Source: Phallusia mammillata | Taxonomy: Eukaryota | Direction of reading: 5' to 3' | DNA length: 64,000 bases | NCBI GenBank assembly: GCA_965637545.1 | Contig: OZ281500.1 | Coordinates: 7,192,001-7,256,000 of the forward strand | In this document: positions 1 to 64,000 of the stretch, one piece after another | Layout: the number at the start of each line of letters is the position of its first letter | How positions within the stretch are numbered: the first letter of the stretch is position 1 | Translations under genes and position numbers: made by a program | Notes under the pieces: generated by a model | The model's input: the letters and a program-made list of their open reading frames with translations, nothing else | Database searches by the model: none | What the model was told of the DNA's origin: nothing

Positions 1-2
1 CC

Positions 3-131
3 CAGAACAGGCTTGGTTTACCGGTTGTGACTAAAGGGTTAGTTCAAATTGCACGAGCTGGTAAAGGCCTTAAACACGAAATTGATGATGCATTGTTACG
101 CAGATCGTTATACTTTTACTTTAAAATCTGA
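3..131 (+). CDS. Possible last coding exon of an unidentified upstream gene
   Basis: 42-codon open frame QNRLGLPVVTKGLVQIARAGKGLKHEIDDALLRRSLYFYFKI, ending TGA at 129-131 and followed by AATAAA at 173-178. Product not recognised; could be a chance frame. Confidence 0.35.
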   Translation, partial: QNRLGLPVVTKGLVQIARAGKGLKHEIDDALLRRSLYFYFKI

Positions 132-356
132 TCAGGAACTGAAAATGATTTTTGTTGGCAGCAATTGTAACAAATAAAATGTGATATCAAAAATCCCACG
201 TAAAAAATATTTCCTTGTAACTGTAAAGACGACTTTTAAATATAATGTGTGCTACTAAGTACTACGTTATTTAATCGCTAGTGTTGTCCATGAAAATTTC
301 TTGCTTGATGTGATTTGTAAATAACAATTCGAGCTATAGCATTTGTACAAGCAAAA

Positions 357-3300
357 ATGGGTAGCGTATCGCAAGAAAATGCTTATGACAAAGTCGATGA
401 AGCCTCAGCAAGTAAGTAAATTGCATTGAAGTCGTTCTTATGTGCTGTAAAATTGTGAGGGTGTTTGGGAAGGATAAAATTATGGAGCTCACATTTTCGT
501 TGCTTTCAAATTATTTAGAAATCGTTGGTGAGGCACAACTTAAAAAATACACAAGTTTTATGGATGGATATGCCCACAACTTGTCGAATTTGGAAGAAGC
601 TGTTGGAGGAAAACAACATGTTGTTTGGGAAAAATCTCTTTGTCCAGTCATACTTAAGGTATGTTTGTAAAGTTTAACATATAAATCTGCAAGAATGTGG
701 CTGTAAAGCACTGGGTCCCTGTGGCAACTAGTCATAAGAATGCATAAAAAATGTTACCACTCAAAAACAGGAATTATCAACTGCAACTAGAAACCAGACT
801 TTTTAAACTCTTAACAAGTAGCAGAAAAACCACCAACACTTCAGTTGAAAGAACAGCAAAAATAGGCACCTAATGACATCTCAACTAATTGCCAAAATGT
901 AGTTTTGCATTAAATAGTCTTGCATGTTATGAGGACAAAACAATCTTGATCAAAGAATACAGGTCAGAGTTCGTGTAATATGAGTGCTTTGTAATGCAGA
1001 CACAATAAGAGTAAAATGTAAGGCTCCCTTTTGCCAAGGCTGTGGCACTTTGACTGTGGGACTAGAATTGGTACATGAATTAATCCAGAAATTGTCATTT
1101 GCATTTTGCCAAAGGTTCCTTGTTTGGTTTATAGTATATTCTATGTTTCAGACTAGCCCTGAGGAAAGAATCTCATTACCTAATCTCATTAGGACTGACA
1201 ATCAAATTCTCAACAAAGTTCTCATAACTTTGTCCTCATTGTGCATGGAAGTAAATACTCTTGCTGAGGAAGCTTGGAAGGATTTTTATGATCCACTGAT
1301 GTTCTATGGGGAAGGAGGTTAGTGATTATATTAAATGAGTTCTTTTTAGGTCTATGAGTCTGTCAGTAAAACCTCAGTGTACATACTCCTAAAAGAATTA
1401 ACTTATATCCCCATTTTTCTTGTAGAAAATCATTTTTTGCCAATAACAGTTTCCAATGCAATAAAAATCTGTAAAGTAGTAAAATTCAAAACTATTTCTT
1501 GTTGTGCACTTTTTTGTGATTGTTTTAGTGAATGAGGATGATTTTTTAGTAAATTTTTAGTACATGAGGATGAATAACAGTTTTTAATACAAGCAGAATC
1601 TGTAATGTAGTAAAAGGAAAAATGATTCCTTGGTGTACAACTTTTTGTGATTATTTCAGTAAATGAGGATGAAGAAGAACAAGTTGGAGGAGATAGTCAG
1701 GTTCAAATTGGAAGAATGCTTCCACTTTTCCAAAGGCTTACTTGCTTTTTGCAAAGATGCCGTGAAGTGCTTAAAAACACTGTTCAACAACTGGCAGCAT
1801 TGCACAACAAGTAAGAATAAGTCCTGAGTACATTCTATTGATTAACAATATCCCAACGAAGGCAAGGTGTTTTCACAGGGCACATAATAAACCCATTTTT
1901 AGTTTTTCTTTCTCTTTTTAAGATTGTTTAGGGGACATTTACCCATTTTGTTATCTTTAATAAGATGTAAAATTTCGATTTTTCTTCTCAAGTTAATCAG
2001 GCTAAAAATGACTGGTTTGTTTATGTACAAAGTATAAATATAAACAGAGTTTTGTACCAATAGCTTTTTGATTACAGAACCATGCCAAAAGTGATTGATG
2101 CAACTCATGTCCATTTCACTGTTGTGTATGAACACATTGGAAAGCTTCTTCGTTGTTTAATAACCATTGACAGCGCTGTATCGTCTAATGCATTTTTACA
2201 AGCTCATTGGTCCCAGTACAAGCTGTAAGTAAAGGAAAGGCCACTACACACAACATATAGTTCACTTACATTTTTTTTATTCCAAAGAATGTTAAAACAA
2301 GTTGGTCACAACCCAAGCAACTTTGATGTAGATGCAGGAAAACTTAAACCATTGGACAAGTTGGTGACTCGCTTTGAGAATAGCATTATCAAGTGCAAAC
2401 TTTTACAGGTCCGTAATGATTACTTTGTAGCTACAAAAATCATCTCATTTCTTAACAATTGCCTTTTTGCTTGTAGACCTGTTTAAATCAGAACTTTGAT
2501 GATTCTGGTATCCCTGTGTCAAAGAATTCATACTTTGCTGAGGAGTTTACTTATAACCTGAAGGTGCTGTTTTCACAATTGGATCCAAGAATTGGTTGGT
2601 GATATGTTTTTGTTTGTCTTTTTTAAGATGTCTCTTTCTAGGTATTTTCAGTAATCGTTTTTACTTACCTATGTAGGTGATCAGTCTGAAACCAATCACA
2701 GACTGAAGTATGTTGGTTTGTGTTCTCTACTGGTTCTGCAACACAGACTTTTTCACTCCTTTGACAAAAAGGTATTTCGACAAGTTTGGGACATTTCCAA
2801 AAAGGTGAGTCATGACATATGCATTGAAAAGTCTAACAACGCACACACAACAAAAAATTATGTTTTTAGTTGCCATGTGTTTGCTTGGTTGGCCATGTCA
2901 CCTGGTTTCCAGATGAGTTTCTCGGACAGAATATGCCTGCAAAAAGTCGTGCAGTAGATCAGCGTATGCTGGATCAAGCTGCTCAAAATCGCTCAAATTG
3001 GCTAAACAACAAAGTGCAAAATATTTCAAGGTTAGAAACACAACAATTTAACAAATTTTAATGTGGAGCCATAATGTTGTTTGTGTAATTTCAAAACTGT
3101 TGTGTAAGATTGCTGCTTTGGTATTTTGTAGGGAATGCCAACAACAGCATGTGGCAGTTAGTAACTGGTCTGCAAGAATGCTATCTGGCCCTCCACAAAA
3201 CAAATCTCTGGGGGACCTTGAAACCAAATTGAAAACCTTTATGGAAGTAAGTGTAACTTAACAAAACTACAATCATTCAGAATACCATTATGTAACTCAT

Positions 3301-6300
3301 TTTTGCAGGGTATTTGGCTAACATATGGAATGCGACACACGGTGGAAACTATGACCAATTTGCATGCTCAAAGTAATAAACCCATGACCAAAAACGAGGT
3401 ACTTGCACTTTGTCGCATGATGGCGCTGTCAAAGGCTGTAACTGATGGATTTCATAGAGGTTCAATGCTAGCAGCTGAGAGTGGACAACACATTGTGCAG
3501 TTCTTGCAGTACCAGATACTCCTGGTTTTGCAGGCAGCCAAGGTAAAGTTTTGTTACAAATACAACTCTTTGGCCATGGGTTCATAACAACAAAATGTTT
3601 TTGAGTAATGTTGTTGCCTGATAATTATTATTAGGTAGTTGTACAATACTGAACAAAACTATGGCAAAACATGGCATTTTATTACATTTGCCTATGTTGT
3701 GAACTGAAATTGTGACTTGTAATACTTTAAATGGTTAAGTTTTGTATGCCCTGAACGGTCTGTCAGTAATATTGTATGATTCATGCCTACCAAAATTATA
3801 AAAATGGTTGATTCAAGTGCATTGAGATCTTTGGCAAAGTTAGAAATAACCCTGAAGTTCAACATATTAGTTAATGTTATACTTAAGATTATAAACTGAA
3901 TGATAAAAACTTTTAAAGAAAAGAGCAGTGGCTGAAAAGAAATACAGCGATCGGAGGTTGGACATTCTATCTGGTCTTGTTCTTGCAGAATCTTGTGCCA
4001 AGGGTAGTCCAACACTACAGCGCATAGCAGTGGCCAAACTGGCATTATCTGTTGCCAACCAGTCAGTAAGTGCTCCATAACGATCCCTCAAGAAAGTAAA
4101 ATTATCCGATATTTAAATAACAAGCAAGCCAAATATTTTTCTCATAAAGAATTGCATATTTTCTTTGTGTTTTTTTTTTATTATTATTTAACAAACCAGT
4201 TATATTTTTTTGGATAAGGCTTAGGACAGCTCACGTTTTAGTTTAATTTCACAAACAAAAAATACCTTTTAAGTATATTTATATCTGGGATTGGTTTTTA
4301 GAAGACACTTGTTTTCTTGTAGAAAATCATCAGGGATGACGAATACATGGGAATTTTAATGAAGCTAGAAAGACTTCAGATAATCGGTGCATGTGGGGTA
4401 TGGGCTTACTCCAAGCGAGCATCCGACCAATCATCGTTCTACTGGCATCGTTCGCTTTTCACCACATACTTGGACGGCCTGTGTTCTGACCCGAGTGAGG
4501 CTGCCAGGTTATCGGTACGTGAAAATGTTATCTTGTTGTAGTGGTGTATTGTATCGTTGAATATATATATTGAGAATAAAGTAAACCTTGATTAATCCGG
4601 ACCCGTTTGGACCCAAAATTTGACTAGATTATGCGAAGATCCGGATTAACCGATGTCGGTTTAACTGTGGTTTATTGTACTTGCCATTTGGAGGAAATTT
4701 GTAACGCATTGTTCTGAAATTTAACGAAAATAAATAAGTGACATTCGTGTTGTACAACGTTTTTAACAGAAACATTGACACCAATCATGTTATATTTTCA
4801 GACCTGCATTTATCAATATGTCATTTCAAATTTAATATGATTGTGTTTTTTAACAGTATATGTTTGATGTCCTCGAAGACATAACATCTCGACTTTTGCG
4901 TTGTAAGCATCTCGCATCTCCACAACAACTTGTACAGACTTACCGGGATGAAATGAACGGCTACGTCAGGCAAAACTTACTTGACGTGATATGCAAAGGT
5001 AATTAAGTGACAAATTACACAAGTATTCACGCACAACAAAATTAAGTCCTGCTGGTTTAATTTTTTCGTTCAATTCCTTTGCATTTTTAGAAATCGAAAA
5101 CGATCTGCGTTTGTCAGTTCACACGCATCTAAAACTGGATGACCGGAACCCGTTTCGTGTGGGCGTGAAGTCTCTACGTCAACTGCTTGCTATCGAACCA
5201 CTGAAGTTTCAAGGCTCCTTTCTGGATATCAAAGGTGAATTTATGACCAAAAAATGTTTAAACGTTTTTGTGGCAAAAAATGCCAAAAGTACGCACTTGC
5301 GAGAATGAGCCCCATTGAGTTAACACCACAAGGGTGTCACCTGCATTACTGTGCTTCGAACACACCCAGCCGATTGTCACAGGCTAAGCTAAATCGCCTC
5401 TTCGCCTTGTCCGGGGTCACCCCCGAGTGACATCACAGCCGGGTACAGGGGATTACCCCCTGGGTACTCTCTACCCAATTTCCGGGGACTTTCCCCCAAG
5501 TTGCCGAATCGAAATTGCTCAGCGACTTGGAAAGCAGGTCTTCGAAGTGCGCACGTTAGTTAGTATTCTAGGTTGGATTTGTAAGGCTCCGCACGCTGAA
5601 ATTTTCCGTTTGTGGTGCGTGCGCCGATAAGTGCGATTTTGACTTTTCTCCTTACATGCAGCCTATGTGACTCACTACTTGGACCAGACTTTCTACAACC
5701 TGACCACTGTTGCCCTGCACGACTGGAAGACCTATGGCGAAATGAGGAACCTTGCAGCGCAAAAATACCAACTTGAGATGCAGGAGGTAAAATAGCGTTC
5801 AAAACGTTATGTGACAAAACTATGCAAAGCTGATGTTGATAATCCATTCAGAAAAATGCATTACGCATGTTTAACGTTGCGAAAATAAATTACTGAAACT
5901 TTTGCACAAAAAATATGCTGAGGTTTTAACAAAATTACAAACTGAAACTTAAGATAATTACAGGTACATTTACCCAATCAACAACTCGAACAAGGTTTGG
6001 ATGTTCTGGAGATTATGCGAAACATCCACGTATTCGTATCCAAGTATCTCTACAATCTCAACAACCAGGTGCAATACCATACATACATAGATAACATTTC
6101 GTTTCGTTTTGACACATGTTTTCTATTGCAGATATTTGTTGAACGTTCAAGCAACAACAAGCATCTCAACACCATCAACATACGCCACATCGCTAACTCA
6201 ATAAGAACCCATGGGACAGGAATTATGAATACCACTGTAAGTTTACATACAGTATATAGAAGCCAACACGACAGTTACACTAGTTACAACTATCTAATTG

Positions 6301-9300
6301 GTAAGGTACAATACAAACGGTATTTATTTATGTTTTTTTTTTCAGGTCAACTTCACATTCCAGTTCCTGAAGAAGAAATTTTACATCTTTTCACAGTTTC
6401 TATTTGACGAACATATTAAGTCTCGTCTTGTCAAGGTTTGTTGGAAACGACAATATTTCTCTTGCAATAACCAAAATCAAACCGCCCGAACCTCACCATT
6501 CGGAAAAATCTTAATCAAAAAATTTACAGAATTACAAAAGCGTGCAGCCATTGCGTAAAAAGTAAGCTGCATACAGTGCACACTGTTTAACCTGAAAGTC
6601 ATTCTGTACAGATTGTGACAATACATTGGCCGTTTAAGCATCAATCAGGTTTGGTGAGGCATATTTTTAGTATGTTACTTCCAACAAACTAAAGTGCCGC
6701 AGGTTAACTACGTGTTACACGGCCAATGTTTTTCCTTTAGCTACACTGGTGAGAACTTACAGGTCAAAACAGTGTGTAATGTATGCATTTAATTTTTTTC
6801 AGTTTTCGAAGCGTGACTTTATTAAATCAATTTTTCGCGCGATTGTAGTTGATACATTTTGGTTTGATAAGCAAATGTTGCTTGTAGGACATCCGGGACT
6901 TTCGCGAAAACAGAGAATCTCTCAACCAGCTTTATCCATACGACCGAGCGGACAAGTTTAACCGGGGAATCCGCAAACTTGGTTTATCAGCGGACGGGAG
7001 CAGTTACCTTGACCAGTTTCGTCTGCTCATCTCTCACATTGGCAAGTGTAACTCAATTTATTGATTTTCTAACACTTGTTGTGATTTGGAACAAGTTAAA
7101 AAAAATAATGTAAAATCAATTTAAATTGTTAAATATGTGACAAATCAACTAATCTTTTTTTCGGTGTGCCAAAAAGTGGGACCTGTATTTGTGTTGTGTA
7201 TAAATTGCTTCGCAAGTGCAGCAGACCTGCTAAAACTTTATAATGACCCAATCGACATTAAGATAGATGGATCTTTGCTAGGGATGGCCCGATAGTACTG
7301 TATCGGCGCCGATACCCGATGCTTCGAGCAGTATCGGTACTCGTCCGATACTTTAGCGGTATCGGTACAAGTACCGATACTTTTTTTGAGACTTTATCAT
7401 GTGTAAAATTGAAAATGAAAGGAGGCAAAAAACAACAACCATCGGCTGTGATAAAATATTTATGGGACTACAACTAAAAAACGCGTTCGTTTTGGATTTA
7501 ATGAAATAAGATGATCTAAATCGCTACAGCGACTTAATGCCGCAACACGTTTTTTAGGCCCGCGTTAATTGCGAGCGAGCGTCAAAACGCACAAAGTTCA
7601 TTGTAGACGTTTGTAAGCATAAGTTTCGAAACGGCAGGTGTTTAATTTGTATGGCCAAGTGTATTTAGACATTCCTAGTGTTATCAGTGACAAATTATTT
7701 TCTACGCCATTAGGTGAACTTTTAAATCCTAATTAAACTACCTGCGATTTTGCAATACAAAAGTTGGCGTTAAGAAATGACCCAAACGTCATATGTTTTG
7801 GGATTCCTTCACTGTTTTGGGGATATTAACAGACAATCCCATTCTCTGCCTAAAGCCATGATCGTTAAATGTTTTTTGTTGTCAAAGTCGTAAAACATTA
7901 ACGCCGTAAGACGTTACAAACAATAGACGCCGGTAAGACGTTGCAAAGCGCGTAGCATAAACGTAATCACGTGATCAGATGCGTAACAACAAGTGCACCG
8001 ATCGTTAGTTATGCCTCCAGTGCACCACCGTCGTTAGGGCATCGTCAGCTCGCCAGCTGATTTGCCAAAGAGTCTTTACCAGACCTGGGCATTTTACGGC
8101 CTTAAGTGATTTATTATAGACTCAGTGTGTTGTTAAATTAACTGTGATGGGAAAACACATTACAAATACATCAGTTTGAAAATGATTTTGCTTGTTTGCA
8201 AAGTATCGGGTATCGGTATCGGATCGCAGTACTTTTGGGGTAAAATATCGGGTATCGGTATCGGTTCAAAATATTGGTATCGGGCCAACCCTAATCTTTG
8301 CTATACCTGGTTAAGACTTTGTGATTCCACAGGTAACGCAATGGGATACATTCGAATGGTGAGATCTGGAGGTCTACATTGCTGTAGCAACGCGATACGC
8401 TTTGTCCCTGACGTGGAAGATATAGTTAACTTCGAAGAGTTGGCCAACGCTGACAATATCAGCCCAGAGGTAAGTTTGTATTTTTTCAAATAACGCAAGG
8501 CTTTTGTTTTGATTTTTATCAAAGAGTTTTGCTAAAGTCAAGTATTTACAACGCAACACTATGGTGTTTCATTTTAGCACCGATTCTTTCTTTTTTCTTT
8601 TTTTTTATTAAGTATTCGCAATTTAAAGTGGAAACATTCATTTGGTGTTGATATGAGAACGTGCATGACAACGTTTTGCGGCTTTTTTATATTTCTCAAA
8701 ACAGCAGTTTTACCGGTCACAATAACTTGCTCATTTGTTTTTAATCAACAACTTTTGTGTTCTTGGCTTGCACAGTGGGGGGCGGATAAACATTTGGTTT
8801 GTTAAAGGCGCCACATGTTTGAAAGTTTATTTATACCTTAAAAAGGTCAAAACACTGCTCTAACTGATACGTTACATACTTTTAACACAGGTGAACTCGG
8901 CCTTTACACACATCGATGCTGTGATTGGGTCACTTGCCAAAAACTCAGCCGAGGGATCAGATTATCTCCGTATGTTGGTTTCAGTTTTTGCTCCAGAATT
9001 CCGTAGCTCGAAAAACATGCATCTGCGCAATTTCTACGTTATAATCCCAGCTTTGGTAAGTGCATTTACAACTGTATAAATGCTGTATAGGCAGATCATG
9101 AACGAATTGACCGATTGTGACCTTTTACAGACTATTAACTTTGTGGAACACGTGATCAGCTGCAAGGAAAAGATGAACAAGAAAAATAAAGTGGGCGCCG
9201 CTTTTACTGACGACGGTTTCGCAATCGGTAAACTTCTAAAAATATCTCATAAACCACCAGTGGTAATCGTATGTATTTTATGGTTTTTGGTAACGAAATG

Positions 9301-10409
9301 AGAAGGCATAGTAAAATAACGAACAGATGGTTACTAGTTAAAAAGCTTCCTGCTGAATTCAATTTTTCTTTTGCAACCAACTAGTAATGTTAACATTGGT
9401 TTTGTTGTATAACACAGCACAATTTTCACGACGAGAAACAAACTAATTGAGATTTTTGGACCCAGGGCTCGCTTATATACTGAAGTTGGTCGACCAGTAC
9501 TCGGAGTTTGACTCCCTTCACTGGTTCCAGAGTGTTCGTAGAAAGTACGAGGCAGATGTGAAATCTCAACAACAACCTGCACAGAAACAAGGGAAGGGTG
9601 CAGAGGACGAGAAACTCCTACAGACCAAAGCACTTGCCCTGAAGCGAATTGGAATATACCAGCGAGTAAGCAACTGACTTAGTTTTCGATTCTGATTTAA
9701 ATGTACACCGATATAATTCGTTGTTTATTTGACAAATTCTTAGTATTCTTAGTTTTCCTTGCCCAGTGGGTCCTAAACTGTCGGGCATGGGCCAAGGGGT
9801 AATTTTTACTTGTAGTAATATATAAAAAATAAGCTGTGATAATTGCGTGTGGCTGTACAACTGTAAAACTTGAAACCACAAAATTAGCTGAAAAATGCCG
9901 AAACCCCTTTCTAAATGCTATTGTTGAACACTCTTTTAAAACTTACGGATTTTTTAGTTATGTTGCTAGTTTGTGCCCCATGCGCAGGCATGTTTTGGTG
10001 CCACATTTATCAAAAGGTGTAAATTTTGTTTTATTTTTCTGATTTCAGGAATTCGATCTTCTCTACTATTCACTGAGCAGCGCTCGGATTTTTTTCCGCG
10101 CCGACCTTACAGCAAAGGAAGAAGCTGAAGAGAAAGGAGGTATGATGCATTTTGTAGATTGCTTAATAGACGTCAGTGATGGAACTATTTTCTAGAGACC
10201 AAAACTTCTTAGTTTCACGTATGCCCTGTATTACTTTAACCTCTATATACGTTTGTACTGTAACGTTTTCAACTTTCTTCACAAGGCAACATATACCCTT
10301 GCAGCCAACTAACGGAAAGATACGTCGTTTTTCAGATAAGAAACCAGACGAAGCAGAAGCGCAATCAGCAACAGATGGCACCACCACTGATCCTCCCCCT
10401 GCCAACTAA
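357..10409 (+). CDS. WASHC4: WASH complex subunit 4 (SWIP/KIAA1033), multi-exon
   Basis: Spliced exons translate to strongly conserved WASHC4 segments: [134 protein letters not shown] at 357, stop TAA at 10407-10409. Confidence 0.95.
4579..4677. mobile_element. Short pogo/Tigger-like MITE remnant
   Basis: Imperfect terminal inverted repeats (aagtaaaccttgattaatccgga ... tccggattaacc...ggtttattg) flanked by TA on both sides. Confidence 0.45.
5289..5554 (-). ncRNA. RMRP: RNase MRP RNA, antisense within a WASHC4 intron
   Basis: Minus strand has CR-I GGGGAAAGTCCCCGG, a P8 hairpin TGGGTA-GAGAG-TACCCA with the MRP-specific GARAR loop, CR-IV AGTAATGCAGG and CR-V GGGGCTCATTCTC. 10-bp P1 (GTGCGCACTT/AAGTGCGTAC), P2 (ACCTGC/GCAGGT) and P3 (CCAAGT/ACTTGG) pair. 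Length about 266 nt, like vertebrate RMRP, and immediately followed by TTTT. Confidence 0.92.
5577..5618 (-). promoter_or_regulatory. Putative type-3 Pol III promoter of the MRP RNA gene
   Basis: TATA-like TTACAAAT at about -30 to -23 and PSE-like GCACCACAAACGGAAAAT at about -64 to -47 relative to the inferred start at 5554. Positions fit; match to consensus is loose. Confidence 0.45.
6574..6781. mobile_element. Tc1/mariner-type MITE
   Basis: Imperfect TIRs of about 25 bp (cagtgcacactgtttaacctgaaagt / acttacaggtcaaaacagtgtgtaatg), an inner inverted pair cattggccgt/acggccaatg, and TA on both flanks. Confidence 0.6.
7279..8293 (+). mobile_element. Non-autonomous hAT element (TAGGG...CCCTA family)
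   Basis: TIRs tagggatggcccgata / tatcgggccaacccta, perfect 8-bp TSD atctttgc (7271-7278, 8294-8301), subterminal GATAC/GTATC repeats. Confidence 0.9.
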
Positions 10410-10828
10410 ATTAACACCGCTCGCCACCGCTGATTTTGCAAGTGATGATTTTAATGCAGTTTAATAATGACTTGCCATGGTTCTTTGATTCTCGTGTTGA
10501 GCTGAAATGTTGTGTTACATCCATTGTTTTTCAATTGTTTGTTTGATTTTCTTTCAAGTGCAATCTTCGTTTTATTACTTTATTACTCGCAGCTGTGTAT
10601 TCACATTTCTGAATATAAATTACATCACGAACCATGTGACTCAGCATATTTTACTCACATCCACTTGAAAGTATTTTAGCAACGTCACCTCGTCATGGTT
10701 GAATGCCTACGCCGGTGGTGTGTGTTTTGTTTTCTTGAAGCCAGCAGGATTTAAAAAGTAAAAGTAAGCAATGTGTATTTGAGTCAGTTTTACCTAATTG
10801 AGGGGAGAAAATGATGGACTGATTGACG

Positions 10829-13800
10829 ATGTCGAATTTTGAGGAGAGATGCCTTCCCAAATGCACGTTCGTGGGATGCGTTGATAACTTGAACTCTGTC
10901 ATTTTAAGAGGAACATTGCATCAAGTGAAAGGTTCGAGTCCACATGTAGTGCATTAGGTTTTGTTTGACTTTGCACAAATTTAGGTACAACTAGTTATGT
11001 ATGTCACGTTGCAATTTGTTAAAAATGGTAGCCATTTTATCACAAAAATGACAGGAGTGAGGAATCAGATGGCCATAAAGTTTCCAATACATTTATCTTT
11101 GTGTAGATTAAGTGGAGTTATTTTTTGTTGAATTATGATAAAACCCATTCTGTTGAAGGGCTGTTGCATATTAGGGTTAACTGTATTTAACAAGTAAAAG
11201 TAACACAAAATCTGAAATAACTCTGAAAGCACAAAGATTTTTTATAGAATAAAAATGTGAAGAGCCTAATTGCTGTTTAAATGCTAACAGCAACAGTGTT
11301 TTTTGAAGTTAAGTGAATGGTATACCAGGGCTTGGCATTCTAATGTATGGTTTTCTGCCAAAAAGTAACACAGCCTAATGTTTTTGTGATGTTTGTAGAG
11401 TATGTGCGCAGTCATTGTATCAATGCTCTTTACCGCCAAGACAGCAATGGACGTACACCGCTTCATGTAACTGCCTCCTGTGGGAAGGCAGACATATTAC
11501 ATTGGTTGTTGGAGCAAGCTAAGGAGTCACCTTCCACTTTCAATGTGAATTGTAAGGATGTTGAATCTGGATGGACTGCTCTGCACCGAGCTGTGTACTT
11601 TGGAAGGGTTGGGTGTGTGGTTGCTCTATTGCAGGTACTACCACTGAGATATCATAATCAAGTTTAAATGACAAGTATCCTATTTGTAAAACTGTAATCT
11701 TTGTTTCTGGATGGATTATCTTCAAAGTACCAAGTTATTTATGCATCCAATTTATGACTTACTTTTCTTTTAAACCTAAATCTTAAAGTATTGTTTGCCA
11801 TTTACAATGCCAGTCTCGTTTTTTTGATTAAATAATTACTGCAGTAATAATTCTTGTTTATAAATACATCTATTTTACGTTTTTAATATGTTACTTTTTT
11901 GTTTTTTCAAGAATGGTGCTTCAATGTGGATCAAAGACAAAGATGGATGTAATATTCTGACATTTATGACCAATGATGTGGCACCTTGGGTGAATAAGCC
12001 TAATGTAAATAGGAATAGCAATATTAGCATCAAGAAGTAAGTGTCAAATTTCACTTGTGAACTGTTTATAATATTGAATTATTGTCTGTTTATATATAGC
12101 TGTGCTGAATAATGGCTGCTGCAGTGGTTCCCAACCTTTTTCGTCCTGTGCACCCTTTTAGTCGATATTCAAATCTAATTCCCCGCCTACATTATACGAT
12201 AATACAATAACTTTCTTTTTCTCAGCTCATATATGGCAAATGCAGCAATAACACATAGCAAAGACAACCAGAAAGTGTTTTATATTGTGACACAAATTTC
12301 CCCCTGGTTGGGAACCTCTGGGCTGTTGCAACTGCTGTTGGCGTAAATTGGTTGTTTTTGCTAATTAGTGTTGTATGCTTTATTTTTTGCAGTTGGAATG
12401 ACCTTCGTAAATCAGATTCCACTGACTTATACACATGGGGTGTAAATGAAAATATGACTCTTGCTCATGAAAGTCAAAAGAGCAGAAAATTACCGGAAGT
12501 TGTTGAATGTTTTGCCAGAAAGAAAATATCAATTGCACAGGTAAAAAATATCAATTGCTCTTACAGTACAAACCCCCAAGAATTGTCTATTTGTGCATTC
12601 ACTAAAGCCCTGACTTTTATTAGTGCCATAATACAAACACGAGATGCATTGAATCAGCTAAATTAGGTTTGGACCAAAACCAAATATTTATCAGTTTTTT
12701 AATCACAAACATTACTGCCAAGGTAGTGGTGTACATAGAATACATCGTTCAGAAGTTTCACAATCTCTGTTGGCATCATCACTGACGTCTGAACGATGTA
12801 TGCTATATACACCACTACCTTGGCAGTAATGTTTGTGATTAAATTACTTTTCAAGTCCGTGTATAGTGTTCCTAAGTACCAGTTTTTTTATTCAACACTA
12901 GTTAATACAATCTTAGTTATTATGCAGTCAGGTTCTTTGGTGTGCATTTAAATAAAAAAAAAAACATTTTTCACTTTAAAGTTGTGTTTGTAAAAGATTC
13001 AATTTCCATTGAATCATTAGGATTTATTCCGCCGACAAAATTTGACAAACCAAAGTTTCAGTACATCAAATACACGGTACAAATACCCAATCCGAGATAT
13101 TTTAAAGTGGTCTTTAAACCAAGTTCTGATGGTGCTTCACTGCTTTGAGTGGGCATATCTATTTAGTATTATACTGTCATATTTCTGTTTTTACCAGGTT
13201 GTGCTATGCAAGTTCCACTCATTATTTCTCACACATGAGGGTGTTGTTTATACCTGTGGCAACGGGAGAGGTGGAAGACTTGGCACTGGACAAGAAGACA
13301 CTTTTATACATCCTCAAAAAACTGAAGGCCTTACAAATATAAAAGTTATCAACATATCTGCATCTGTTGATCACTCTGTGTTTGTGGCTGAAGATGGCCA
13401 GGTTTGTAACTGTAAGTTTCTTTAAGATGCAAAACAGCTTTAAATCAAAACTATAATTTAGGTGTTTGTTTGTGGAATGAACCATTGTCGAGTGTTGGGG
13501 CTCAATCCACCTCCACCTAAGGTTTTGATCCCCACTAAAGTTACCACTCTCCGCGACAATCACATTATTGGCTGTAGTGTAGGCTGTTATCACACTGTGG
13601 TGTGGACACCAACATCTCTTTACACATTTGGAACCAATGCAGGACAATTAGGTAATTCTTTTTCAAGCTTTAAGTAAACTTTTCTGTTGTCAAACATTTT
13701 TCTTTGTTTTCTTTAAGCAGGGGAAAATGTAAAGAATAACTAATGTTTTTTCCTAGGTCATGCAAAAGGCGATACCTTTATTATTACACCCCGCCAAGTA

Positions 13801-16800
13801 TCTGGTGTGTACAAAGAAGACAGCAAGATATTGTCTGTGCATTCAAGTGATGCTGCCACTGTTGTTGCAACTTCCCAGGTAACTATTTTCACCCAAGAAC
13901 ACCATTCCTGATTGGGAACATACAAATATTTTTTGCAGGGATCAGTGTATGTCTTGCATGAGTTTGTTGTTCGCAAAATTGTGTCAAAGCACATGGATAT
14001 TGAAAAACTGCAAGTCGGAGGTGGTTTGCTGGATAAGACTGTTGTGGGTCAGGTAGATAATGGTGCTATATTTGGATGTATTTATTTTGTGAATACATAT
14101 AAAGGCTATTTAATGTCAATTTTGTGTTGTTATCCAATCAGGTAAAATTGACATTCTCTGGTAACAAACTTGTAAAAGACGATCATCAACAAAGAGATGA
14201 CAGAGAATGTCGTGTACTGATTTTAAAAAAGTCAGGTGATTTAATATCATGGTCATCTTCACATGCAAGCATTGACAGATGTCAGTTTGGTATAAAACAG
14301 GTAATGATCAGAGCAGTAGCCCAAATTTGCAATAGCATAAATCCTAATTCTGTTAGTGCTGTCAAAAAATGTAGTATTTTCGCAAGAAATACTAAGACCA
14401 TTTAAATTTTCATTTGGAACCACCTGTATTAAATTAGATGAATTCTTCTTAAGTTAGACTCATTTTGCAGGTGCATTGGATAAGTGATATTGTTATGAGT
14501 AGTCGGGGCAGCAATGTGTTGTTTGTCTCTGTTGATGGAACAGCTTACATCGGACAGTATTCTGCTTGGCATCCTGGAAAGTCAAAGAAAAACCAGTCAC
14601 TCCACAAACAGGTTAACTTTTACTGTCTCTGCTTTAAGCATTAATTTGTGCAGTTTAAATACAACATGCATGAATTTTTTTGTTTACATTTTTAGGAATT
14701 TGCAAACAGCTTGGAACTATTGGAAGCAGATTCATCACAAACATTTAACTTGGAGCAAGTTCCTTGTGCCTTCCGCACTCATTCTGCAGTGTTGGGACCC
14801 AAAGGAAGAAACACTGCCATTCTTCAATCAGACCCACGGAATTTTGTTACCAATGTAAGCCACTATATCAGGGGCGGGCAACTTCTCCAGTCGGCGGGCC
14901 TGATATGGGAAAATGAAGTACTTGGCGGGCCGGATTCGTGAAACGATACACTAATCGCGTATTTATCCAGTGATTTAAAACGGATTTTTGACCACCTAAA
15001 CTAAATACAATCAAGAACGTCGCAATTACAATACAGTCCAAACAATCTAACTGATATAACATAAAATTATTCACCACAGCAAATTTAATGCATATACCAC
15101 AGACTTGGATACTGCTGAAACACTAACCACACTACATGTGTGGAAACAAAGGAAACCGTGAAAGCAGGCCACGCACAAGGTTGGCAGTTATGTCGTAACA
15201 ATGGACGTATGGTGCAATGGTAACAACGGCGGGAAAGTTTTTCTGTTATTGGGGAGCGTTACTGTTTGTTACAACTATAATTTGACGTAGTAAGCAAGTA
15301 GTGGGGGATTCGGCAGACTGTGGCCGCGGGCCACGTTATCATGTAAGACCAGAAACTGTCTGCGGGCCGCTCAAAATCCCGTCCGTATGTTGCCCGCCCC
15401 TGCACTATATGTTAAGATTCAGCAGTAACCATTATGTAACCCATTTATGTTGAACTTTTTTGGTTTTGTCTAGGTTCCATTTGTGACTGCAAGTGAACTA
15501 TCAGAACATCTTGGTGCTTTGCTTAAAGATGCAAATGATCGTGACATCCTTCATGACATAATCATCAGAGTAAAAAGAAAAGATAAACCAGATGTTACAT
15601 ATCCTGCTCATTCTTACATTCTTGCATCTCGCTCATCACTTTTTTACAAACTCCTATTATCAGAAGTCACCTCTGGTGAAGATTGTGGTGAAATTGTCAT
15701 TGAGAATGTGTACCCTAAAATTGCAAAGAACCTGTTGCAGTTAATATATACTGGCACATGTGAAATGCTACAAAGCAATCAGCAGTTCAATGAGGAGTTG
15801 GTTGAGCTTGGATTGTGCAAAGTTTACTGCGGAACAAATGAGAAATGCTTTGATGGTGATATCACCTCAACCAAATTTGGTAAAAAGGAAGAAAATTCGA
15901 AAGTAAACAGCATTACCCTGCTTAGAAATGTTGCTGTCAAGCTTGGTATCTTTGGTATCAAAGAAACTGTTGACAAACTTGTTGTACATGATGGGAAAAT
16001 TGTCAAAACTGCCAGTTTGCCTTCATTTACATTGAACAGAATGTTGCATCCTAATTTGTTTGACTGTGTCATCGAATGTGATGATGGTCAAACATTTCAA
16101 GCACACAGGTGTGTTTTGTGTGCTAGAGCACCATTCTTTCAAGGCATGCTCCTTTCTCCATGGATGGAATCCTCAAACATGAAAATTGGTGAATGTGCTC
16201 ACTTGAAGGTAAAATATGTATTGACAACATTGCTATATAACTTTATGCAAAAATGCATTACATTAAAATGTCAGTTCTTTTGTATTGTGTCACAAGTAGA
16301 AGTGAGTTGTGCGACATTTGCAATTTATACAGGTTCCGGTGCCATCTGATGTTTTTCGCTTTGTGCTTGACTTTGCTTACACTGATTCACCCACTTCACT
16401 TCATGGGGCCACATCAATTGAAAGTCTTTGTGAAATACTGGCTTCTGCGGACTTGCTGTTAATGGACAGACTGAAACAAGTTGCTGAAGTGCAAGTAAGT
16501 TCCTAGGGATAGACCAAATCTAAAAATGTTCTGTTTGGTCGAGCACCGAGCATCTCATGTGAATACTCGGCCGAGTACCACCATCTCATGTGAATACTCG
16601 GCCGAGTATCACCATCGGTGTATTAAGCTGTACAGGCTACAAAAGTATTTTCCTCCATCTAACACATTTAAAAAACAGTCATTTTTGTTCTTGATACCCT
16701 TTTGAACACTAGTTTCACATCTTAGCAGGGCATGAATATGCAATTTAATGCTTGGGTCAGTTTGTGCAACTGCTCAGCCGAGCACTGAGCATCAAAAACA

Positions 16801-18793
16801 GCAATGTTCAGTACAGAGTACTCAGGTTCAGGCTCGCCTTGGCTCGGCCCATCCCATTTAGTTACCAATTTTTTGACAACTCCCACACACAAAAAGTAAA
16901 AATAACATTGTTTTGCACACAGATTGTTCCACTTTTGACTTTGAAAAATGTAGTTTCCGTTAGTGAAGTTGCTGAAGCGTTTAACAGCAAACAATTATAC
17001 AATTCATGCCTGCAATTCGCTTGTCAAAACTTGCCAGCACTTTTATGCACACCATCTTTCCATTCTGCTGACCCAGAGGTGTTTGATGAACTTGAAAACA
17101 TATACAGGTGGGATTTGACTTGTCTACCAATTGCAAACACATAGTTACAACCTTGAAGAATTTAAATTTGCCCCAAGTTTACCTACTTTGTGATTAGGAT
17201 CACTTTGTAAAACGATTTGTTTTCATGTTTGAGTGTTCTGCTAAAGTTTTCCTATATTGCTTGGCTTTTTGTATTCCATATTAAAATCTTTCAGTGGAAT
17301 TAATTAGCTTTGGTGGTCCTGCAAAAAATTGTTGACTTTTTTGAAGGTCGAATATCCCAGATGTGTACACAAGGGTTATAGCTTCAACGAGTGATGTTCC
17401 CAGGATTGACCACATCCCTCGGTATCCTACAGATGGGGATGTACATGATTCTTCTGATGAGAGAAAGATAAAGGTACAGCATAACACCTCACCGAGTCGT
17501 AGAAAGCCCAGTCTGAGCAGTGGACCATCGAAGGGTAAAAGAAACAAAAAATTTGGAGTCCTTCTTTCAGACTTGTTATACAAGGAACCAAAATATGCAG
17601 AGGATGAAATTTTAGAAAAAATGTTGGCAACCTCTGATGAACCAACGCAAGATGATGGAAGTGCTGTAGTAGTGGAGAGTAATAAACAAGCCACTCTTGA
17701 AAGGCCGAAAGCATTAAAAACTGAAGTAAAAACAACACTGAACACAACTGAACCTAATTCTTCTGCCAAAGCAAAAAAGGTTGAATCTGTGTCAAGTTGG
17801 TTGCCAAACAGTAATGCTAAAATTTTGAACAAAGACCCGAATCAATCCTATTCAACCAATGACTTTCCATCACTTGCAAATATCAAACAAAATGGATCAT
17901 CAAACATGAACAAAGGTAGCTCAGGCCATCCTGTGCATGGAAAGACAAAAAAGTTGTCACAAAAGGAAAGGCGCCGCTTAAGAGAGCAGGAGAACACAGC
18001 ACATGTCACTGAACCTGTTTCTCCACCTGTAAAACCAGTCACAAATGCATGGGGAATTCCTATGAGGTGATTTTTAAGGGTTACCTGAATTTCTACGAAA
18101 TCTTATCATTTTTTGTTTTTGTCGACTCATGCCACATTTAAAGATTGTTCAAATACCTTATTTTGTGAATGTAGATCACCAAAGCAAACTACAGCCATAT
18201 GGGATGTCCCAGATGCAACAAAGACTTTTTTACCACCATCCCCTATCAAGTCACCAGATATAAAGTTCTCTCCATCAGGGTACGTGGAAACACCGTTTTA
18301 AATTTTTTTGAAAAAATGAACTATTTCTGTGCTTTACTCATTTATTAACTGTATCGAACATTTTTTAACTGTTGACAATTTTATTATAGCCCATGGCAAC
18401 AAATTCAGCTGGAAGCACGAATTTCACCACCATATGAAAATCCAGCACAAAGTGGACAAACAATGAGTTCAAGTTACGTGGAACATTCACCTTCCTTTAT
18501 CGATATTGTGGAAAGTGAACAACTATGTCATGAGAGAGCTGAAAAAACTAGCAAAAAGCCACTTGTTTTGATTCAGGTTAGATTTCAATCATCATTTCAA
18601 TTTGCAACTGTATTTAAATTAAGCACCTAATGCTTCCATGTTTTAGTTGGAAGATGAAGCTATGGATCAATTGAAAAAGCATTACCAACACTCCAGAAAG
18701 GGTGTTAAAAATGACAAACGGTTCTTTACTGTGACCAGAGTTCCTGACCACCAAGCACTCAGTTTTTCTAAAGAACGAAAGCAAAGCTCATGA
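10829..18793 (+). CDS. IBTK: Inhibitor of Bruton tyrosine kinase homologue (ankyrin-RCC1-BTB), multi-exon
   Basis: First exon MSNFEERCLPKC... spliced to ankyrin repeats (GRTPLHVTASCG, DVESGWTALHRAVYFG), RCC1 repeats (LYTWGVNENMTLAH, VYTCGNGRGGRLG, LYTFGTNAGQLG), two BTB segments (YPAHSYILASRS, FQAHRCVLCARAPFF) and a C-terminal KKLSQKERRR region. Stop TGA at 18791-18793. Confidence 0.9.
12122..12320. mobile_element. hAT (Charlie-like) MITE
   Basis: TIRs cagtggttcccaacc / ggttgggaacctctg; TSD ggctgctg / ggctgttg (7 of 8 match). Confidence 0.8.
12698..12843. repeat. Near-perfect palindrome (foldback/MITE-like) in an IBTK intron
   Basis: 56-bp arms (12698-12753 and 12788-12843) with 2 mismatches around a 34-nt loop; TTAA near both ends. 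Confidence 0.9.
14869..15402. mobile_element. hAT MITE
   Basis: TIRs caggggcgggcaac / gttgcccgcccctg; perfect 8-bp TSD cactatat (14861-14868, 15403-15410). Confidence 0.9.
16504..16857. mobile_element. hAT MITE, same family as 52233-52576
   Basis: Starts tagggatagacc and shares long internal sequence with 52233-52576 (atgttctgtttggtcga..., tcagtttgtgcaactgctc). Degenerate TSD taagttcc / ttagttac. Confidence 0.7.
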
Positions 18794-18923
18794 TGAAAGA
18801 TACCATGTAACTGTGTGCAATAAACTATGTGAAATCTTGTTTGCTTTTTGCTGGTGCATGCGCTTTTAAAAAATCATGTTTCATCTGTTTTCACGTAGCG
18901 AAAATATATGAAAAAAGAAAATG

Positions 18924-20636
18924 TTATAGAAACGTTCGATAAACATCATTGCTCACAAAGCTTGCTTGGCAGTTGGGGCAGTGTTTTGTGCCTGGTTTTG
19001 AATCTGTGGATATTTTTAGGCAACATGTCCGGCACAGTTTGTGCTCACACGGCAATATGTACTGTGCAACTGTTGATGACAAAAACGCATTGCATTTGGC
19101 ACAATAAATGTTGTTAGGCTTCTCATTGTTGTTGTCGAGTTGAATTGCCCGAAACTGTGCATTTCTTTGGTGAGCTGCCAACAGTGTTGTTTCAAGGCTA
19201 CCATACACAGATTTGTGGGTGGACCTGCTTGATTCTCCAGAATCTAGCTTTCTGATTTTAGCATTTGAATGTCTCTCACAATCTGATGGTCGCTTAATCT
19301 GTGTACTGGGCTTTGAAGAATTTGTCAGTATTACACCTCCATTAGAAGGCATTTTGCCAGAAGACAGTGTATCCAATGCATGTTGATCAAGTCTTAATTT
19401 AAGTTGGACATTTGGTACAGGCTTTTGGTTTTCTGTGAAAGTTATGCCGGTGAAGGGGTCAGATGGAGGCCGACCCCATTCTGCTTGGGCTTGAATGTGC
19501 TTGTCCAGTGTTCTTTGGTCAATAGTGTGACCGCTTGGCAGTAACACAGGGTTTTTCATCATCACACACACAAGAGGGTCAAGAAATTGTTTTGGGATTG
19601 AACCATTATCCATGTTGGTTTCATCATTTGTATTTAAAACATTCTTTGCATACATTACAGAATGTTCAGGTAACTCTTCACTTTGGGATTTGCAAGAGAT
19701 TGAATTTGGTACTGAAAATGCTTTCTTCATTTTGAGCAAGTTTTTCCACTTTTGGACAACTTCGAAACTTAGTTTTTTGTTACATTTAAAAGATGGACAC
19801 CCCCATATCTCCAAAGCTTGCATGGATGGCACACTTCCCCTCAACATCTGCAAAATCCCAACCTTTATAGCAGTTATGTTGGTGAATCTGCCTTCCAAAG
19901 TTATTATTATTTCATTTTCCTCCTGTTCACATGATGAACTGGATAAATGATAACTGTCTCTATAGTTAGGGTTGACAAAGGATATCACAGACTGCTTCGT
20001 TACAGTGGCTTTGGCAGTGTGGAAAGATATTTCGTTTAAGCATTCCAACACATTGTTGCTTTTCCTGAAAGTTAAAAAAGAAATTTACAATACAACTGTT
20101 GATTTCGGAATGCAAACTCACAAGTACCCACAAAGTTTTTTGTGATGAAAGCACTTTGATCAGTTTAGCACATTGTTGTCCTACCCACGGCTTTATCACA
20201 ATCTTTTGGAGTTGAATTGGAAGAGGAAATTTGATTGCAACATATACTGGAACTCTGGCGAATCTTTCTGCTTGAAATCCCTACAACAAAGTTATGCCCA
20301 AAAAATAGATAATGTTATGCGCTCAATGGCTCAAATATCAAAGTGGTGCAGGTCTCTCCAAAGCAACACAATGGTCACAGCAAATGTGATTCTGTTTCAA
20401 AGTTAACTTACCTAAATTACAATACACAGTATATTTTTTCTCTAAAAATAAACAGAAGTCAATTCCTTGTGATTTAAGAAACGATTTACTGCATCACTTA
20501 TACGCTAGTTTCCAAAAAATACCTTTCGACGTTTGTGCTCCTCGTTTGATATTAGGTTCGATACTTCATAACCATCCGAACTAACACATGAACAGAAGAT
20601 ATCAGATAAATCACCATACGAAAAATTCATTGCCAT
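18924..20636 (-). CDS. UBOX5: U-box domain-containing protein 5 (RING finger 37), 3 coding exons
   Basis: Exons 20636-20523, 20280-20132 and 20064-18924. N-terminal SSDGYEVSNLIS, U-box IPKQFLDPLVCVMMKNPVLLPSGHTIDQRTL...PSDPFTG, and C-terminal RING (CAKC...LPCEHKLCRTC...CPNC). Confidence 0.85.
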
Positions 20637-20931
20637 TTTGTCATCTAATTTAGAGTTGGAACAATTAGCAGTCCGTTTCGGTTACTTTAACGTAAGTTAG
20701 ACAGATTTCATTACATCTTTTTCCACACGACGATGGTGAGTCCAGGTGGTATCTTTATTGTTGCTAACACCCGCTTTCCCGTCTTAAACCAGTTTAACTT
20801 GAGCCCGGCAAACTAGTTTTTAGTTCGAGGCCGAGACCAAACTGAACAAAGTTACTGGCCTCGTGGGAAAGTACCGACAGGGACCATTGATGTATTTTTG
20901 TATCTCTATTGCTCTATTGGCTGTGTTAATC

Positions 20932-21141
20932 GGTAGAACTACTAACACTGGAATTTGGCTGGCGCCTGGTTTAGTAGGTGGCGCAACGGAGCATAGGCGT
21001 TTATGGTGCTTACTCCGCAACCATTCTTACCATAAACCCAAATTGCCGAGTCAGCACCATAAACGCCTATGCTCCGTTGCTCCACCTATCGAACAATTTT
21101 CAACCAGGCGCCAGCCAAGTTCCTGTGTTAGTAGCTCTACC
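20932..21141. mobile_element. Mutator-like (MULE) hairpin MITE upstream of UBOX5
   Basis: Long imperfect TIRs covering almost the whole element (ggtagaactactaacactgg... / ...cctgtgttagtagctctacc); perfect 9-bp TSD gtgttaatc (20923-20931, 21142-21150). Confidence 0.8.
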
Positions 21142-21466
21142 GTGTTAATCAAAGCACGACAAACCGTGGTAAAAACTTTTCTATACTCTTTGAGCAGAGG
21201 TGTGCAACATACAATACTGATAAGCTAAATACAATTAACAAAATTGCACCTCGACCCGCAACTACATAACAAAAGTTTGCGATATAATTAGGTATGCCAA
21301 ATATGATTCTATTGTGAGCAGCTACCAGTAAAATGCACAAGTGATTCTTGTCGTATTGCTAGGTCGCAGAAATACAGCACCGGATGCATTTAACTGCTCA
21401 GAAACAAAGACTGAAATAGAGTTGCTTACTAGCATTGTATAGAAATAGTTTAGCGAGCCCCTTATC

Positions 21467-22247
21467 CAGGGTTGGGTAACGAGTCCTATCAGTCGAGTCT
21501 CAAGTCAAGTCAAGTCAGTAGGGGTCCGAGTCCCAAGTCAAGTCAAGTCACAAGGGGTTCGAGTCTCAAGTCGAGTCGAGTCATTAGCGGTTCGAGTCTC
21601 AAGTCGAGTCAAGTCATTAGCAGTTCGAGTCAAGGCAAGTCACAAAAAGTTTTTGCAAAAAGGTTTAGATAGTTAATCCCAGCATTTGAATGGTTCATCG
21701 CGCCTTTTTAACTTAAAACGGACACCGCTTCTTTACAATGAACAAATCCCATCAACGTCCCTTTCTTAGAGTAGGGTCAACTTTAATGAAACACATTAAT
21801 TGACACTCATTAAACAGTGTGAAAAAGAACGTCATCCTGTTCAAAGGAGTTTTTGAAAACCAAAAATTCATATTTTACCGCATGCGCTAGACTAGAGCGT
21901 TTGTTCAGTAATATAAGCACTTAAAAGCGAATACTTGGCCTTGGCATGAACTGCATTCGATTACCTTAAAACCCAAGCAATTAGTACAACGCTTAATGCC
22001 AGCGTAAGAAAGTTTAGCAAAATGTAGCAGCGACTTCGTTACGTTAAAATTAAGCAGAAATAACTTCGCATCGCACAGTGAATTGCTGCTGTTGTTTGGT
22101 TGAAGTCAACTGAACAGGTTATCCATTATTTCCGTTTTGTTGGTGAAATAACGAGTAGAGTCTCTTCACAACTGAGACTCGAGTCAAGTCGAGTCTTTTA
22201 AAAAGGTGACTCGAGTCGAGTCACTGACTCGAGTCTCCCCATCACTG
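21467..22247. mobile_element. hAT MITE with GAGTC/CAAGT subterminal repeats
   Basis: Ends cagggttggg / ccccatcactg; perfect 8-bp TSD cccttatc (21459-21466, 22248-22255); clustered gagtc/caagt repeats at both ends. Confidence 0.9.
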
Positions 22248-22458
22248 CCCTTATCCTATTTCGGTCGGTCATTTAGCCCGCGGTGCCACAGGTTGCAAAG
22301 TAGGCTACGTCCTGATATAAAATACCGGTGAAAAGGTTTTCTATGGCTGCCTAAACATTGTCTTCGTGATAGCAAATAACATTGATACGACACACAGCTT
22401 TTTTGTATATTTATTTCGTCGAATACGTCTGTTTCGACGTGGAGATGGGTACGCATGA

Positions 22459-24593
22459 CTATAGGTTCGCTATTTTTTCCACCATCTTTCGCACAGCAAC
22501 CACTTGTTTGCCAATGTTGGATGCTGTTAGAGAAAGAAATCAATATAGTGTATTTTGTTAACACTCTTTAACGATTCACACATTTTACAACATTTTTTTT
22601 TGTTTTTTTTTTGGTAGCTTACCGTAAGCGCTTCCAGTATAGCCCCACCTGAAAAATATCCAATTCCGTTTCGAACTCGTGTGTAAACTATAGCTTAGTT
22701 AAAACATCAAGGCAAAACTTACCAGTCAAAGCACCCATTAGGGTTTGTCATTAAGTTTTTCTTTACTTGGGGATAAACCACAATGATGTTGTTTAGTGCA
22801 GCTACTTCATTGTATCCAGTTTCCGTTACGTAAGTCTGTCCCAAGTATTCCTCCCCTTGCTTGCAGCCATGAAATGCAACATGTAGCTTGCAAGCTGGAA
22901 CAGGCGTAAAATTATATGGAAGAAATTACTTTATTGTACACAATGATTGTAGTGGGTTTTGGTAACGTTTATATGTCCCTTTAGCATTGTTTGAATGATA
23001 TTTTATGTTGCGATTTGCTTTTGCGAACAGTTGCTCTTGTTCAAAAAATGTTTTTTTTTCACATTAAACCTAGTTTGTTCTCTCTAAATGCTCTTCCTAT
23101 AAATTGTTTTCACTTATAGTGCTTACCACAATTCGTTTACTGCTTGTATAGTGTGCTACCTGTGTTCCTGTCAGCACATCCGTCAGGAACAAAAATGTAG
23201 CCATCATCAGCAAGACCAATGTCTGAAAACCCATTATTGCCAAAGAATTCTGTCTGGTCAAATGTGAGTATTGTCCCAGCCAGCTCGCCTGTTGGATAAG
23301 TTGCTTGCTGTAGAAAAAATAAGCTTAACAAGTAAATTTTAGGTTCCGTTACAAGATAGGGTTTGAGATTAAAATATACCTGCAAGCCACCATGGATGAA
23401 TTCAAGCATATCGTACGCAGCGTCATAATTACAATAGTTAATGTAATCAGTGTTCAGCCTGTCGCACTGGCCTCCATAACTCACTGTAGGCTGAAAAAAT
23501 GTGAGATATTTTTTACAAAAAGACAACTTGTCGTAAATGTTTGATATACTTACAAATCCGTGTTCGCCTGGAATGTCAAACACCGTCTTGATGTTTCCCA
23601 CAGACACAAATTCTGAGTAGTACTGTTCAGCTTTATTGACCACTCCTAAGTGTAAAAAAAATCTTTCGATGGTCAAAATCAGATTGAAGTGTAATGCGAA
23701 AAGGACTTAAGGCAATAAACATGTAAAGAAGGGTTCAATCATCGTTTTAAACGGGCTAGAAATTCGGGCCCGAACATGAACTCGAAATTTGGTTGGAATA
23801 AAACCCGAATTAAACCATAAAAATAAGTTTGAGTTTAGGCACGAATCAAGCCCGTTTTTTTAAACTTCATCCCGAACTCGACCAAAAAAAAAACGGCGCG
23901 ATGCAACCCTGTGTTCATTGTACTCTTATGTATAAGGGTGTACCTGGATCCACTACAGAGTCATCAGTGCCGCTGTACAAATACACTTTATCGTCTGTCA
24001 AGAAAGACAACTGGTCAGCGTAACCGGTCAGTACAGTGTTGCGAGTGATCTGCTGCAAATAAGCGACGTCAATCAAATTGGGTGACGTCATGCACGCGCC
24101 TGTGGCCGTCATAAGATTGTTTTTGGCACACCAGAACGGACCTGCAAAAAGTTGACAAGAAGTGACAGAAAGTTTGTATTTTTCCGTTTATGTCGTCTTA
24201 TATATTGAACTTATAAACGTTTTTCGCCCATCTTGTTTTCTTAGTGTACACACAATCATGTTTGCAGGGAGTAAGCTGATTGAAATGTTGTGCTAGACAT
24301 TTGGGGTTAATTTGCTGACACACTCACCTCCTGCAAGTACCCCGACTCCAGAGAAAATCATGGAATGGGAAATATGCATTTGAACCGCCATGAAAGCTCC
24401 GGCAGACAGACCGCTCGTGGAAATCTGCGTGGCGTCCACATTGTAACTTTCTAAAGCAACAGAATCACATAAAAAGTGGTAAATATTAAAGTTATGAACA
24501 GTGAAAACATGGACCATACCTACCTAAAGGTGCTGCAGCCGATTCGCCGGTTGCCAGCAAAATGGTCAAAACAGACAAGAACAAAATCTGCAT
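22459..24593 (-). CDS. Secreted poly(3-hydroxybutyrate)/PHA depolymerase homologue, type II catalytic domain, about 334 aa, 9 exons
   Basis: Exons 24593-24524, 24450-24328, 24141-23944, 23645-23554, 23490-23380, 23307-23160, 22894-22723, 22648-22623 and 22523-22459 join in frame with GT-AG sites (1005 nt). Signal peptide MQILFLSVLTILLATGESAAA; lipase box SGLSAGAFMAVQ; AGGPFWCA; YSGTDDSVV (Asp); GEHGFPT (His); LHVAFHGC oxyanion motif; NNIIVVYPQ; NPNGCFDWWGY. AATAAA (minus) at 22410-22415. Confidence 0.88.
23748..23883. mobile_element. Fragment of the hAT MITE family seen at 46887-47199
   Basis: Shares aaacgggc...gcccga...aatcaagcccg motifs with 46887-47199; no intact ends. Confidence 0.5.
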
Positions 24594-25228
24594 CGTTGAC
24601 TTAGGAATAAATCTACTCATCGAATAGCTACAACCAAGGCAAAGAATACGTGGTTTAAATCATTTTCAATCACGAAAACTATAAGTAACGTCACCCAAGT
24701 TTATTCAAGTAGGTTAAAATGGCTAAGACGTCATAACTTTTTTTGATATTTTTAAAAGCTGCAAATAACAAAAAATAAAAAGTTACTCAGACAGGTCTTC
24801 CCGATTGCTCGCAACCCACGGACATCAGCATACTTAACAGGCCAAATAGTTACGAAGTCAACAAATGACTCAAAAAAATCCTTGAGAACTACACCAGCTG
24901 TTGATAAAACTGCACAGTCACTCAATAAACTTAAGTTGCGCAAAAGTTTAAATATTGGCACCCAAACTATTGTTTGCATGTAGTGCGCAACAAACACAAA
25001 GTTTATTTTTTCTGTAACTCTTCGTGTACCAAAACACGGAAAATGACACGTCATATGATTTGTTTGTCGGGTTTTTGTTTGCATTTTTCATAAAAAAAAA
25101 CAATGTCAAAACCTTTTAAACTTCATTGCATTTTAATTTTAAATCCCCCAGTTTGGAATGTAGTAGTTTAAACTTTAAAAACAAGTTTCACTGAAAAATT
25201 GTAATTAAAGGTTTGACACTGGAGGCAG

Positions 25229-25252
25229 TGTTCCATAGCAACGCTTCATTGG
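25229..25252 (+). promoter_or_regulatory. RFX X-box plus inverted CCAAT box upstream of DNAH3
   Basis: TGTTCCATAGCAAC (25229-25242) with a perfect TAGCAAC half-site, followed by ATTGG (25248-25252). X-boxes are the established RFX sites of ciliary genes. Confidence 0.6.
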
Positions 25253-25826
25253 CTACTGCAGAAAAAAATCCGGCTTTGATGTAATTTGTGATAACATTGT
25301 AAGCCGATGGTGTTGTTTGTAATAGTATTTAATACTTGTTGCTGTAAATCTATTTTGTTGAATAACAAGTGAATGCGCGAAGATGTTAACAACTATCCTG
25401 TTTTTGTAAAAAAAGTGAACTCATTACCAATAGGTTACAGATAAACTTTAACAGTTGTACTTGCAAAAAAACGATTTCAGCATTGGTAGGTGAAATGCAG
25501 TTTAGTTATGTTAATGAAACTATAGTTATTTACAATTTTTGATCATTCATTATCTTTCACATTTGTCCATGTAGTAAAATTGGATTAATAAGGAATGGTT
25601 TGTGATTGTATTTTTTAAAGATATTTAAGAAACATTGCTTCTGAATAGTTTTGCATGATTGCATGATATCAATCTATGTGTAATTTGGCACCAATGTAAA
25701 CAAAGCACACGAAAAAACTGCAATAAAAAATGCAGAGGGCAAAGGTATTGTATTTTGTACACATAACATTTTTTACATGTAAAAATTGCTGAAAACATTT
25801 CTATCCCACAGTTTCAGGAAAGCCCT

Positions 25827-28800
25827 ATGCAGAGCAACACTAAATCTAATGGCCTGTCAGGATTGCCTCAATTGCCACCTGAACAAACAAGCCATGATTC
25901 TGAATTATACCAGGTATCTCACAAATTAAATAAAAATGTTGTTTGTTACTGATCTCTGTAGGTTGTTTTTTTATGATTTTAGTATCTATTTTTACCCTTG
26001 TCTTTTTGTATCTTAGATTGTTTTGAAAAACAGCATTCATCCCCCAATTATGCAAGGTATGTCCTGGACCTTGTTATCACCATTTAAAGAACAAAGACAC
26101 CATCGTTCTCCTAGTGAATCTATTGCAAACAATTATACACCATCTGCAGCAGACATTAAAATTCGAGACATCCCTGCCAAGTCAGTAACAGCTTTAACTG
26201 TCAATATGTGATTTGTCCATTTAAAAGCCACATTTTTGCATCAATTTAAATGTGATTTTTGGAAATTTAGATATAAGTCTTTGCGTCGGACATCCATGAA
26301 TGCTGGAATATCAAAATCAGTTGGGCCATCTCCACCCAAATCACCAAGAAAAATGACATGTAAGTTCACAAGGAGTGCAAAAGTTTGTGGTAAAAGCATT
26401 ATATTACCAAATTAAATACTTGCAGTTGGAAAAGCTCCACCATCACCAAAGAAGAAATTTCGGGGTGAGGGCACTCGAGATCCAAGGTAAAATGCACTGT
26501 TTTTTTGTAACAATGCAAGAAAAATACATTTTGTAACTTTTTGGACAGAAATGACTCGCTGGTTTTGTATTCGCCCAAAAAATCCCCTAGAGGGCAAAAA
26601 ATTACTGAAGAAGAACCAATGAATGGGGTAACTGAGGAAGAACATCCTCCAAGCCGCCCAATGTCCCCTATGGAACAGATGTCTATTATTAAATCAAGTG
26701 ATAATGAAAAAAGTGCAGCAGCTGAATGCTCTGAAAAAGATTTGGAGGTGACATGGATAGTTAAAAGTTTTTTTTACTTTTTTTGTGCTTGTTTTTCACC
26801 TTTGACTTTGTGCAAATCCCCTCAGGTAATAAAAATGACTTATCGAACAAAATATGCTTTCCAGAGATACCACTATTACATCACAAAAGGAATTGATTCT
26901 CGGCAACTAGCTGGGCCACCACCTGGACAAATGGGTCGAGTTGAAGAACACCTGCCAGAAAAATTGAAGGAAAATTCAGACTTGCACAGTTTGCTTGGGG
27001 ACTTGAAAGAAGAAGTGCTGACTGACTACGATTTCAGTTATAGAAAGTCAATAAGTAAGGGAAAACTTAATAAGTTTTAAAGTACACTATCTATATTTTT
27101 AATACTTTACCCAATCAAAGAATCAAGTTTTGAGTCAAAATTAAACCAACAAGATATCTTTAAATCAATTTTTAACTCCTTTTTAATGTTTAAAAATGTT
27201 GTTAGTGGTAGAGAAAATGTTGTTAGTGGTACTTTATGTGTAAGCTCAGCAGTGCATGTATATGTTTCAAACCACTTCTGTTTGACAAAAGACCATTGTT
27301 TTCCTGCACATACCCTTTAAGAATGATTTCTTTACAATTGTAATGTGAGATGTGCTGTTGTGTGCCGAAGCCCCCACTGTTTGTTTTATAATATTCTGCT
27401 CTACAAACAATACACAACAAAAATGTATAAATATCATTCATAGTTCGTTTGTTGATACTTGATATTTATATTTCTTGACTTGTTATATATTGTTTTTGCC
27501 TTTGCTTGGCAAAAGAGAATGACATTTTTTTTTTTTTTGAAACCAGCTCATATGTATTGAACGTGCAGTAGATAAATGTTTATGTCACTTTTATTTTAAT
27601 TTTATGCAAGTTGTGATGTATGTTTTACACATAGTTATTGCTTTTTTAGTTGACTACATTTTAAGTGATGAATCTGAAAAAGCAAGAGTTAAAGTGTCAG
27701 CGATTCCAAAGCCTTTTATGCTGAAAACCATCCGTGCACCTGTGCCATGGAGGGGTGCTGCTTTGACAGCCAGAGATTTTTGCAAACGAAGCCTTTTTAC
27801 TGTGAGCCCTCTTATGTTGCATCTGCAGAACTTGTGGTTTGACAGGTGAATATATGTTTTTTTTTAATCTTTGACAAACCTCTTTGGACAATTTTGGCTC
27901 ACACAAGTTTAAATCTTAAGGTTAAACTTTTTTGGTAAAATTTAACACTGCAAAAAAACTATCTCATAAAGTATTTTGGAAAAAAGGTCATGATCAGCTG
28001 GTGTGGTAAAAGTTAACAACCAATTTCTTCACAATCTTTCAGATTTAATGACCTCCGATTTGTAAACGTTGAGGAGCTGTTGGAAGCAGGGCTGCCCATG
28101 CATCCAAACAAGTTTGAGGAGCTGGTATGTAATGTTATTTTTGTTTGGCTTGGCACAGTGTGTTAATATTTTTTGTTTGTTATAGAACTCATAGTGCATT
28201 TATTAAAAATGCATACTTATCACTGACAAATTGTAAATATAACTGCTTTTCACAGGATCTGTCCCTCTACTAGTAGGCTTTTTTAACAACTTTGTGTTTA
28301 CTGATTTTGAGTCAGAAGCATTTACTTCTTTATTATAACTTACTTACAAATTGTGTAACATTTTGCAATGTTTTGCACACAGTCTGCAAATAAATATCAA
28401 ATAATTGTCAAATAATTCGTTTTCTTCATAGGAAATTTTGTGCATTTGCGTTTTTCTATTTTGTTTTAAATTGCTAGTGCCCCGCCCTCGTACGCCCTAT
28501 AAGGGCTGTGTGTTTGCGTTTATAAATACACACAAAGCGACATATTGCTTGTTTCACAAAGGTGCTGACTCATTGCGAGCGAACGCGCGATGTTTTACTG
28601 AAACAATGGATTCCGTCGGCAGTGAAACTTTTTCTTTTACACAAGGAGTCGTGGATGCATCTTGTTCCACAAAACGACAGCGACAGCACCATCCAGGTTT
28701 GTGAGACATAATAAATACTGTACTTTCTTCGGTACTCTTTGCTCTGAACTTAATTTTTATGTTTGTGTATTGTCATATCTGTTAGTTGTATGTTTTCTTT

Positions 28801-31800
28801 TGAACCCCCACCTCTTTACGTAGCACGAGTTGCTAGGACACCCTCGACTTGTGCCACCAACTTTTCCCAGAGTCGTGTTTCTACTTCCAGTGCACCAAAC
28901 TCATTCTCTTGTGAACTCCTATCACATAACGCTTCATAATATGATGTAGCTGCAGCGCGTTTATTCATGATCCACCAATTGTGTCCTTTACTATTTTGTG
29001 CTCCATAACGTCTCAACGTTGTCAAGCTATTTCCGGCTTTATGATCGTTTCAGTGAAATTTTTGTCGCCAGTTTTCTTTCACTAAGCGAAATTAACTCAA
29101 CTAAACTCAAAGGCCAACAAAGTGTGGTGACAAGCGGATTTGCAGTTTTTTTTTTCAGACTAAAACTAACAAAGTGGGCCGAAATCCAAAAAGGCAACGT
29201 TCAAAAGTAAATCTCCACCAAACCTAAAGTCAATTGTAGCCATGTTTGCTAATATTTAGTAAACGCCCAACAGGAAAATTGTTGAGTTTACTCAAATCTT
29301 TAGGTACAACAGCCAATGTTACAGGACATTGTAATTTTCGTTCTCTTTTTTGCTCTTTGTTCTCCTGTTGAAGGGCTTGAACTTTTGTTCGCCTTTCGAG
29401 ACGCACTTAAGAATCCTCGAACAATGTTCACGGAAAACTTTAAATCGATTTACGAGTCCGACTTCCCCTCATTAAGTCATGCCCTGTCGAGGTTCTTGTC
29501 TGCCCTTTGCTTGACCATAAACTTTCCGCTTTACAAGGTTCAAAGCAAAGCACACCTGTGGGCTTTGGCCCTGGCCTAGAACATCAAAATTCATCACAGT
29601 AACATGTGATACAGGATATGTGTTCCGCAACTATTTTTTTTCACGAACATACGTCCGTATTTTAAAGTACTCACAATAGTCAGTTTTGACATAGTTGTTA
29701 AATTTTCCCAAAGTAAATTTTGTCGGTGATATGAATTCGAGAAAAATATATCCCAACCAATGCAGCCGCCGATAACTGTTTTTTTGTTCTTAAATAAAAC
29801 TGCATTCTTAGCTAGAATTTGTAAGATTTTTGCTTTGTAGGTTCAGGAATTTTTTGCTTGCGCGGCCTCTCTGATGTCGAACCAGCTTCGGGGAATGGTC
29901 ATTAACTCACTCAGCGACTTTGTCAACTTCTGGAAGGCGCACGAGGTAAGTGGTTTAAAAATACAACGCACCACATTCGCCACGTGTGGTAGTGTTTACA
30001 CAAACCGGACAAGTGTCGAACTGTGTAACTTTCACAAAAATATAAGAACAAGGTTTCTGAGCCTGTTTTAGTGTCAAAGACAAATCGAGAAGACAAATCG
30101 AGAAGTACTCATAAGAAAGATATTTTTTGCATTACTGTATTGCCAATACATTAGTGACATTTAGAATGGTTATCAAGCGTTGTCGAAAAAGTGGCATTTG
30201 ATTGTAATTTGGTAAAAACATATAACCTTAATTGCCTTTTTACAATGATCTAACAAAACCATTTACCAACGAAACAAAATAATGACAAATTTACTGATGA
30301 ATTATTATATTTTTTGGTGCTAAGCTTAATTCATATTATAGGCTGCAAAGTTTGTTCTTCCAACTACAATTTAAAATGCAAATCTAACCTCTGAAGGCAA
30401 CAAATTAACATAAACACAACAAATGCCTTAACATTAGGCTGGCAATGATTTTGGCACAACGTACGAGGACCTCATGTACTGTGTCCGGCCCGTCATGCTT
30501 CTGCAACTACAAGTTCGCGACACAAAGCTGTTCTTCGACCCAAGCTTTCCAGAATGTCGGGACATCTTGTTGAACTGCTTCTCACACATCACTGCAGCAG
30601 CCGAAGCCATTCCCAGGGTAAAACAAGTTCCAGTAATTTTAATCTGTACGAGTTTTGTGTGCATAGTGTTATATCTGTCTGTAGGTTAGATCAAGGTATA
30701 TTATGGATTTTCTAAAACTTTTATACCCCTGAGCGTACCTACACAATAAATTTAGGGCGCGCCATCTGTAATGTGGAAACATTAGTCATTAACGTTAAGG
30801 ATCCTATCATATAAATTAACTTCTTTGTTATCTTTGGGCATTGTTTAACTATCTTCGCCGCTGCAAAACACCATGTACGACGATTAAGAACCATTGACTA
30901 AATTCCCTGACAGGCCTGACTAAATTTCATTTCGCTCAATGTATAAAACTTTACATCTTTACAACGCGATTCGTCCAAATATTAACTCAAACAAGACACG
31001 TGGGTGCAAGTTTATTATTAAAGTCAGACTGCTATCATTTGATTGACGTCGCCGGGTAAGTTTTATGAGTATCTGGAGTGTGTTGATGTTGGACTGAGTA
31101 AACACGGAAGGTCGGTGTGAGATAAAAGTGCAGCGCGCGGAATGCTCTTGAAATGAGAAATCGTTACATTTGTTTGACCTCGATTTGGCGATTCGCCGAA
31201 ATAGCAATCTGGGAAAGCTGATATTTTCCGTTCTGTACTTACAGATAGAGAAGGGCTAAAACTGAAATTGTTCTCAATATTTTCTATTTATTTAGGCCGA
31301 AAATGTTCGTGATATTACGGTAGTTGAAAAAATGCGACACTAATAACCCAAAATTTTAACTGTTTTGCATTTTAATGACACTCCCTAGCCGAATTACTGT
31401 AATACAGTAAAAATACTGTACGAATTTCCTCATGTGTTATTGTTATGGTGATGGTTTGTGCCGGGTATTAACAATAATGTTCTTTATTCGATTGAAAATA
31501 CTTATCTTTGTAAATAAATAATTAGATTTATGACCCTAGATATTCAGGTAAACTTAAAACAACACTTCAGGTACTTAAGACTTTTACACATTCCCTTTGC
31601 AAGTACATAATTTTCCACCTGTTAGGAACCACCGCTCTAAAACAATTTACAACTATACAGTACATCAATAAAGTGTATGCCAATATAGATGAATAATTTA
31701 GCAACTATGATATGTACCGTAGTGAACAATATTAAAGGAAACCGAATGGAATAAGTTGCCCCACCTTGACTTAAAGTTTGTTCAAATAGCAAACTAAAAG

Positions 31801-34800
31801 TCTAAGCTAAATTGGAAAGATCTTCTCAGATACTTTGCGGGTTTGACACTATTTCTCTAGCAAGTACGGTTTTGTGTAACACATGATTTGTTGTAGGTTG
31901 AATGCGATTTGTTTCCGGAGATGCGTGACACAACCCTCATCTTACGAACTGTGAACCCAGATGAATTATTAGTCAAAGAATTCGTCGACACAGCCATGAA
32001 TATATTCAAGTCAAACCTGATCGGCCCCCAAAAGTAAGATCACATCTGCTCTAGCACAGTATTGTGTCAAATCAATCGGCAGCTTAAAAAACCTACCCGC
32101 AGTCAATTGTCTTCCTTTGTTAAATACAGACAAATTCAGTTGATCAAATAACCACTTTGTCAAGCATTTTTATGCAAATTTCCGCAAAGCGATTTTTTGA
32201 ACCAATTGCCACTATTGGGATTTACAATATCTATACGATTAAACGGTTTATGCAGTTAACCGGATTCGCATTGATAAATACTATGCATTAAAAAAAGTTT
32301 ATCAATCAATCAAAGCCACTATTGTCTCAAACGAACGAGAAACGGGATGTAATGGTTGGCACTATGTTACATGTATTTAGATATCTGGATGTTTACAAGA
32401 AGTACGAGGACCTTCTGAACAACAAAGCCGATATGGATGTGATTCAGTTCCTCAAGGAGGAACACACGCTTGATGAACACGTGGTCATGATTAAAAAGTT
32501 TGATGTAAGCAAATACGGAAACAAGATCTCTAGATTTGTTTAGACAAATCCGGGTAATCGCAAAAACCGTGTAATTGCAATCAGATTTTTGAACCGTATC
32601 TGACTACTGCGTCCCTCAATCGCATGAAGAGATTGACAAATGTCAAGACAATTTTGCAAACAATTTTTCTATGATTGAATTTGCAGAAAACTCGTTCCGA
32701 AATCATGATTCTTCGCATCAACGTTCCCCTCAGCTTCTTCTGTCTTGATTGTTCGGAAGTAAATGAGGAACACGCCATGCGAGCTCAGAGGCTTAAGGAT
32801 CGAATTATTTTACACGAAATCGAACAAAATCGCGAGTCGAACAAGGGGTGAATAAATTAAGAAATTCAAAACGTGAAAACAGTATTGTTTGTAAAGTTGT
32901 AAACATTTGACCTGTTAACTCTAGTACTATAATTTGGTTTGTTGAAAACTTACGTAATATACGCAGTTGTTTCAAAAACGTCTTTCCAGTTACCTAAGTA
33001 CGGTAAAGACATTTTATTTAATAAAGCAAGTATATAGATTTATGACCGCAAAATACAATCTTGGGTTGTTTTTGAAGATATTGTTTTGGGGGCCCAACTT
33101 TTATTTTCTCTATTAACACTTTGTACATGCTTTGGATACGAATTTACTCCTAACCAAGTTTTTTAAAAAGAGATGTCCCACGCACGCCTGACTGAATCAC
33201 AAGCCGATATAATAAAAATCTCTATGCATAAAAAATCTATGCATTTTTCTGTTTGATAGCATTTGCCATGAGTATGATGTGATTGCTGACCGTGTATCGG
33301 AGATGCCGGAGACCACAGTGGAACTTGTGGCGCTCGTTGATTTCCTTAAGACTTCGAACGAGGTTACAATCCATGAGCTGAAGGAAAAGATCGGATGGGC
33401 CGCAGAAAGACTTGGATTTCTTCTCGACTACGCCACATTGCCTTGTAAGTTTGCAAAAATATCTTTACGTTTTGTTGTCGCATTTTTCCTCAATTCAATC
33501 TTTTTTGGTTTTGATTTTTTTAAAGTTGTATATTTTATGACCCAAATACAAAACTTTGAATACAAGGAACTTTTGAAAGAGTTATTGTTTGTTTTACAAT
33601 TTGTTGATTAGTATTACAGCGTTTGTTGGCCAATGCTTCAAGTATCAGTGGGAAACAGTTTAATGTACTGTGGTTTTTAATTTAATTTGTGCAAATTCTA
33701 CTGGATGAGATTATAGTTTACACTGTGATGACGATTTACGAACATTGCTTTAAATTGTTAGTTTTACTTTAGACGAGGACATCAAGCTGAACAGTAACGT
33801 GTTCCACTGGCCTGACCAAATCCACAGTGTGTTTGAGATCAACCGAAACCGACTGATGAACAGACGGGAAACAGCTGAAGACAAACTCAAAAAGAGGTAA
33901 GGCATTTACCATCTAAATCAAACAGGTGTAATTCATAAGAAGACAAAATATAATTTGGTTCAGTCAAATATCATTACTTCGCTTCTTTTCCTGGTAACAC
34001 CTAAAAGTATTTCCTGTTAACTATTGTTTATGTAACGTTTGTATTGTAGTTTGTTCGCATGAAGATGTTACTTAAAAAAATACTATTGCAAAATACAATT
34101 GAAGTTACATAAACTTTCAGAGTAAAGGAGTTCGAGGAGACTTTGAACGGCTACAACAAAGAAGTTGAGAGTTTTAAAAAGAAAGAAGTTGCGAGTCCCG
34201 ATGAAATGCAAAGGAACGTTGACAAACTAAACGATCTTACGAAATCACTCGAAGCGGCAACAGAAGAACTTGAGGTTTGTACCAAGTTATTATCAAATGT
34301 TTGTAATTGATGACCAGTTAAAACAAAACGTTACAGATGCTTACGTTTAAGTCCTCGTTGCTGCTTGATGAAAACTTTTTACGTCTGGTTAGATAGTGTA
34401 AACTGTGTTGTGTAGTGTAAACTTATTTAATCACGAGTCACCAGAGACTCAGTATAAGGGCTTCTATTTAAATTGGATGCTAAAGATGCCATGTACTTAG
34501 CTGAAATATATGTATCTTATAACAACAGTTGATGACTTCAGACGTATCAAAGTTTCCAATCTAATTAGATTGTGTTGGAAATGTTTTTCTACCTTTTTAA
34601 AATTTTAGAGTTCTAATTTTTTCGCTTCGGCGATCTGCGTTAGGCGATATACTTTTTGGGATAAAATGCTCCTTTTGTTTGTTTGTTTGTGTTTGCTCTG
34701 GGCAACAAGCCTTTGCCAAACTTGTTCTGTGTATCTTATCTGTACTAGGCGGTTGCCGTTTGTTGTCGAACTTGGTAACAATTCTCGATTTTGCACAGGC

Positions 34801-37800
34801 AATAAATGAGGAAGAAAGACTTCTCGAGTTCGATGAAAGTTCATTCCCAATACTGCAAGCAATGTTCCAGTTCAAGCAACCATACGACAGTTTGTGGAAC
34901 ACAGCGTTGAATTGGAACACCAAGAACGAAATGTGGTTGAATGGTAAACGTTTAGCACATGACGTTTTAGCACATGACGTTTTTTATACATGTACATATA
35001 TAAGTTACAATACATGTATATATTTTTTCTGTTAAAATAGAAAGTCAAATTCATCAGTAAACATGGGGCCTATACTGAAACATGCTTGTTTCTTGGTGTT
35101 AATTTAGACACTTCAAGAATTTTTAGACAATTTGGGCAATAAATTTGGGGCTTAATAAAAGGTCAATTGCAATGGGTCAAATGGTGTCAAAGATTATTTT
35201 GTTTTCATAAATATATGGAAACACCCTTGAATTCACGTACGGGGCGTCCTACCACCGACCTCTTGATTACATTGAAATAAAATGCACATATTTTTAAGGT
35301 ATCTAAATCTCTGTGTGCAGGACCGTTTCAGAATCTTAACTCAGAAGATCTCGCTGAAGAGTTGGGTCAGATGTGGAGAACAGTTTACAAACTGACCAAG
35401 TCGTTTTCGGACGCGGCAGGTCCACGACGTATAGCTGAGTCAGTTCGCTCCAAAATCGACAAATTCAAACAGCATCTTCCCATCCTTACAACTATATGTA
35501 ATCCAGGCATCAAAGACCGACATTGGGAACAGGTTAGTTGAGTAGCACCTCGTCAAAAAGTCCGTTTCTGACGCTAAGTTTTACGATGCACCGGTTGTGT
35601 TGTGACGCGTATCTTAGGCTACATTAGGCGTTTCTGTCCGTTTGTGGCAACTTTTGTTATGCAGGTGACTTATATATGTCAAGTTATGGGTAATTGGAAT
35701 TCTCTTCTGTTTGCAGATAAGCGACATCGTTGGATTCGACATCAAACCAGAAGCCGACACGTCATTGCTGAATATGCTGGAGTTTGGTCTCAACAAATAC
35801 ATTGACGAGTAGGTTTGAATTTTGTATTCTGTGGTGCTGTGAATTTTGTGTTTTAAAAACATAAGCCTAACCTTACCCGAACACACTTACAAACGCTTTG
35901 TTTGGAAAAATAAATATTTTGTGTTTTAAAAACAAAAACTAACCCTTACCCGAACACACTTACAAACGCTTTGTTTGGAAAAATAAATAGTATCATTTTT
36001 AAAAGAAAATATATGTTGAATGAAATTTAATTTGAATTTAATTTAAAGAAGCTGTCTTTATGACCAAAAAACAAGCAAAGGCAACTTGTTGTGCGTTTGT
36101 ACGTTTTTTTGTATAATTTTTTTGTTGGTGTTTTGTTTGCTTTTGATAACGGTTTGTTGTTTATCTAATAACTAACACTAACAGCATGGAACGAATCGGT
36201 GTAAACGCTGGAAAGGAATTCGGCCTGGAGAAAAGCCTCGCCAAGATGAAAAACGAATGGGCAGAAGTCTCTTTCACCCTGCTTGAGTACAGGGACACGG
36301 TAACCCAAACATTTTGTGTGGCTAATGAAGTGTGACTAAATGTATTTTGTCGTATGCATGTTTGCTCTGAGTGGATTTGTGTGTTGTGAATATTGCGTCG
36401 TTTAGATTTCCTTTTGTTTAAAGCTTGTAGTAGGCTGCAACTAAATCGAAACGTTTGTTACCGCAATTATGGACCTAGGGTTGCATGTTGTTAAAGTATG
36501 AAAAGCAAACGCCTTATGACACTTTTGGTTAGCATGCCTGTCCATTCTAAAGCTAATTCGTCCCTCTTTGCGAGCTATTGAAGCAAAATCGTTTCAAAAC
36601 ATAAACATTCCACCAGCACAAAAATTATAAGCCACCTACTTGTTGCAGAGGTTAAATCGATAAATTTATGCCTCCTTTTATGATGAGCCACCGGTTTTTG
36701 CAGCATCGAGGCGATCGGCGCTCGGGCCAGCAAAGAATGGTCGCTTGAGAACGCTCTCCATAAAATGAAAACTGAATGGAGTGAGATGGACCTTATAATG
36801 GTTCCATACCGTGACACCGTAAGATATGTGTGGTGGAGTGTGCCACTAAGTTGTGTGGTGGAGTGTGCCACTAACCCCTAACACAAAGTTGACAAATATA
36901 ATTTCAATTGGTGATTTAATGGTGACTGGGTGGGAAAGGGTGTTAGGTGTAACTTGGAATGTTGCATGAGTGAAAGTTTATTTGGTATTAACTTGCGGTT
37001 TTGTAAAATTGTGGTGTTTTGAGTTGAGTGTTATTGGCAGAAAAAATTGTGGTGATGTTTTATTTTTTTTCCATTTTTATTTATTTTTTCACCATTTTCA
37101 AATCGTGCCAATTTATATGCTAACTATTGTATTTATTACTGTTTATGCAGAAATATGCTATTATTTATTGTACACAAAACATTTTAAATGGTTTTAATAA
37201 GACCAGAACGTTATTTTGTTTTAACACTTAACAAACTACAACTAGCTGATCAGAAAACCAAACATTCATGAGAAACAGAGAAAAAAACAGCATTAGGAAG
37301 TAAAGGTCCCAAACAAGAGTAAAGATGGCAGTAAAAACGTAGAGCAGAACAAAGACAAGCTAAAGATATAGTAGAACATAGTTTAACCAAAACAGCCGAA
37401 TATCAGTGTTCAATATGCAGGACATCTTTATCCTTGGTTCAGTGGATGAGCTGCAGATTTTGTTGGACGATCACATAGTAAAGTGTCAGACTATGAGAGG
37501 ATCTCCGTACATTGGACCTTTTCAGGAGGAGTTTTCGGTGAGGATAAACGCAGTTATACAGCAGTGATAGAAAATTAAGGAGGTTGCATTGAGTTGTGGT
37601 TGTCAAGTTTTGTGTCAGATTGGTCGGTTTTCGTCCACGAAGTTTTTGTTTTATTGGTGTTGAGGTAAATGCGTATTTTTTGGAGAATTAAGGTTTTCTT
37701 TGCAAAGTCGTGAGAGCAGATAAAACACTGTCGAGATTGTTTTGGTTTCAGGTTTTAGAAAGTAATGTCGTTTGTTTCAAGAAAAAGTTACACTTGATAA

Positions 37801-40800
37801 AGCTGTGTTCAGGTCTCATTGCTATTGTAGTTACTGGGCCAGTGTTGTCTTGAGTTGTATTGAGATTTAACTGTTTTGGTGTATTGTATTGGAAATTAAC
37901 TATAGGTTTTTACGAAAGTTTTACAGCTTTAATTGTTGTGGTTTACTTAGCTTTGTTTTCTTAAATATGTTTTGAAGTAGATTTTTTACATTTTGCTGGT
38001 AAACTCATGCCTTTGTCACTTTTGCTCTACTGATCGTCGTTGTTTTGTTGATGCGCCTTGTTTTAATTCTTCAAACTGGTGGCATTTAGGGTCTAAGTAT
38101 TCTTGCGTCGATTGATGACATTCAAGCATTGCTGGACGATCACATCGTTAAGGCGCAGACCATGAAAGGTTCGCCTTTTATTGGTCCCATCGAAACCGAG
38201 TCAAAGGTTTGTATTGTAGTGTTGCAGTGTGAAACATTTCTTCTCGTTGTAAGTCTTATACCAGTACACAAGCATCTAAACTTCGGGTTTATTGTTGGTA
38301 CATTGAAATAGCACACATGGTCATTGAATTGGCATTGGTTTGCCTCGTTTGGTACAGTATGTACGTTATCGCAAAAAAGTACGCTGACCTTTAAACTCTG
38401 CAATGTTTGTTAAAATTTGTGTTCAACACGAAGTAAAATATTTTCGAAAACTTTCTTATTGTTGTGAACATTGGACTTGAACAGGTAAGTGTTAAACGCG
38501 ATAACATATTAAAATTGTCTATCTTTTAACTTGCATTGAAAGATTTTTTCCTTGTCTTAGGAATGGGAAGAGAAGCTGATTCTGATGCAAGACATTCTTG
38601 ATGCCTGGTTAAAATGTCAAGCTACTTGGCTTTACCTTGAGCCGATCTTCAGCTCAGAGGACATCTTGGCTCAGATGCCTGCTGAGGGTCGCAAGTTCGG
38701 CATTGTGGATTCCACATGGAGAGATATCATGGTTGAAGCTGTAAGTTATTGTAAAAGTGTCAGAATTTTTATCCCGCATAAACAATTATACAACTAATGG
38801 AGCATTTAACAATATGCACAAATAAAACAACTTATGCATTTTACTTAAACAGTTGCACAAAACACTAGGTTTATTACGAACCAATTCTATTAAATTTGAA
38901 GATGGCTAAATTGTATACTAGCGTAATCGCATTTTGGGCATAATTGGCAAATCTAAATGAACCAATTTGCAAGTGTTTTTTTTTCCAATATGAAGATTCT
39001 TTTCACATTAGATCCTTGTACCGTACTTTTTTCCGACTAATTTGATGAAATGACTAATTTATTTGCAGGTCAAAGACCCTAAAGTGTTGGTGGCAACAGC
39101 TCAACACAACATGTTGGGAAGACTACAGGAGGCAAACGATCTTCTCGATCAGATTCAGAAGGGACTAAACGATTACCTAGAGAAGAAGCGACTTTTCTTT
39201 CCAAGGTAACAACATTTTTTGCATTTATCTCAAGCAGAATAGATCATTTTTGTACTCTAAAATATTTTCGGCAGTTTAGTGCATTGTGCCCGAGTTACCC
39301 AACACTTTGGGTATATATTTGGGTATCTTTGTATGTTAGGTGGTTTGAACAAATCTTTCAAATAAACCTTGTGATTACAAGAAGAACTACATTTTATATT
39401 TTACTAAGAAGCCTCGGCCAATTCGAAAAGGTGCTAATCTCGTTTTATCACAAACGTCTTTTTTAGATTTTTCTTTTTGTCCAACGATGAGTTGCTGGAG
39501 ATTCTGTCAGAAACCAAAGATCCACTGAGAGTTCAACCTCACCTAAAGAAATGCTTCGAAGGAATCAACAAACTCAAGTTCACTGAGCAAATGGAAATTG
39601 TCGGAATGATCAGCTCTGAAGGCGAAACCGTTCCATACGGCCACAAAATTTATCCCGCCAAAGCCAAGGTTTGCTGAATCAAAACTATCAAATTGCCAAC
39701 AAAGTGTTTGCTAATCAGGCCAAACATTTGTTCAACAATTTCGCAAGGCTTGATTTGGCCCAAATCGTATATTTCAGCTAATCGTTATGTTATAATTCAT
39801 GAATATAAATCGAATAGCTCTTGTCATGCAATTGTTGCCTTTGTTTGAGCCGTTGGACTTAATAATGCTAGAATTTAGTGGACCTAATCTGTTTGACTGC
39901 GGTACAAACACACTGTATCATAAATATATATATACATCAGTTTTATCTATTGAATCCTGTAATGCTTTCGAAAACCTGTTTGCTTGCCAGAATTTGTAAC
40001 TTTTTTCAGGTTTATGTATTTGCCATATATTTAGACTTGCACAAAATCCAGCATGCGACCATTTTTAATTTACTTACATAGACACACGAGTTTTAACAGG
40101 GTATGGTGGAGAAATGGCTACTGGAAGTGGAAGCGAGCATGATTACAAGCATAAAGCAAGTTATGTTCAAATCGTTCAAAGGTTATGCCGAGACCCACCG
40201 CAAAAAGTGGGTGTTGGACTGGCCCGGGCAAATTGTCTTGTGTGTATCGCAAACTTATTGGACTTCTGAAGTAACCGAAGCGATTGAGGAAGGGTCGCTA
40301 GCGGTAAGTTAACATGTTTTCAGTTTACTGCAAGCATTCTACTAAACCTGTACGGTAGTGAAATAAGGTAGACAGTACAATATTTCGTTTTTGGTTGTAT
40401 TAAATAGTGTAAAAACAGGCCTTGAAGGTAAAAAGTTGCGAAGTCCGGGTGAGTTATGTGTGCAATGTCTTGTAAATTAAAAAAAATAGTTCTTGTGATT
40501 AGTTGCAAATATTATTTACCCTTACTGAATATTATAGTGTCGTATATACAACACGCAACCTCGTTTACCTGCCTTTACAGGTTAATTAAAGTATAGACAA
40601 TACTAACTTGAACGTTTCTTTTCAGGACTACCTGAAGCAGCTGAACTCGCAAATTAACGACATCGTCGATTTAGTGCGAGGCAAACTTGACAAGGGAGCG
40701 CGAATCACTCTTGGCGCACTCACAGTACTCGATGTACACGGTAAGTTGATCTCCAAAAAAATCCTTATGGTCTCAATCTATATTGTGCGACTATTATGTG

Positions 40801-43800
40801 AGATAAGGATTACGGTTTAGATTGGCGACGTTTCAAGCGTCTCTTATTAATAACCGAGCTTTTAACTTGCATGACAAATCTTACCAACGACCGTTTGTCG
40901 TGTCACACGTTTTTCATCATTGTGCAAAGACGGGGAGATTTAGATTAAAAACAGGATATCACTTCTTATTCACACCCGTACTCCGATCATAAAAAAACGA
41001 TGATAATCGGTACCAAGTACTCTAGTTCTAGTACTGTGTAACGATTTAGCCCATTACTAAATGCAAAGTTGCATTTTGAAACGCAAAACTTGCTTTTTGA
41101 TTGATAGTTGTACATAAAACAATTATTGTACGCCAAGCCCATTGAAGGTTCCATGCCGAATCAAGGCGGTCTATCAAGAATTCTCATATGCAAGACACAG
41201 ACTAGAAAAATCTAGCCTACGGTGGGACTCGTACCCACGACCGGAGTCTTTTTGGGGTTTACGCTCTATGAACTAAGCTGCACAGGCTCAGGGGTGAACC
41301 CGCTGAAAGTCGAATCACAAGCACCGCTGCCTGCCTCGTATGCTGCACATGTCGGCTTCGTAGTGGGGATTCCCAGATCGACCATTGATTAGCTAAATTT
41401 GTGCGTAAGACTTACTAAATACACACAATGGCATTTTCAGCTCGCGACACCATTGTCGCGTTAGTAAAGACCGGGATTTCCAATCCACTCGATTTCCAGT
41501 GGTTGTGCCAACTTCGCTACTACCAGGATAGTCAGGACTTTATTGTGCACATGATCAACACCGAGTACAATTACGGGTACGAGTACCTCGGAAACTCGCA
41601 TCGACTCGTCATTACTCCTCTGACGGACAGATGCTACCGGTGAGTCGCTGAATGAAAATGATTTATAATTTGAAACGTCTGAACAATGCATTTTATAATT
41701 TATAAAAGTGTTTGACAATCTTTTTTTCATGGTCCCGCAAACAAAAATAATGAGGAAAATAACCACCCAAACAGGCGTAAAAAGCTTCATGCATTGTTCA
41801 GACGTTTCGACAAATGCTCATGCCATCATTAGTATTCGTTATATTTTTTTGAAAACGTATTTTTATGTCCATGCGGCTTTCTATCATACAACGCATACAA
41901 ATATTAACTTCAGGATTAAGTTTTTGAAATGCCCATGCGTTTTGTGCCTATCTATCAATTCGTTGTACTAAACACTGTACATTGATCTACTGTTGTTTTG
42001 TCACGTAGAACTCTGATGGGAGCTCTTAAGTTAAACCTTGGTGGCGCCCCTGAGGGTCCAGCAGGAACTGGCAAAACTGAGACCACTAAGGATTTGGCCA
42101 AGGCACTGGCCAAACAGTGTGTGGTGTTCAACTGCTCCGACGGTCTTGACTACAAAGCCATGGGGAAATTTTTCAAGGGACTTGCCTCTTGTGGTGCTTG
42201 GGCGTGTTTTGATGAGTTCAATCGAATTGAGGTGAAAACGAATTTGTTGTGCACTGTTTGATTTCGAAACCTCGAAAAGTTTAAAATATTCTTGCCTTGC
42301 ATCATTTGCTTTCGCTTTGCTTTAACAGAAAACTTTCTAATAGGGAGCAATACTTGTTTAATGAACAGAAGTGTTTACTTTTAGGAGGTTAATCTTTCTT
42401 GGCAATTAAAAACGTGTTTTAAAATTAAACTGATTAGTTTTTAATTTCACCCAATTGTGTAATTCTTGTTTTCCCACTTTAGTAAAAAAAAAAAACAATA
42501 TATTCATGAAAAATATTTTTAAATTCGTGTAATTTTTGCAGATCGAGGTGTTATCAGTGGTGGCTCAGCAAATCCTCTGCATCCAAAATGGAATTGTCGC
42601 CAAGCTGAAGACGTTTCTTTTTGAGGGATCAGAACTTTCACTGAACTGGACTTGTGCCGTGTTCATCACCATGAACCCGGGTTATGCAGGTCGAACCGAA
42701 CTACCCGATAACTTGAAGGTAAGTTTTGTGAACTATAGATTATGTACCTTGCCACAGTAAACACTTAAACAGTGGCCCCTGCGGTTGTTTCCCTAGCTGT
42801 TACCGAACTTTTTTCCCCCTACAAACCTTTAAGTTGATACGATAGAGATAAAGTAGAGTTAACTTTGCTGTATGAAAGAAATCGTTGCAGCCAAGCTATT
42901 CACCAAGTTAAGAATCTCCACGGGCCTGTGAGCTATATTCAACATAATTATGGACCAGTGTAAGTTTGCTTGTAATGAGATTTACCTTAACGCATGTTAG
43001 TCGGTGTTGCTTATAAAACCGCGAACCCAGACTGTCAAAAACCGAACTAAACTAACATTTGGCTGTCTCTATTTACTTGTGGGATGGCTGTGTAATATTT
43101 GTAATGTTTAACTTGTAGGTTCTTTTCCGTGCTGTGGCCATGATGGTGCCCGACTACGGTATGATCGGGGAGATTTCACTTTACTCCATGGGCTTCGTGG
43201 ACGCCCGGAGTTTGGCGCAGAAAATCGTTGCAACTTACAGACTGTGTTCGGAGCAGCTGTCATCACAGCATCACTACGATTACGGTACTAACTACTAACT
43301 ACAATGTAAATCGCAAGTAAGCATAACTAAAACGCTCTCTGTGAAACTAAAATGTGCAGTGAAGCTTTTATCTGGGCGTATAACACACCTGTTGCAACAA
43401 ACCGTTTTTACACGAATTGCGAATTTCAACATTGCTTTAGGTAGAGTATCAATTTTCTTACCAAATCAAATTCAATGCAAACTATGTTTTGTATGCCGAT
43501 TAACTAAGATTGTTATTTCAGGAATGCGGGCTGTAAAGACGGTGTTAACTGCTGCCGGCAACCTGAAGCTTAAATATCCGGAACAAGATGAGAGCGTGCT
43601 AATGTTACGTGCGCTGTTGGATGTCAATCTTGCCAAATTCCTGGCACAAGATGTTCCTCTCTTTAACGGTACGTTCCAATGCAAGGAACAGGTTGTACAC
43701 AACATGCCTAAAGGGGGTAGTATGTTAAACTTAGCAAGCAATGGTAATTTTGCTTCAACTTACGGCGGGTTCGCCACTGTGCCTGTGTAGAGAACCGGAA

Positions 43801-46800
43801 AGACCCCTGTCGTGGGTTCGAATTCCATCGCAGGCTAGATTATTCTTGGCTGTGCATTTCCTTATTAAAATGCTTGGGAGGCCAGCTTAATTCAGTAATA
43901 CGCCTTCAATAATATGCTTGTCGTATTATGATTTATAAATGAGTATGCCGTGATCGCTGGTCTGTATGAATACTTTAGGGTTGATCCCAGTACGTGTGTA
44001 TGTCCACCTTAGGTACATTCAATTTGAGTTTTGCTTATGGGACGCTTTTACGAAAAACTTGGGTAGTTTCGCTTGCATACAGAAAAGTCACTTAACGGTT
44101 CCCTTTATAGGTATTATCTCGGATTTGTTTCCGGGTGTTGTCCTTCCCGCTCCGGATTACGACGTGTTCCTACAAGCGCTGAGAGAAAATCAGAACAAGT
44201 TAAACCTCCAACCTGTGGAATGGTCAATCGAGAAGATTATACAGGTACAAAGATAATTGACCAACCAATATTTGGATTGTCCTGCAGTTTGAACCCAACT
44301 TTCAAACTTGTTTTTGTTTCAAAGGTTTATGAAATGATGTTGGTTCGGCATGGCTTCATGATAGTGGGAGAGCCTCTCGGAGGAAAGACAATGTCATACA
44401 AGGTAGATCGGGTGTTAAAAACACATTACCGCACCGTTAACATGCGCATCAGTTTATATTAACATGTCGCTTTTTGCTTTTGAGGCCCCTAAATTTATTT
44501 CAACTATAGGCTGTAACGTTATAAAGGTAACTCTGAAACGCATGTCAACCAATCAAGCCCGTCTGAGCCTTGTGTTTCTCTAAGCAAGAAACATGTTGAA
44601 CTACCCTGAAGTCACCAATTTCTCACACTGAAGTCACTAAAAAGCAAATTCCAAATATAAAATGATCCAGCGGGATTTTCATGAGACAACTCGTCCAAGG
44701 CGGGCTTGCTGTTAGCATCACGAACTTAGGGATTGTCCGTCCAAATATGGCGCAGCTCAGTAAACGCCTATTTGTCAATTTAGGTACTTGCTGGCGCTCT
44801 GTCCGACCTCAACCACGCTGGCCTTATGGAGGAATTCGCTGTTGACTACAAAGTCATCAACCCCAAGTCGATCACAATGAGTCAGTTGTACGGTTGTTTC
44901 GATCCAATATCCCATGAGTGGACGGACGGCGTGCTTCCCATATTGTACAGAGAACAGGCATCGTCCACCAGTGATAACCGGTACAGCATTTAGACCAGGG
45001 GTCACCAAACTACGGCCCGCGGGCCGGATCCGGCCCTCGAGGTCCTTTCATCCGGCCCGCGACCACATTTTTGGTTTGTCACATCGTATTGATAACTTTG
45101 TAGGATTCAAAAAATAATCTACTCCTTCAGAAAGTTTTCCTGTCGCGATGTGTAGAATTGATATTACCAATCGCATAGGATTATAACTCCCAGGATTGAT
45201 TCGAATGATTCAAAGCCAGTTTGTTACGTCACATACATGACTGCAAGTGTTAATTGTGCGCAAACAATTCCTTTCTTTAGTTACTTGTGACGTCACATAA
45301 TCATTGCTCTTAAAACGAGACTTACTATACAAGCTAACAGTCCCATCCCCAGATATTTAATTGGATTATAGAAAGACCATATCTCGGCGCCCACATAAAA
45401 ATCGCACCGTGGGCAAGGTTTGGAAAGACGGCGCTAGAGCATGTGAACCATGCGGCCCGCGCAAATCGTTATTAAAACTTATTCGGCCCGCAGTGAAAAA
45501 AGTTTGGTGACCCCTGATTTAGACGATTTAAAATTTTAATTTGAACTGTCCTGTTATAGACATTTTTAATACCTAGGCCTCTATAGTGGGTTCGAGTCCT
45601 ACAACAAAGCCAGGTTTTCTATCATATAGCTTGTCATATATGGTAATCAGGGGTGCACAACCACAAACTCGTTTCCGCGGCCGTGAACATGTGCATTAAA
45701 ATACATGTGCTGGCGGCCGTGACGTAACTAAAACTATTTTGCCAAATACTTTAATTTTCAAACTGCTCTAAACAGATTTCGTGAGACTGGAAAAAAGATT
45801 ACCAGCCTGTAGTGACCATATGCGCCAGGGTTTTATCCGATTATTGTGTGCAAACAATGCGAAAAAAATAGGCACCGCAATCGTCACAATATACATTATG
45901 ACGTCATAAACAGTTAGCTCCGTTCAGATAACCTATGCAGCAAATTAGAAATTATTAATCTGAGCATTTGAGGCGGCTTTAAATGGCATATACATGATAT
46001 AAACCTAATTTTGTAAACCAGTTATTTTTACACAAAAACACGCAAGCAATTGGCGGCCGTTGGTGAAATAAGGACCTGCGATGCGGCCGTCGTAGAAAAA
46101 AGGTTGTGCACCCCTGTGGTAATGGTAAGGCCGGCTTAAATCTGTATGACGTCTTTAACACTGTTACATACTATGATTTTACTAGGTGTGTAGTATCAGT
46201 GCAAATTTGACTAGATGCGTATAATATGCTTTTTCGCTGTGTAGGAAATGGCTTTTGTTTGACGGCCCGGTTGACGCTGTGTGGATTGAAAACATGAACA
46301 CTGTGCTAGATGACAACAAGAAACTTTGTCTGATGTCGGGAGAAATCATCCAAATGAGTGCAAAGGTGTGTCTGTTATTAAAAAACAACCCATAAGTTTC
46401 ATTATAAGCGCCATCTTCTGCCATGAGGGCCAATGCATATACTGCTCTGGCAAGGCCCACGTTTAAGCTGAACATTGCATTATACGCAGATGAACTTGAT
46501 ATTTGAACCGGCTGATTTGGAGCAAGCCTCTCCCGCTACAGTTTCAAGATGTGGTATGATCTATCTTGAACCACATCAGCTGGGGTGGAGGCCATTCAAG
46601 GTCAGTAAAAGTGTTTTTTTAAACTATTACAAGACTTAATGTTGTTCTGGCTCGTTTTGCAGACCTCATACATGAAAACGGTTCCGGCCACACTAGAGGA
46701 AGATCACAAGCAGATGATCGAGGACATGTTCGAGTGGCTGATCGACCCGTGCCTGGAATATATTCGCCACGAGTGCAAATATATTGTGAGTGCAATAACA

Positions 46801-49800
46801 GCAACATCGTGTTTTTCGATTGTGGTCTATAAGTGTAAACCTTGTGAAGTTTTTTGGCGATATGTATTTTATGCCTGACAGTACCGCAGAGTTGTAAACG
46901 GGCCTGAAATTGGAGCCCGAAACCCGGCACGAACCCGAATCGTTTTTGAGAAGCCCGTTTAGGCCCAACAGTTTGTTGAGCGGCCTATACATTAAGGCAA
47001 GATAACAAAAACAATGATCAACATAACAAACACAATAGACAATAATAGGCAATTGGTCTTGAACAAGGCGTTTAAGGGCGTTTGACATTAGGTCAGAACC
47101 AGCAACTAGCTACTTTAAATTTATTCAAAAACTAATGACATAAAGTGGAAAGTCAGGTCAGAATCAAGCCCGAAAAGCCAGGCCCGACTTACAACTCTGC
47201 AGTACCGGGTTAAATTTACACAAAACACTTTTGTTTACGATTGGTAAATGTAGGATAACAGTTTGATTAGCGTAGTTTAAAACTTTGACTTTTGACACAT
47301 TTGCTTATGTGCTGCAAAGTTCAGAAATCTGTACTTAAGCAATATTTATTTGCTTTGAAAGAGAAATGAGCAATTTGGACCTTTTTTCGCTAGACCAATT
47401 TCTGGTTTCATCGGCAGTAAACCAGAATTATAAACGGTTACGGACCTAAACATTTTTCACGCCACCATTTCTGTTTACAGATGAAAAGTTCCCCAATGCA
47501 TCTCGTCGCTACTTTCCTCAGATTATTTGACAGTCTGCTTACTGAAATTGGTGAGTCTGGACAAGAAGGAAAGGATCAACTCAGCAACCAACAGGTGCCA
47601 AGTACTTACTATAATTCAATACTTTACTGTCCCCTCTCAAACTGTTATGTAGTATATATTACCAATTATTGCTCTACAGCAGTTTACTTTAAAGCAACCG
47701 ACATTCGACGTCCTATTGTTTTCATGTCGTTTAGGTTGAAATAAAAAGTGTAAAAATGGCGTTCCAACTATTTTAACTGTTTGAAAAGCATCAATATACC
47801 ACATTGTGTGGGTAATTTTTTCTCCATAGTCCAAGATTCGTTGATTGTCCTAATTAATTTTGTTTCAAATAGATATTTTTCTGGCTGCAAGGAATCTTCC
47901 TATTTTCGTTGGTTTGGTCGATAGGTGGCACCATCAGTGGGGACAGTCGGCCAAAATTCGATCAGTACCTTCGCACCCTGATCAGCGGAACTGATGCCGA
48001 AAATCCAAAACCCAAGACTTCCAAGTTGACCAAGAGCAACGTATTTCCTGAGCGAGGTGATTGTCAATAATCGAGGTCGATTTTTTATAGGCAGTTGTAT
48101 GTCTTAAAAATCAACAATAGTACATCTCCTTATATATTTTTGAATTGCAAGTATATATTGAATTGCAAGTGAACACCGTGGCACTTTTGTGTATTCCTTC
48201 GTTGGAAAGAAACGAACAAATTTACTCTGCTCGATTTCTGTTTATTTTTTACGGAATTTCTGTTTATTTTTAGGCTTGGTTTACGATTACTTCTTTCACA
48301 AACAATCCAGTGGCAACTGGTCAAATTGGGTTGACTACTTGGACAAATCAAAGATGACTATAGCTCCTGGATCTAAGGTACGTTGCACTTAATAATTGAA
48401 TTAACAGTACATTTGTTAAAACATTGTGGATAAAATGTGGATACATTGCAATTTATTTTGCATTGACAGATCAGTGAGATCATTGTGCAAACTATGAACA
48501 CTGCTCAGCAAAACTTCTTCCTTGACACGTTTGTTGCCAGCAATGTATCGGCCCTCTTTGTGGGACCCACAGGTAAGCGTATGTACAATAGTATGCTGTA
48601 TTTGAAATTTCACAAATTCCTGGCCATAGATTTTACCTTTTTGGCACTTTTTAAGCTTTTGAATTACAGTTTTTCGTGTATTTGTAACAAGTTGTTGTAT
48701 TTTTTTTTGCTTGGCAGTCTGAAAAATAAACTTGTAAATTGAGCTCATTGTGTTTAAAAGAACTTGAACTAAACTTTACCACCTTTTTTCAGGTACCGGT
48801 AAGTCAGCTATCACAAACGACTACCTGATGCATCTGCCTAAAGAGAGTTTCATGGCGAACACAATCAACTTCTCTGCACGTACTTCGGCCAACCAGACCC
48901 AAGACATCATCATGTCGAAACTTGACAGGCGGCGCAAAGGGCTGTTTGGACCTCCCGTTGGCAAGAAAGGAATTGTGTTTGTTGACGACCTGAATATGCC
49001 AGCAAAAGAGGTTTGTAATTACTATTAGCTGTATTGTAGGCTACATATAGCACTGTTGGAGATGTTAGTCCTTTGCTGCTGAAGAGATGCATTTGTGTTA
49101 TGGAACATTTCAAAGGCCATTTGTTTTCTTTTGTCTTATGATGGTGCTACTAACAAAATACGAATATCAAAGCATATCGGATGCTAATATTTTCAGCTTT
49201 GAACTATTTATTGTTGTGTTAAGGTCTACGGGGCACAACCGCCCATCGAGTTGCTGCGCACATGGCTCGATCACGGTTTCATGTATGACAAGAAAGACTC
49301 ATCACGAATTACCCTCACGGACGTTCTTTTCATCGCGTGAGTTGATTATCTTCACAAAAGCTTTCCATATAAAACTGCACCATATCCCCACGTAAACGAG
49401 ACTCCAAAGTACCTTTACTATTAAGCATTGATTTAAAACTCAGTTGGAAATAACAAATTCGCTGCAATTTGTGTTACAGTGCCATGGGTCCACCAGGGGG
49501 CGGTCGAAACACAATAACGGATCGTATGTCGCGCCACCTCAATATTATTTCAATCGACACTTTCTCGGACGAGACTACTACGAAGATTTTCACATCGATT
49601 AGTGACTGGCATTTCGGCAATGGATACGATGCATCAATCCTCCGACTAGGTTAGTGTCAAATTTGTAAATTAGCAGAGGTTGCCCAGACGTGGTTTTCGC
49701 AGTGTTGAAATATGAAGCATGTAATCTGCGATAGATTTTTTATTAAAGAAAATAGCCCTGCACGTTGGCTAACAAAGGTATAGCGCATGAATGATAAAAC

Positions 49801-52800
49801 TTATAAGTTGGTAACTATACTTTCGAGGCGAGCGTGGTTTTGCTGATTTATTGCGCGTTTGCCAAATTATATAATGATCAGTTTTCCGTTAGGCCTACCC
49901 TGGCGATAAACATTAAATTTAAAACCATCAAAATTTCGTCTTGCTTATATTCTGCCCGTATTTTTCAGGGAAAATTATGGTCCAAGCAACAATGGGTGTC
50001 TACAAAGGAGCAATGGAAAGTTTTCTTCCCACGCCTACCAAGTCACATTACGTGTTCAATCTTCGTGATTTTGCCCGAGTTATTCGCGGAGTTCTTCTTG
50101 TGCCTGCAACCAACCTTGCCGAATCAGACAAATTCATCCGTCTGTGGGTGCACGAAGTGTACAGGTAACCGGTGCTGCTCTGTGCTGTTTTGTAATATGT
50201 ACGATATATAGTGACTTTGATTTCACGAACTTTCTCGTTTGGATATCTGAACAAAATTAGTATATCCAGATATTTCATTTTTTTCAAAAACACTCGGCGA
50301 GTTAAAAGTATTTCGAACTCGATTGCACTCGAGGTTGTACCAACTCATTTTTTTCCTTTATAGAGTTTTTTACGACCGTTTGATAGACGACCAGGATCGC
50401 CAAACTTTTTTCCACATAGTGAAAGAATGTTGCTCGAACTACTTCAAACAGAATCTGGACAAAGTTCTGAGTCATCTTTTCAAGTCGAAAAGTCTACAGG
50501 TAAAAAGAAATCACGTGGTTTTACGTATTTATAATGTATCTTTTGCTGCTTTCTGTAAAAGTGATTTTATTCGTTCTGTTTTGCCAAATCATTTTGTCTG
50601 ATTTTAATTCCCAAAACACCATTCATTATGCTGTGCAACGTGTTAAAAAACGATGCTACGGCACAAGCATAGAACAAGTGGTTCATATTGGCTGTGTGTG
50701 TGTTTGATTAATAACACGTAGCCTAACTATACATAGCTGTATCAAAACGTGTGATCAAGACCAATTCTTCTTTATTTGGTGTCGGGCAAAATTTGTTACA
50801 ATGAGAAAATCCAACTATTTTACTAACCTCGGTAGGCTACGTTTATTGGCACAAAGAAACACAACCACTTCACTCGGTTTGATTTTTCAGGACGACGATG
50901 TGCGTAATTTGTTTTTCGGCGATTTTATCAATCCCGATGCGAATCCGCGTATTTACGACGAAATTCAAGACTTTTCGCAACTGACTCAAGTAATGGAACA
51001 TTACCTGGACGAATTTAACCAGGTAGGCTAAGCCACAAATTATTTTTTGCCTTTACGAAGTAATTTTGCTGTCAAGCGGTTGAACAAAAGTATAAGAAAA
51101 GCTGATGGATAAAGCAAATTGACTAGTAATCTTGTGTTTTACGGGCATATTTGTGTAGAAAAAAAGTCATAATCAGTAGTAACGGACAAAATTTATTAGA
51201 CTGCTTTGTATCTCTTTGATTAGGCTAATTGTATTTAACCCATTTGTAGATTTCCAAAGCCCCGATGTCACTCGTCATGTTCAAGTTCGCCATCGAACAT
51301 GTGTCACGTGTTTCGCGAGTACTCAAGCAAGACAATGGTCACGTGCTTCTCATCGGCATCGGAGGAAGTGGGAGAAAGAGCGCGACACGCATGGCTGCGT
51401 TCATGACCGACTACGACATTTATCAGATCGAACTGACCAGGTAGGAAAGTTTCGATTGGGTAACAAAAAGTAGCAGAACATAAAAACATACAGAGGCTAG
51501 AATAATGTTTTACCAAAAATAATTGGTTACTGAGTTTCAGAGTGGCGATTTTTCCGCCCAATTGGGGACTGGTTTCTGACATCGAGTTCGGTTATGACAT
51601 GTGATTCTTTGCCAGCAGATAAATGACGTCATAATTGGACTCGTTTTTAATTTTAAACACTTGGCGGTTACGGTTTTGCCCATGTTCTGGCCCGGCAAAA
51701 TTGTCGAGTACAACTCAATGTAGTAAAACAGTGCTACATTTCGTTAGCGTCAGGTCAGTTTTTTGAAAAAAAAATGATAGTCAAGAAGACCGAGTGGTCC
51801 CACAAGGTTTGTGGGCAATGCTCCAGTCCAGAGAAACCTGTTAACCTGAACATATCCCATTCATACGTTGTCCGTTCACCGTGGATAAAAATGAAACAAA
51901 CGACAAACAAACAACTATGCCATATCGGGTGAAAAAACAAATCTCCTTTAGCAACAGTTGACTGATTTAAGACTCACTGATTTGCTCTTCAAACAAACCT
52001 TTCTTTTTCTTTTCAGAACTTACGCATTCGCTGATTGGCGAGACGACATCAAGAACATGATGAAAAAGGCAGGAGCAGACGGGACGCAGACTGTTTTCCT
52101 CTTCAGTGATCAGCAGATCAAGGAGGAGGCGTTTGTGGAAGACATCAACATGATCCTCAACACAGCTGACATTCCCAATATCTTCCCAGCCGATGAAAAG
52201 GCCGAACTCATTGAAAAAATGCAGGTGATTAGCAGGAGTGGGCCAAAACTGCAAATGTTCTGTTTGGTCGAACATCGAGCATCTCAAGTTAATGTTCGGT
52301 CGTGACGTCATAAACATTCCCAATTCCACGCTAGTTCTGTAGCTTTCCGAGGCCCCTAACGTCACCAGCGTTTTTTTCACTATCTGGTGCAATTAAATAA
52401 AAACACTCTGTATTGTTCTTGGATACCCATTTGAACACTGGTTTCGTATGTTAGCAGGGCATGAATTATGTAACTTTAATGCTCGGCTCAGTTTGTGCAA
52501 CTGCTCGGTCGAGCATCAAAAACAGCGATGCTCGGTACCGAATAATCGGGTTCTGGCTCGTTTCGGCTAATCCCTAGTGATTAGATGACAATCTTAGACA
52601 AGCTGGAGTAAAGAGTTTAGTTAAATTTTCCATTTGATGGACGTTGTTGGATTAGCTCTACTGCGCTTAAATGCTTAATTTGAGTATCGCAAATTGAGAA
52701 AGAGAATGGAAACAATAGCATGCGGATCCATAGCTTGTAATTCGGCCGGGCTTCTCGGGCCAATTCGTAACCTGTAATTAAAATGTAAAAACCACATACT

Positions 52801-55800
52801 TGTGAAAAAAATCCACAGGCTGTCGCGCGTCAGGAAGGCAAGAAAATCGAGTCAACCCCGATGGCAATGTACAACTTCTTCATCGAACGAGTGAAAAGCA
52901 ATTTGCATGTGTGCCTCGCTATGAGTCCCATCGGTGATTCTCTTCGTAACCGACTCCGTATGTTTCCTTCACTAATTAACTGCTGCACCATCGATTGGTT
53001 CCAGGTGGGTTTGACTTTTGTGTTGAGAAGTTTATTGCACTTACATAATTTTGATTAGCTGAAACTACAATAGTTGTAATTGTAAATGCTCGGGAGTAGG
53101 GTTGGCCCGATATCTGATACCAGTATCCTATATTTTGGACCAAAGTAATGCGATCCGATACCTGATAATTTTGCAATAGAATCCATCATAGTTTACATCA
53201 TTATCACTGTAATACTTAAAATGAAAATAAGTTATTGCGTACACAAAAACTAAACTAGTTTAAATTAATATTTTACAGTAAATGTCCCAAATTACATTCT
53301 TTGAACACATATGGGTCTTAAGTACATTTAGTTATTTTACACATTGTGCTTGATGACAATCAGTTTGTTAACATTTTGTCAAGCAATTTCTTAAAGGAGA
53401 CAAAATATTTCCAGCAACAGAAAACAATTGCCCACAAGCAACAGTACTTGATGACAAGCTTACAAATCAATCAATCAGGATGCCGTGCTAAAATTTTAGC
53501 TTTGGTTTCAGCCAAGAGAGTTTCTTCCTCTCGCATCTTCAAAGCTCTAATGAGATTATAAGCATTTCTTCCCGTTGCCCTGAGCATCCAGGATAAGAAA
53601 TTTGTTCTCTGTCGTCCAGGAGATCGTTTGCCGTCAATTCGACCAGTTGAGCAGATTTCTTCGAGCTCTTCTTTCCGTAAAAGCTTACAAAACACTTTGC
53701 CAAATTAAACAATGCTGGAAAATTTAATTGATTTAGCATCCAAAATTTTCTTCAGCATCTGTAACGGGGGACCTTAGGTACATTTCAATTTCACTCTACC
53801 ATCCTTGGCCTCTGAGTGGTCAAATTTAAACTGCTTCACAAACCAGTGATGTTGCACTTTTGGACATTAGGGTTATCTTTCTGTTGAACGGGTTTCTCAT
53901 CAAGAAGACAGATGACCGATATTCATGTCACTCCTTGTTAATATTGCTTGATCCCTTCTGTTGATTGCTTGTTGAATTATTTTGCCTATTTCTTTTTTGG
54001 AATCATTACAAGGACGATCCTTAAATCTAAACAATAACAATTTCAGTTGCAAACTATTGTAAAAACACACTTTGAGTCCACAAAAGGTAATCATGGTAAG
54101 CTGCTTATCAGAGCTCATGATTCTACGTTCAATGTCCTGTTAACAAATACACATACTAAAACATAGGGTCAATTGTTGATCTTAGCTTCGATCACAAAGC
54201 AATCATACCTGATGTGCTGACCATTTAGAGTTGTTTTGAAACAGCCATCACTGTTGGTACAATTTCAGAGGCATATTCATCTTCCCTGCCTTGTTGACAT
54301 ATTGCAGTTTTAAATGGTCCAAAAGTTCCAATTGTTTTGAAAATTAGCATCCAATCACAAGCGATTAGCATCCAATCTTATGTCACAAGGCAGATCAAGT
54401 TCAGATGCATGCGGAACTAGTGAATATTTTGACACTGGAAGTACTGTAATAGTTTTTAGACTTGGTCACAACATTTACATGTTACAAAACCAACATACCT
54501 CTAACATCACCAGTGAATTCCAGCATGTGATATTATCAATAACCATTTTTATTGGAATAATTCCACTAGCCAATGAGGAATGGTGAAAGTGGCCATGTAT
54601 GTGTAATTTGGCCTACAAGACCTTTGTGAATCCACACCTTTTGAAACAAATATGTTTAATACATGTACTTAGCAACTGAAGCTTTCAATCCCAAAATTTT
54701 AAATAAAAAATAAATGTTATGAATGTACACGTATAAATGCAAGTCAAGGTTCTTCTACTTAGCAGCAGACACCATGTTACTGGCACCATCTCTCAGTATT
54801 GCACAAACTTTTCCTTCCTCTTTTAATAAAGAAAAAAATCTTTCAGGGCATTGGAAATGGCTTCTCTTGTATGACTGTCAGGAAAAGCTATAGCAGCAAT
54901 AACTTCATTTTGTTTTACAAATTCATCATCAACTAGTGTGATGCTACACCAAGAAAGCCTTCAGTCTGAAAATTGCATTGTCATATACCTAAATCTCTGT
55001 GCATACACTAAAGATTCTTACGGAGATTTGATGTGGTCCATGATAGTGAGCTACTATCACTAGGGTCACATTAGCACCACAATGGTTACACATACACTTA
55101 GACAAATCACTTTCACACATGGCAAAAATGACTCAGTCTACACTTTACATTATTACACACTGTATATTAAGCCATACTTAATAGTTTATCTGTACCAGCC
55201 AAAAATATATTTTTTTAGATTTGTAACAGGGAAAAAAGCGATTAGTCGCACACATAAACATGGCTGACATTTCCTTTACTGTTACTCAAATACATTCACA
55301 AAAAAGCTGTATCAAATTTCCTCCGTTCTTACCTCGTCGCTCGTAAAAAAACATGCCCGGGCAAAACAAGAAAAACGTGATCTAGTGTAAAATCGCTACA
55401 GCGAATTAGGTGTTGTTTTTTTATAACGTGCACACATACTCGTTTGTTTCCGTATCTAACATGTTTTGCTACTTCTTTAATAAGCTTTCAAAAGTATCGG
55501 TAATTGTTTCGATACCATCAAAGTATCGTACGAGTACCGAAACCGCTCGTGGCATCGGGTATCGGTGCCGAAACAGTATTATCGGGCCAATCCTACTCAA
55601 AAGCATGTCACTGCTGCTATGTCGCCACGCAGATTGTATTTTCTAACATGTAGTTTTCTTCATAGGCTTGGCCAGAGGACGCATTGGAGATGGTGGCAAA
55701 CAAGTTCCTGGAGGATGTGGACGTCGAGGACGATACGAGACTGAGATGCGTTAAGATGTGCAAGATGTTCCATGAGAGGTACGCAGTCTGCTAAGAGATA

Positions 55801-58800
55801 ATTTTTTTACGAAGAGATTTGTACATAAACATTTTCTCTACTTCACTTTCGTTTATAGCGTTCGCGATTTGTCTGAGAGCTTCTGGGGCACACTGCGACG
55901 CCGCAACTACGTCACACCAACGTCATACCTCGAGTTGATTATGACGTTTAAGTCTCTGCTCGGTGTGAAACGTGATGAGGTTAAGACGTTACAGGATCGG
56001 TATTTGAATGGACTTGAAAAACTGAGCTTCGCGAGCTCACAGGTAATAAAAAGTTGATGCACCTTTGCAAAGATGTTATGGTTTTTGGCCCTTTGAAACT
56101 TGATCAATTTTTTTGTAGGTGACCGTCATGCAAGCTGAACTGACCAGTCTTCAACCGGAATTAATCAAAACTTCAGAAGAAACCGATAAAATTATGGTGA
56201 AAATTGAGCACGATTCTGTGGAGGTTGAAGCAAAGAAAGAGGTTTGTGTTCGGTTTACGTCGCCCCTGGATGTGTCGCATTTTTACCGGTGCTTCATGTT
56301 TTATAAGTTAAACATACCTTTTTAGTTTGAGACGCTTGTTTGTAAAAGAGTACTTTTATTAAATTTTATATAAAACTGTGTAATACGTTCATTAACTAGA
56401 CAAGTAAAAACCCGTGTACTTATCGTCAAACAACAAAAAACCTTTAGATCTCGCAAGCCTAGATTCTCTTAAAATGTAAAAATATTTCATTGTTTTGCCT
56501 TGCCTGCTATTTCTCAAATCATTTAATGAATTTTTTGACGACCGAAAAACCGTTTAGATAGCAAAACAGCCCACTGTATATCTTAGGTTGTAGCTGCAGA
56601 TGAAAAAGTTGCAAACGAGGCGGCCTCAGTTGCTCAAGCGATCAAGGACGAATGTTCGGCTGATCTCGCTGAAGCTATGCCGGCTCTGGAGTCTGCTATT
56701 GCCGCTCTTAACACTCTCAAGCCACAAGATATTACTGTGGTGAAATCCATGCAAAACCCGCCAAGCGCTGTCAAGGTTGTACTTGAATCGGTGTGTGTGA
56801 TGAAAAATATCAAACCGGAACGAAAACCGGATCCGTCTGGTTCCGGTAAGCTTTCAAAATATTATCTTTTCGGAATTGTGTGGTCACTGAATTGGTACAA
56901 TTGTTTTTGCAATGGAAATCAGGTATTAAAGTTTGTGATTAGCAAATTAAGATTACTGAAAGCAAAACAGAAGGAACACTTTTTTAAATCTGTTACAATG
57001 AATAATACAACCTTATTTTGTTCATTTTTTAACGATTTATTGAAGAAGTACAGAAAGCGTTTTAATCTCTGGAATTCGACGGAGCTGGGTTTCAATTGTA
57101 GCGCTCGAAAAAAAACTATATTCGTAAATAATAAAAAACACCGCTATTTTGTGTAATTTACAAATAAAACACGATTCAAATTGTATTATATGTTGCTGAC
57201 AGGCAAAATGATTGAGGATTATTGGGGTCCGAGCAAAAAGATGATGAACGACATGAGATTTCTCGATTCTCTCAAAGCTTATGACAAGGACAATATATCG
57301 GGACCGGTTATAAAGAAGATTCGAGACAAATACATTCCAAATCCCGAGTTTAACCCGGCAACCATCAAGAATGTATCATCAGCTTGCGAAGGTATGCTTA
57401 CGTATCTGTGCGTTTTTACTCAATTCAAGTCAGATCAAGAATTGCAACTCAACTGCCCCAACTGATAAGTCCTACCTGGTTTTGGGCGAAACTTATGCCA
57501 TGGTCATTCTTTTGGGATCGTTAACCTTGCTAGTTTCGGAAATATGCTATCCTAGTCAAGAAAAGTACGCCTATCTCTTGGTTTACTCATTTAAACAGGG
57601 TTTAGGTGGTACGCGACGATAGAAGAAGTTGGCAGGTGGTGCGCGATTTGTATAAGACTGAGAATTACTGACCTAAAGAGTAACCTAACAGCTGGTGGTA
57701 AATGCTAGACTGGTCGCAATACAATTCGCATTTTACCTTTTTACCACTTGTTCAGGTCAAGTCGAATCCTAGCCTTGTATGAAGGATATTGCATGCCTGA
57801 AAAATTGCACGAACACATTTTTGAAACATGTGTTTCACGTAGGTCTGTGTAAGTGGGTCCGTGCGATGGAAATGTATGAGCGGGTGGCGAAGGTCGTCGC
57901 TCCAAAGAAGATCAAACTCGCTGCAGCTGAATCAGAACTGGCAGTCCAGATGAAGAAACTGAACGCTAAGAGGGCCGAACTAAAAGAGGTCAGTCAAAGT
58001 TGTGTCCACACATGCAAATCGATTCTTTTGGATATGGACAATTCCTGGTTCAGATTTATATATTTGGTTTTTGTTTCTGTATTTGGTGTGATATACATTG
58101 ATCTATATACATAATACATTAACCCCAAACGGGGTTATTTGACGTTTGGCAATTTTTGGTTTGGTGACGTCATCTTTTTCTGACGTCATAGTTGGTAAAT
58201 CTTGTAATGCAAATGAAAGTCACTGGTTGTTTCCTGGGGCAACAATAATAAAACGTTAAGAATCACGGATCTAACTGAATTCCGAATCCATTTCCTGCTG
58301 TAGGTGCTGGACAAAGTTGAAGCATTGCAAGCGGAGTTCGACAAGATGAACAAAAAGAAGATCGAATTGGAAACAAACATCGACATTTGCTCGAAGAAAC
58401 TTGACCGCGCTGAGAAGCTGATCAGTGGACTTGGGGGAGAGAAGGACAGGTCCGGGTTTAGATGAAGCAGTAAATACTTTAAACAGCGACAATAATTTAA
58501 CATGTGTTTGTGTTGATTGCAGATGGACGTTAGCTGCAGAAAGATTGGGAATACAATTGGTTAACTTGACTGGAGATGTCCTACTTTCATCAGGTATGTT
58601 GAAAGCTTTTTCAGCAGCATTTAGAACTAGGATTATTGTGTTGCACCAGCTTTATATTATTTAAGCATAAAAATATATCAAAAATTAATAATGATATTGG
58701 GCGGGAACTTGGCCGAATGGCCTGGCGCGCCTGACCCATATACAAAACCTGATCGGGTTTCGTCCCCGGGAGTATCCTGGCTTCGAATCCCGTGAACGAC

Positions 58801-61800
58801 AAAGGGCAATTTTCAGTTCTCGGACTGCCGCCTGAGTGTCAAAAAATACAATAAAACAAAAAAATTAATAATATATCAAAAATTAATAAAAATATATCAA
58901 ATTAGTTCTTTATACTGGTATTTTTTTGTCAAAAATTGGCGTAAAAATCGCAAATGTCTTTACTGGTTGCAACTCATTAGCGAGCAAACGCTGCCATAGA
59001 AAATTGCCCTTTCTTCTAATTTAAAATAGTTTCAGTAAAAACGAATGTATTTCGTAAAAAAATCGTTAAGAATTCATCCGAATTTGAACTACTTTCAAAT
59101 CTCTTGTCAAGGCATTGTTGGACTCACTGCTAACATTTATCTTTAAAACACAGGAACGGTAGCCTACCTTGGTCCGTTTACTGTCGACTTCCGTAACGAT
59201 TGTGTTACAAAGTGGCAGGACGCCTTCAAGGTTGAAGAAATTCCTTGCTCCCAGAACTTCCAGCTTGCCAATACACTCGGCGATCCAGTGCAAATTCGTG
59301 ATTGGACAATTGCCGGCTTGCCCGTCGATTCATTTTCAATTGACAACGGTGTGTACTAATTGCTTACATGTCATTTTTCATACAATGGGTTGGGGCACAA
59401 ATAGTTTTCAAAAGCCTTTAATTCAAATCCAGTGCAAATTCGTGATTGGACAATTGCCGGCTTGCCCGTCGATTCATTTTCAATTGACAACGGTGTGTAC
59501 TAATTGCTTACATGTCATTTTTCATACAATGGGTTGGGGCACAAATAGTTTTCAAAAGCCTTTAATTCAAATTTTTATGTATGGGTAGTAGCAGCAGAAA
59601 TTAGTAATGTTGTATTATAATCTTGTCACATATTAATGTAGTAGTGGATACCAATGTGTATTATATAAATTCTTTCTTATCCTGATCTGTAGTAACTATA
59701 TCCCATACAGTAGTGGTATATACATGTTGTAAACAGTGCTGCAATAAAGAAGAGTTTATGCCAACGCCTTTTGCGAAGACCACCTTCTACTGACAAAATA
59801 TATGTTGTCCATTAGGGTAGCTATAGCTCTATTAAATTTGGGGGGATATTTTCCTGTTGCGAACGTATTAAACCAGAAACATTTAGTTTTCTTCTTCGCC
59901 TTGTTTCGCAATGAATATAATTTTCATTGCTTTTGTTCATCAGGAATTGTTGTCAACAATTCGCGACGTTGGCCACTGATGATCGATCCACAAGGTCAAG
60001 CAAACAAGTGGATTAAGAACATGGAGAAAGAAAACAAACTGGCTGTCCTGAAACTTTCCGATCCAACCTACATTCGATCTTTGGAGAATTCCATCCAATT
60101 TGGCTACCCCGTCCTCTTGGAGAACTTAGGTAAGTAAAAGCATATTTAAGTTTGCATGTAAAGTATGGCGGCCGCAGTGTTAAGAAATGATCTGTAGACT
60201 AAATAAAAGTCGGAATGTTGATAAATCATGTCCACAAAAAAGACAAAGCGTTTGTTAAATCATCAAGTTTTATTTAAATATGTTAGTTGTATTGCCTGTT
60301 TATTGTTTTCAGAGCCGTGGAAAGTGTGCCTAAGTAAACATTTGTTTATGGTTAATTTACAGAGACGGTAAAAAATTACCTTATGAAGACTTAATGTTAT
60401 TCTTTCTGGTTGTAGGTGAGGAATTGGATGCTATCCTGGAGACGGTTCTTCTTAAGCAGACCTACAAACAGCAAGGAGTCGAATATATCAAGCTCGGTGA
60501 CAACATCATTGAGTACTCGCGTGACTTCCGCTTCTATATGACAACCAGTCTCAGAAATCCCCACTATCTTCCTGAGATATCGGTCAAGGTAATTGCTACC
60601 CAAATGTATTTTTTATTGGTATATAATGCCATACGAATAGGCTAAATATCTTTCTATTGTGTGTCCTTTAAATTCTGAGTACAAAAACAATGGTGGATCA
60701 AATTTGTTTGGCGTACTGGTTGTTACAACAGATGATAAGATATTTTATCCAATTTGTGCACAGCCAAAGCCTACATTTTTAGAACGATTTTGTTATAGTT
60801 GCTTACACATATACTGGTGTGGTTTAAAGGTTTGTCGTTTTTTCCTCACAGGTCTGTCTGGTGAACTTTATGATCACTCCCTTGGGATTACAAGATCAGC
60901 TTCTCGGTATCGTCGCAGCCAAAGAAAAACCTGAGCTTGAGCAGAAGAAGAACGAACTGATCTTAGAGGGAGCAGAAAACAAAAGGCAGTTGAAAACCAT
61001 CGAGGATAAAATCCTGAAGGTATTTTTTCCAATCCCACAACTTGACACGTTTTACTTGTGTTAAAGGACAAATAAGTGAATATGGCCTGACCAATGGATT
61101 TAGTTTTGATATTTATTGGCGACAAATGATTTAGGTACTATCCTCGTCAGAAGGCAACATCCTAGAAGATGAAACAGCAATTCAGATCCTCTCATCGTCC
61201 AAGACTCTTTCAGAGGAAATCTCTGCCAAACAGGAAATTGCTTCGGAGGTTAGTAGGGACGAATGTATAAAAATTACCACTTCACAGAATTTTAAATTGT
61301 ACAATCAAACCTTTGCAACTTTGTCTTTGTTTTGCTTTAGACTGAACGTCAGATCGATGAGACAAGGAACGGATACAAACCGGTGTCAGTCCACTCAGCT
61401 GTTTTGTTCTTCTGCATTTGTGATTTGGCAAACATCGAACCGATGTATCAGTACTCACTTGCTTGGTTTATCAATCTCTACCTGATGGTTGGTTTGTTAC
61501 ATACTTTGTTCACCAAGTGGTATGTCATGTAATAACATACAATAACCTATTAAGCAGATATAGGCGGGCAATCACAACAGGCGGACAATTACAGCTCGCT
61601 TCTTTCATGTTACTTAAGTCCTACCTTCGAATTGTATAAGTTTGATACAAAATTAGTAAACGGATGTTGCTCTTAACGAACCTATTCTAAACACCATAAA
61701 ATTTCAAACAGTTAGAGGCAAACTAGGCCAAAGAGGTTTGTAGATAAGGAAAGTATTTTCTATCATTTTTTTACAAATCAATTGGCATAATCTAAAATCA

Positions 61801-64000
61801 ATTTACCTTACCAAGTAAGACTAAACTTCTTTTGCACAGTCGATTGAAAACAGTGGGAAGTCTGATGATCTGGCAGAACGAATCGAAAACTTAAACGAGC
61901 ATTTCACAGCAAGTATTTATAACAACGTGTGTCGTTCACTCTTCGAGAAGGATAAGTTGCTTTTCTCATTCGTTCTTACTGTTGCCCTCCAGAGCAGCAA
62001 GGGTGGGTTTTTTACTCACGACTTTGATTTAATGTTAAGACGGTTAAGCAGGAGAGCATTGTATAAGGATTTGTTCACTAAGTTTGTGATAATTAGGCGA
62101 TATCACACGAACGACTCCGTTTTATCAAGTGTTTTGACATTTTTGCTATCGTCAGAAAATAAAATGCAAAGAGATTTTATTTTGTTAACGCAATAGATCA
62201 TTATAAATCCATTGTCTTTTGTGACTTCACTACAAAATTTTTCACTACCAGGACTTTTTTATCTAAGTTTTTTGCAGTCATGGCCTTGTCATAGGCTTTA
62301 GCAAACAATCAAGTAAGCATGTAAAAATGTCACCAAATCACCTACGACATCATTCGCCTAATTGTCACGTTATTTCAGTCAAAAGGTCTATTAATACTGT
62401 AACTTTTTCAAATAGGCAAAGTAGACGATGAAGTGTGGCGCTTCTTCCTAACTGGTGGAGTGGCTCTTGATAATCCTCATCCCAATCCAGCTCCTGAGTG
62501 GTTCCAGGATAAGTCGTGGTCGGAAATTGTGCGTGCTTCCAACCTTAAAAACCTCAAAGGGCTGATGGATCACTTCAAGACGAACCCTAATAGCTGGAAA
62601 ACTGTATATGACTCTGCCAACCCCCATACTGACAAGTAAGAAACTTGGATTACTAAATTGCTTTATCCTCGGTCAAGCAGGATTGCGCTAGTTGCGTTTA
62701 GGTTAGTATGGTAAAAATACCAAGCTTGTCGTTAGGTCAGAAAAACTCTGGCTGCTCAAAAATATTAGAAAATTAAACACGTGATAAACCAAATTAGTTT
62801 GTATCACAGTGATATTTTTTTCTGTTGAAATTTGGTTTTAACATAATTAGTACAGTAGTAGTTAGCTCCCTACTGAACAAAGAAGGCTTAGGCTTTGTAT
62901 TTTTTATGCCCAGGTCGAACCTATGTTATTGATACATAAATAACGATTATAACAATAAAAGTACTTCGGCTTATTTCATCCTTAGGGCCTTAGAACACTA
63001 CACTAGCAGCTATAAATTTTTTCCTCGTCTTCATTGACCCAAATGGCATAATTTCTAATAGATTTCCGGACAAATGGAACACCCTGTCGGGTCTTGACCG
63101 CATGGTGGTGTTGCGGTGTTTGCGACCCGACAAAGTGGTGCCAGCAGTGCAGGATTTTATCGTGGACGAAATGGGCCGAGCCTTCATTGAACCTCCGACC
63201 TTTGACCTCGCAGGGTCGTACAGTGATTCAAGCTGTTGCACTCCGCTAATCTTCGTCCTATCACCCGGCGCTGATCCCATGGCCGGTAAGGTTGTTTTGC
63301 TTTAAAAATGGTTTTAAAACCCTGTTGCCCATTGCAGAGTATTTTGCTATGCTAAGTAGCTAGGTGCTGGGTATATCCTAATGCCCAACAGCCTTTCAAA
63401 CGTCTTGTTTAAGTCATTGTTTACTATAGTCCATTGCATATGTCTTCTTTATTATAGGCGTATCAATCAAACTTTCGGGCCCAAACGGGCTTTTCCAAAA
63501 CGATTCGGGTTCGGGTCGGGCTTCAGGCATATACTTACGGGTTCGAGCTCAAACTTCGGGTCCGTTTACAACTCTGGACTGACCTATAAATTTTTATGAA
63601 TAAGTTTTGACCGAATGCACTTCGTCATTTAGTCAAGCCGAAATAGATTTTGAGACTTTTGCTTGTATTTTTGTTTTTAGGCTTGTTGAAGTTTGCTGGA
63701 GACCGTGGATTCGGAGGAGATCGTATTGGAACCATTTCACTTGGACAGGGACAAGGACCGATTGCACAGAAAATGATAGATGATGCTACGTTGAAAGTAA
63801 GCATGCCACAAAGCACACGACACAACTAGTTCAATTTTAACGAAATAGTGTCTTGATAATATTTGACCACTTAAGCTTTAAGGCTTTATGTCAGCAATCT
63901 GTTGAAGATGCATTTTAATTATTTGTAGGGCACCTGGGTTGTGCTGCAGAACTGTCACTTGGCAACAAGCTGGATGGCAACACTGGAAAAGATTTGCGAG
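25827..64000 (+). CDS. DNAH3: Axonemal inner-arm dynein heavy chain, DNAH3 type; many exons, continues beyond window
   Basis: DNAH3-type N-terminus ([32 protein letters not shown]), DHC_N2/linker, P-loops AAA1 [11 protein letters not shown]2 [11 protein letters not shown]3 GPTGTGKS, AAA4 GIGGSGRK, stalk/MTBD ([19 protein letters not shown]), AAA5 and the start of AAA6 ([21 protein letters not shown]). Runs such as [28 protein letters not shown] match remembered DNAH3 better than DNAH7/12. Confidence 0.93.
35843..35989. repeat. 73-bp tandem duplication in the intron before exon A1
   Basis: Two near-identical copies of attttgtgttttaaaaaca...cttacccgaacacacttacaaacgctttgtttggaaaaataaata starting at 35843 and 35916. 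Confidence 0.9.
36185..36299 (+). CDS. DNAH3: DNAH3 alternative exon A1 (115 nt)
   Basis: AG/GT flanked, phase 2 to 0, encodes [38 protein letters not shown]; paralogous to A2. Confidence 0.85.
36704..36818 (+). CDS. DNAH3: DNAH3 alternative exon A2 (115 nt)
   Basis: AG/GT flanked, phase 2 to 0, encodes [38 protein letters not shown]. Confidence 0.9.
37421..37537 (+). CDS. DNAH3: DNAH3 alternative exon B1 (117 nt)
   Basis: AG/GT flanked, phase 0 to 0, encodes [39 protein letters not shown]; paralogous to B2. Confidence 0.85.
38090..38206 (+). CDS. DNAH3: DNAH3 alternative exon B2 (117 nt)
   Basis: AG/GT flanked, phase 0 to 0, encodes [39 protein letters not shown]. Confidence 0.9.
41120..41335 (-). 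mobile_element. tRNA-related SINE copy (boundaries approximate)
   Basis: Minus strand has A-box-like CAGCTTAGTTCATAG and B-box-like GGGTACGAGTCCC followed by GGCTAGATT; homologous to 43730-43935. Confidence 0.6.
43730..43935 (+). mobile_element. tRNA-related SINE copy (boundaries approximate)
   Basis: cgggttcgccactgtgcctgtgtag...gtcgtgggttcgaattccatcgcaggctagatt aligns with the reverse complement of 41120-41335. A smaller piece lies near 45585-45620. Confidence 0.6.
44996..45516. mobile_element. hAT (Charlie-like) MITE
   Basis: TIRs caggggtcaccaaact / agtttggtgacccctg; perfect 8-bp TSD atttagac (44988-44995, 45517-45524). Confidence 0.92.
45648..46116. mobile_element. hAT MITE
   Basis: TIRs caggggtgcacaacc / ggttgtgcacccctg; flanks share tggtaat (7 bp). 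Confidence 0.85.
46887..47199. mobile_element. hAT MITE
   Basis: TIRs cagagttgtaa / ttacaactctg; perfect 8-bp TSD cagtaccg (46879-46886, 47200-47207). Confidence 0.9.
52233..52576. mobile_element. hAT MITE inserted 8 nt into a DNAH3 intron
   Basis: Perfect 8-bp TSD gtgattag (52225-52232, 52577-52584), which is the splice donor itself; homologous to 16504-16857. Confidence 0.85.
53097..55595 (-). mobile_element. Decayed hAT transposon with transposase pseudogene
   Basis: Right end is the reverse complement of the left end of 7279-8293; flanks ctcgggag / ctcaaaag. Frameshifted minus-strand remnants: FLGVASH...[17 protein letters not shown] (second catalytic Asp), C*VHVLNIFV (CxxH), and h[44 protein letters not shown] once the nested insert is removed. 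Confidence 0.85.
53467..53680 (-). mobile_element. 5'-truncated RTE-clade LINE 3' end
   Basis: Encodes [26 protein letters not shown]...HPD*, resembling the RTE/BovB-type C-terminus, with a (TGAT)n tail and an 11-bp TSD aagcttacaaa (53456-53466, 53681-53691). Confidence 0.85.
58692..58869 (+). mobile_element. tRNA(Leu-like)-derived SINE
   Basis: A box TGGCCGAATGG, B box GGCTTCGAATCCC, A-rich tail, and a 20-bp direct repeat aatatatcaaaaattaataa (58672-58691, 58870-58889). Confidence 0.75.
59283..59570 (+). repeat. Perfect 144-bp tandem duplication spanning a DNAH3 exon 3' end and donor
   Basis: Identical copies start at 59283 and 59427; each contains atccagtgcaaattcg...gacaacg|gtgtgtac...tttaattcaa. 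Confidence 0.95.
63468..63576 (-). mobile_element. One-ended fragment of the 46887-47199 hAT MITE family
   Basis: Ends in gtttacaactctg (family TIR) with ttcgggttcggg repeats; other end not found. Confidence 0.6.

Follow-up and report, generated by a model that had tools for sequence, protein, structure and literature searches.

An intron-rich ascidian orthologue of the animal type-2 PHA depolymerase family

Gene model and surroundings

A nine-exon gene on the minus strand encodes a putative secreted hydrolase in the ascidian Phallusia mammillata. It occupies positions 22459 to 24593 of the window, the 64,000-nucleotide stretch of contig OZ281500.1 that we analysed (Table 1). Anchoring and joining the exons by script gave a 1005-nt coding sequence that specifies 334 residues and ends in a TAG stop. 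The first-pass annotation had proposed nine exons joining into about 334 residues, and the model closes exactly. All eight introns are GT-AG, giving 16 canonical splice-site dinucleotides, and every acceptor carries a pyrimidine-rich tract. The gene resembles the surrounding DNA in GC content and is single-copy in the window, as no second depolymerase copy was found within the 64 kb.

Table 1. Features of the depolymerase locus in window coordinates, with the matches of individual exons to the NF050059 profile.
Feature	Position	Strand	Content	NF050059 profile positions	NF050059 score (bits)
Exon 1	24524..24593	-	Start codon and signal-peptide-like leader; donor GT at 24523-24522		
Exon 2	24328..24450	-	Lipase box GLSAG, nucleophile Ser39 (codon 24406-24404)	4-42	48.8
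Exon 3	23944..24141	-	Catalytic Asp125 (codon 23962-23960)	44-108	44.9
Exon 4	23554..23645	-	Catalytic His159 (codon 23562-23560)		
Exon 5	23380..23490	-	Aligns to 2D81 chain residues 147-177	142-176	23.3
Exon 6	23160..23307	-	Aligns to 2D81 chain residues 181-221	180-217	26.4
Exon 7	22723..22894	-	HGC oxyanion motif (Cys258, codon 22865-22863) and NPNGCFDW; best-conserved exon	221-278	85.1
Exon 8	22623..22648	-	26-nt micro-exon (WGYTGSAY); Trp305 straddles the exon 7/8 junction		
Exon 9	22459..22523	-	C-terminal helix and TAG stop		
Putative polyadenylation signal AATAAA	22410..22415	-	44 nt past the stop, read from sequence		
Dynein neighbour, axonemal heavy chain (DNAH3 type), 5' exons	25818..35812	+	tblastx colinear with the Ciona dynein		

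The neighbours of the gene are animal genes. Upstream, the axonemal dynein heavy-chain gene stands head-to-head with it. The downstream flank holds a U-box/DUF5918 gene and a BTB gene.

The predicted protein begins with a signal-peptide-like leader. Residues 1-13 are strongly hydrophobic (mean Kyte-Doolittle above 2) and the small residues ESAAA come next, so that hydropathy and inspection agree with the signal peptide annotated at first pass. An alternative in-frame ATG at 24620 would add nine residues (MSRFIPKST) that include Arg and Lys. That start would supply the leader with a charged n-region, and the leader is present with either start.

The rest of the protein carries the motifs of a type-2 depolymerase in the expected order. 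The lipase box GLSAG (37-41) comes first, followed by GTDD (122-125), GEHG (157-160), the oxyanion motif HGC (256-258) about 220 residues after the lipase box, and CFDWWG (302-307, with DWWG at 304-307). The same order is found in all animal and bacterial relatives. Eight cysteines are distributed over the 334 residues. The triad, type-II order, HGC and CFDWWG reported earlier all stand, with one correction: alignment places the catalytic Asp at D125 rather than D124. Across a 60-sequence alignment the Asp never varies, and conservation reaches at least 90% in the Ser and His columns.

Assignment to the type-2 depolymerase family

Profile searches with exon pieces point to a single family. NF050059 is the NCBIfam equivalog-level model for extracellular type-2 short-chain PHA depolymerases (dPHAscl), and exons 2, 3, 5, 6 and 7 match it in colinear order (Table 1). 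The five pieces sum to 228.5 bits with exons 4, 8 and 9 unscored, a sum to be read against a cut-off of 280 bits that applies to whole proteins. Whole orthologues exceed that cut-off: Ciona scores 365.5, amphioxus 295.8, toad 371, sponge 372.3 and sea cucumber 379.5 bits. Matches of the exon pieces to the type-1 model and to TIGR01840 are far weaker than those to NF050059. Pfam returned only sub-threshold noise on the pieces, PF10503 included; because just one of five whole orthologues reaches the PF10503 threshold, this null is uninformative rather than contrary.

Comparison with solved structures gave the same answer. The best match for exon 2, for exon 7 and for the stop-free stretch across exons 4-6 is the PHB depolymerase of Penicillium funiculosum (2D80/2D81); exon 3 alone matched nothing in the PDB. 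Exon 7 aligns to 2D80 at E 5e-11 and places Cys258 on chain residue 230, which is C250. Ser39 aligns directly (GLSAG against GLSSG), and D125 and H159 align, by way of the Ciona orthologue, to chain residues D101 and H135, which are D121 and H155. The alignment of the Ciona protein itself to 2D80 is full-length (E 3.7e-49) and pairs the Ser, Asp, His and Cys residues and the Trp of the crevice.

A structural model extends the comparison to the fold. AF2 models the Ciona orthologue at pLDDT 93.7 and pTM 0.91. This model superposes on 2D80 with TM 0.86/0.91, an rmsd of 1.8 Å and E 2e-35, and the next match lies at E 4e-3. The fold, a circularly permuted alpha/beta hydrolase, was thus examined on the model of the 59%-identical Ciona orthologue and not on the window protein. 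Together, the profile and structure searches, in both of which the type-2 PHB depolymerases come out best, support the earlier reading of the predicted protein as a member of the type-2 extracellular PHB/PHA depolymerase family.

The Penicillium enzyme is the single close solved structure and a useful reference for the window protein. Its S39/D121/H155 triad, C250 and W307 correspond to S39/D125/H159, C258 and W305 in the window protein, and both are single-domain proteins without a substrate-binding domain. The fungal enzyme differs in its distance (about 33% identity to the Ciona orthologue) and in having 10 extra residues inserted ahead of the NPNGC motif.

Bacterial dPHAscl enzymes share the catalytic domain and differ in what is attached to it. 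Those of Acidovorax, Variovorax, Massilia/Duganella and Paucimonas have the same catalytic domain and motif order as the window protein. Across 52 bacterial loci, the lipase box precedes HGC by about 215-300 residues wherever the fragment holds both motifs. Over exon 7, the most conserved exon, bacterial type-2 depolymerases are 39-57% identical to the window protein. Most bacterial members reach 400-580 residues by adding a fibronectin-III linker and a C-terminal substrate-binding domain (PF00041, PF18370), whereas the window protein has neither. Exons 2-7 span NF050059 positions 4-278 of 305 and just 29 residues follow, so that no linker or binding domain is present, as the first-pass annotation had noted.

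Searches of protein collections placed the gene among named animal relatives. A HMMER search with exon 7 returned 1252 proteins at E<=1e-3. Among the best 150 of these, blastp with the spliced protein found the nearest to be Ciona intestinalis XP_002119263.3 (P0003 in our set; 58.6% identity over 326 residues), which RefSeq names "poly(3-hydroxybutyrate) depolymerase-like". A word search with the Ciona protein gave 581 matches at E<=1e-20. The same RefSeq name recurs among them in sea cucumber, sea urchins, acorn worms, amphioxus, newt and axolotl. Further relatives in that set, unnamed or otherwise named, come from spadefoot toad, sponge, molluscs, annelids and the ascidian Clavelina, and the bacterial enzymes in it usually carry the added fibronectin-III linker and binding domain.

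The window protein itself is absent from a collection of 15 billion proteins, in which the best match is 59% identical. A word-index protein search with the 189-residue stop-free read-through of exons 4-6 gave no match; conservation is lowest in these exons, and the length limits of that search drop most full-length relatives. In the ESM Atlas, exon 7 retrieved only short bacterial fragment clusters, one of them with PF10503.

Intron positions, synteny and descent

Most introns of the window gene are shared with distant animals. We placed exons exactly for seven annotated orthologues and the window gene, eight animals in all, on a protein alignment. Ciona has all eight introns of the window gene, with intron 1 off by one column and one phase. 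The sponge Amphimedon has seven of the eight at the same column and in the same phase. Window introns, those seven and others, are also common to toad, amphioxus, Owenia, Solemya and Seison, with six or more common to the toad, amphioxus, bivalve or rotifer relative. The intron after residue 199, the one outside the sponge's seven, is common to Ciona and toad.

Two introns present in sponge, protostomes, amphioxus and toad are absent from both ascidians. This shows that ascidians lost two ancestral introns, which is why the window gene has nine exons. Small exons are conserved as well: a 26-nt exon sits at the position of exon 8 in Ciona, toad, amphioxus and sponge too, and the last exon measures 62-68 nt in six other animals. 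Exon lengths in Ciona (80/119/198/92/114/148/172/26/65) run close to those of the window gene (70/123/198/92/111/148/172/26/65). Independently of any tree, the intron map speaks for vertical inheritance from the animal ancestor.

Gene order within ascidians agrees with the intron map. The Ciona orthologue also stands head-to-head with a dynein heavy-chain gene, which encodes 4057 residues (L053 9259-1503), and tblastx finds the two loci colinear over the depolymerase and dynein genes. In both species the head-to-head pair is kept with about 0.7-1.2 kb between start codons. Synteny stops downstream of the depolymerase gene, where the Ciona neighbours differ. The shared intergenic region yielded no conserved non-coding sequence above chance when window and Ciona were compared by blastn. 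DNAH3-type microsynteny is conserved within ascidians.

Phylogeny groups the window protein with other animal sequences. A careful maximum-likelihood tree of 44 labelled rows (23 animal, 18 bacterial and three protist) recovers a tunicate clade, (Clavelina,(window,Ciona)), with support 100/98. A branch supported at 94/95 separates the 23 animal rows, without exception, from the bacterial and protist rows. A quick tree of 104 rows agrees, with 47 of 47 sequences from bacterial genomes on the opposite side. The depolymerase of the annelid Olavius likewise lies within the animal sequences.

Introns, synteny and tree together exclude contamination and recent transfer, and the gene was clearly inherited vertically from the animal ancestor. 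The first-pass annotation had argued against contamination from the introns and animal neighbours, to which Ciona synteny and the tree now add. The phylogenetic check that it proposed, ancient horizontal transfer against vertical origin, resolves clearly as vertical descent.

Published relatives, predicted activity and alternatives

The window gene is an ordinary orthologue of a published, database-named family and as such no novelty. Zeidler et al. (Nat Ecol Evol, August 2026) described 195 PHADs from 66 animal species in nine phyla, Chordata included, and the credits of their Fig. 5 list Ciona and Branchiostoma silhouettes (PMC13642032). About 75% of animal PHADs have signal peptides, and substrate-binding residues are partly conserved among family members that share 8-42% identity (PMC13642032). 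The animal ancestor is inferred to have had a PHAD gene, with low support at deep tree nodes (PMC13642032). Five animal PHADs, from Olavius, one sponge, one earthworm and two from springtails, hydrolyse PHB and PHB/PHV; the assayed enzymes include none from a deuterostome (PMC13642032). Our literature search found no other paper tying PHB depolymerase to tunicates.

The enzyme of the gutless worm Olavius algarvensis is the best-described animal member. This type-2 PHAD has 333 residues, the active-site residues S42/D127/H167/C259 and a gene of ten exons (PMC13642032), against nine in the window. The window protein resembles Olavius and other animal PHADs in size, signal peptide, type-2 order, triad, oxyanion Cys, single-domain layout and many introns. 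The recent report of animal homologues, for example from a gutless annelid, to which the first-pass annotation referred is thus confirmed, but the novelty that it implied is weakened for a family that spans nine phyla including Chordata and whose Ciona and amphioxus orthologues RefSeq already names.

Our additions to the published account are modest: the intron-position map and the ascidian microsynteny. The main text of Zeidler et al. mentions introns for the Olavius gene only, and mentions neither synteny nor a cross-species intron comparison (PMC13642032). As a discovery the gene carries little weight, since RefSeq already names orthologues from Ciona, amphioxus, echinoderms, hemichordates and amphibians. 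The enzyme of a filter-feeding chordate would, all the same, be a sensible choice for testing the function of a deuterostome PHAD for the first time.

The gene very probably encodes the ascidian orthologue of the animal PHAD family, a single-domain type-2 serine hydrolase of about 34 kDa predicted to enter the secretory pathway and act on PHB. After removal of the leader, Ser39, activated by His159 and Asp125, would attack the ester bond. The substrate would be a denatured poly(3-hydroxybutyrate/valerate) chain accommodated in a hydrophobic crevice to which Trp305 belongs, and backbone amides around Cys258 would stabilise the oxyanion. Monomers or oligomers of 3-hydroxybutyrate would be released and could then be oxidised by the animal. 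Such an enzyme may serve digestion in a filter feeder whose diet includes PHA-storing bacteria. That the gene is transcribed in this species, and that its product is secreted, hydrolyses PHB and works in the gut, we infer from orthology, the conserved catalytic residues and the intact frame.

A protein of the same fold and family could nonetheless act on another ester (polyesters, oligomers, acylated sugars or lipids), making the PHB name a label. We consider this improbable, although the PHB-depolymerase esterase superfamily does include feruloyl and other esterases, and weak secondary matches to the feruloyl esterase 8iy8 and to TIGR01840 were seen. The lack of a deuterostome among the assayed PHADs and the partial conservation of the binding site (PMC13642032) also leave room for a different substrate. 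The family evidence weighs in the other direction: orthologues pass NF050059 over their full length, no other hydrolase comes near the PHB-specific 2D80 as a structural match, Trp305, HGC and the triad are conserved, and the five animal members that hydrolyse PHB range from sponge to arthropod (PMC13642032).

It is still less probable, indeed very improbable, that the gene is silent or decaying, an intact-looking relic that is not expressed. We found no RNA data set that contains the gene, and two candidate RNA runs of the species lacked its sequence words. These runs are small, however (17-34 million letters of contigs), and give no proof of absence, while the frame is uninterrupted, every splice-site dinucleotide is canonical, and all catalytic and nearly all invariant family residues are kept despite only 59% identity to Ciona. 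An origin by bacterial or fungal contamination, or by recent tunicate-specific horizontal transfer, has a negligible probability. Tunicates have famously acquired one bacterial gene, that of cellulose synthase, and the similarity of bacterial type-2 depolymerases over exon 7 would fit such a source. Against it stand eight spliceosomal introns, seven of them at sponge positions and phases, animal flanking genes, Ciona synteny, a GC content like that of the surroundings and a position in the tree on a side made up of animal sequences alone; introns and synteny refute it for practical purposes.

The conserved head-to-head arrangement invites a further and doubtful idea. The depolymerase might share a bidirectional promoter with DNAH3, which would place the enzyme in ciliated food-trapping or gut epithelia. 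If true, the shared promoter would link PHA digestion to the filter-feeding apparatus. Independently of the promoter, an ascidian enzyme with demonstrated activity would be the first such deuterostome PHAD.

Sequence runs that do contain the gene are genomic. Two runs contain contigs identical to the window with introns in place, and the assembly was probably built from them. In other samples, intronless contigs of 1.1-1.3 kb encode proteins 44-47% identical to the window protein, and these contigs look like transcripts of relatives.

Intron turnover and intronic repeats

Intron positions in the depolymerase gene record lineage-specific gain and loss within chordates. Across an alignment of eight animals, only the two ascidians and the toad share the phase-0 intron that follows residue 199 (intron 5 of the Phallusia gene), and the nearby amphioxus intron sits three columns away. 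Both ascidians also lack two ancestral introns, those after residues 211 and 262. Two other introns, 3 and 6, contain short interspersed repeats. Each stretch is matched by further genomic contigs from the same two contig sets that match the window, after which the contigs diverge; a search for internal direct or inverted repeats found none.

Features of the depolymerase locus and of homologous loci
Feature	Sequence	Coordinates	Strand or position
Depolymerase/dynein intergenic region	window	24594-25817	between divergent genes
Upstream in-frame ATG	window	24618-24620	
Intron 5	window	23380 / 23307	
Repeat in intron 3	window	23779-23865	
Repeat in intron 6	window	23032-23054	
U-box and DUF5918 protein gene (UBOX5/RNF37-like)	window	18927-20051	minus; downstream of depolymerase gene
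BTB-domain protein gene	window	15483-16346	plus; downstream of depolymerase gene
Owenia fusiformis orthologue (P0013)	L059	3001-11766	
Branchiostoma floridae neighbour gene	L054	3633-9017	same strand as amphioxus orthologue
Candidatus Thiosymbion homologue (ectosymbiont of Catanema)	L048	3001-3186	

Flanks of the depolymerase gene

The depolymerase gene lies head-to-head with a DNAH3-type dynein gene, their start codons about 1.2 kb apart. Ciona (L053) keeps this layout with a spacing of about 0.7 kb, and blastn found no conserved non-coding block between the two species' intergenic regions. Within the Phallusia region, the upstream ATG, if used as the start, would extend the leader by MSRFIPKST, giving it a positively charged n-region. 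On the other side, the U-box/DUF5918 and BTB genes show no synteny with the gene that follows the orthologue in Ciona.

Possible paralogues and a symbiont homologue

In Owenia, protein alignment places GMAAG at the lipase box of P0013, replacing the nucleophile serine with alanine, and a second PHAD-like gene adjoins the P0013 gene; P0013 may be a catalytically dead paralogue. Immediately upstream of the amphioxus orthologue lies a 340-aa gene without Pfam matches, which may be a tandem paralogue.

Among bacteria, the Candidatus Thiosymbion ectosymbiont of the nematode Catanema is a relative of the Olavius symbiont and carries a type-2 homologue, in which the lipase box falls at residue 53 and the HGC motif at 358. 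The enzyme reported for the Olavius symbiont is type-1 (Zeidler et al. 2026, PMC13642032).

Follow-up and report, generated by a model that had tools for sequence, protein, structure and literature searches.

Two adjacent pairs of putative mutually exclusive exons in the distal linker of a DNAH3 orthologue

A dynein heavy-chain gene with two pairs of exon copies

The window, a stretch of 64,000 nucleotides of Phallusia mammillata DNA that contains no N, holds from about 26.0 kb to its end 65 exon-like blocks that can be aligned to DNAH3 proteins. Pfam matches to DHC_N2 and AAA_6 lie on one strand and give the gene a dynein heavy-chain architecture. The exons flanking the cluster described below show identities of 62-75%, 55-73% and 82-87% to DNAH3 proteins and of 38-54%, 30-52% and 67-76% to DNAH7 proteins, respectively. 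Every protein named DNAH3 in the set is among the ten best matches of these exons, the others being unnamed models of which one carries just a UniRef EF-hand label, and named DNAH7 proteins score clearly lower. The best matches in the PDB are bovine and human DNAH3/DNAH7 chains. In total, these similarities support the assignment of the gene as an orthologue of DNAH3, as had originally been predicted. Human DNAH3 serves as heavy chain of the single-headed inner-arm dynein c (IDAc), and it is for the human protein that the IDAc position in the 96-nm axonemal repeat is established (PMC10266980). When full-length relatives were sought with the stalk exon in a representative library, the full-length matches were distant, with the fungal DNAH7-like protein P0087 as the sole usable stepping stone, and no annotated protein of the window species or a sister species was recovered in this search.

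The cluster and its surroundings comprise the following features:

35717..35808, + strand: constitutive upstream exon, 92 nt, ends in phase 2, donor GA/gtaggt
36168..36184, + strand: A1 acceptor region with two ACTAAC branch-site-like motifs starting at -14 and -8, without a pyrimidine tract
36185..36299, + strand: exon A1, 115 nt, phase 2 to 0, faster-evolving variant
36704..36818, + strand: exon A2, 115 nt, phase 2 to 0, slower-evolving variant
36827..36874, + strand: tandem repeat after the A2 donor, 25 nt x 1.9, GU-rich core plus ACTAA, begins 9 nt past the donor
37421..37537, + strand: exon B1, 117 nt, phase 0 to 0, faster-evolving variant
38090..38206, + strand: exon B2, 117 nt, phase 0 to 0, slow-evolving variant
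38561..38740, + strand: constitutive downstream exon, 180 nt, starts in phase 0, prolongs the helix begun in B

A1, A2, B1 and B2 are all bounded by AG acceptors and GT donors and contain no in-frame stops, and their coordinates, lengths, phases and splice sites agree to the base with the original prediction. A1 and A2 are identical at 55% of nucleotides and about 52% of amino acids, B1 and B2 at 62% and 64%, and all four combinations of one A with one B yield an open frame when computed. On the 403-position DHC_N2 profile of Pfam, A1 and A2 occupy positions 132/133-169 and B1 and B2 positions 171/172-207, with E values of 3e-7 to 3e-9. Because windows of 38 codons in the local introns lack stops in just 4.9% of cases, and because the four exons recur in other genomes, a chance origin of the exons is excluded. 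The cluster displays several of the properties by which mutually exclusive exons are recognised (Pillmann 2011; Hatje 2017), i.e. neighbouring internal exons with mutual homology, equal length, a shared frame, no stops and usable splice sites. The introns within the pairs measure 404-552 nt and steric hindrance is therefore inapplicable here. The B2 donor is non-consensus in all three genomes that hold B2, and an Rfam scan of 35300-39000 gave no matches to known RNA families in the introns.

Collapsed or duplicated haplotypes or a misjoin could have generated the extra copies, a concern that the original prediction had itself raised and that has nothing beyond its general possibility in its favour. 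The copies are merely 55-62% identical in DNA, contigs from two DNA runs (X2 and X3) span 35960-39700 with zero differences, and the four-exon layout is also found in independent assemblies of other species. We consider such an artefact scarcely conceivable.

Conservation, constraint and history of the exon copies

The original prediction had proposed that the cluster be sought in related genomes. The order A1-A2-B1-B2, the lengths of 115 and 117 nt, the frames and the AG/GT borders are all found in two other genomes (L001 and L005/L006), and a third (L002) has A1 and A2 on a contig that stops after A2. A1 (L001, L002 and L005) and B1 (L001 and L005) are intact with their splice sites in every relative found, so that the stops or lost splice sites by which the prediction might have fallen are seen in none of them. 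The upstream exon is 83-90% identical in amino acids in the other genomes and the downstream exon 92-93% identical in L001 and L005. Six metagenome loci with a LENAL motif (L007-L012) were considered as relatives and set aside, since they represent another and more distant dynein in which the A and the B segment each occur once.

The DNAH3 loci of the nemertean Tubulanus and the mollusc Aplysia hold one A and one B, and one A plus one B of the cluster matches these single-copy sequences, to which B2 is the nearest of the copies; the duplications are thus old but lineage-specific. In a tree, the copies cluster by position and not by species, with support of 96/92 for A2, 98/95 for B1 and 99/98 for B2. 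The A1 of the window groups with that of L001 (87/85), and the fourth A1 copy, from L002, is unplaced. Together, the AABB order common to three genomes and the grouping by position fit two separate old duplications of single exons, which is how the exon order had been read originally. In this scenario, both duplications would predate the deep divergence of at least four genomes.

Between genomes, pooled pS reaches 0.77-0.90 and is saturated and, judged by these values, the cluster is older than synonymous saturation. Pooled pN is 0.29 for A1 (pS 0.78), 0.15 for A2 (pS 0.77), 0.22 for B1 (pS 0.83), 0.06 for B2 and 0.06-0.14 for the flanking exons, i.e. A1 and B1 have evolved faster and A2 and B2 more slowly. 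These substitution patterns indicate that all four copies are held by selection at the protein level. A2 and B2 probably lie near the ancestral sequence, and A1 and B1 are probably the more derived versions. At the level of single motifs, A1 retains the ancestral KEF/LEK motif, A2 has the lineage-fixed changes KEW and LEN, and B1 has the signature GPFxE(E/D)F(S/T) at its C-terminal end.

Placement in the linker and exclusivity of the exons

The alternative segment had been predicted to form the N-terminus of the linker. Its first position on the 403-position DHC_N2 profile is 132, about 125 residues past the start of the minimal motor as estimated from how it matches the Dictyostelium crystal construct, and this part of the prediction must be revised: The region lies within the distal half of the linker, the part that swings. 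The hinge for this movement of the distal linker is located between subdomains 2 and 3 (PMC3469822). In an AF2 model of the orthologous linker (pLDDT 85), which agrees with solved dynein linkers, helix 164-195 and strand 202-205 belong to A, and strand 210-213, helix 217-234 and the first part of helix 237-277 belong to B; the segment maps to residues 991-1066 of human DNAH3 in 8J07. An A exon would accordingly contribute most of a long helix and the first strand of a beta-hairpin, and a B exon the second strand of the hairpin, a helix and the beginning of the next long helix. As the border between the A and B exons splits the beta-hairpin, the two choices meet physically in the protein. The exons are embedded in secondary structure in the AF2 model, as has been described for mutually exclusive exons.

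We suggest that each mRNA would contain one A and one B exon. Inclusion of A1 together with A2 is computed to give a stop 14 codons into A2, and skipping of both also gives a stop; exclusivity of the A exons is therefore enforced by the reading frame. B1 and B2 together, or neither of them, remain in frame, and so the frame does not prove exclusivity of the B exons. Given that a B exon is embedded in secondary structure in the model, its exclusivity is probably enforced by folding.

A contig assembled from RNA (run X1) runs from 36205-36298 to 38089-38204 and on to 38559-38603, i.e. A1 is joined straight to B2 and A2 and B1 are skipped. Usage is thus not restricted to A2+B2, an outcome that would have counted against the original prediction. 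The junctions seen are up2-up1 (35532 to 35717), A1-B2 and B2-dn1 (38206 to 38561), and no junction of A2 or B1 occurs in the sole RNA assembly that holds the gene, in which depth is low (word depth about 3). An RNA contig that ends at 35808, the last base of the upstream exon, was considered as a branch of the assembly graph with two partners and was set aside, low depth or unspliced reads explaining it equally. Among translated fragments in a large protein collection, A2 was found in just two genomic ORFs of other species and B1 in none; this search sees only proteins 0.55-1.75 times the length of the query and, owing to this narrow range, the blank says nothing on expression.

The limited set of junctions, together with the finding that B1 and B2 are jointly in frame, would also fit a gene in which A1+B2 is the one productive combination and A2 and/or B1 are decoys or relics, or in which B1 is a cassette exon included with B2. 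A decoy would need no constraint at the protein level, whereas A2 and B1 keep their length, frame, splice sites and amino acid sequence (pN 0.15 and 0.22 versus a pS of about 0.8) and carry lineage-fixed signature residues. Inclusion of B1 with B2 would place a duplication of 39 residues, a strand plus a helix, inside the linker fold, which is structurally implausible, and such a duplication is present in none of about 120 annotated DNAH3/DNAH7 proteins, barring two artefactual models. The latter are two Lepidoptera DNAH7 models in which the linker was scored as repeated; the repeats are identical copies and hence assembly or annotation artefacts, and they were rejected as analogous clusters. 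Overall, we regard a single productive combination as very unlikely.

Combining the exon anatomy with the conservation, the constraint and the one A1-B2 splice, all of which bear out the predicted pairs apart from their placement at the N-terminus of the linker, we consider it likely that the DNAH3 orthologue contains two neighbouring clusters, each with two mutually exclusive exons. In this model, A2 and B1 would also be spliced into mRNA and the choice of exons would be regulated. All four exons are intact in four distantly related genomes (in L002 as far as the contig reaches), and several versions of the motor are therefore probably available to the animal.

Known systems and possible control of exon choice

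The exon cluster is real, and mutually exclusive exons are already known as a kind. The cytoplasmic dynein heavy chain SmDHC1 of Schistosoma mansoni has a mutually exclusive exon (Pillmann et al. 2011, PMC3228551), and alternative splice forms in the motor domain have been described for some dynein heavy-chain genes (Kollmar 2016, PMC5100056). As in SmDHC1, the pairs reported here are tandem-duplicated exons of equal length and the same frame in a dynein heavy-chain gene, recognised by homology and conservation of splice sites; unlike in SmDHC1, there are two back-to-back clusters, the gene encodes an axonemal inner-arm dynein, both clusters fall in the distal linker and they are conserved in four genomes. 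No description of such exons in DNAH3 or any inner-arm dynein was found in a literature search that covered part of the journals. Consecutive clusters of mutually exclusive exons are present in Drosophila Mhc and Dscam, which served as test cases in PMC3228551, and human mutually exclusive exons have been catalogued by Hatje et al. 2017 (PMC5740500). Similarly to Mhc and Dscam, adjacent independent clusters permit combinatorial isoforms, and exclusivity by means of a frame shift with a premature stop (A) and, probably, of embedding in secondary structure (B) is shared with known mutually exclusive exons. The clusters differ from those of Mhc and Dscam in having two members each and in that an RNA structure of the docking/selector type is unsupported.

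ACTAAC or CTAAC lies within 25 nt of the A1 acceptor in all four genomes and is doubled in three of them, and CTAAC within 30 nt of the acceptor is found at just 2 of 61 acceptor-like sites of the gene in the window. ACUAAY is thus conserved beside the putatively regulated exon, and this conserved branch-site motif suggests that regulation may be protein-mediated. Downstream of A2, L001 has about eight copies of a related repeat unit that begin 10 nt past the donor, the introns of the window and L001 being otherwise unalignable; the element is weak in L005 and absent in L002, i.e. conserved in two of the four genomes.

As a mechanism within the preferred model of two mutually exclusive clusters, a STAR-family protein (QKI/HOW/ASD-2 type) acting against SF1 at the ACUAAC branch sites of A1 might set the choice between A1 and A2, in which case it would repress A1 and promote A2 by means of the ACUAA-containing repeats just downstream of A2. 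This model is favoured by the presence of the motif at the A1 acceptor of every genome as opposed to its rarity elsewhere in the gene and by the GU-rich and ACTAA-containing tandem repeat, which in both the window and L001 begins 9-10 nt past the A2 donor. The motif may, however, be just a strong branch point that offsets the missing pyrimidine tract; the element after A2 fades in L005 and is lacking in L002, the repeat motif in L001 is ACUAAA and not ACUAAY, and nothing comparable is found around B1 or B2. QKI and SF1 compete at tandem ACUAAC branch sites of RAI14 exon 11 (PMC13004596), and the doubled ACUAAC just upstream of one exon with ACUAA downstream of the alternative exon follows the published positional code; this likeness is a resemblance of motifs only, and the motifs lie 8-23 nt from the acceptor here as opposed to 34-43 nt in RAI14. 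We put the STAR model forward tentatively and rate it as less likely than not.

Alternatively, competing RNA structures could pick the A exon, as docking sites and selectors do in Dscam exon 6 or 14-3-3 zeta. In this scheme, the site 36604-36621 in the A1-A2 intron would have two alternative partners, 36111-36159 upstream of A1 and the repeat that follows A2. In RNAduplex, 36604-36621 can pair with each repeat unit over 15 bp with one bulge (-23.3 kcal/mol) and 36581-36630 can do so with 36111-36159 (-36.3 kcal/mol), and the two duplexes exclude each other because they share nucleotides. However, GU-rich repeats pair promiscuously, the observed energy was reached by 6 of 100 and 10 of 200 dinucleotide shuffles, and no comparable pairing is prominent in L001 or L002 (z -0.6 to +1.4). 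The three-site model of competing pairings (inverted-repeat search and RNAduplex scans), being no better than shuffles and having no counterpart in those genomes, was rejected as unsupported, and selection of the A exon by RNA structure appears very improbable.

The usual view is that different ciliated cell types adjust their beat by the choice of dynein genes expressed and by regulators, and not by splicing of the motor itself. Under the preferred model, a lever-arm segment of an inner-arm dynein that is otherwise highly conserved would come in interchangeable versions preserved by selection over a very long period, and the variants may tune docking of the linker or contacts with axonemal regulators. 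The most far-reaching version of this model, in which up to four lever-arm versions are used combinatorially and in a cell-type-specific manner, e.g. in sperm flagella versus epithelial cilia, with the A choice made by a STAR-protein/branch-site switch, is speculative and we regard it as doubtful. If this is correct, docking of the distal linker on the AAA ring or its contacts with axonemal regulators would vary between the versions, and the gene would be the first example of a waveform tuned through alternative splicing within the motor domain of an axonemal dynein. Cell-type-specific variants would also be natural minimal swaps for probing the role of the distal linker in the output and regulation of dynein c, and the conserved ACUAAC acceptor provides a simple handle on how the choice is made. 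In practical terms, isoforms of the giant dynein genes of this lineage will be missing from gene models unless tandem copies of exons are looked for.

Two pairs of alternative exons in a DNAH3-type gene

From ~26 kb to the end of the window, ~65 exon-like blocks align to dynein heavy chains. On either side of the cluster, the exons are closest to proteins named DNAH3 from a nemertean, a lamprey, amphibians, a bird and molluscs, and their similarity to DNAH7 is clearly lower than that to DNAH3. Upstream of the dynein gene, at ~400-18300 on the forward strand, lie two other genes, one of which (~11.3-18.1 kb, forward strand) has ankyrin, RCC1-like and BTB-like stretches and resembles IBtk, as judged by eye from ORF translations. 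Reading of 35900-38500 and translation of the four stretches gave exactly the coordinates of the original prediction for the four A and B exons, listed here with their flanking exons:

35717-35808, forward strand: upstream exon, the last two bases of which start a codon; donor GA/gtaggt
36185-36299, forward strand: exon A1, 115 nt, frame +1, first base completing the split codon
36704-36818, forward strand: exon A2, 115 nt, frame +1, split codon completed by the first base
37421-37537, forward strand: exon B1, 117 nt, frame 0
38090-38206, forward strand: exon B2, 117 nt, frame 0
38561-38740, forward strand: downstream exon, phase 0 at its start

All four exons are preceded by AG, followed by GT and free of in-frame stops, and every computed combination of one A exon with one B exon has an open frame. 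Joining A1 to A2, or skipping both, leads to a premature stop; joining B1 to B2, or skipping both, keeps the frame. Of the 403 positions in the Pfam linker family DHC_N2, A1 and A2 cover 132/133-169, and B1 and B2 cover 171/172-207. The paralogous exons are old, since DNA identity is only 55% within the A pair and 62% within the B pair.

Logan contigs of two DNA runs cover 35960-39700 in one piece with zero differences; both runs contain 99% of the stretch's words, and one of them may be the source sample of the assembly. These contigs, low identity between the copies and recurrence of the cluster in other assemblies together exclude an assembly artefact, which the original prediction had named as a possible refutation. 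A separate repeat lies further downstream at 59283-59572, where a perfect tandem duplication (144 bp x 2.0, 100% matches) takes in ~70 nt of intron together with the donor and 3' end of the dynein exon before it; the identical exon end and donor therefore recur 144 nt downstream, and this duplication is very recent, polymorphic or an assembly stutter.

The two adjacent, anciently conserved pairs of alternative exons are real and well supported. Mutually exclusive exons are a well-known device, and consecutive clusters of them are known from other genes. Among dyneins, a cytoplasmic heavy chain is already known to have a mutually exclusive exon, and alternative motor-domain forms have been mentioned in passing (PMC3228551, PMC5100056). 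In a literature search of limited coverage, no account of such exons turned up for DNAH3 or for any other inner-arm dynein.

Conservation and age of the duplications

Searching with the stop-free stretch around A2 gave matches to two short genomic ORFs, the contigs of which were fetched. In the first (L001, from an ENA assembly) the upstream exons, A1, A2, B1, B2 and the downstream exon follow in the same order as in the window; the second (L002) is a 6-kb Logan contig that breaks off after A1 and A2. Scanning metagenome contigs with an A2 alignment added a fourth genome, found in two samples (L005 and L006), with the complete A1-A2-B1-B2 cluster. The 115- and 117-nt lengths and the flanking AG and GT are kept in the cluster exons of every relative.

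Between the four genomes synonymous differences are saturated (proportion 0.65-1.0). The pooled non-synonymous proportions are 0.29 for A1, 0.15 for A2, 0.22 for B1 and 0.06 for B2, compared with 0.06-0.14 for the flanking constitutive exons. The introns do not align at all between the genomes, and 4.9% of 38-codon windows in local introns are stop-free. Given this combination of saturated synonymous and lower non-synonymous differences, unalignable introns and rare stop-free windows, each of the four exons is under selection at the level of protein sequence. Constraint on A2 and B2 is about equal to that on constitutive exons; A1 and B1 are under looser constraint or evolve more adaptively.

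In the nemertean Tubulanus (L003) and the mollusc Aplysia (L004), the DNAH3 locus has a single A exon and a single B exon, and among ~120 annotated DNAH3/DNAH7 proteins neither segment occurs twice except in two Lepidoptera models. These models, from Heliothis virescens (P0154) and Mythimna separata (P0155), contain the linker segment 2 and 11 times, respectively, in identical copies that look like assembly or annotation artefacts, and we rejected them as true duplicates. The single exons of Tubulanus and Aplysia and the lack of true repeats in annotated proteins show that the duplications are specific to the lineage of the window, yet old within it. In trees of the 38- and 39-residue segments, copies cluster by position and not by species (A2 96/92, B1 98/95, B2 99/98); in the tree of A segments, A1 of the window groups with that of L001 (87/85) and A1 of L002 has no resolved place. 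All A2 copies have KEW and LEN, where A1 and every other dynein examined have KE(Y/F/H) and LEK, and the B1 copies have in common DE(I/L)Q and the ending GPFxE(E/D)F(S/T). The order AABB, together with the position-wise orthology, supports two separate single-exon duplications over one block duplication, as originally proposed.

In the DNAH3 genes of Tubulanus (L003:4643-5007) and Aplysia (L004:19494-20143), no intron separates the B exon from the segment that follows, of which it takes in the first 19 residues; the window intron 38207-38560 is absent from both, and another intron is found there after ...EWLKV. Six metagenome contigs (L007-L012) encode a more distant dynein heavy chain with ~44% identity in the upstream exon and LENAL in the A segment; its A and B segments are single and, in L008 and L009, directly abut without an intron.

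Position of the alternative segment in the motor

Alignment with the axoneme structure 8J07 matches the A/B segment to human DNAH3 residues 991-1066; human DNAH3 forms the heavy chain of the single-headed inner-arm dynein c of the axoneme (PMC10266980). A profile of this region matches human cytoplasmic dynein 1 at ~1446-1522 and the Dictyostelium crystal construct at chain positions ~151-226. If this construct begins, as we estimate, near the first residue of the minimal motor, roughly 125 residues of the motor precede the segment. Its original placement at the N-terminus of the linker was therefore inexact, but it is fairly described as part of a ring-docking lever arm.

The orthologous linker of Tubulanus was modelled with AlphaFold (pLDDT 85), and the model agrees with solved dynein linkers. 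In this model, a long helix is for the most part encoded by A, as is the first beta-hairpin strand; B supplies the second strand, followed by a helix of 18 residues and the beginning of a helix of 40 residues that extends into the next exon. Because the exon border splits the hairpin, the chosen A and the chosen B are predicted to pair with each other in the fold. Linkers are built of five subdomains, with a hinge between subdomains 2 and 3 close to the midpoint; swinging of the distal part brings it into contact with AAA5/AAA4 post-stroke and AAA2/AAA3 pre-stroke (PMC3469822). From its sequence position, we infer that the A/B segment is distal to this hinge. Axonemal regulators, e.g. DRC3 and the IDAf TCTEX dimer, make contact with the linkers of other inner-arm dyneins (PMC10266980), and the variants may alter contact with a regulator as plausibly as docking on the ring.

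Transcripts and the choice between exons

X1 is the only RNA assembly containing part of the stretch, at a depth of ~3 and in contigs that lose rare variants. One of its contigs joins 36205-36298 (A1), 38089-38204 (B2) and 38559-38603 in succession, at GT..AG ends. A1 is thus expressed and spliced directly to B2, with A2 and B1 both bypassed in one transcript, which rules out exclusive use of A2 with B2, an outcome that would have spoken against the original prediction. Among the junctions of this one shallow assembly, none involves A2 or B1. Of the features by which mutually exclusive exons are recognized (PMC5740500), the structural ones are present and those concerning junctions are only half in evidence. 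A second contig, with the junction 35532 to 35717, covers two upstream exons and ends at 35808, the exact last base of the exon 35717-35808; the next begins 20 nt inside A1. That the contig stops at 35808 may be due to branching of the assembly graph, caused by two downstream partners or by unspliced reads, or simply to low depth.

In the A pair, joint inclusion and joint skipping drop out of the productive pool through the frame rule. Steric hindrance is excluded here because the intron measures 404 nt. The choice between A1 and A2 could be set by competition between STAR proteins and SF1, as QKI-type STAR proteins compete with SF1 at ACUAAC branch sites, repressing an exon from upstream and promoting one from downstream (PMC13004596). 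The motifs resemble this code: the A1 acceptor has no pyrimidine tract and in 4/4 genomes carries ACTAAC within 25 nt of the AG (doubled in 3/4), compared with CTAAC within 30 nt of the acceptor at 2/61 acceptor-like sites of the gene in the window, and a tandem repeat of a GU-rich core plus ACTAA starts 9-10 nt past the A2 donor (2 copies in the window, ~8 in L001). However, the downstream element is weak in L005 and absent in L002, and we consider such a switch, drawn by analogy, rather unlikely. Candidate docking-site/selector RNA structures in the window failed shuffling controls, were not conserved and were rejected. The intron that separates A1 from the upstream exon contains a 73-nt x 2 tandem repeat (35843-35989, 94% matches) not found in the other genomes; ACTAAC at 35938 lies in its second copy, and the homologous site of the first copy reads ACTAAA. 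Around B1 and B2 no conserved intronic element was found. In each of the three genomes with B2, its donor departs from the consensus. Exclusivity of the B pair most likely rests on folding.

What the first reader, a model, noticed from the sequence alone, without database searches (positions are those of the whole stretch)
36112..36629. About 45-bp intronic RNA duplex that loops out exon A1
Seen: 36112-36130 (TATAATTTTTTTGTTGGTG) pairs with 36611-36629 (CACCAGCACAAAAATTATA), 19 positions with one mismatch and one G-U. Pairing continues TGTTT/AAACA, TTTTGA/TCAAAA, AACG/CGTT to about 36158:36582. The stem encloses A1 with its unusual acceptor (actaacactaacag, stacked branch-like motifs and no pyrimidine tract next to the AG). 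The same downstream arm can weakly pair forward with 37049-37063 (TGGTG/CACCA plus ATGTTT/AAACAT), which would instead loop out A2. Known: competing docking/selector pairings control mutually exclusive splicing in arthropod Dscam, 14-3-3 and Mhc. Inference: a similar switch operates here on a dynein.
Basis: partly seen in the sequence, partly recalled or inferred. Interest (0 to 1): 0.75.

Follow-up and report, generated by a model that had tools for sequence, protein, structure and literature searches.

The report
Intron RNA stem around dynein exon
Two intron stretches flanking one of two alternative exons of a sea-squirt cilia-motor (dynein) gene really can pair into a ~50-base RNA stem, but four related species with the same exon pair lack it, so it is probably chance or at most a species-specific add-on.

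Summary
36112-36162 pairs with 36581-36629 (about -35 kcal/mol). It is rarer than shuffles give (8/2000 by score, 1/1000 by energy) and closes the minimum-energy fold in 541- to 2490-nt contexts. It encloses exon A1 (36185-36299) of a DNAH3-like axonemal dynein gene.

- A1 and A2 (36704-36818) are 115-nt homologues. Including both or neither gives an early stop.
- Five species share the A1/A2 and B1/B2 exon pairs, so the cluster is old and under selection.
- None of the four relatives has a comparable pairing around A1 (z -0.9 to +1.6).
- Two constitutive exons of the same gene in this window are bracketed by equally improbable repeats.
A better competitor lies at 36819-36867, over the A2 donor (-37.6 kcal/mol, about 3/120 after scanning).
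- Public RNA contigs show only A1, joined to B2.

What is conserved is a UGUGU + ACUAAC acceptor at A1 and GU-rich/ACUAA repeats after the A2 donor, which point to protein-based control.

My odds are about 55% a neutral or fortuitous stem and 30-35% a lineage-specific RNA switch.

The parts
35717..35808 (+). Upstream constitutive exon (92 nt) of the dynein heavy chain gene
   Evidence: Spliced RNA contigs join 35808 to 36185. The exon is conserved in five species.
36112..36162 (+). Arm 1 of the long-range stem: a U/G-rich stretch 73 to 23 nt upstream of the A1 acceptor
   Evidence: Its 3' end overlaps the conserved GTTTG-TGTGTT block.
36166..36184 (+). A1 acceptor region: three stacked CTAAY branch-like motifs, no pyrimidine tract, then AG
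   Evidence: Read directly. CTAAC lies 10-20 nt before the AG in 4 of 5 species, against 16 of 120 other exons (Fisher p 0.002).
36185..36299 (+). Exon A1 (115 nt), the variant seen in RNA
   Evidence: Joints 35808>36185 and 36299>38090 in RNA contigs. Amino-acid identity to the relatives' A1 is 55-66%.
36581..36629 (+). Arm 2 of the stem: an A/C-rich stretch 123 to 75 nt upstream of the A2 acceptor, with the core CCACCAGCACA
   Evidence: The next-best partner in the 64 kb scores 33 against 50 for the true partner.
36604..36647 (+). Segment of the middle intron, overlapping arm 2, that can pair instead with the start of the A2-B1 intron
   Evidence: RNAduplex -37.6 kcal/mol. With the arm fixed and the partner shuffled, z is -4.5. 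After scanning the whole intron, 3/120 shuffles are as good.
36704..36818 (+). Exon A2 (115 nt), homologue of A1; no RNA evidence in public runs
   Evidence: 50% identical to A1 and 79-84% identical to the relatives' A2, with intact splice sites in five species. No RNA run holds it.
36819..36874 (+). A2 donor followed by two 23-nt tandem units (GU-rich part plus CCACTAA); the alternative partner of arm 2 and a partly conserved element
   Evidence: Tandem repeat family D3. A homologous array of about 9 units follows the A2 donor in L006. GTGnGG lies at +8..+15 in 4 of 5 species.
37421..37537 (+). Exon B1 (117 nt), first of the second alternative pair; skipped in the RNA contig seen
38090..38206 (+). 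Exon B2 (117 nt), the variant seen in RNA
   Evidence: Joints 36299>38090 and 38206>38561.
38561..38743 (+). Next constitutive exon (61 codons). It was used to fetch the relatives and to name the gene.
   Evidence: The best solved-structure match is human DNAH3, residues 1068-1128, E 5e-28. The word search that found the relatives is.

Best explanation
The complementarity is real, and the stem would probably form on naked pre-mRNA. It is most likely a lineage-specific, fortuitous or neutral feature, not the device that runs this exon choice. One A/C-rich tract in the A1-A2 intron happens to complement the U/G-rich tracts that crowd the neighbouring introns.

The choice between A1 and A2 is made mutually exclusive at the mRNA level by the frame. 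Each exon is 115 nt, so using both or neither gives an early stop, and nonsense-mediated decay of such transcripts is inferred.

Regulation more likely runs through the elements that are conserved in all or most of the five species. The first is a branch-site-proximal UGUGU + ACUAAC acceptor without a pyrimidine tract at A1. The second is a set of GU-rich/ACUAA repeats just after the A2 donor. These look like sites for STAR-family (QKI/ASD-2-like) and GUGUG-binding (SUP-12/RBM24-like) proteins. Binding at the A1 branch site would shut A1, and binding after A2 would help A2. The protein part is inferred from motifs only.
For: Non-conservation:
- Four other species share UP-A1-A2-B1-B2-NX with identical exon lengths and phases.
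- Their A1-flanking introns score z -0.9 to +0.7 in whole-intron tests.
- Splice-site-proximal energy scans give z -1.5 to +1.6 in all four relatives.
- In L004 the A1-A2 intron is only 157 nt long.

Not specific to alternative exons:
- In this window the constitutive exons near 32373-32507 and 39061-39220 are bracketed at z 6.7 and 4.7.
- Over five species, 2/19 alternative against 2/103 constitutive exons reach z 4 (Fisher p 0.11).
- The window holds several stronger, MITE-like inverted repeats.

Other points:
- RNA contigs show A1 used although the A1-enclosing stem is the predicted dominant fold.
- Frame enforcement.
- Conserved elements. CTAAY occurs at the A1 acceptor in 4/5 species against 16/120 other exons (p 0.002), and ACTAA after the A2 donor in 4/5 against 19/120 (p 0.004).
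- Precedent for CUAAC repeats plus a UGUGUG stretch at a branch site repressing an acceptor: C. elegans unc-60, PMC3875643.
Against: - The stem beats composition-matched shuffles (8/2000, 1/1000), and each arm's best partner in 64 kb is the other arm.
- The arms sit suggestively. Arm 1 covers the stretch just upstream of the A1 branch motifs. The same middle arm has a second partner lying over the A2 donor, which gives a coherent two-state design.
- Synonymous sites between these species are near saturation: third-position identity is about 45-55%. RNA structures could therefore have turned over, and true covariation could not be tested.
- A second species (L004) has a near-perfect 32-bp repeat around B2.
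- The RNA evidence is three short contigs from two runs of one study.
Confidence: 0.55

Rival explanations
1. A lineage-specific two-state RNA switch. The middle-intron arm (36581-36647) pairs either upstream with 36112-36162 or downstream with 36819-36867. The upstream pairing loops out A1 and buries the stretch in front of its branch site, favouring A2. The downstream pairing loops out A2 and hides its donor, favouring A1. This switch would sit on top of the conserved protein and frame controls.
For: - The stem is significant against shuffles and is present in every minimum-energy fold.
- With arm 2 fixed, both partners stand out (z -4.8 and -4.5, 0/1000 each).
- After scanning the whole intron, z is -3.05 (0/120) and -2.16 (3/120).
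- The two pairings use the same bases, so they exclude each other.
- Ensemble probability is 0.5-0.9 for the upstream pairing and 0.13-0.20 for the downstream one.
- Introns of mutually exclusive exons are known to be enriched in competing structures (PMC6071210). A central element with two partners is proven in human ATE1 (PMC7797038).
Against: - There is no analogue in four species that share the exon cluster.
- Comparable brackets surround constitutive exons.
- The second partner was found after the fact and reaches only p of about 0.03 after correction.
- A1, not A2, is the form seen in RNA, and no run holds A2.
Confidence: 0.3
2. An srp-like activating bracket. The stem around A1 brings its flanks together and promotes A1 inclusion rather than skipping, as described for the paired elements around each srp exon 4 variant.
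For: A1 is the variant found in RNA while the A1-enclosing stem is the predicted dominant fold. In srp, complementary elements flanking an exon activate that exon (as summarised in PMC6071210).
Against: - Arm 1 ends about 10 nt before the branch motifs, which would more likely hinder than help U2 binding (inference from general splicing knowledge).
- There is no conservation.
- The RNA sample is tiny.
Confidence: 0.08
3. The two arms are the terminal inverted repeats of a transposon (a MITE-like insertion) or the remains of a local inverted duplication.
For: The window contains several inverted-repeat elements with similar spacing.
Against: - The arms enclose a conserved coding exon, not transposon sequence.
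- Neither arm has other copies in the 64 kb beyond low-complexity T-rich matches.
- Identity between arm 1 and the reverse complement of arm 2 is only 78% over 45 nt.
Confidence: 0.03

Closest known systems
Human/vertebrate ATE1 exons 7a/7b: R1 and R4 compete for R3 (PMC7797038)
   Same: There are two homologous mutually exclusive exons. An element in the intron between them is complementary to a stretch just upstream of the first exon, so that pairing loops out the first exon. A second, competing partner exists for the same central element.
   Different: - In ATE1 the competitor R4 lies just upstream of the second exon and resembles R1. Here that position does not pair, and the competitor lies downstream of A2, over its donor.
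- The ATE1 elements are conserved across vertebrates and proven by compensatory mutants. Here there is no conservation in four relatives and no experiment.
Arthropod docking-site/selector systems (Dscam exon 4/6/9, 14-3-3 zeta, Mhc)
   Same: Intronic long-range pairing within a cluster of tandem homologous exons, with competing alternatives for one arm.
   Different: - Those systems have one docking site outside the cluster and one selector beside every variant, conserved across species.
- Here there is one central arm and two flanking partners, no selector per exon, only two variants, and no conservation.
Drosophila srp exon 4 bidirectional pairing (described in PMC6071210)
   Same: Each of the two variant exons can be bracketed by a pair of complementary intronic elements.
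   Different: In srp the two pairs are separate elements, are conserved, and activate the exon they enclose. Here both brackets share one arm, and the direction of any effect is unknown.
C. elegans unc-60 intron 1A: CUAAC repeats + UGUGUG stretch bound by ASD-2 (STAR/QKI) and SUP-12 (PMC3875643)
   Same: A composite of GU-rich stretch plus CUAAC motifs sits at the branch site of a regulated acceptor. It is the conserved feature of the A1 acceptor in 4-5 species.
   Different: Only the motif resemblance has been tested here. Protein binding, tissue specificity and effect are unknown, and the repeats after the A2 donor have no counterpart in unc-60.
Mutually exclusive exons in dynein heavy chains (Schistosoma mansoni DHC1; PMC3228551, PMC5100056)
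   Same: A tandem homologous exon pair of equal length with split codons in a dynein heavy chain gene.
   Different: That case is in a cytoplasmic dynein motor domain, and no RNA structure was proposed. Here two adjacent pairs lie at the start of the linker of an inner-arm (DNAH3-like) dynein.

Membership tests
Docking-site/selector competing RNA structures (Dscam, 14-3-3 zeta, Mhc type) | A cluster of tandem homologous exons spliced mutually exclusively | tested here: inconclusive
   Homology, equal length, conserved splice sites and frame incompatibility are shown. RNA shows A1 only, so use of A2 is not demonstrated.
Docking-site/selector competing RNA structures (Dscam, 14-3-3 zeta, Mhc type) | One docking site complementary to a selector placed beside each variant exon | tested here: not met
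   The arm has partners upstream of A1 and downstream of A2, but none at the position beside A2 that matches arm 1 (-13.6 kcal/mol, 230/500 shuffles as good).
Docking-site/selector competing RNA structures (Dscam, 14-3-3 zeta, Mhc type) | The complementary elements are conserved, with compensatory changes, in species that share the cluster | tested here: not met
   Four species with the same cluster have no comparable pairing, and the arms fall outside the conserved intron islands. True covariation is untestable because the introns do not align.
Docking-site/selector competing RNA structures (Dscam, 14-3-3 zeta, Mhc type) | Disrupting and restoring mutations change and rescue exon choice | not testable with these tools
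   This needs minigenes or antisense oligonucleotides.
ATE1-type central element with two competitors | A middle-intron element complementary to a stretch just upstream of the first exon | tested here: met
   36581-36629 pairs with 36112-36162 at -35.5 kcal/mol, 8/2000 and 1/1000 against shuffles.
ATE1-type central element with two competitors | A second competitor just upstream of the second exon, similar in sequence to the first | tested here: not met
   The competitor found instead lies after the A2 donor.
srp-type bidirectional pairing | Two pairs of complementary elements, each enclosing one variant | tested here: inconclusive
   The pair around A1 is significant. The pair around A2 (36604-36647 with 36819-36867) is marginal after correction (3/120), and it shares its arm with the first pair.
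STAR-protein (QKI/ASD-2) plus GUGUG-binder splicing switch | ACUAAY/CUAAC motifs with an adjacent GU-rich stretch at the regulated splice site, conserved among relatives | tested here: met
   A1 acceptor consensus is TTGTTTGnTGTGTT-ACTAAC. CTAAY is present in 4/5 species against 16/120 other exons, p 0.002. ACTAA/GU repeats follow the A2 donor.
STAR-protein (QKI/ASD-2) plus GUGUG-binder splicing switch | Binding of the proteins and dependence of exon choice on them | not testable with these tools
   This needs binding assays and knock-down in the animal.
Axonemal inner-arm dynein heavy chain, DNAH3-like | Best match to DNAH3 among solved dynein chains, with DHC_N2 linker and AAA modules in order | tested here: met
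   Human DNAH3 in 8j07 matches at E 5e-28, ahead of DNAH7 and DNAH12. The neighbouring ORFs in the relatives carry DHC_N2, AAA_6 and AAA_7.

The most novel reading that the evidence does not exclude
A chordate (tunicate) inner-arm dynein uses a recently evolved two-state RNA switch. One central intron arm pairs either in front of the A1 branch site or over the A2 donor, setting the ratio of two linker variants. If so, competing-structure control of mutually exclusive exons would arise de novo and turn over quickly on top of an old, protein-controlled exon pair.
Probability: 0.25. Interest if true: 0.6.

Novelty: new member of a known kind. Interest (0 to 1): 0.4.

Why it matters
If the stem does act, it would be one of few RNA-structure switches for mutually exclusive exons outside arthropods and vertebrates. 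It would also be an example of such a switch appearing in one lineage on an exon pair that is much older. That bears on how docking/selector systems originate.

The more solid result is the anatomy. Two adjacent alternative exon pairs sit at the start of the DNAH3 linker and are kept in five species. The first has an odd, conserved branch-site acceptor and the second has conserved repeats after its donor. This gives a testable case for how cilia or sperm dyneins are diversified by splicing.

As a claim about the stem alone, the finding is a moderate lead, not a discovery.

Tried and rejected
- Whole-intron RNAduplex runs the pairing across the entire sequences and is meaningless. I switched to a local complementarity score plus RNAduplex on the aligned arms.
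- An ATE1-like competitor just upstream of A2 is rejected.
- A transposon origin is rejected: there are no other copies of the arms, and they enclose a conserved exon.
- No known RNA family was found in 35500-38600.
- Fetching relatives:
  - An exact look-up of ten window ORFs found nothing.
  - A word search with the A1 ORF found nothing.
  - The representative search returned mostly exon-sized fragments.
  - P0008 and P0001 sit on contigs too short to use, P0032 has no DNA on file, and P0071 is an intron-poor metagenome contig.
  - The 70-aa ORF of the next exon finally gave long contigs.
- L010 has a single A exon and an odd tandem array, so I left it out of the tests.
- A2 expression: no contig in four laid runs and no RNA run holding A2 words.
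- Enrichment of brackets around alternative against constitutive exons is not significant (p 0.11).
- Excess of G-U over A-C mismatches in the stem (5 against 2) rests on too few positions to say anything.
Full report
WHAT IS THERE

The region lies in a + strand gene whose exons translate to the linker (DHC_N2) part of an axonemal dynein heavy chain. The exon at 38561-38743 matches human DNAH3 best among solved structures (8j07, residues 1068-1128, E 5e-28), ahead of DNAH7 and DNAH12.

Reading the sequence and translating it gives this layout:
- an upstream exon at 35717-35808
- exon A1 at 36185-36299
- exon A2 at 36704-36818
- exon B1 at 37421-37537
- exon B2 at 38090-38206
- the next exon at 38561-38743

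A1 and A2 are both 115 nt and 50% identical in protein. B1 and B2 are both 117 nt and 59% identical. Using both A exons or neither shifts the frame and gives a stop within a few codons. Exclusivity of the A pair is therefore enforced at the mRNA level whatever else happens; decay of such transcripts is inferred.

Earlier notes of this scan call the animal the sea squirt Phallusia mammillata. I did not check that.

THE OBSERVATION

The pairing is exactly as described. The first 19 positions (36112-36130 against 36611-36629) hold 17 Watson-Crick pairs, one G-U and one U-C. It continues with small bulges to 36162:36581. RNAduplex gives -35.5 kcal/mol, or -38.4 with short extensions. It is the longest inverted repeat in 35700-37500.

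Evidence that it is more than chance:
- Against dinucleotide shuffles of both introns, a local complementarity score of 50 compares with 31.8 +/- 4.2, and 8 of 2000 shuffles reach it.
- By energy, for the two 100-nt zones, -45.5 compares with -28.8 +/- 4.2, 1 of 1000.
- Each arm's best partner anywhere on the + strand of the 64 kb is the other arm: 50 against a next best of 42 for arm 1, and 50 against 33 for arm 2.
- The stem closes the minimum-energy fold of 541, 895, 1612 and 2490-nt contexts. Core pairing probability is 0.92, 0.68 and 0.50 for the last three.

The total folding energy of the 541-nt stretch does not stand out (z -1.28).

THE FORWARD PAIRING

It is chance.

A windowed scan turned up a better competitor. 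36604-36647, which overlaps arm 2, pairs with 36819-36867 at -37.6 kcal/mol. That partner is the A2 donor plus two 23-nt tandem units, each a GU-rich part followed by CCACTAA.
- With arm 2 held fixed and only the partner shuffled, both partners stand out (z -4.8 and -4.5, 0 of 1000 each). The stretch just upstream of A2 does not (-13.6 kcal/mol).
- After allowing for a scan over the whole middle intron, the figures are z -3.05 (0/120) for the upstream partner and z -2.16 (3/120) for the downstream one.

In this species, therefore, one central arm has two mutually exclusive partners. One lies in front of the A1 branch motifs and the other lies over the A2 donor.

RNA EVIDENCE

Only two small runs, guessed to be RNA and from one study, hold part of the gene.
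- Their contigs join 35808 to 36185 (upstream exon to A1).
- They join 36299 to 38090 (A1 to B2, skipping A2 and B1).
- They join 38206 to 38561 (B2 to the next exon).

No contig covers A2 or B1, and no RNA run holds A2 words. Two contigs end exactly at exon ends (35808 and 36299). That would fit a branch in the assembly graph, but it proves nothing.

A1+B2 is thus the only form seen. This sits awkwardly with a dominant stem that is supposed to loop A1 out, though the sample is tiny.

RELATIVES

No tool fetches eukaryote genomes by name. I used exon-sized ORFs as handles: a word search with the ORF of the next exon, followed by contig look-ups.

This gave four other species on long ENA contigs:
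- L004, with haplotig L005, from ERZ21736675
- L006 from ERZ25067576
- L007 from ERZ22157276
- L008 and L009 from ERZ27241789 and ERZ27241799

The tools give no organism names for these contigs. All carry the upstream exon, A1, A2, B1, B2 and the next exon in the same order, with the same lengths, phases and good splice sites.

Amino-acid identity to the window:

| Exon | Identity to the window |
|---|---|
| A1 | 55-66% |
| A2 | 79-84% |
| B1 | 67-69% |
| B2 | 87-92% |

Both duplications therefore predate these species, and all four variant exons are under purifying selection. That is the best argument that A2 and B1 are used somewhere.

Third codon positions in unchanged codons are only about 45-55% identical. 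Neutral sites are near saturation and the introns do not align. A true covariation test is therefore impossible with these relatives. What can be asked is whether an analogous structure exists.

IS THE STEM CONSERVED AS A FEATURE?

No.
- Whole-intron complementarity between the introns flanking A1 gives z -0.47, -0.24, 0.26 and 0.07 in the four relatives, against 4.2 in the window.
- Energy scans of the middle intron against the last 100 nt before A1 and the first 80 nt after A2 give z between -1.5 and +1.6 in all four.
- In L004 the A1-A2 intron is only 157 nt.
- The arms lie outside the two intron islands that are conserved.

IS SUCH A BRACKET SPECIAL TO ALTERNATIVE EXONS?

I marked exons as blocks conserved by tblastx in at least two other species. 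I then ran the same bracket test on every internal exon of the five loci.
- Among 103 constitutive exons, 5 reach z 3 and 2 reach z 4.
- Among 19 alternative exons, 2 reach z 4 (window A1 at 4.9 and L004 B2 at 7.1) and one more reaches 2.99 (L008 A2).
- Fisher's test gives p 0.11.
- In this window two constitutive exons are bracketed at z 6.7 (32236-32283 with 32531-32577, -34.6 kcal/mol) and z 4.7 (38867-38944 with 39283-39356, -46.6 kcal/mol).
- Sliding the A1 geometry along the window finds five distinct places scoring 50 or more, several of them MITE-like repeats with stronger energies.

The A1 bracket is therefore unusual but not unique, and a bracket by itself does not mark a regulated exon here.

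WHAT IS CONSERVED INSTEAD

There are two intron islands.

(1) The 35 nt or so before A1 read TTGTTTGnTGTGTT-ACTAAC, followed 5-12 nt later by AG, with no pyrimidine tract. The window and L008 have two or three stacked CTAAY motifs. CTAAY lies within 60 nt of the acceptor in 4 of 5 A1 exons against 16 of 120 other exons (p 0.002). A2 has an ordinary pyrimidine-rich acceptor in all species.

(2) After the A2 donor come GU-rich units ending in ACTAA: two units in the window, about nine in L006 (6755-6978), and degenerate versions in the other species.

[quoted passage not shown] QKI's consensus is ACUAAY with a UAAY half-site (same paper).

From this I infer, without any binding data, that a STAR-type protein with a GU-binding partner could repress A1 at its branch site and promote A2 from downstream. 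Note that arm 1's 3' end and the downstream partner of arm 2 both overlap these GU-rich elements. An A/C-rich tract placed between them will complement them whether or not that matters.

HOW IT MOST LIKELY WORKS

Shown:
- the stem is thermodynamically favoured
- it encloses A1
- the same arm has a competing partner on the A2 donor
- the frame forbids both or neither A exon
- the exon pairs and two protein-site-like islands are conserved
- the stem is not conserved

Inferred: if the stem forms in vivo it would cover the 50 nt just upstream of the A1 branch motifs. From general knowledge, U2 snRNP proteins contact about 25 nt upstream of the branch site. The stem would thus disfavour A1, while the alternative pairing would hide the A2 donor and disfavour A2.

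Weighing the modest statistics, the brackets around constitutive exons, the absence of the stem in four relatives and the A1-only RNA, my odds are:
- about 55% that the stem is fortuitous or neutral and the choice is run by the conserved elements and the frame
- about 30% that it is a lineage-specific two-state modulator
- about 8% that it activates A1 in the srp manner
- about 3% that it has a transposon origin

COMPARISON WITH KNOWN SYSTEMS

The design resembles ATE1 most closely: a central element with two competitors. It lacks the R4-like competitor beside the second exon and lacks conservation.

It fails two defining features of the arthropod docking/selector family: a selector per exon and conservation.

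It partly resembles srp bidirectional pairing.

Mutually exclusive exons in dynein heavy chains are known in principle (Schistosoma DHC1). A search of the held papers on ascidians and mutually exclusive splicing turned up nothing on this gene; I made no search specific to DNAH3.

Another note of this scan proposes a similar central-arm switch in a collagen IV gene of the same genome, also unproven.

VERDICT

- Observation: confirmed.
- Interpretation: partly supported.
- If real, it would be a new member of a known kind (competing RNA structures at mutually exclusive exons).
- Interest: 0.4.

Noticed in passing
L004:8649-8681 and L004:9447-9478 (also L005:226-276 and about 1042-1064): A near-perfect 32-bp inverted repeat brackets exon B2 in a related species (-45 kcal/mol, z 6.4-7.1). 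The first arm is identical in the 98%-identical haplotig, where the second arm matches as it does in L004. It would loop out B2, and no equivalent exists in the other species.
   Followed up: partly
window 36130-36184; L008:6109-6163; L007:6766-6820; L006:5705-5759; L004:6675-6729: The A1 acceptor has a conserved composite: a GU-rich stretch plus ACTAAC close to the AG, with no pyrimidine tract. It resembles the ASD-2/SUP-12 site of C. elegans unc-60. CTAAY is enriched against other exons of the gene (p 0.002).
   Followed up: partly
window 36827-36874; L006:6755-6978: Tandem GU-rich/ACTAA units start a few bases after the A2 donor: two units in the window and about nine in L006. This is a conserved intron element of unknown role.
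   Followed up: partly
window 37421-37537 and 38090-38206: There is a second alternative pair, B1/B2 (117 nt each), right after the A pair and conserved in five species. RNA shows A1 joined to B2. Because 117 is a multiple of three, the frame does not enforce exclusivity here.
   Followed up: partly
window 32236-32283 / 32531-32577 and 38867-38944 / 39283-39356: Constitutive dynein exons (about 32373-32507 and 39061-39220) are bracketed by intronic inverted repeats as improbable as the one around A1 (z 6.7 and 4.7).
   Followed up: partly
window 35843-35988: A 73-nt tandem duplication (93% identity) lies in the intron upstream of A1. It contains CCTAACC / ACTAACCC motifs.
   Followed up: no
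window 44989-45029 / 45481-45523 and 20920-20971 / 21102-21155: Strong GC-rich inverted repeats (-55 and -79 kcal/mol) that look like terminal repeats of small transposons or a long hairpin.
   Followed up: no
L010:8741-9447: A more distant dynein locus (a 4x-coverage assembly) has a single A exon and six tandem 118-nt copies of the B-exon start. This is either a real array or an assembly artefact.
   Followed up: no
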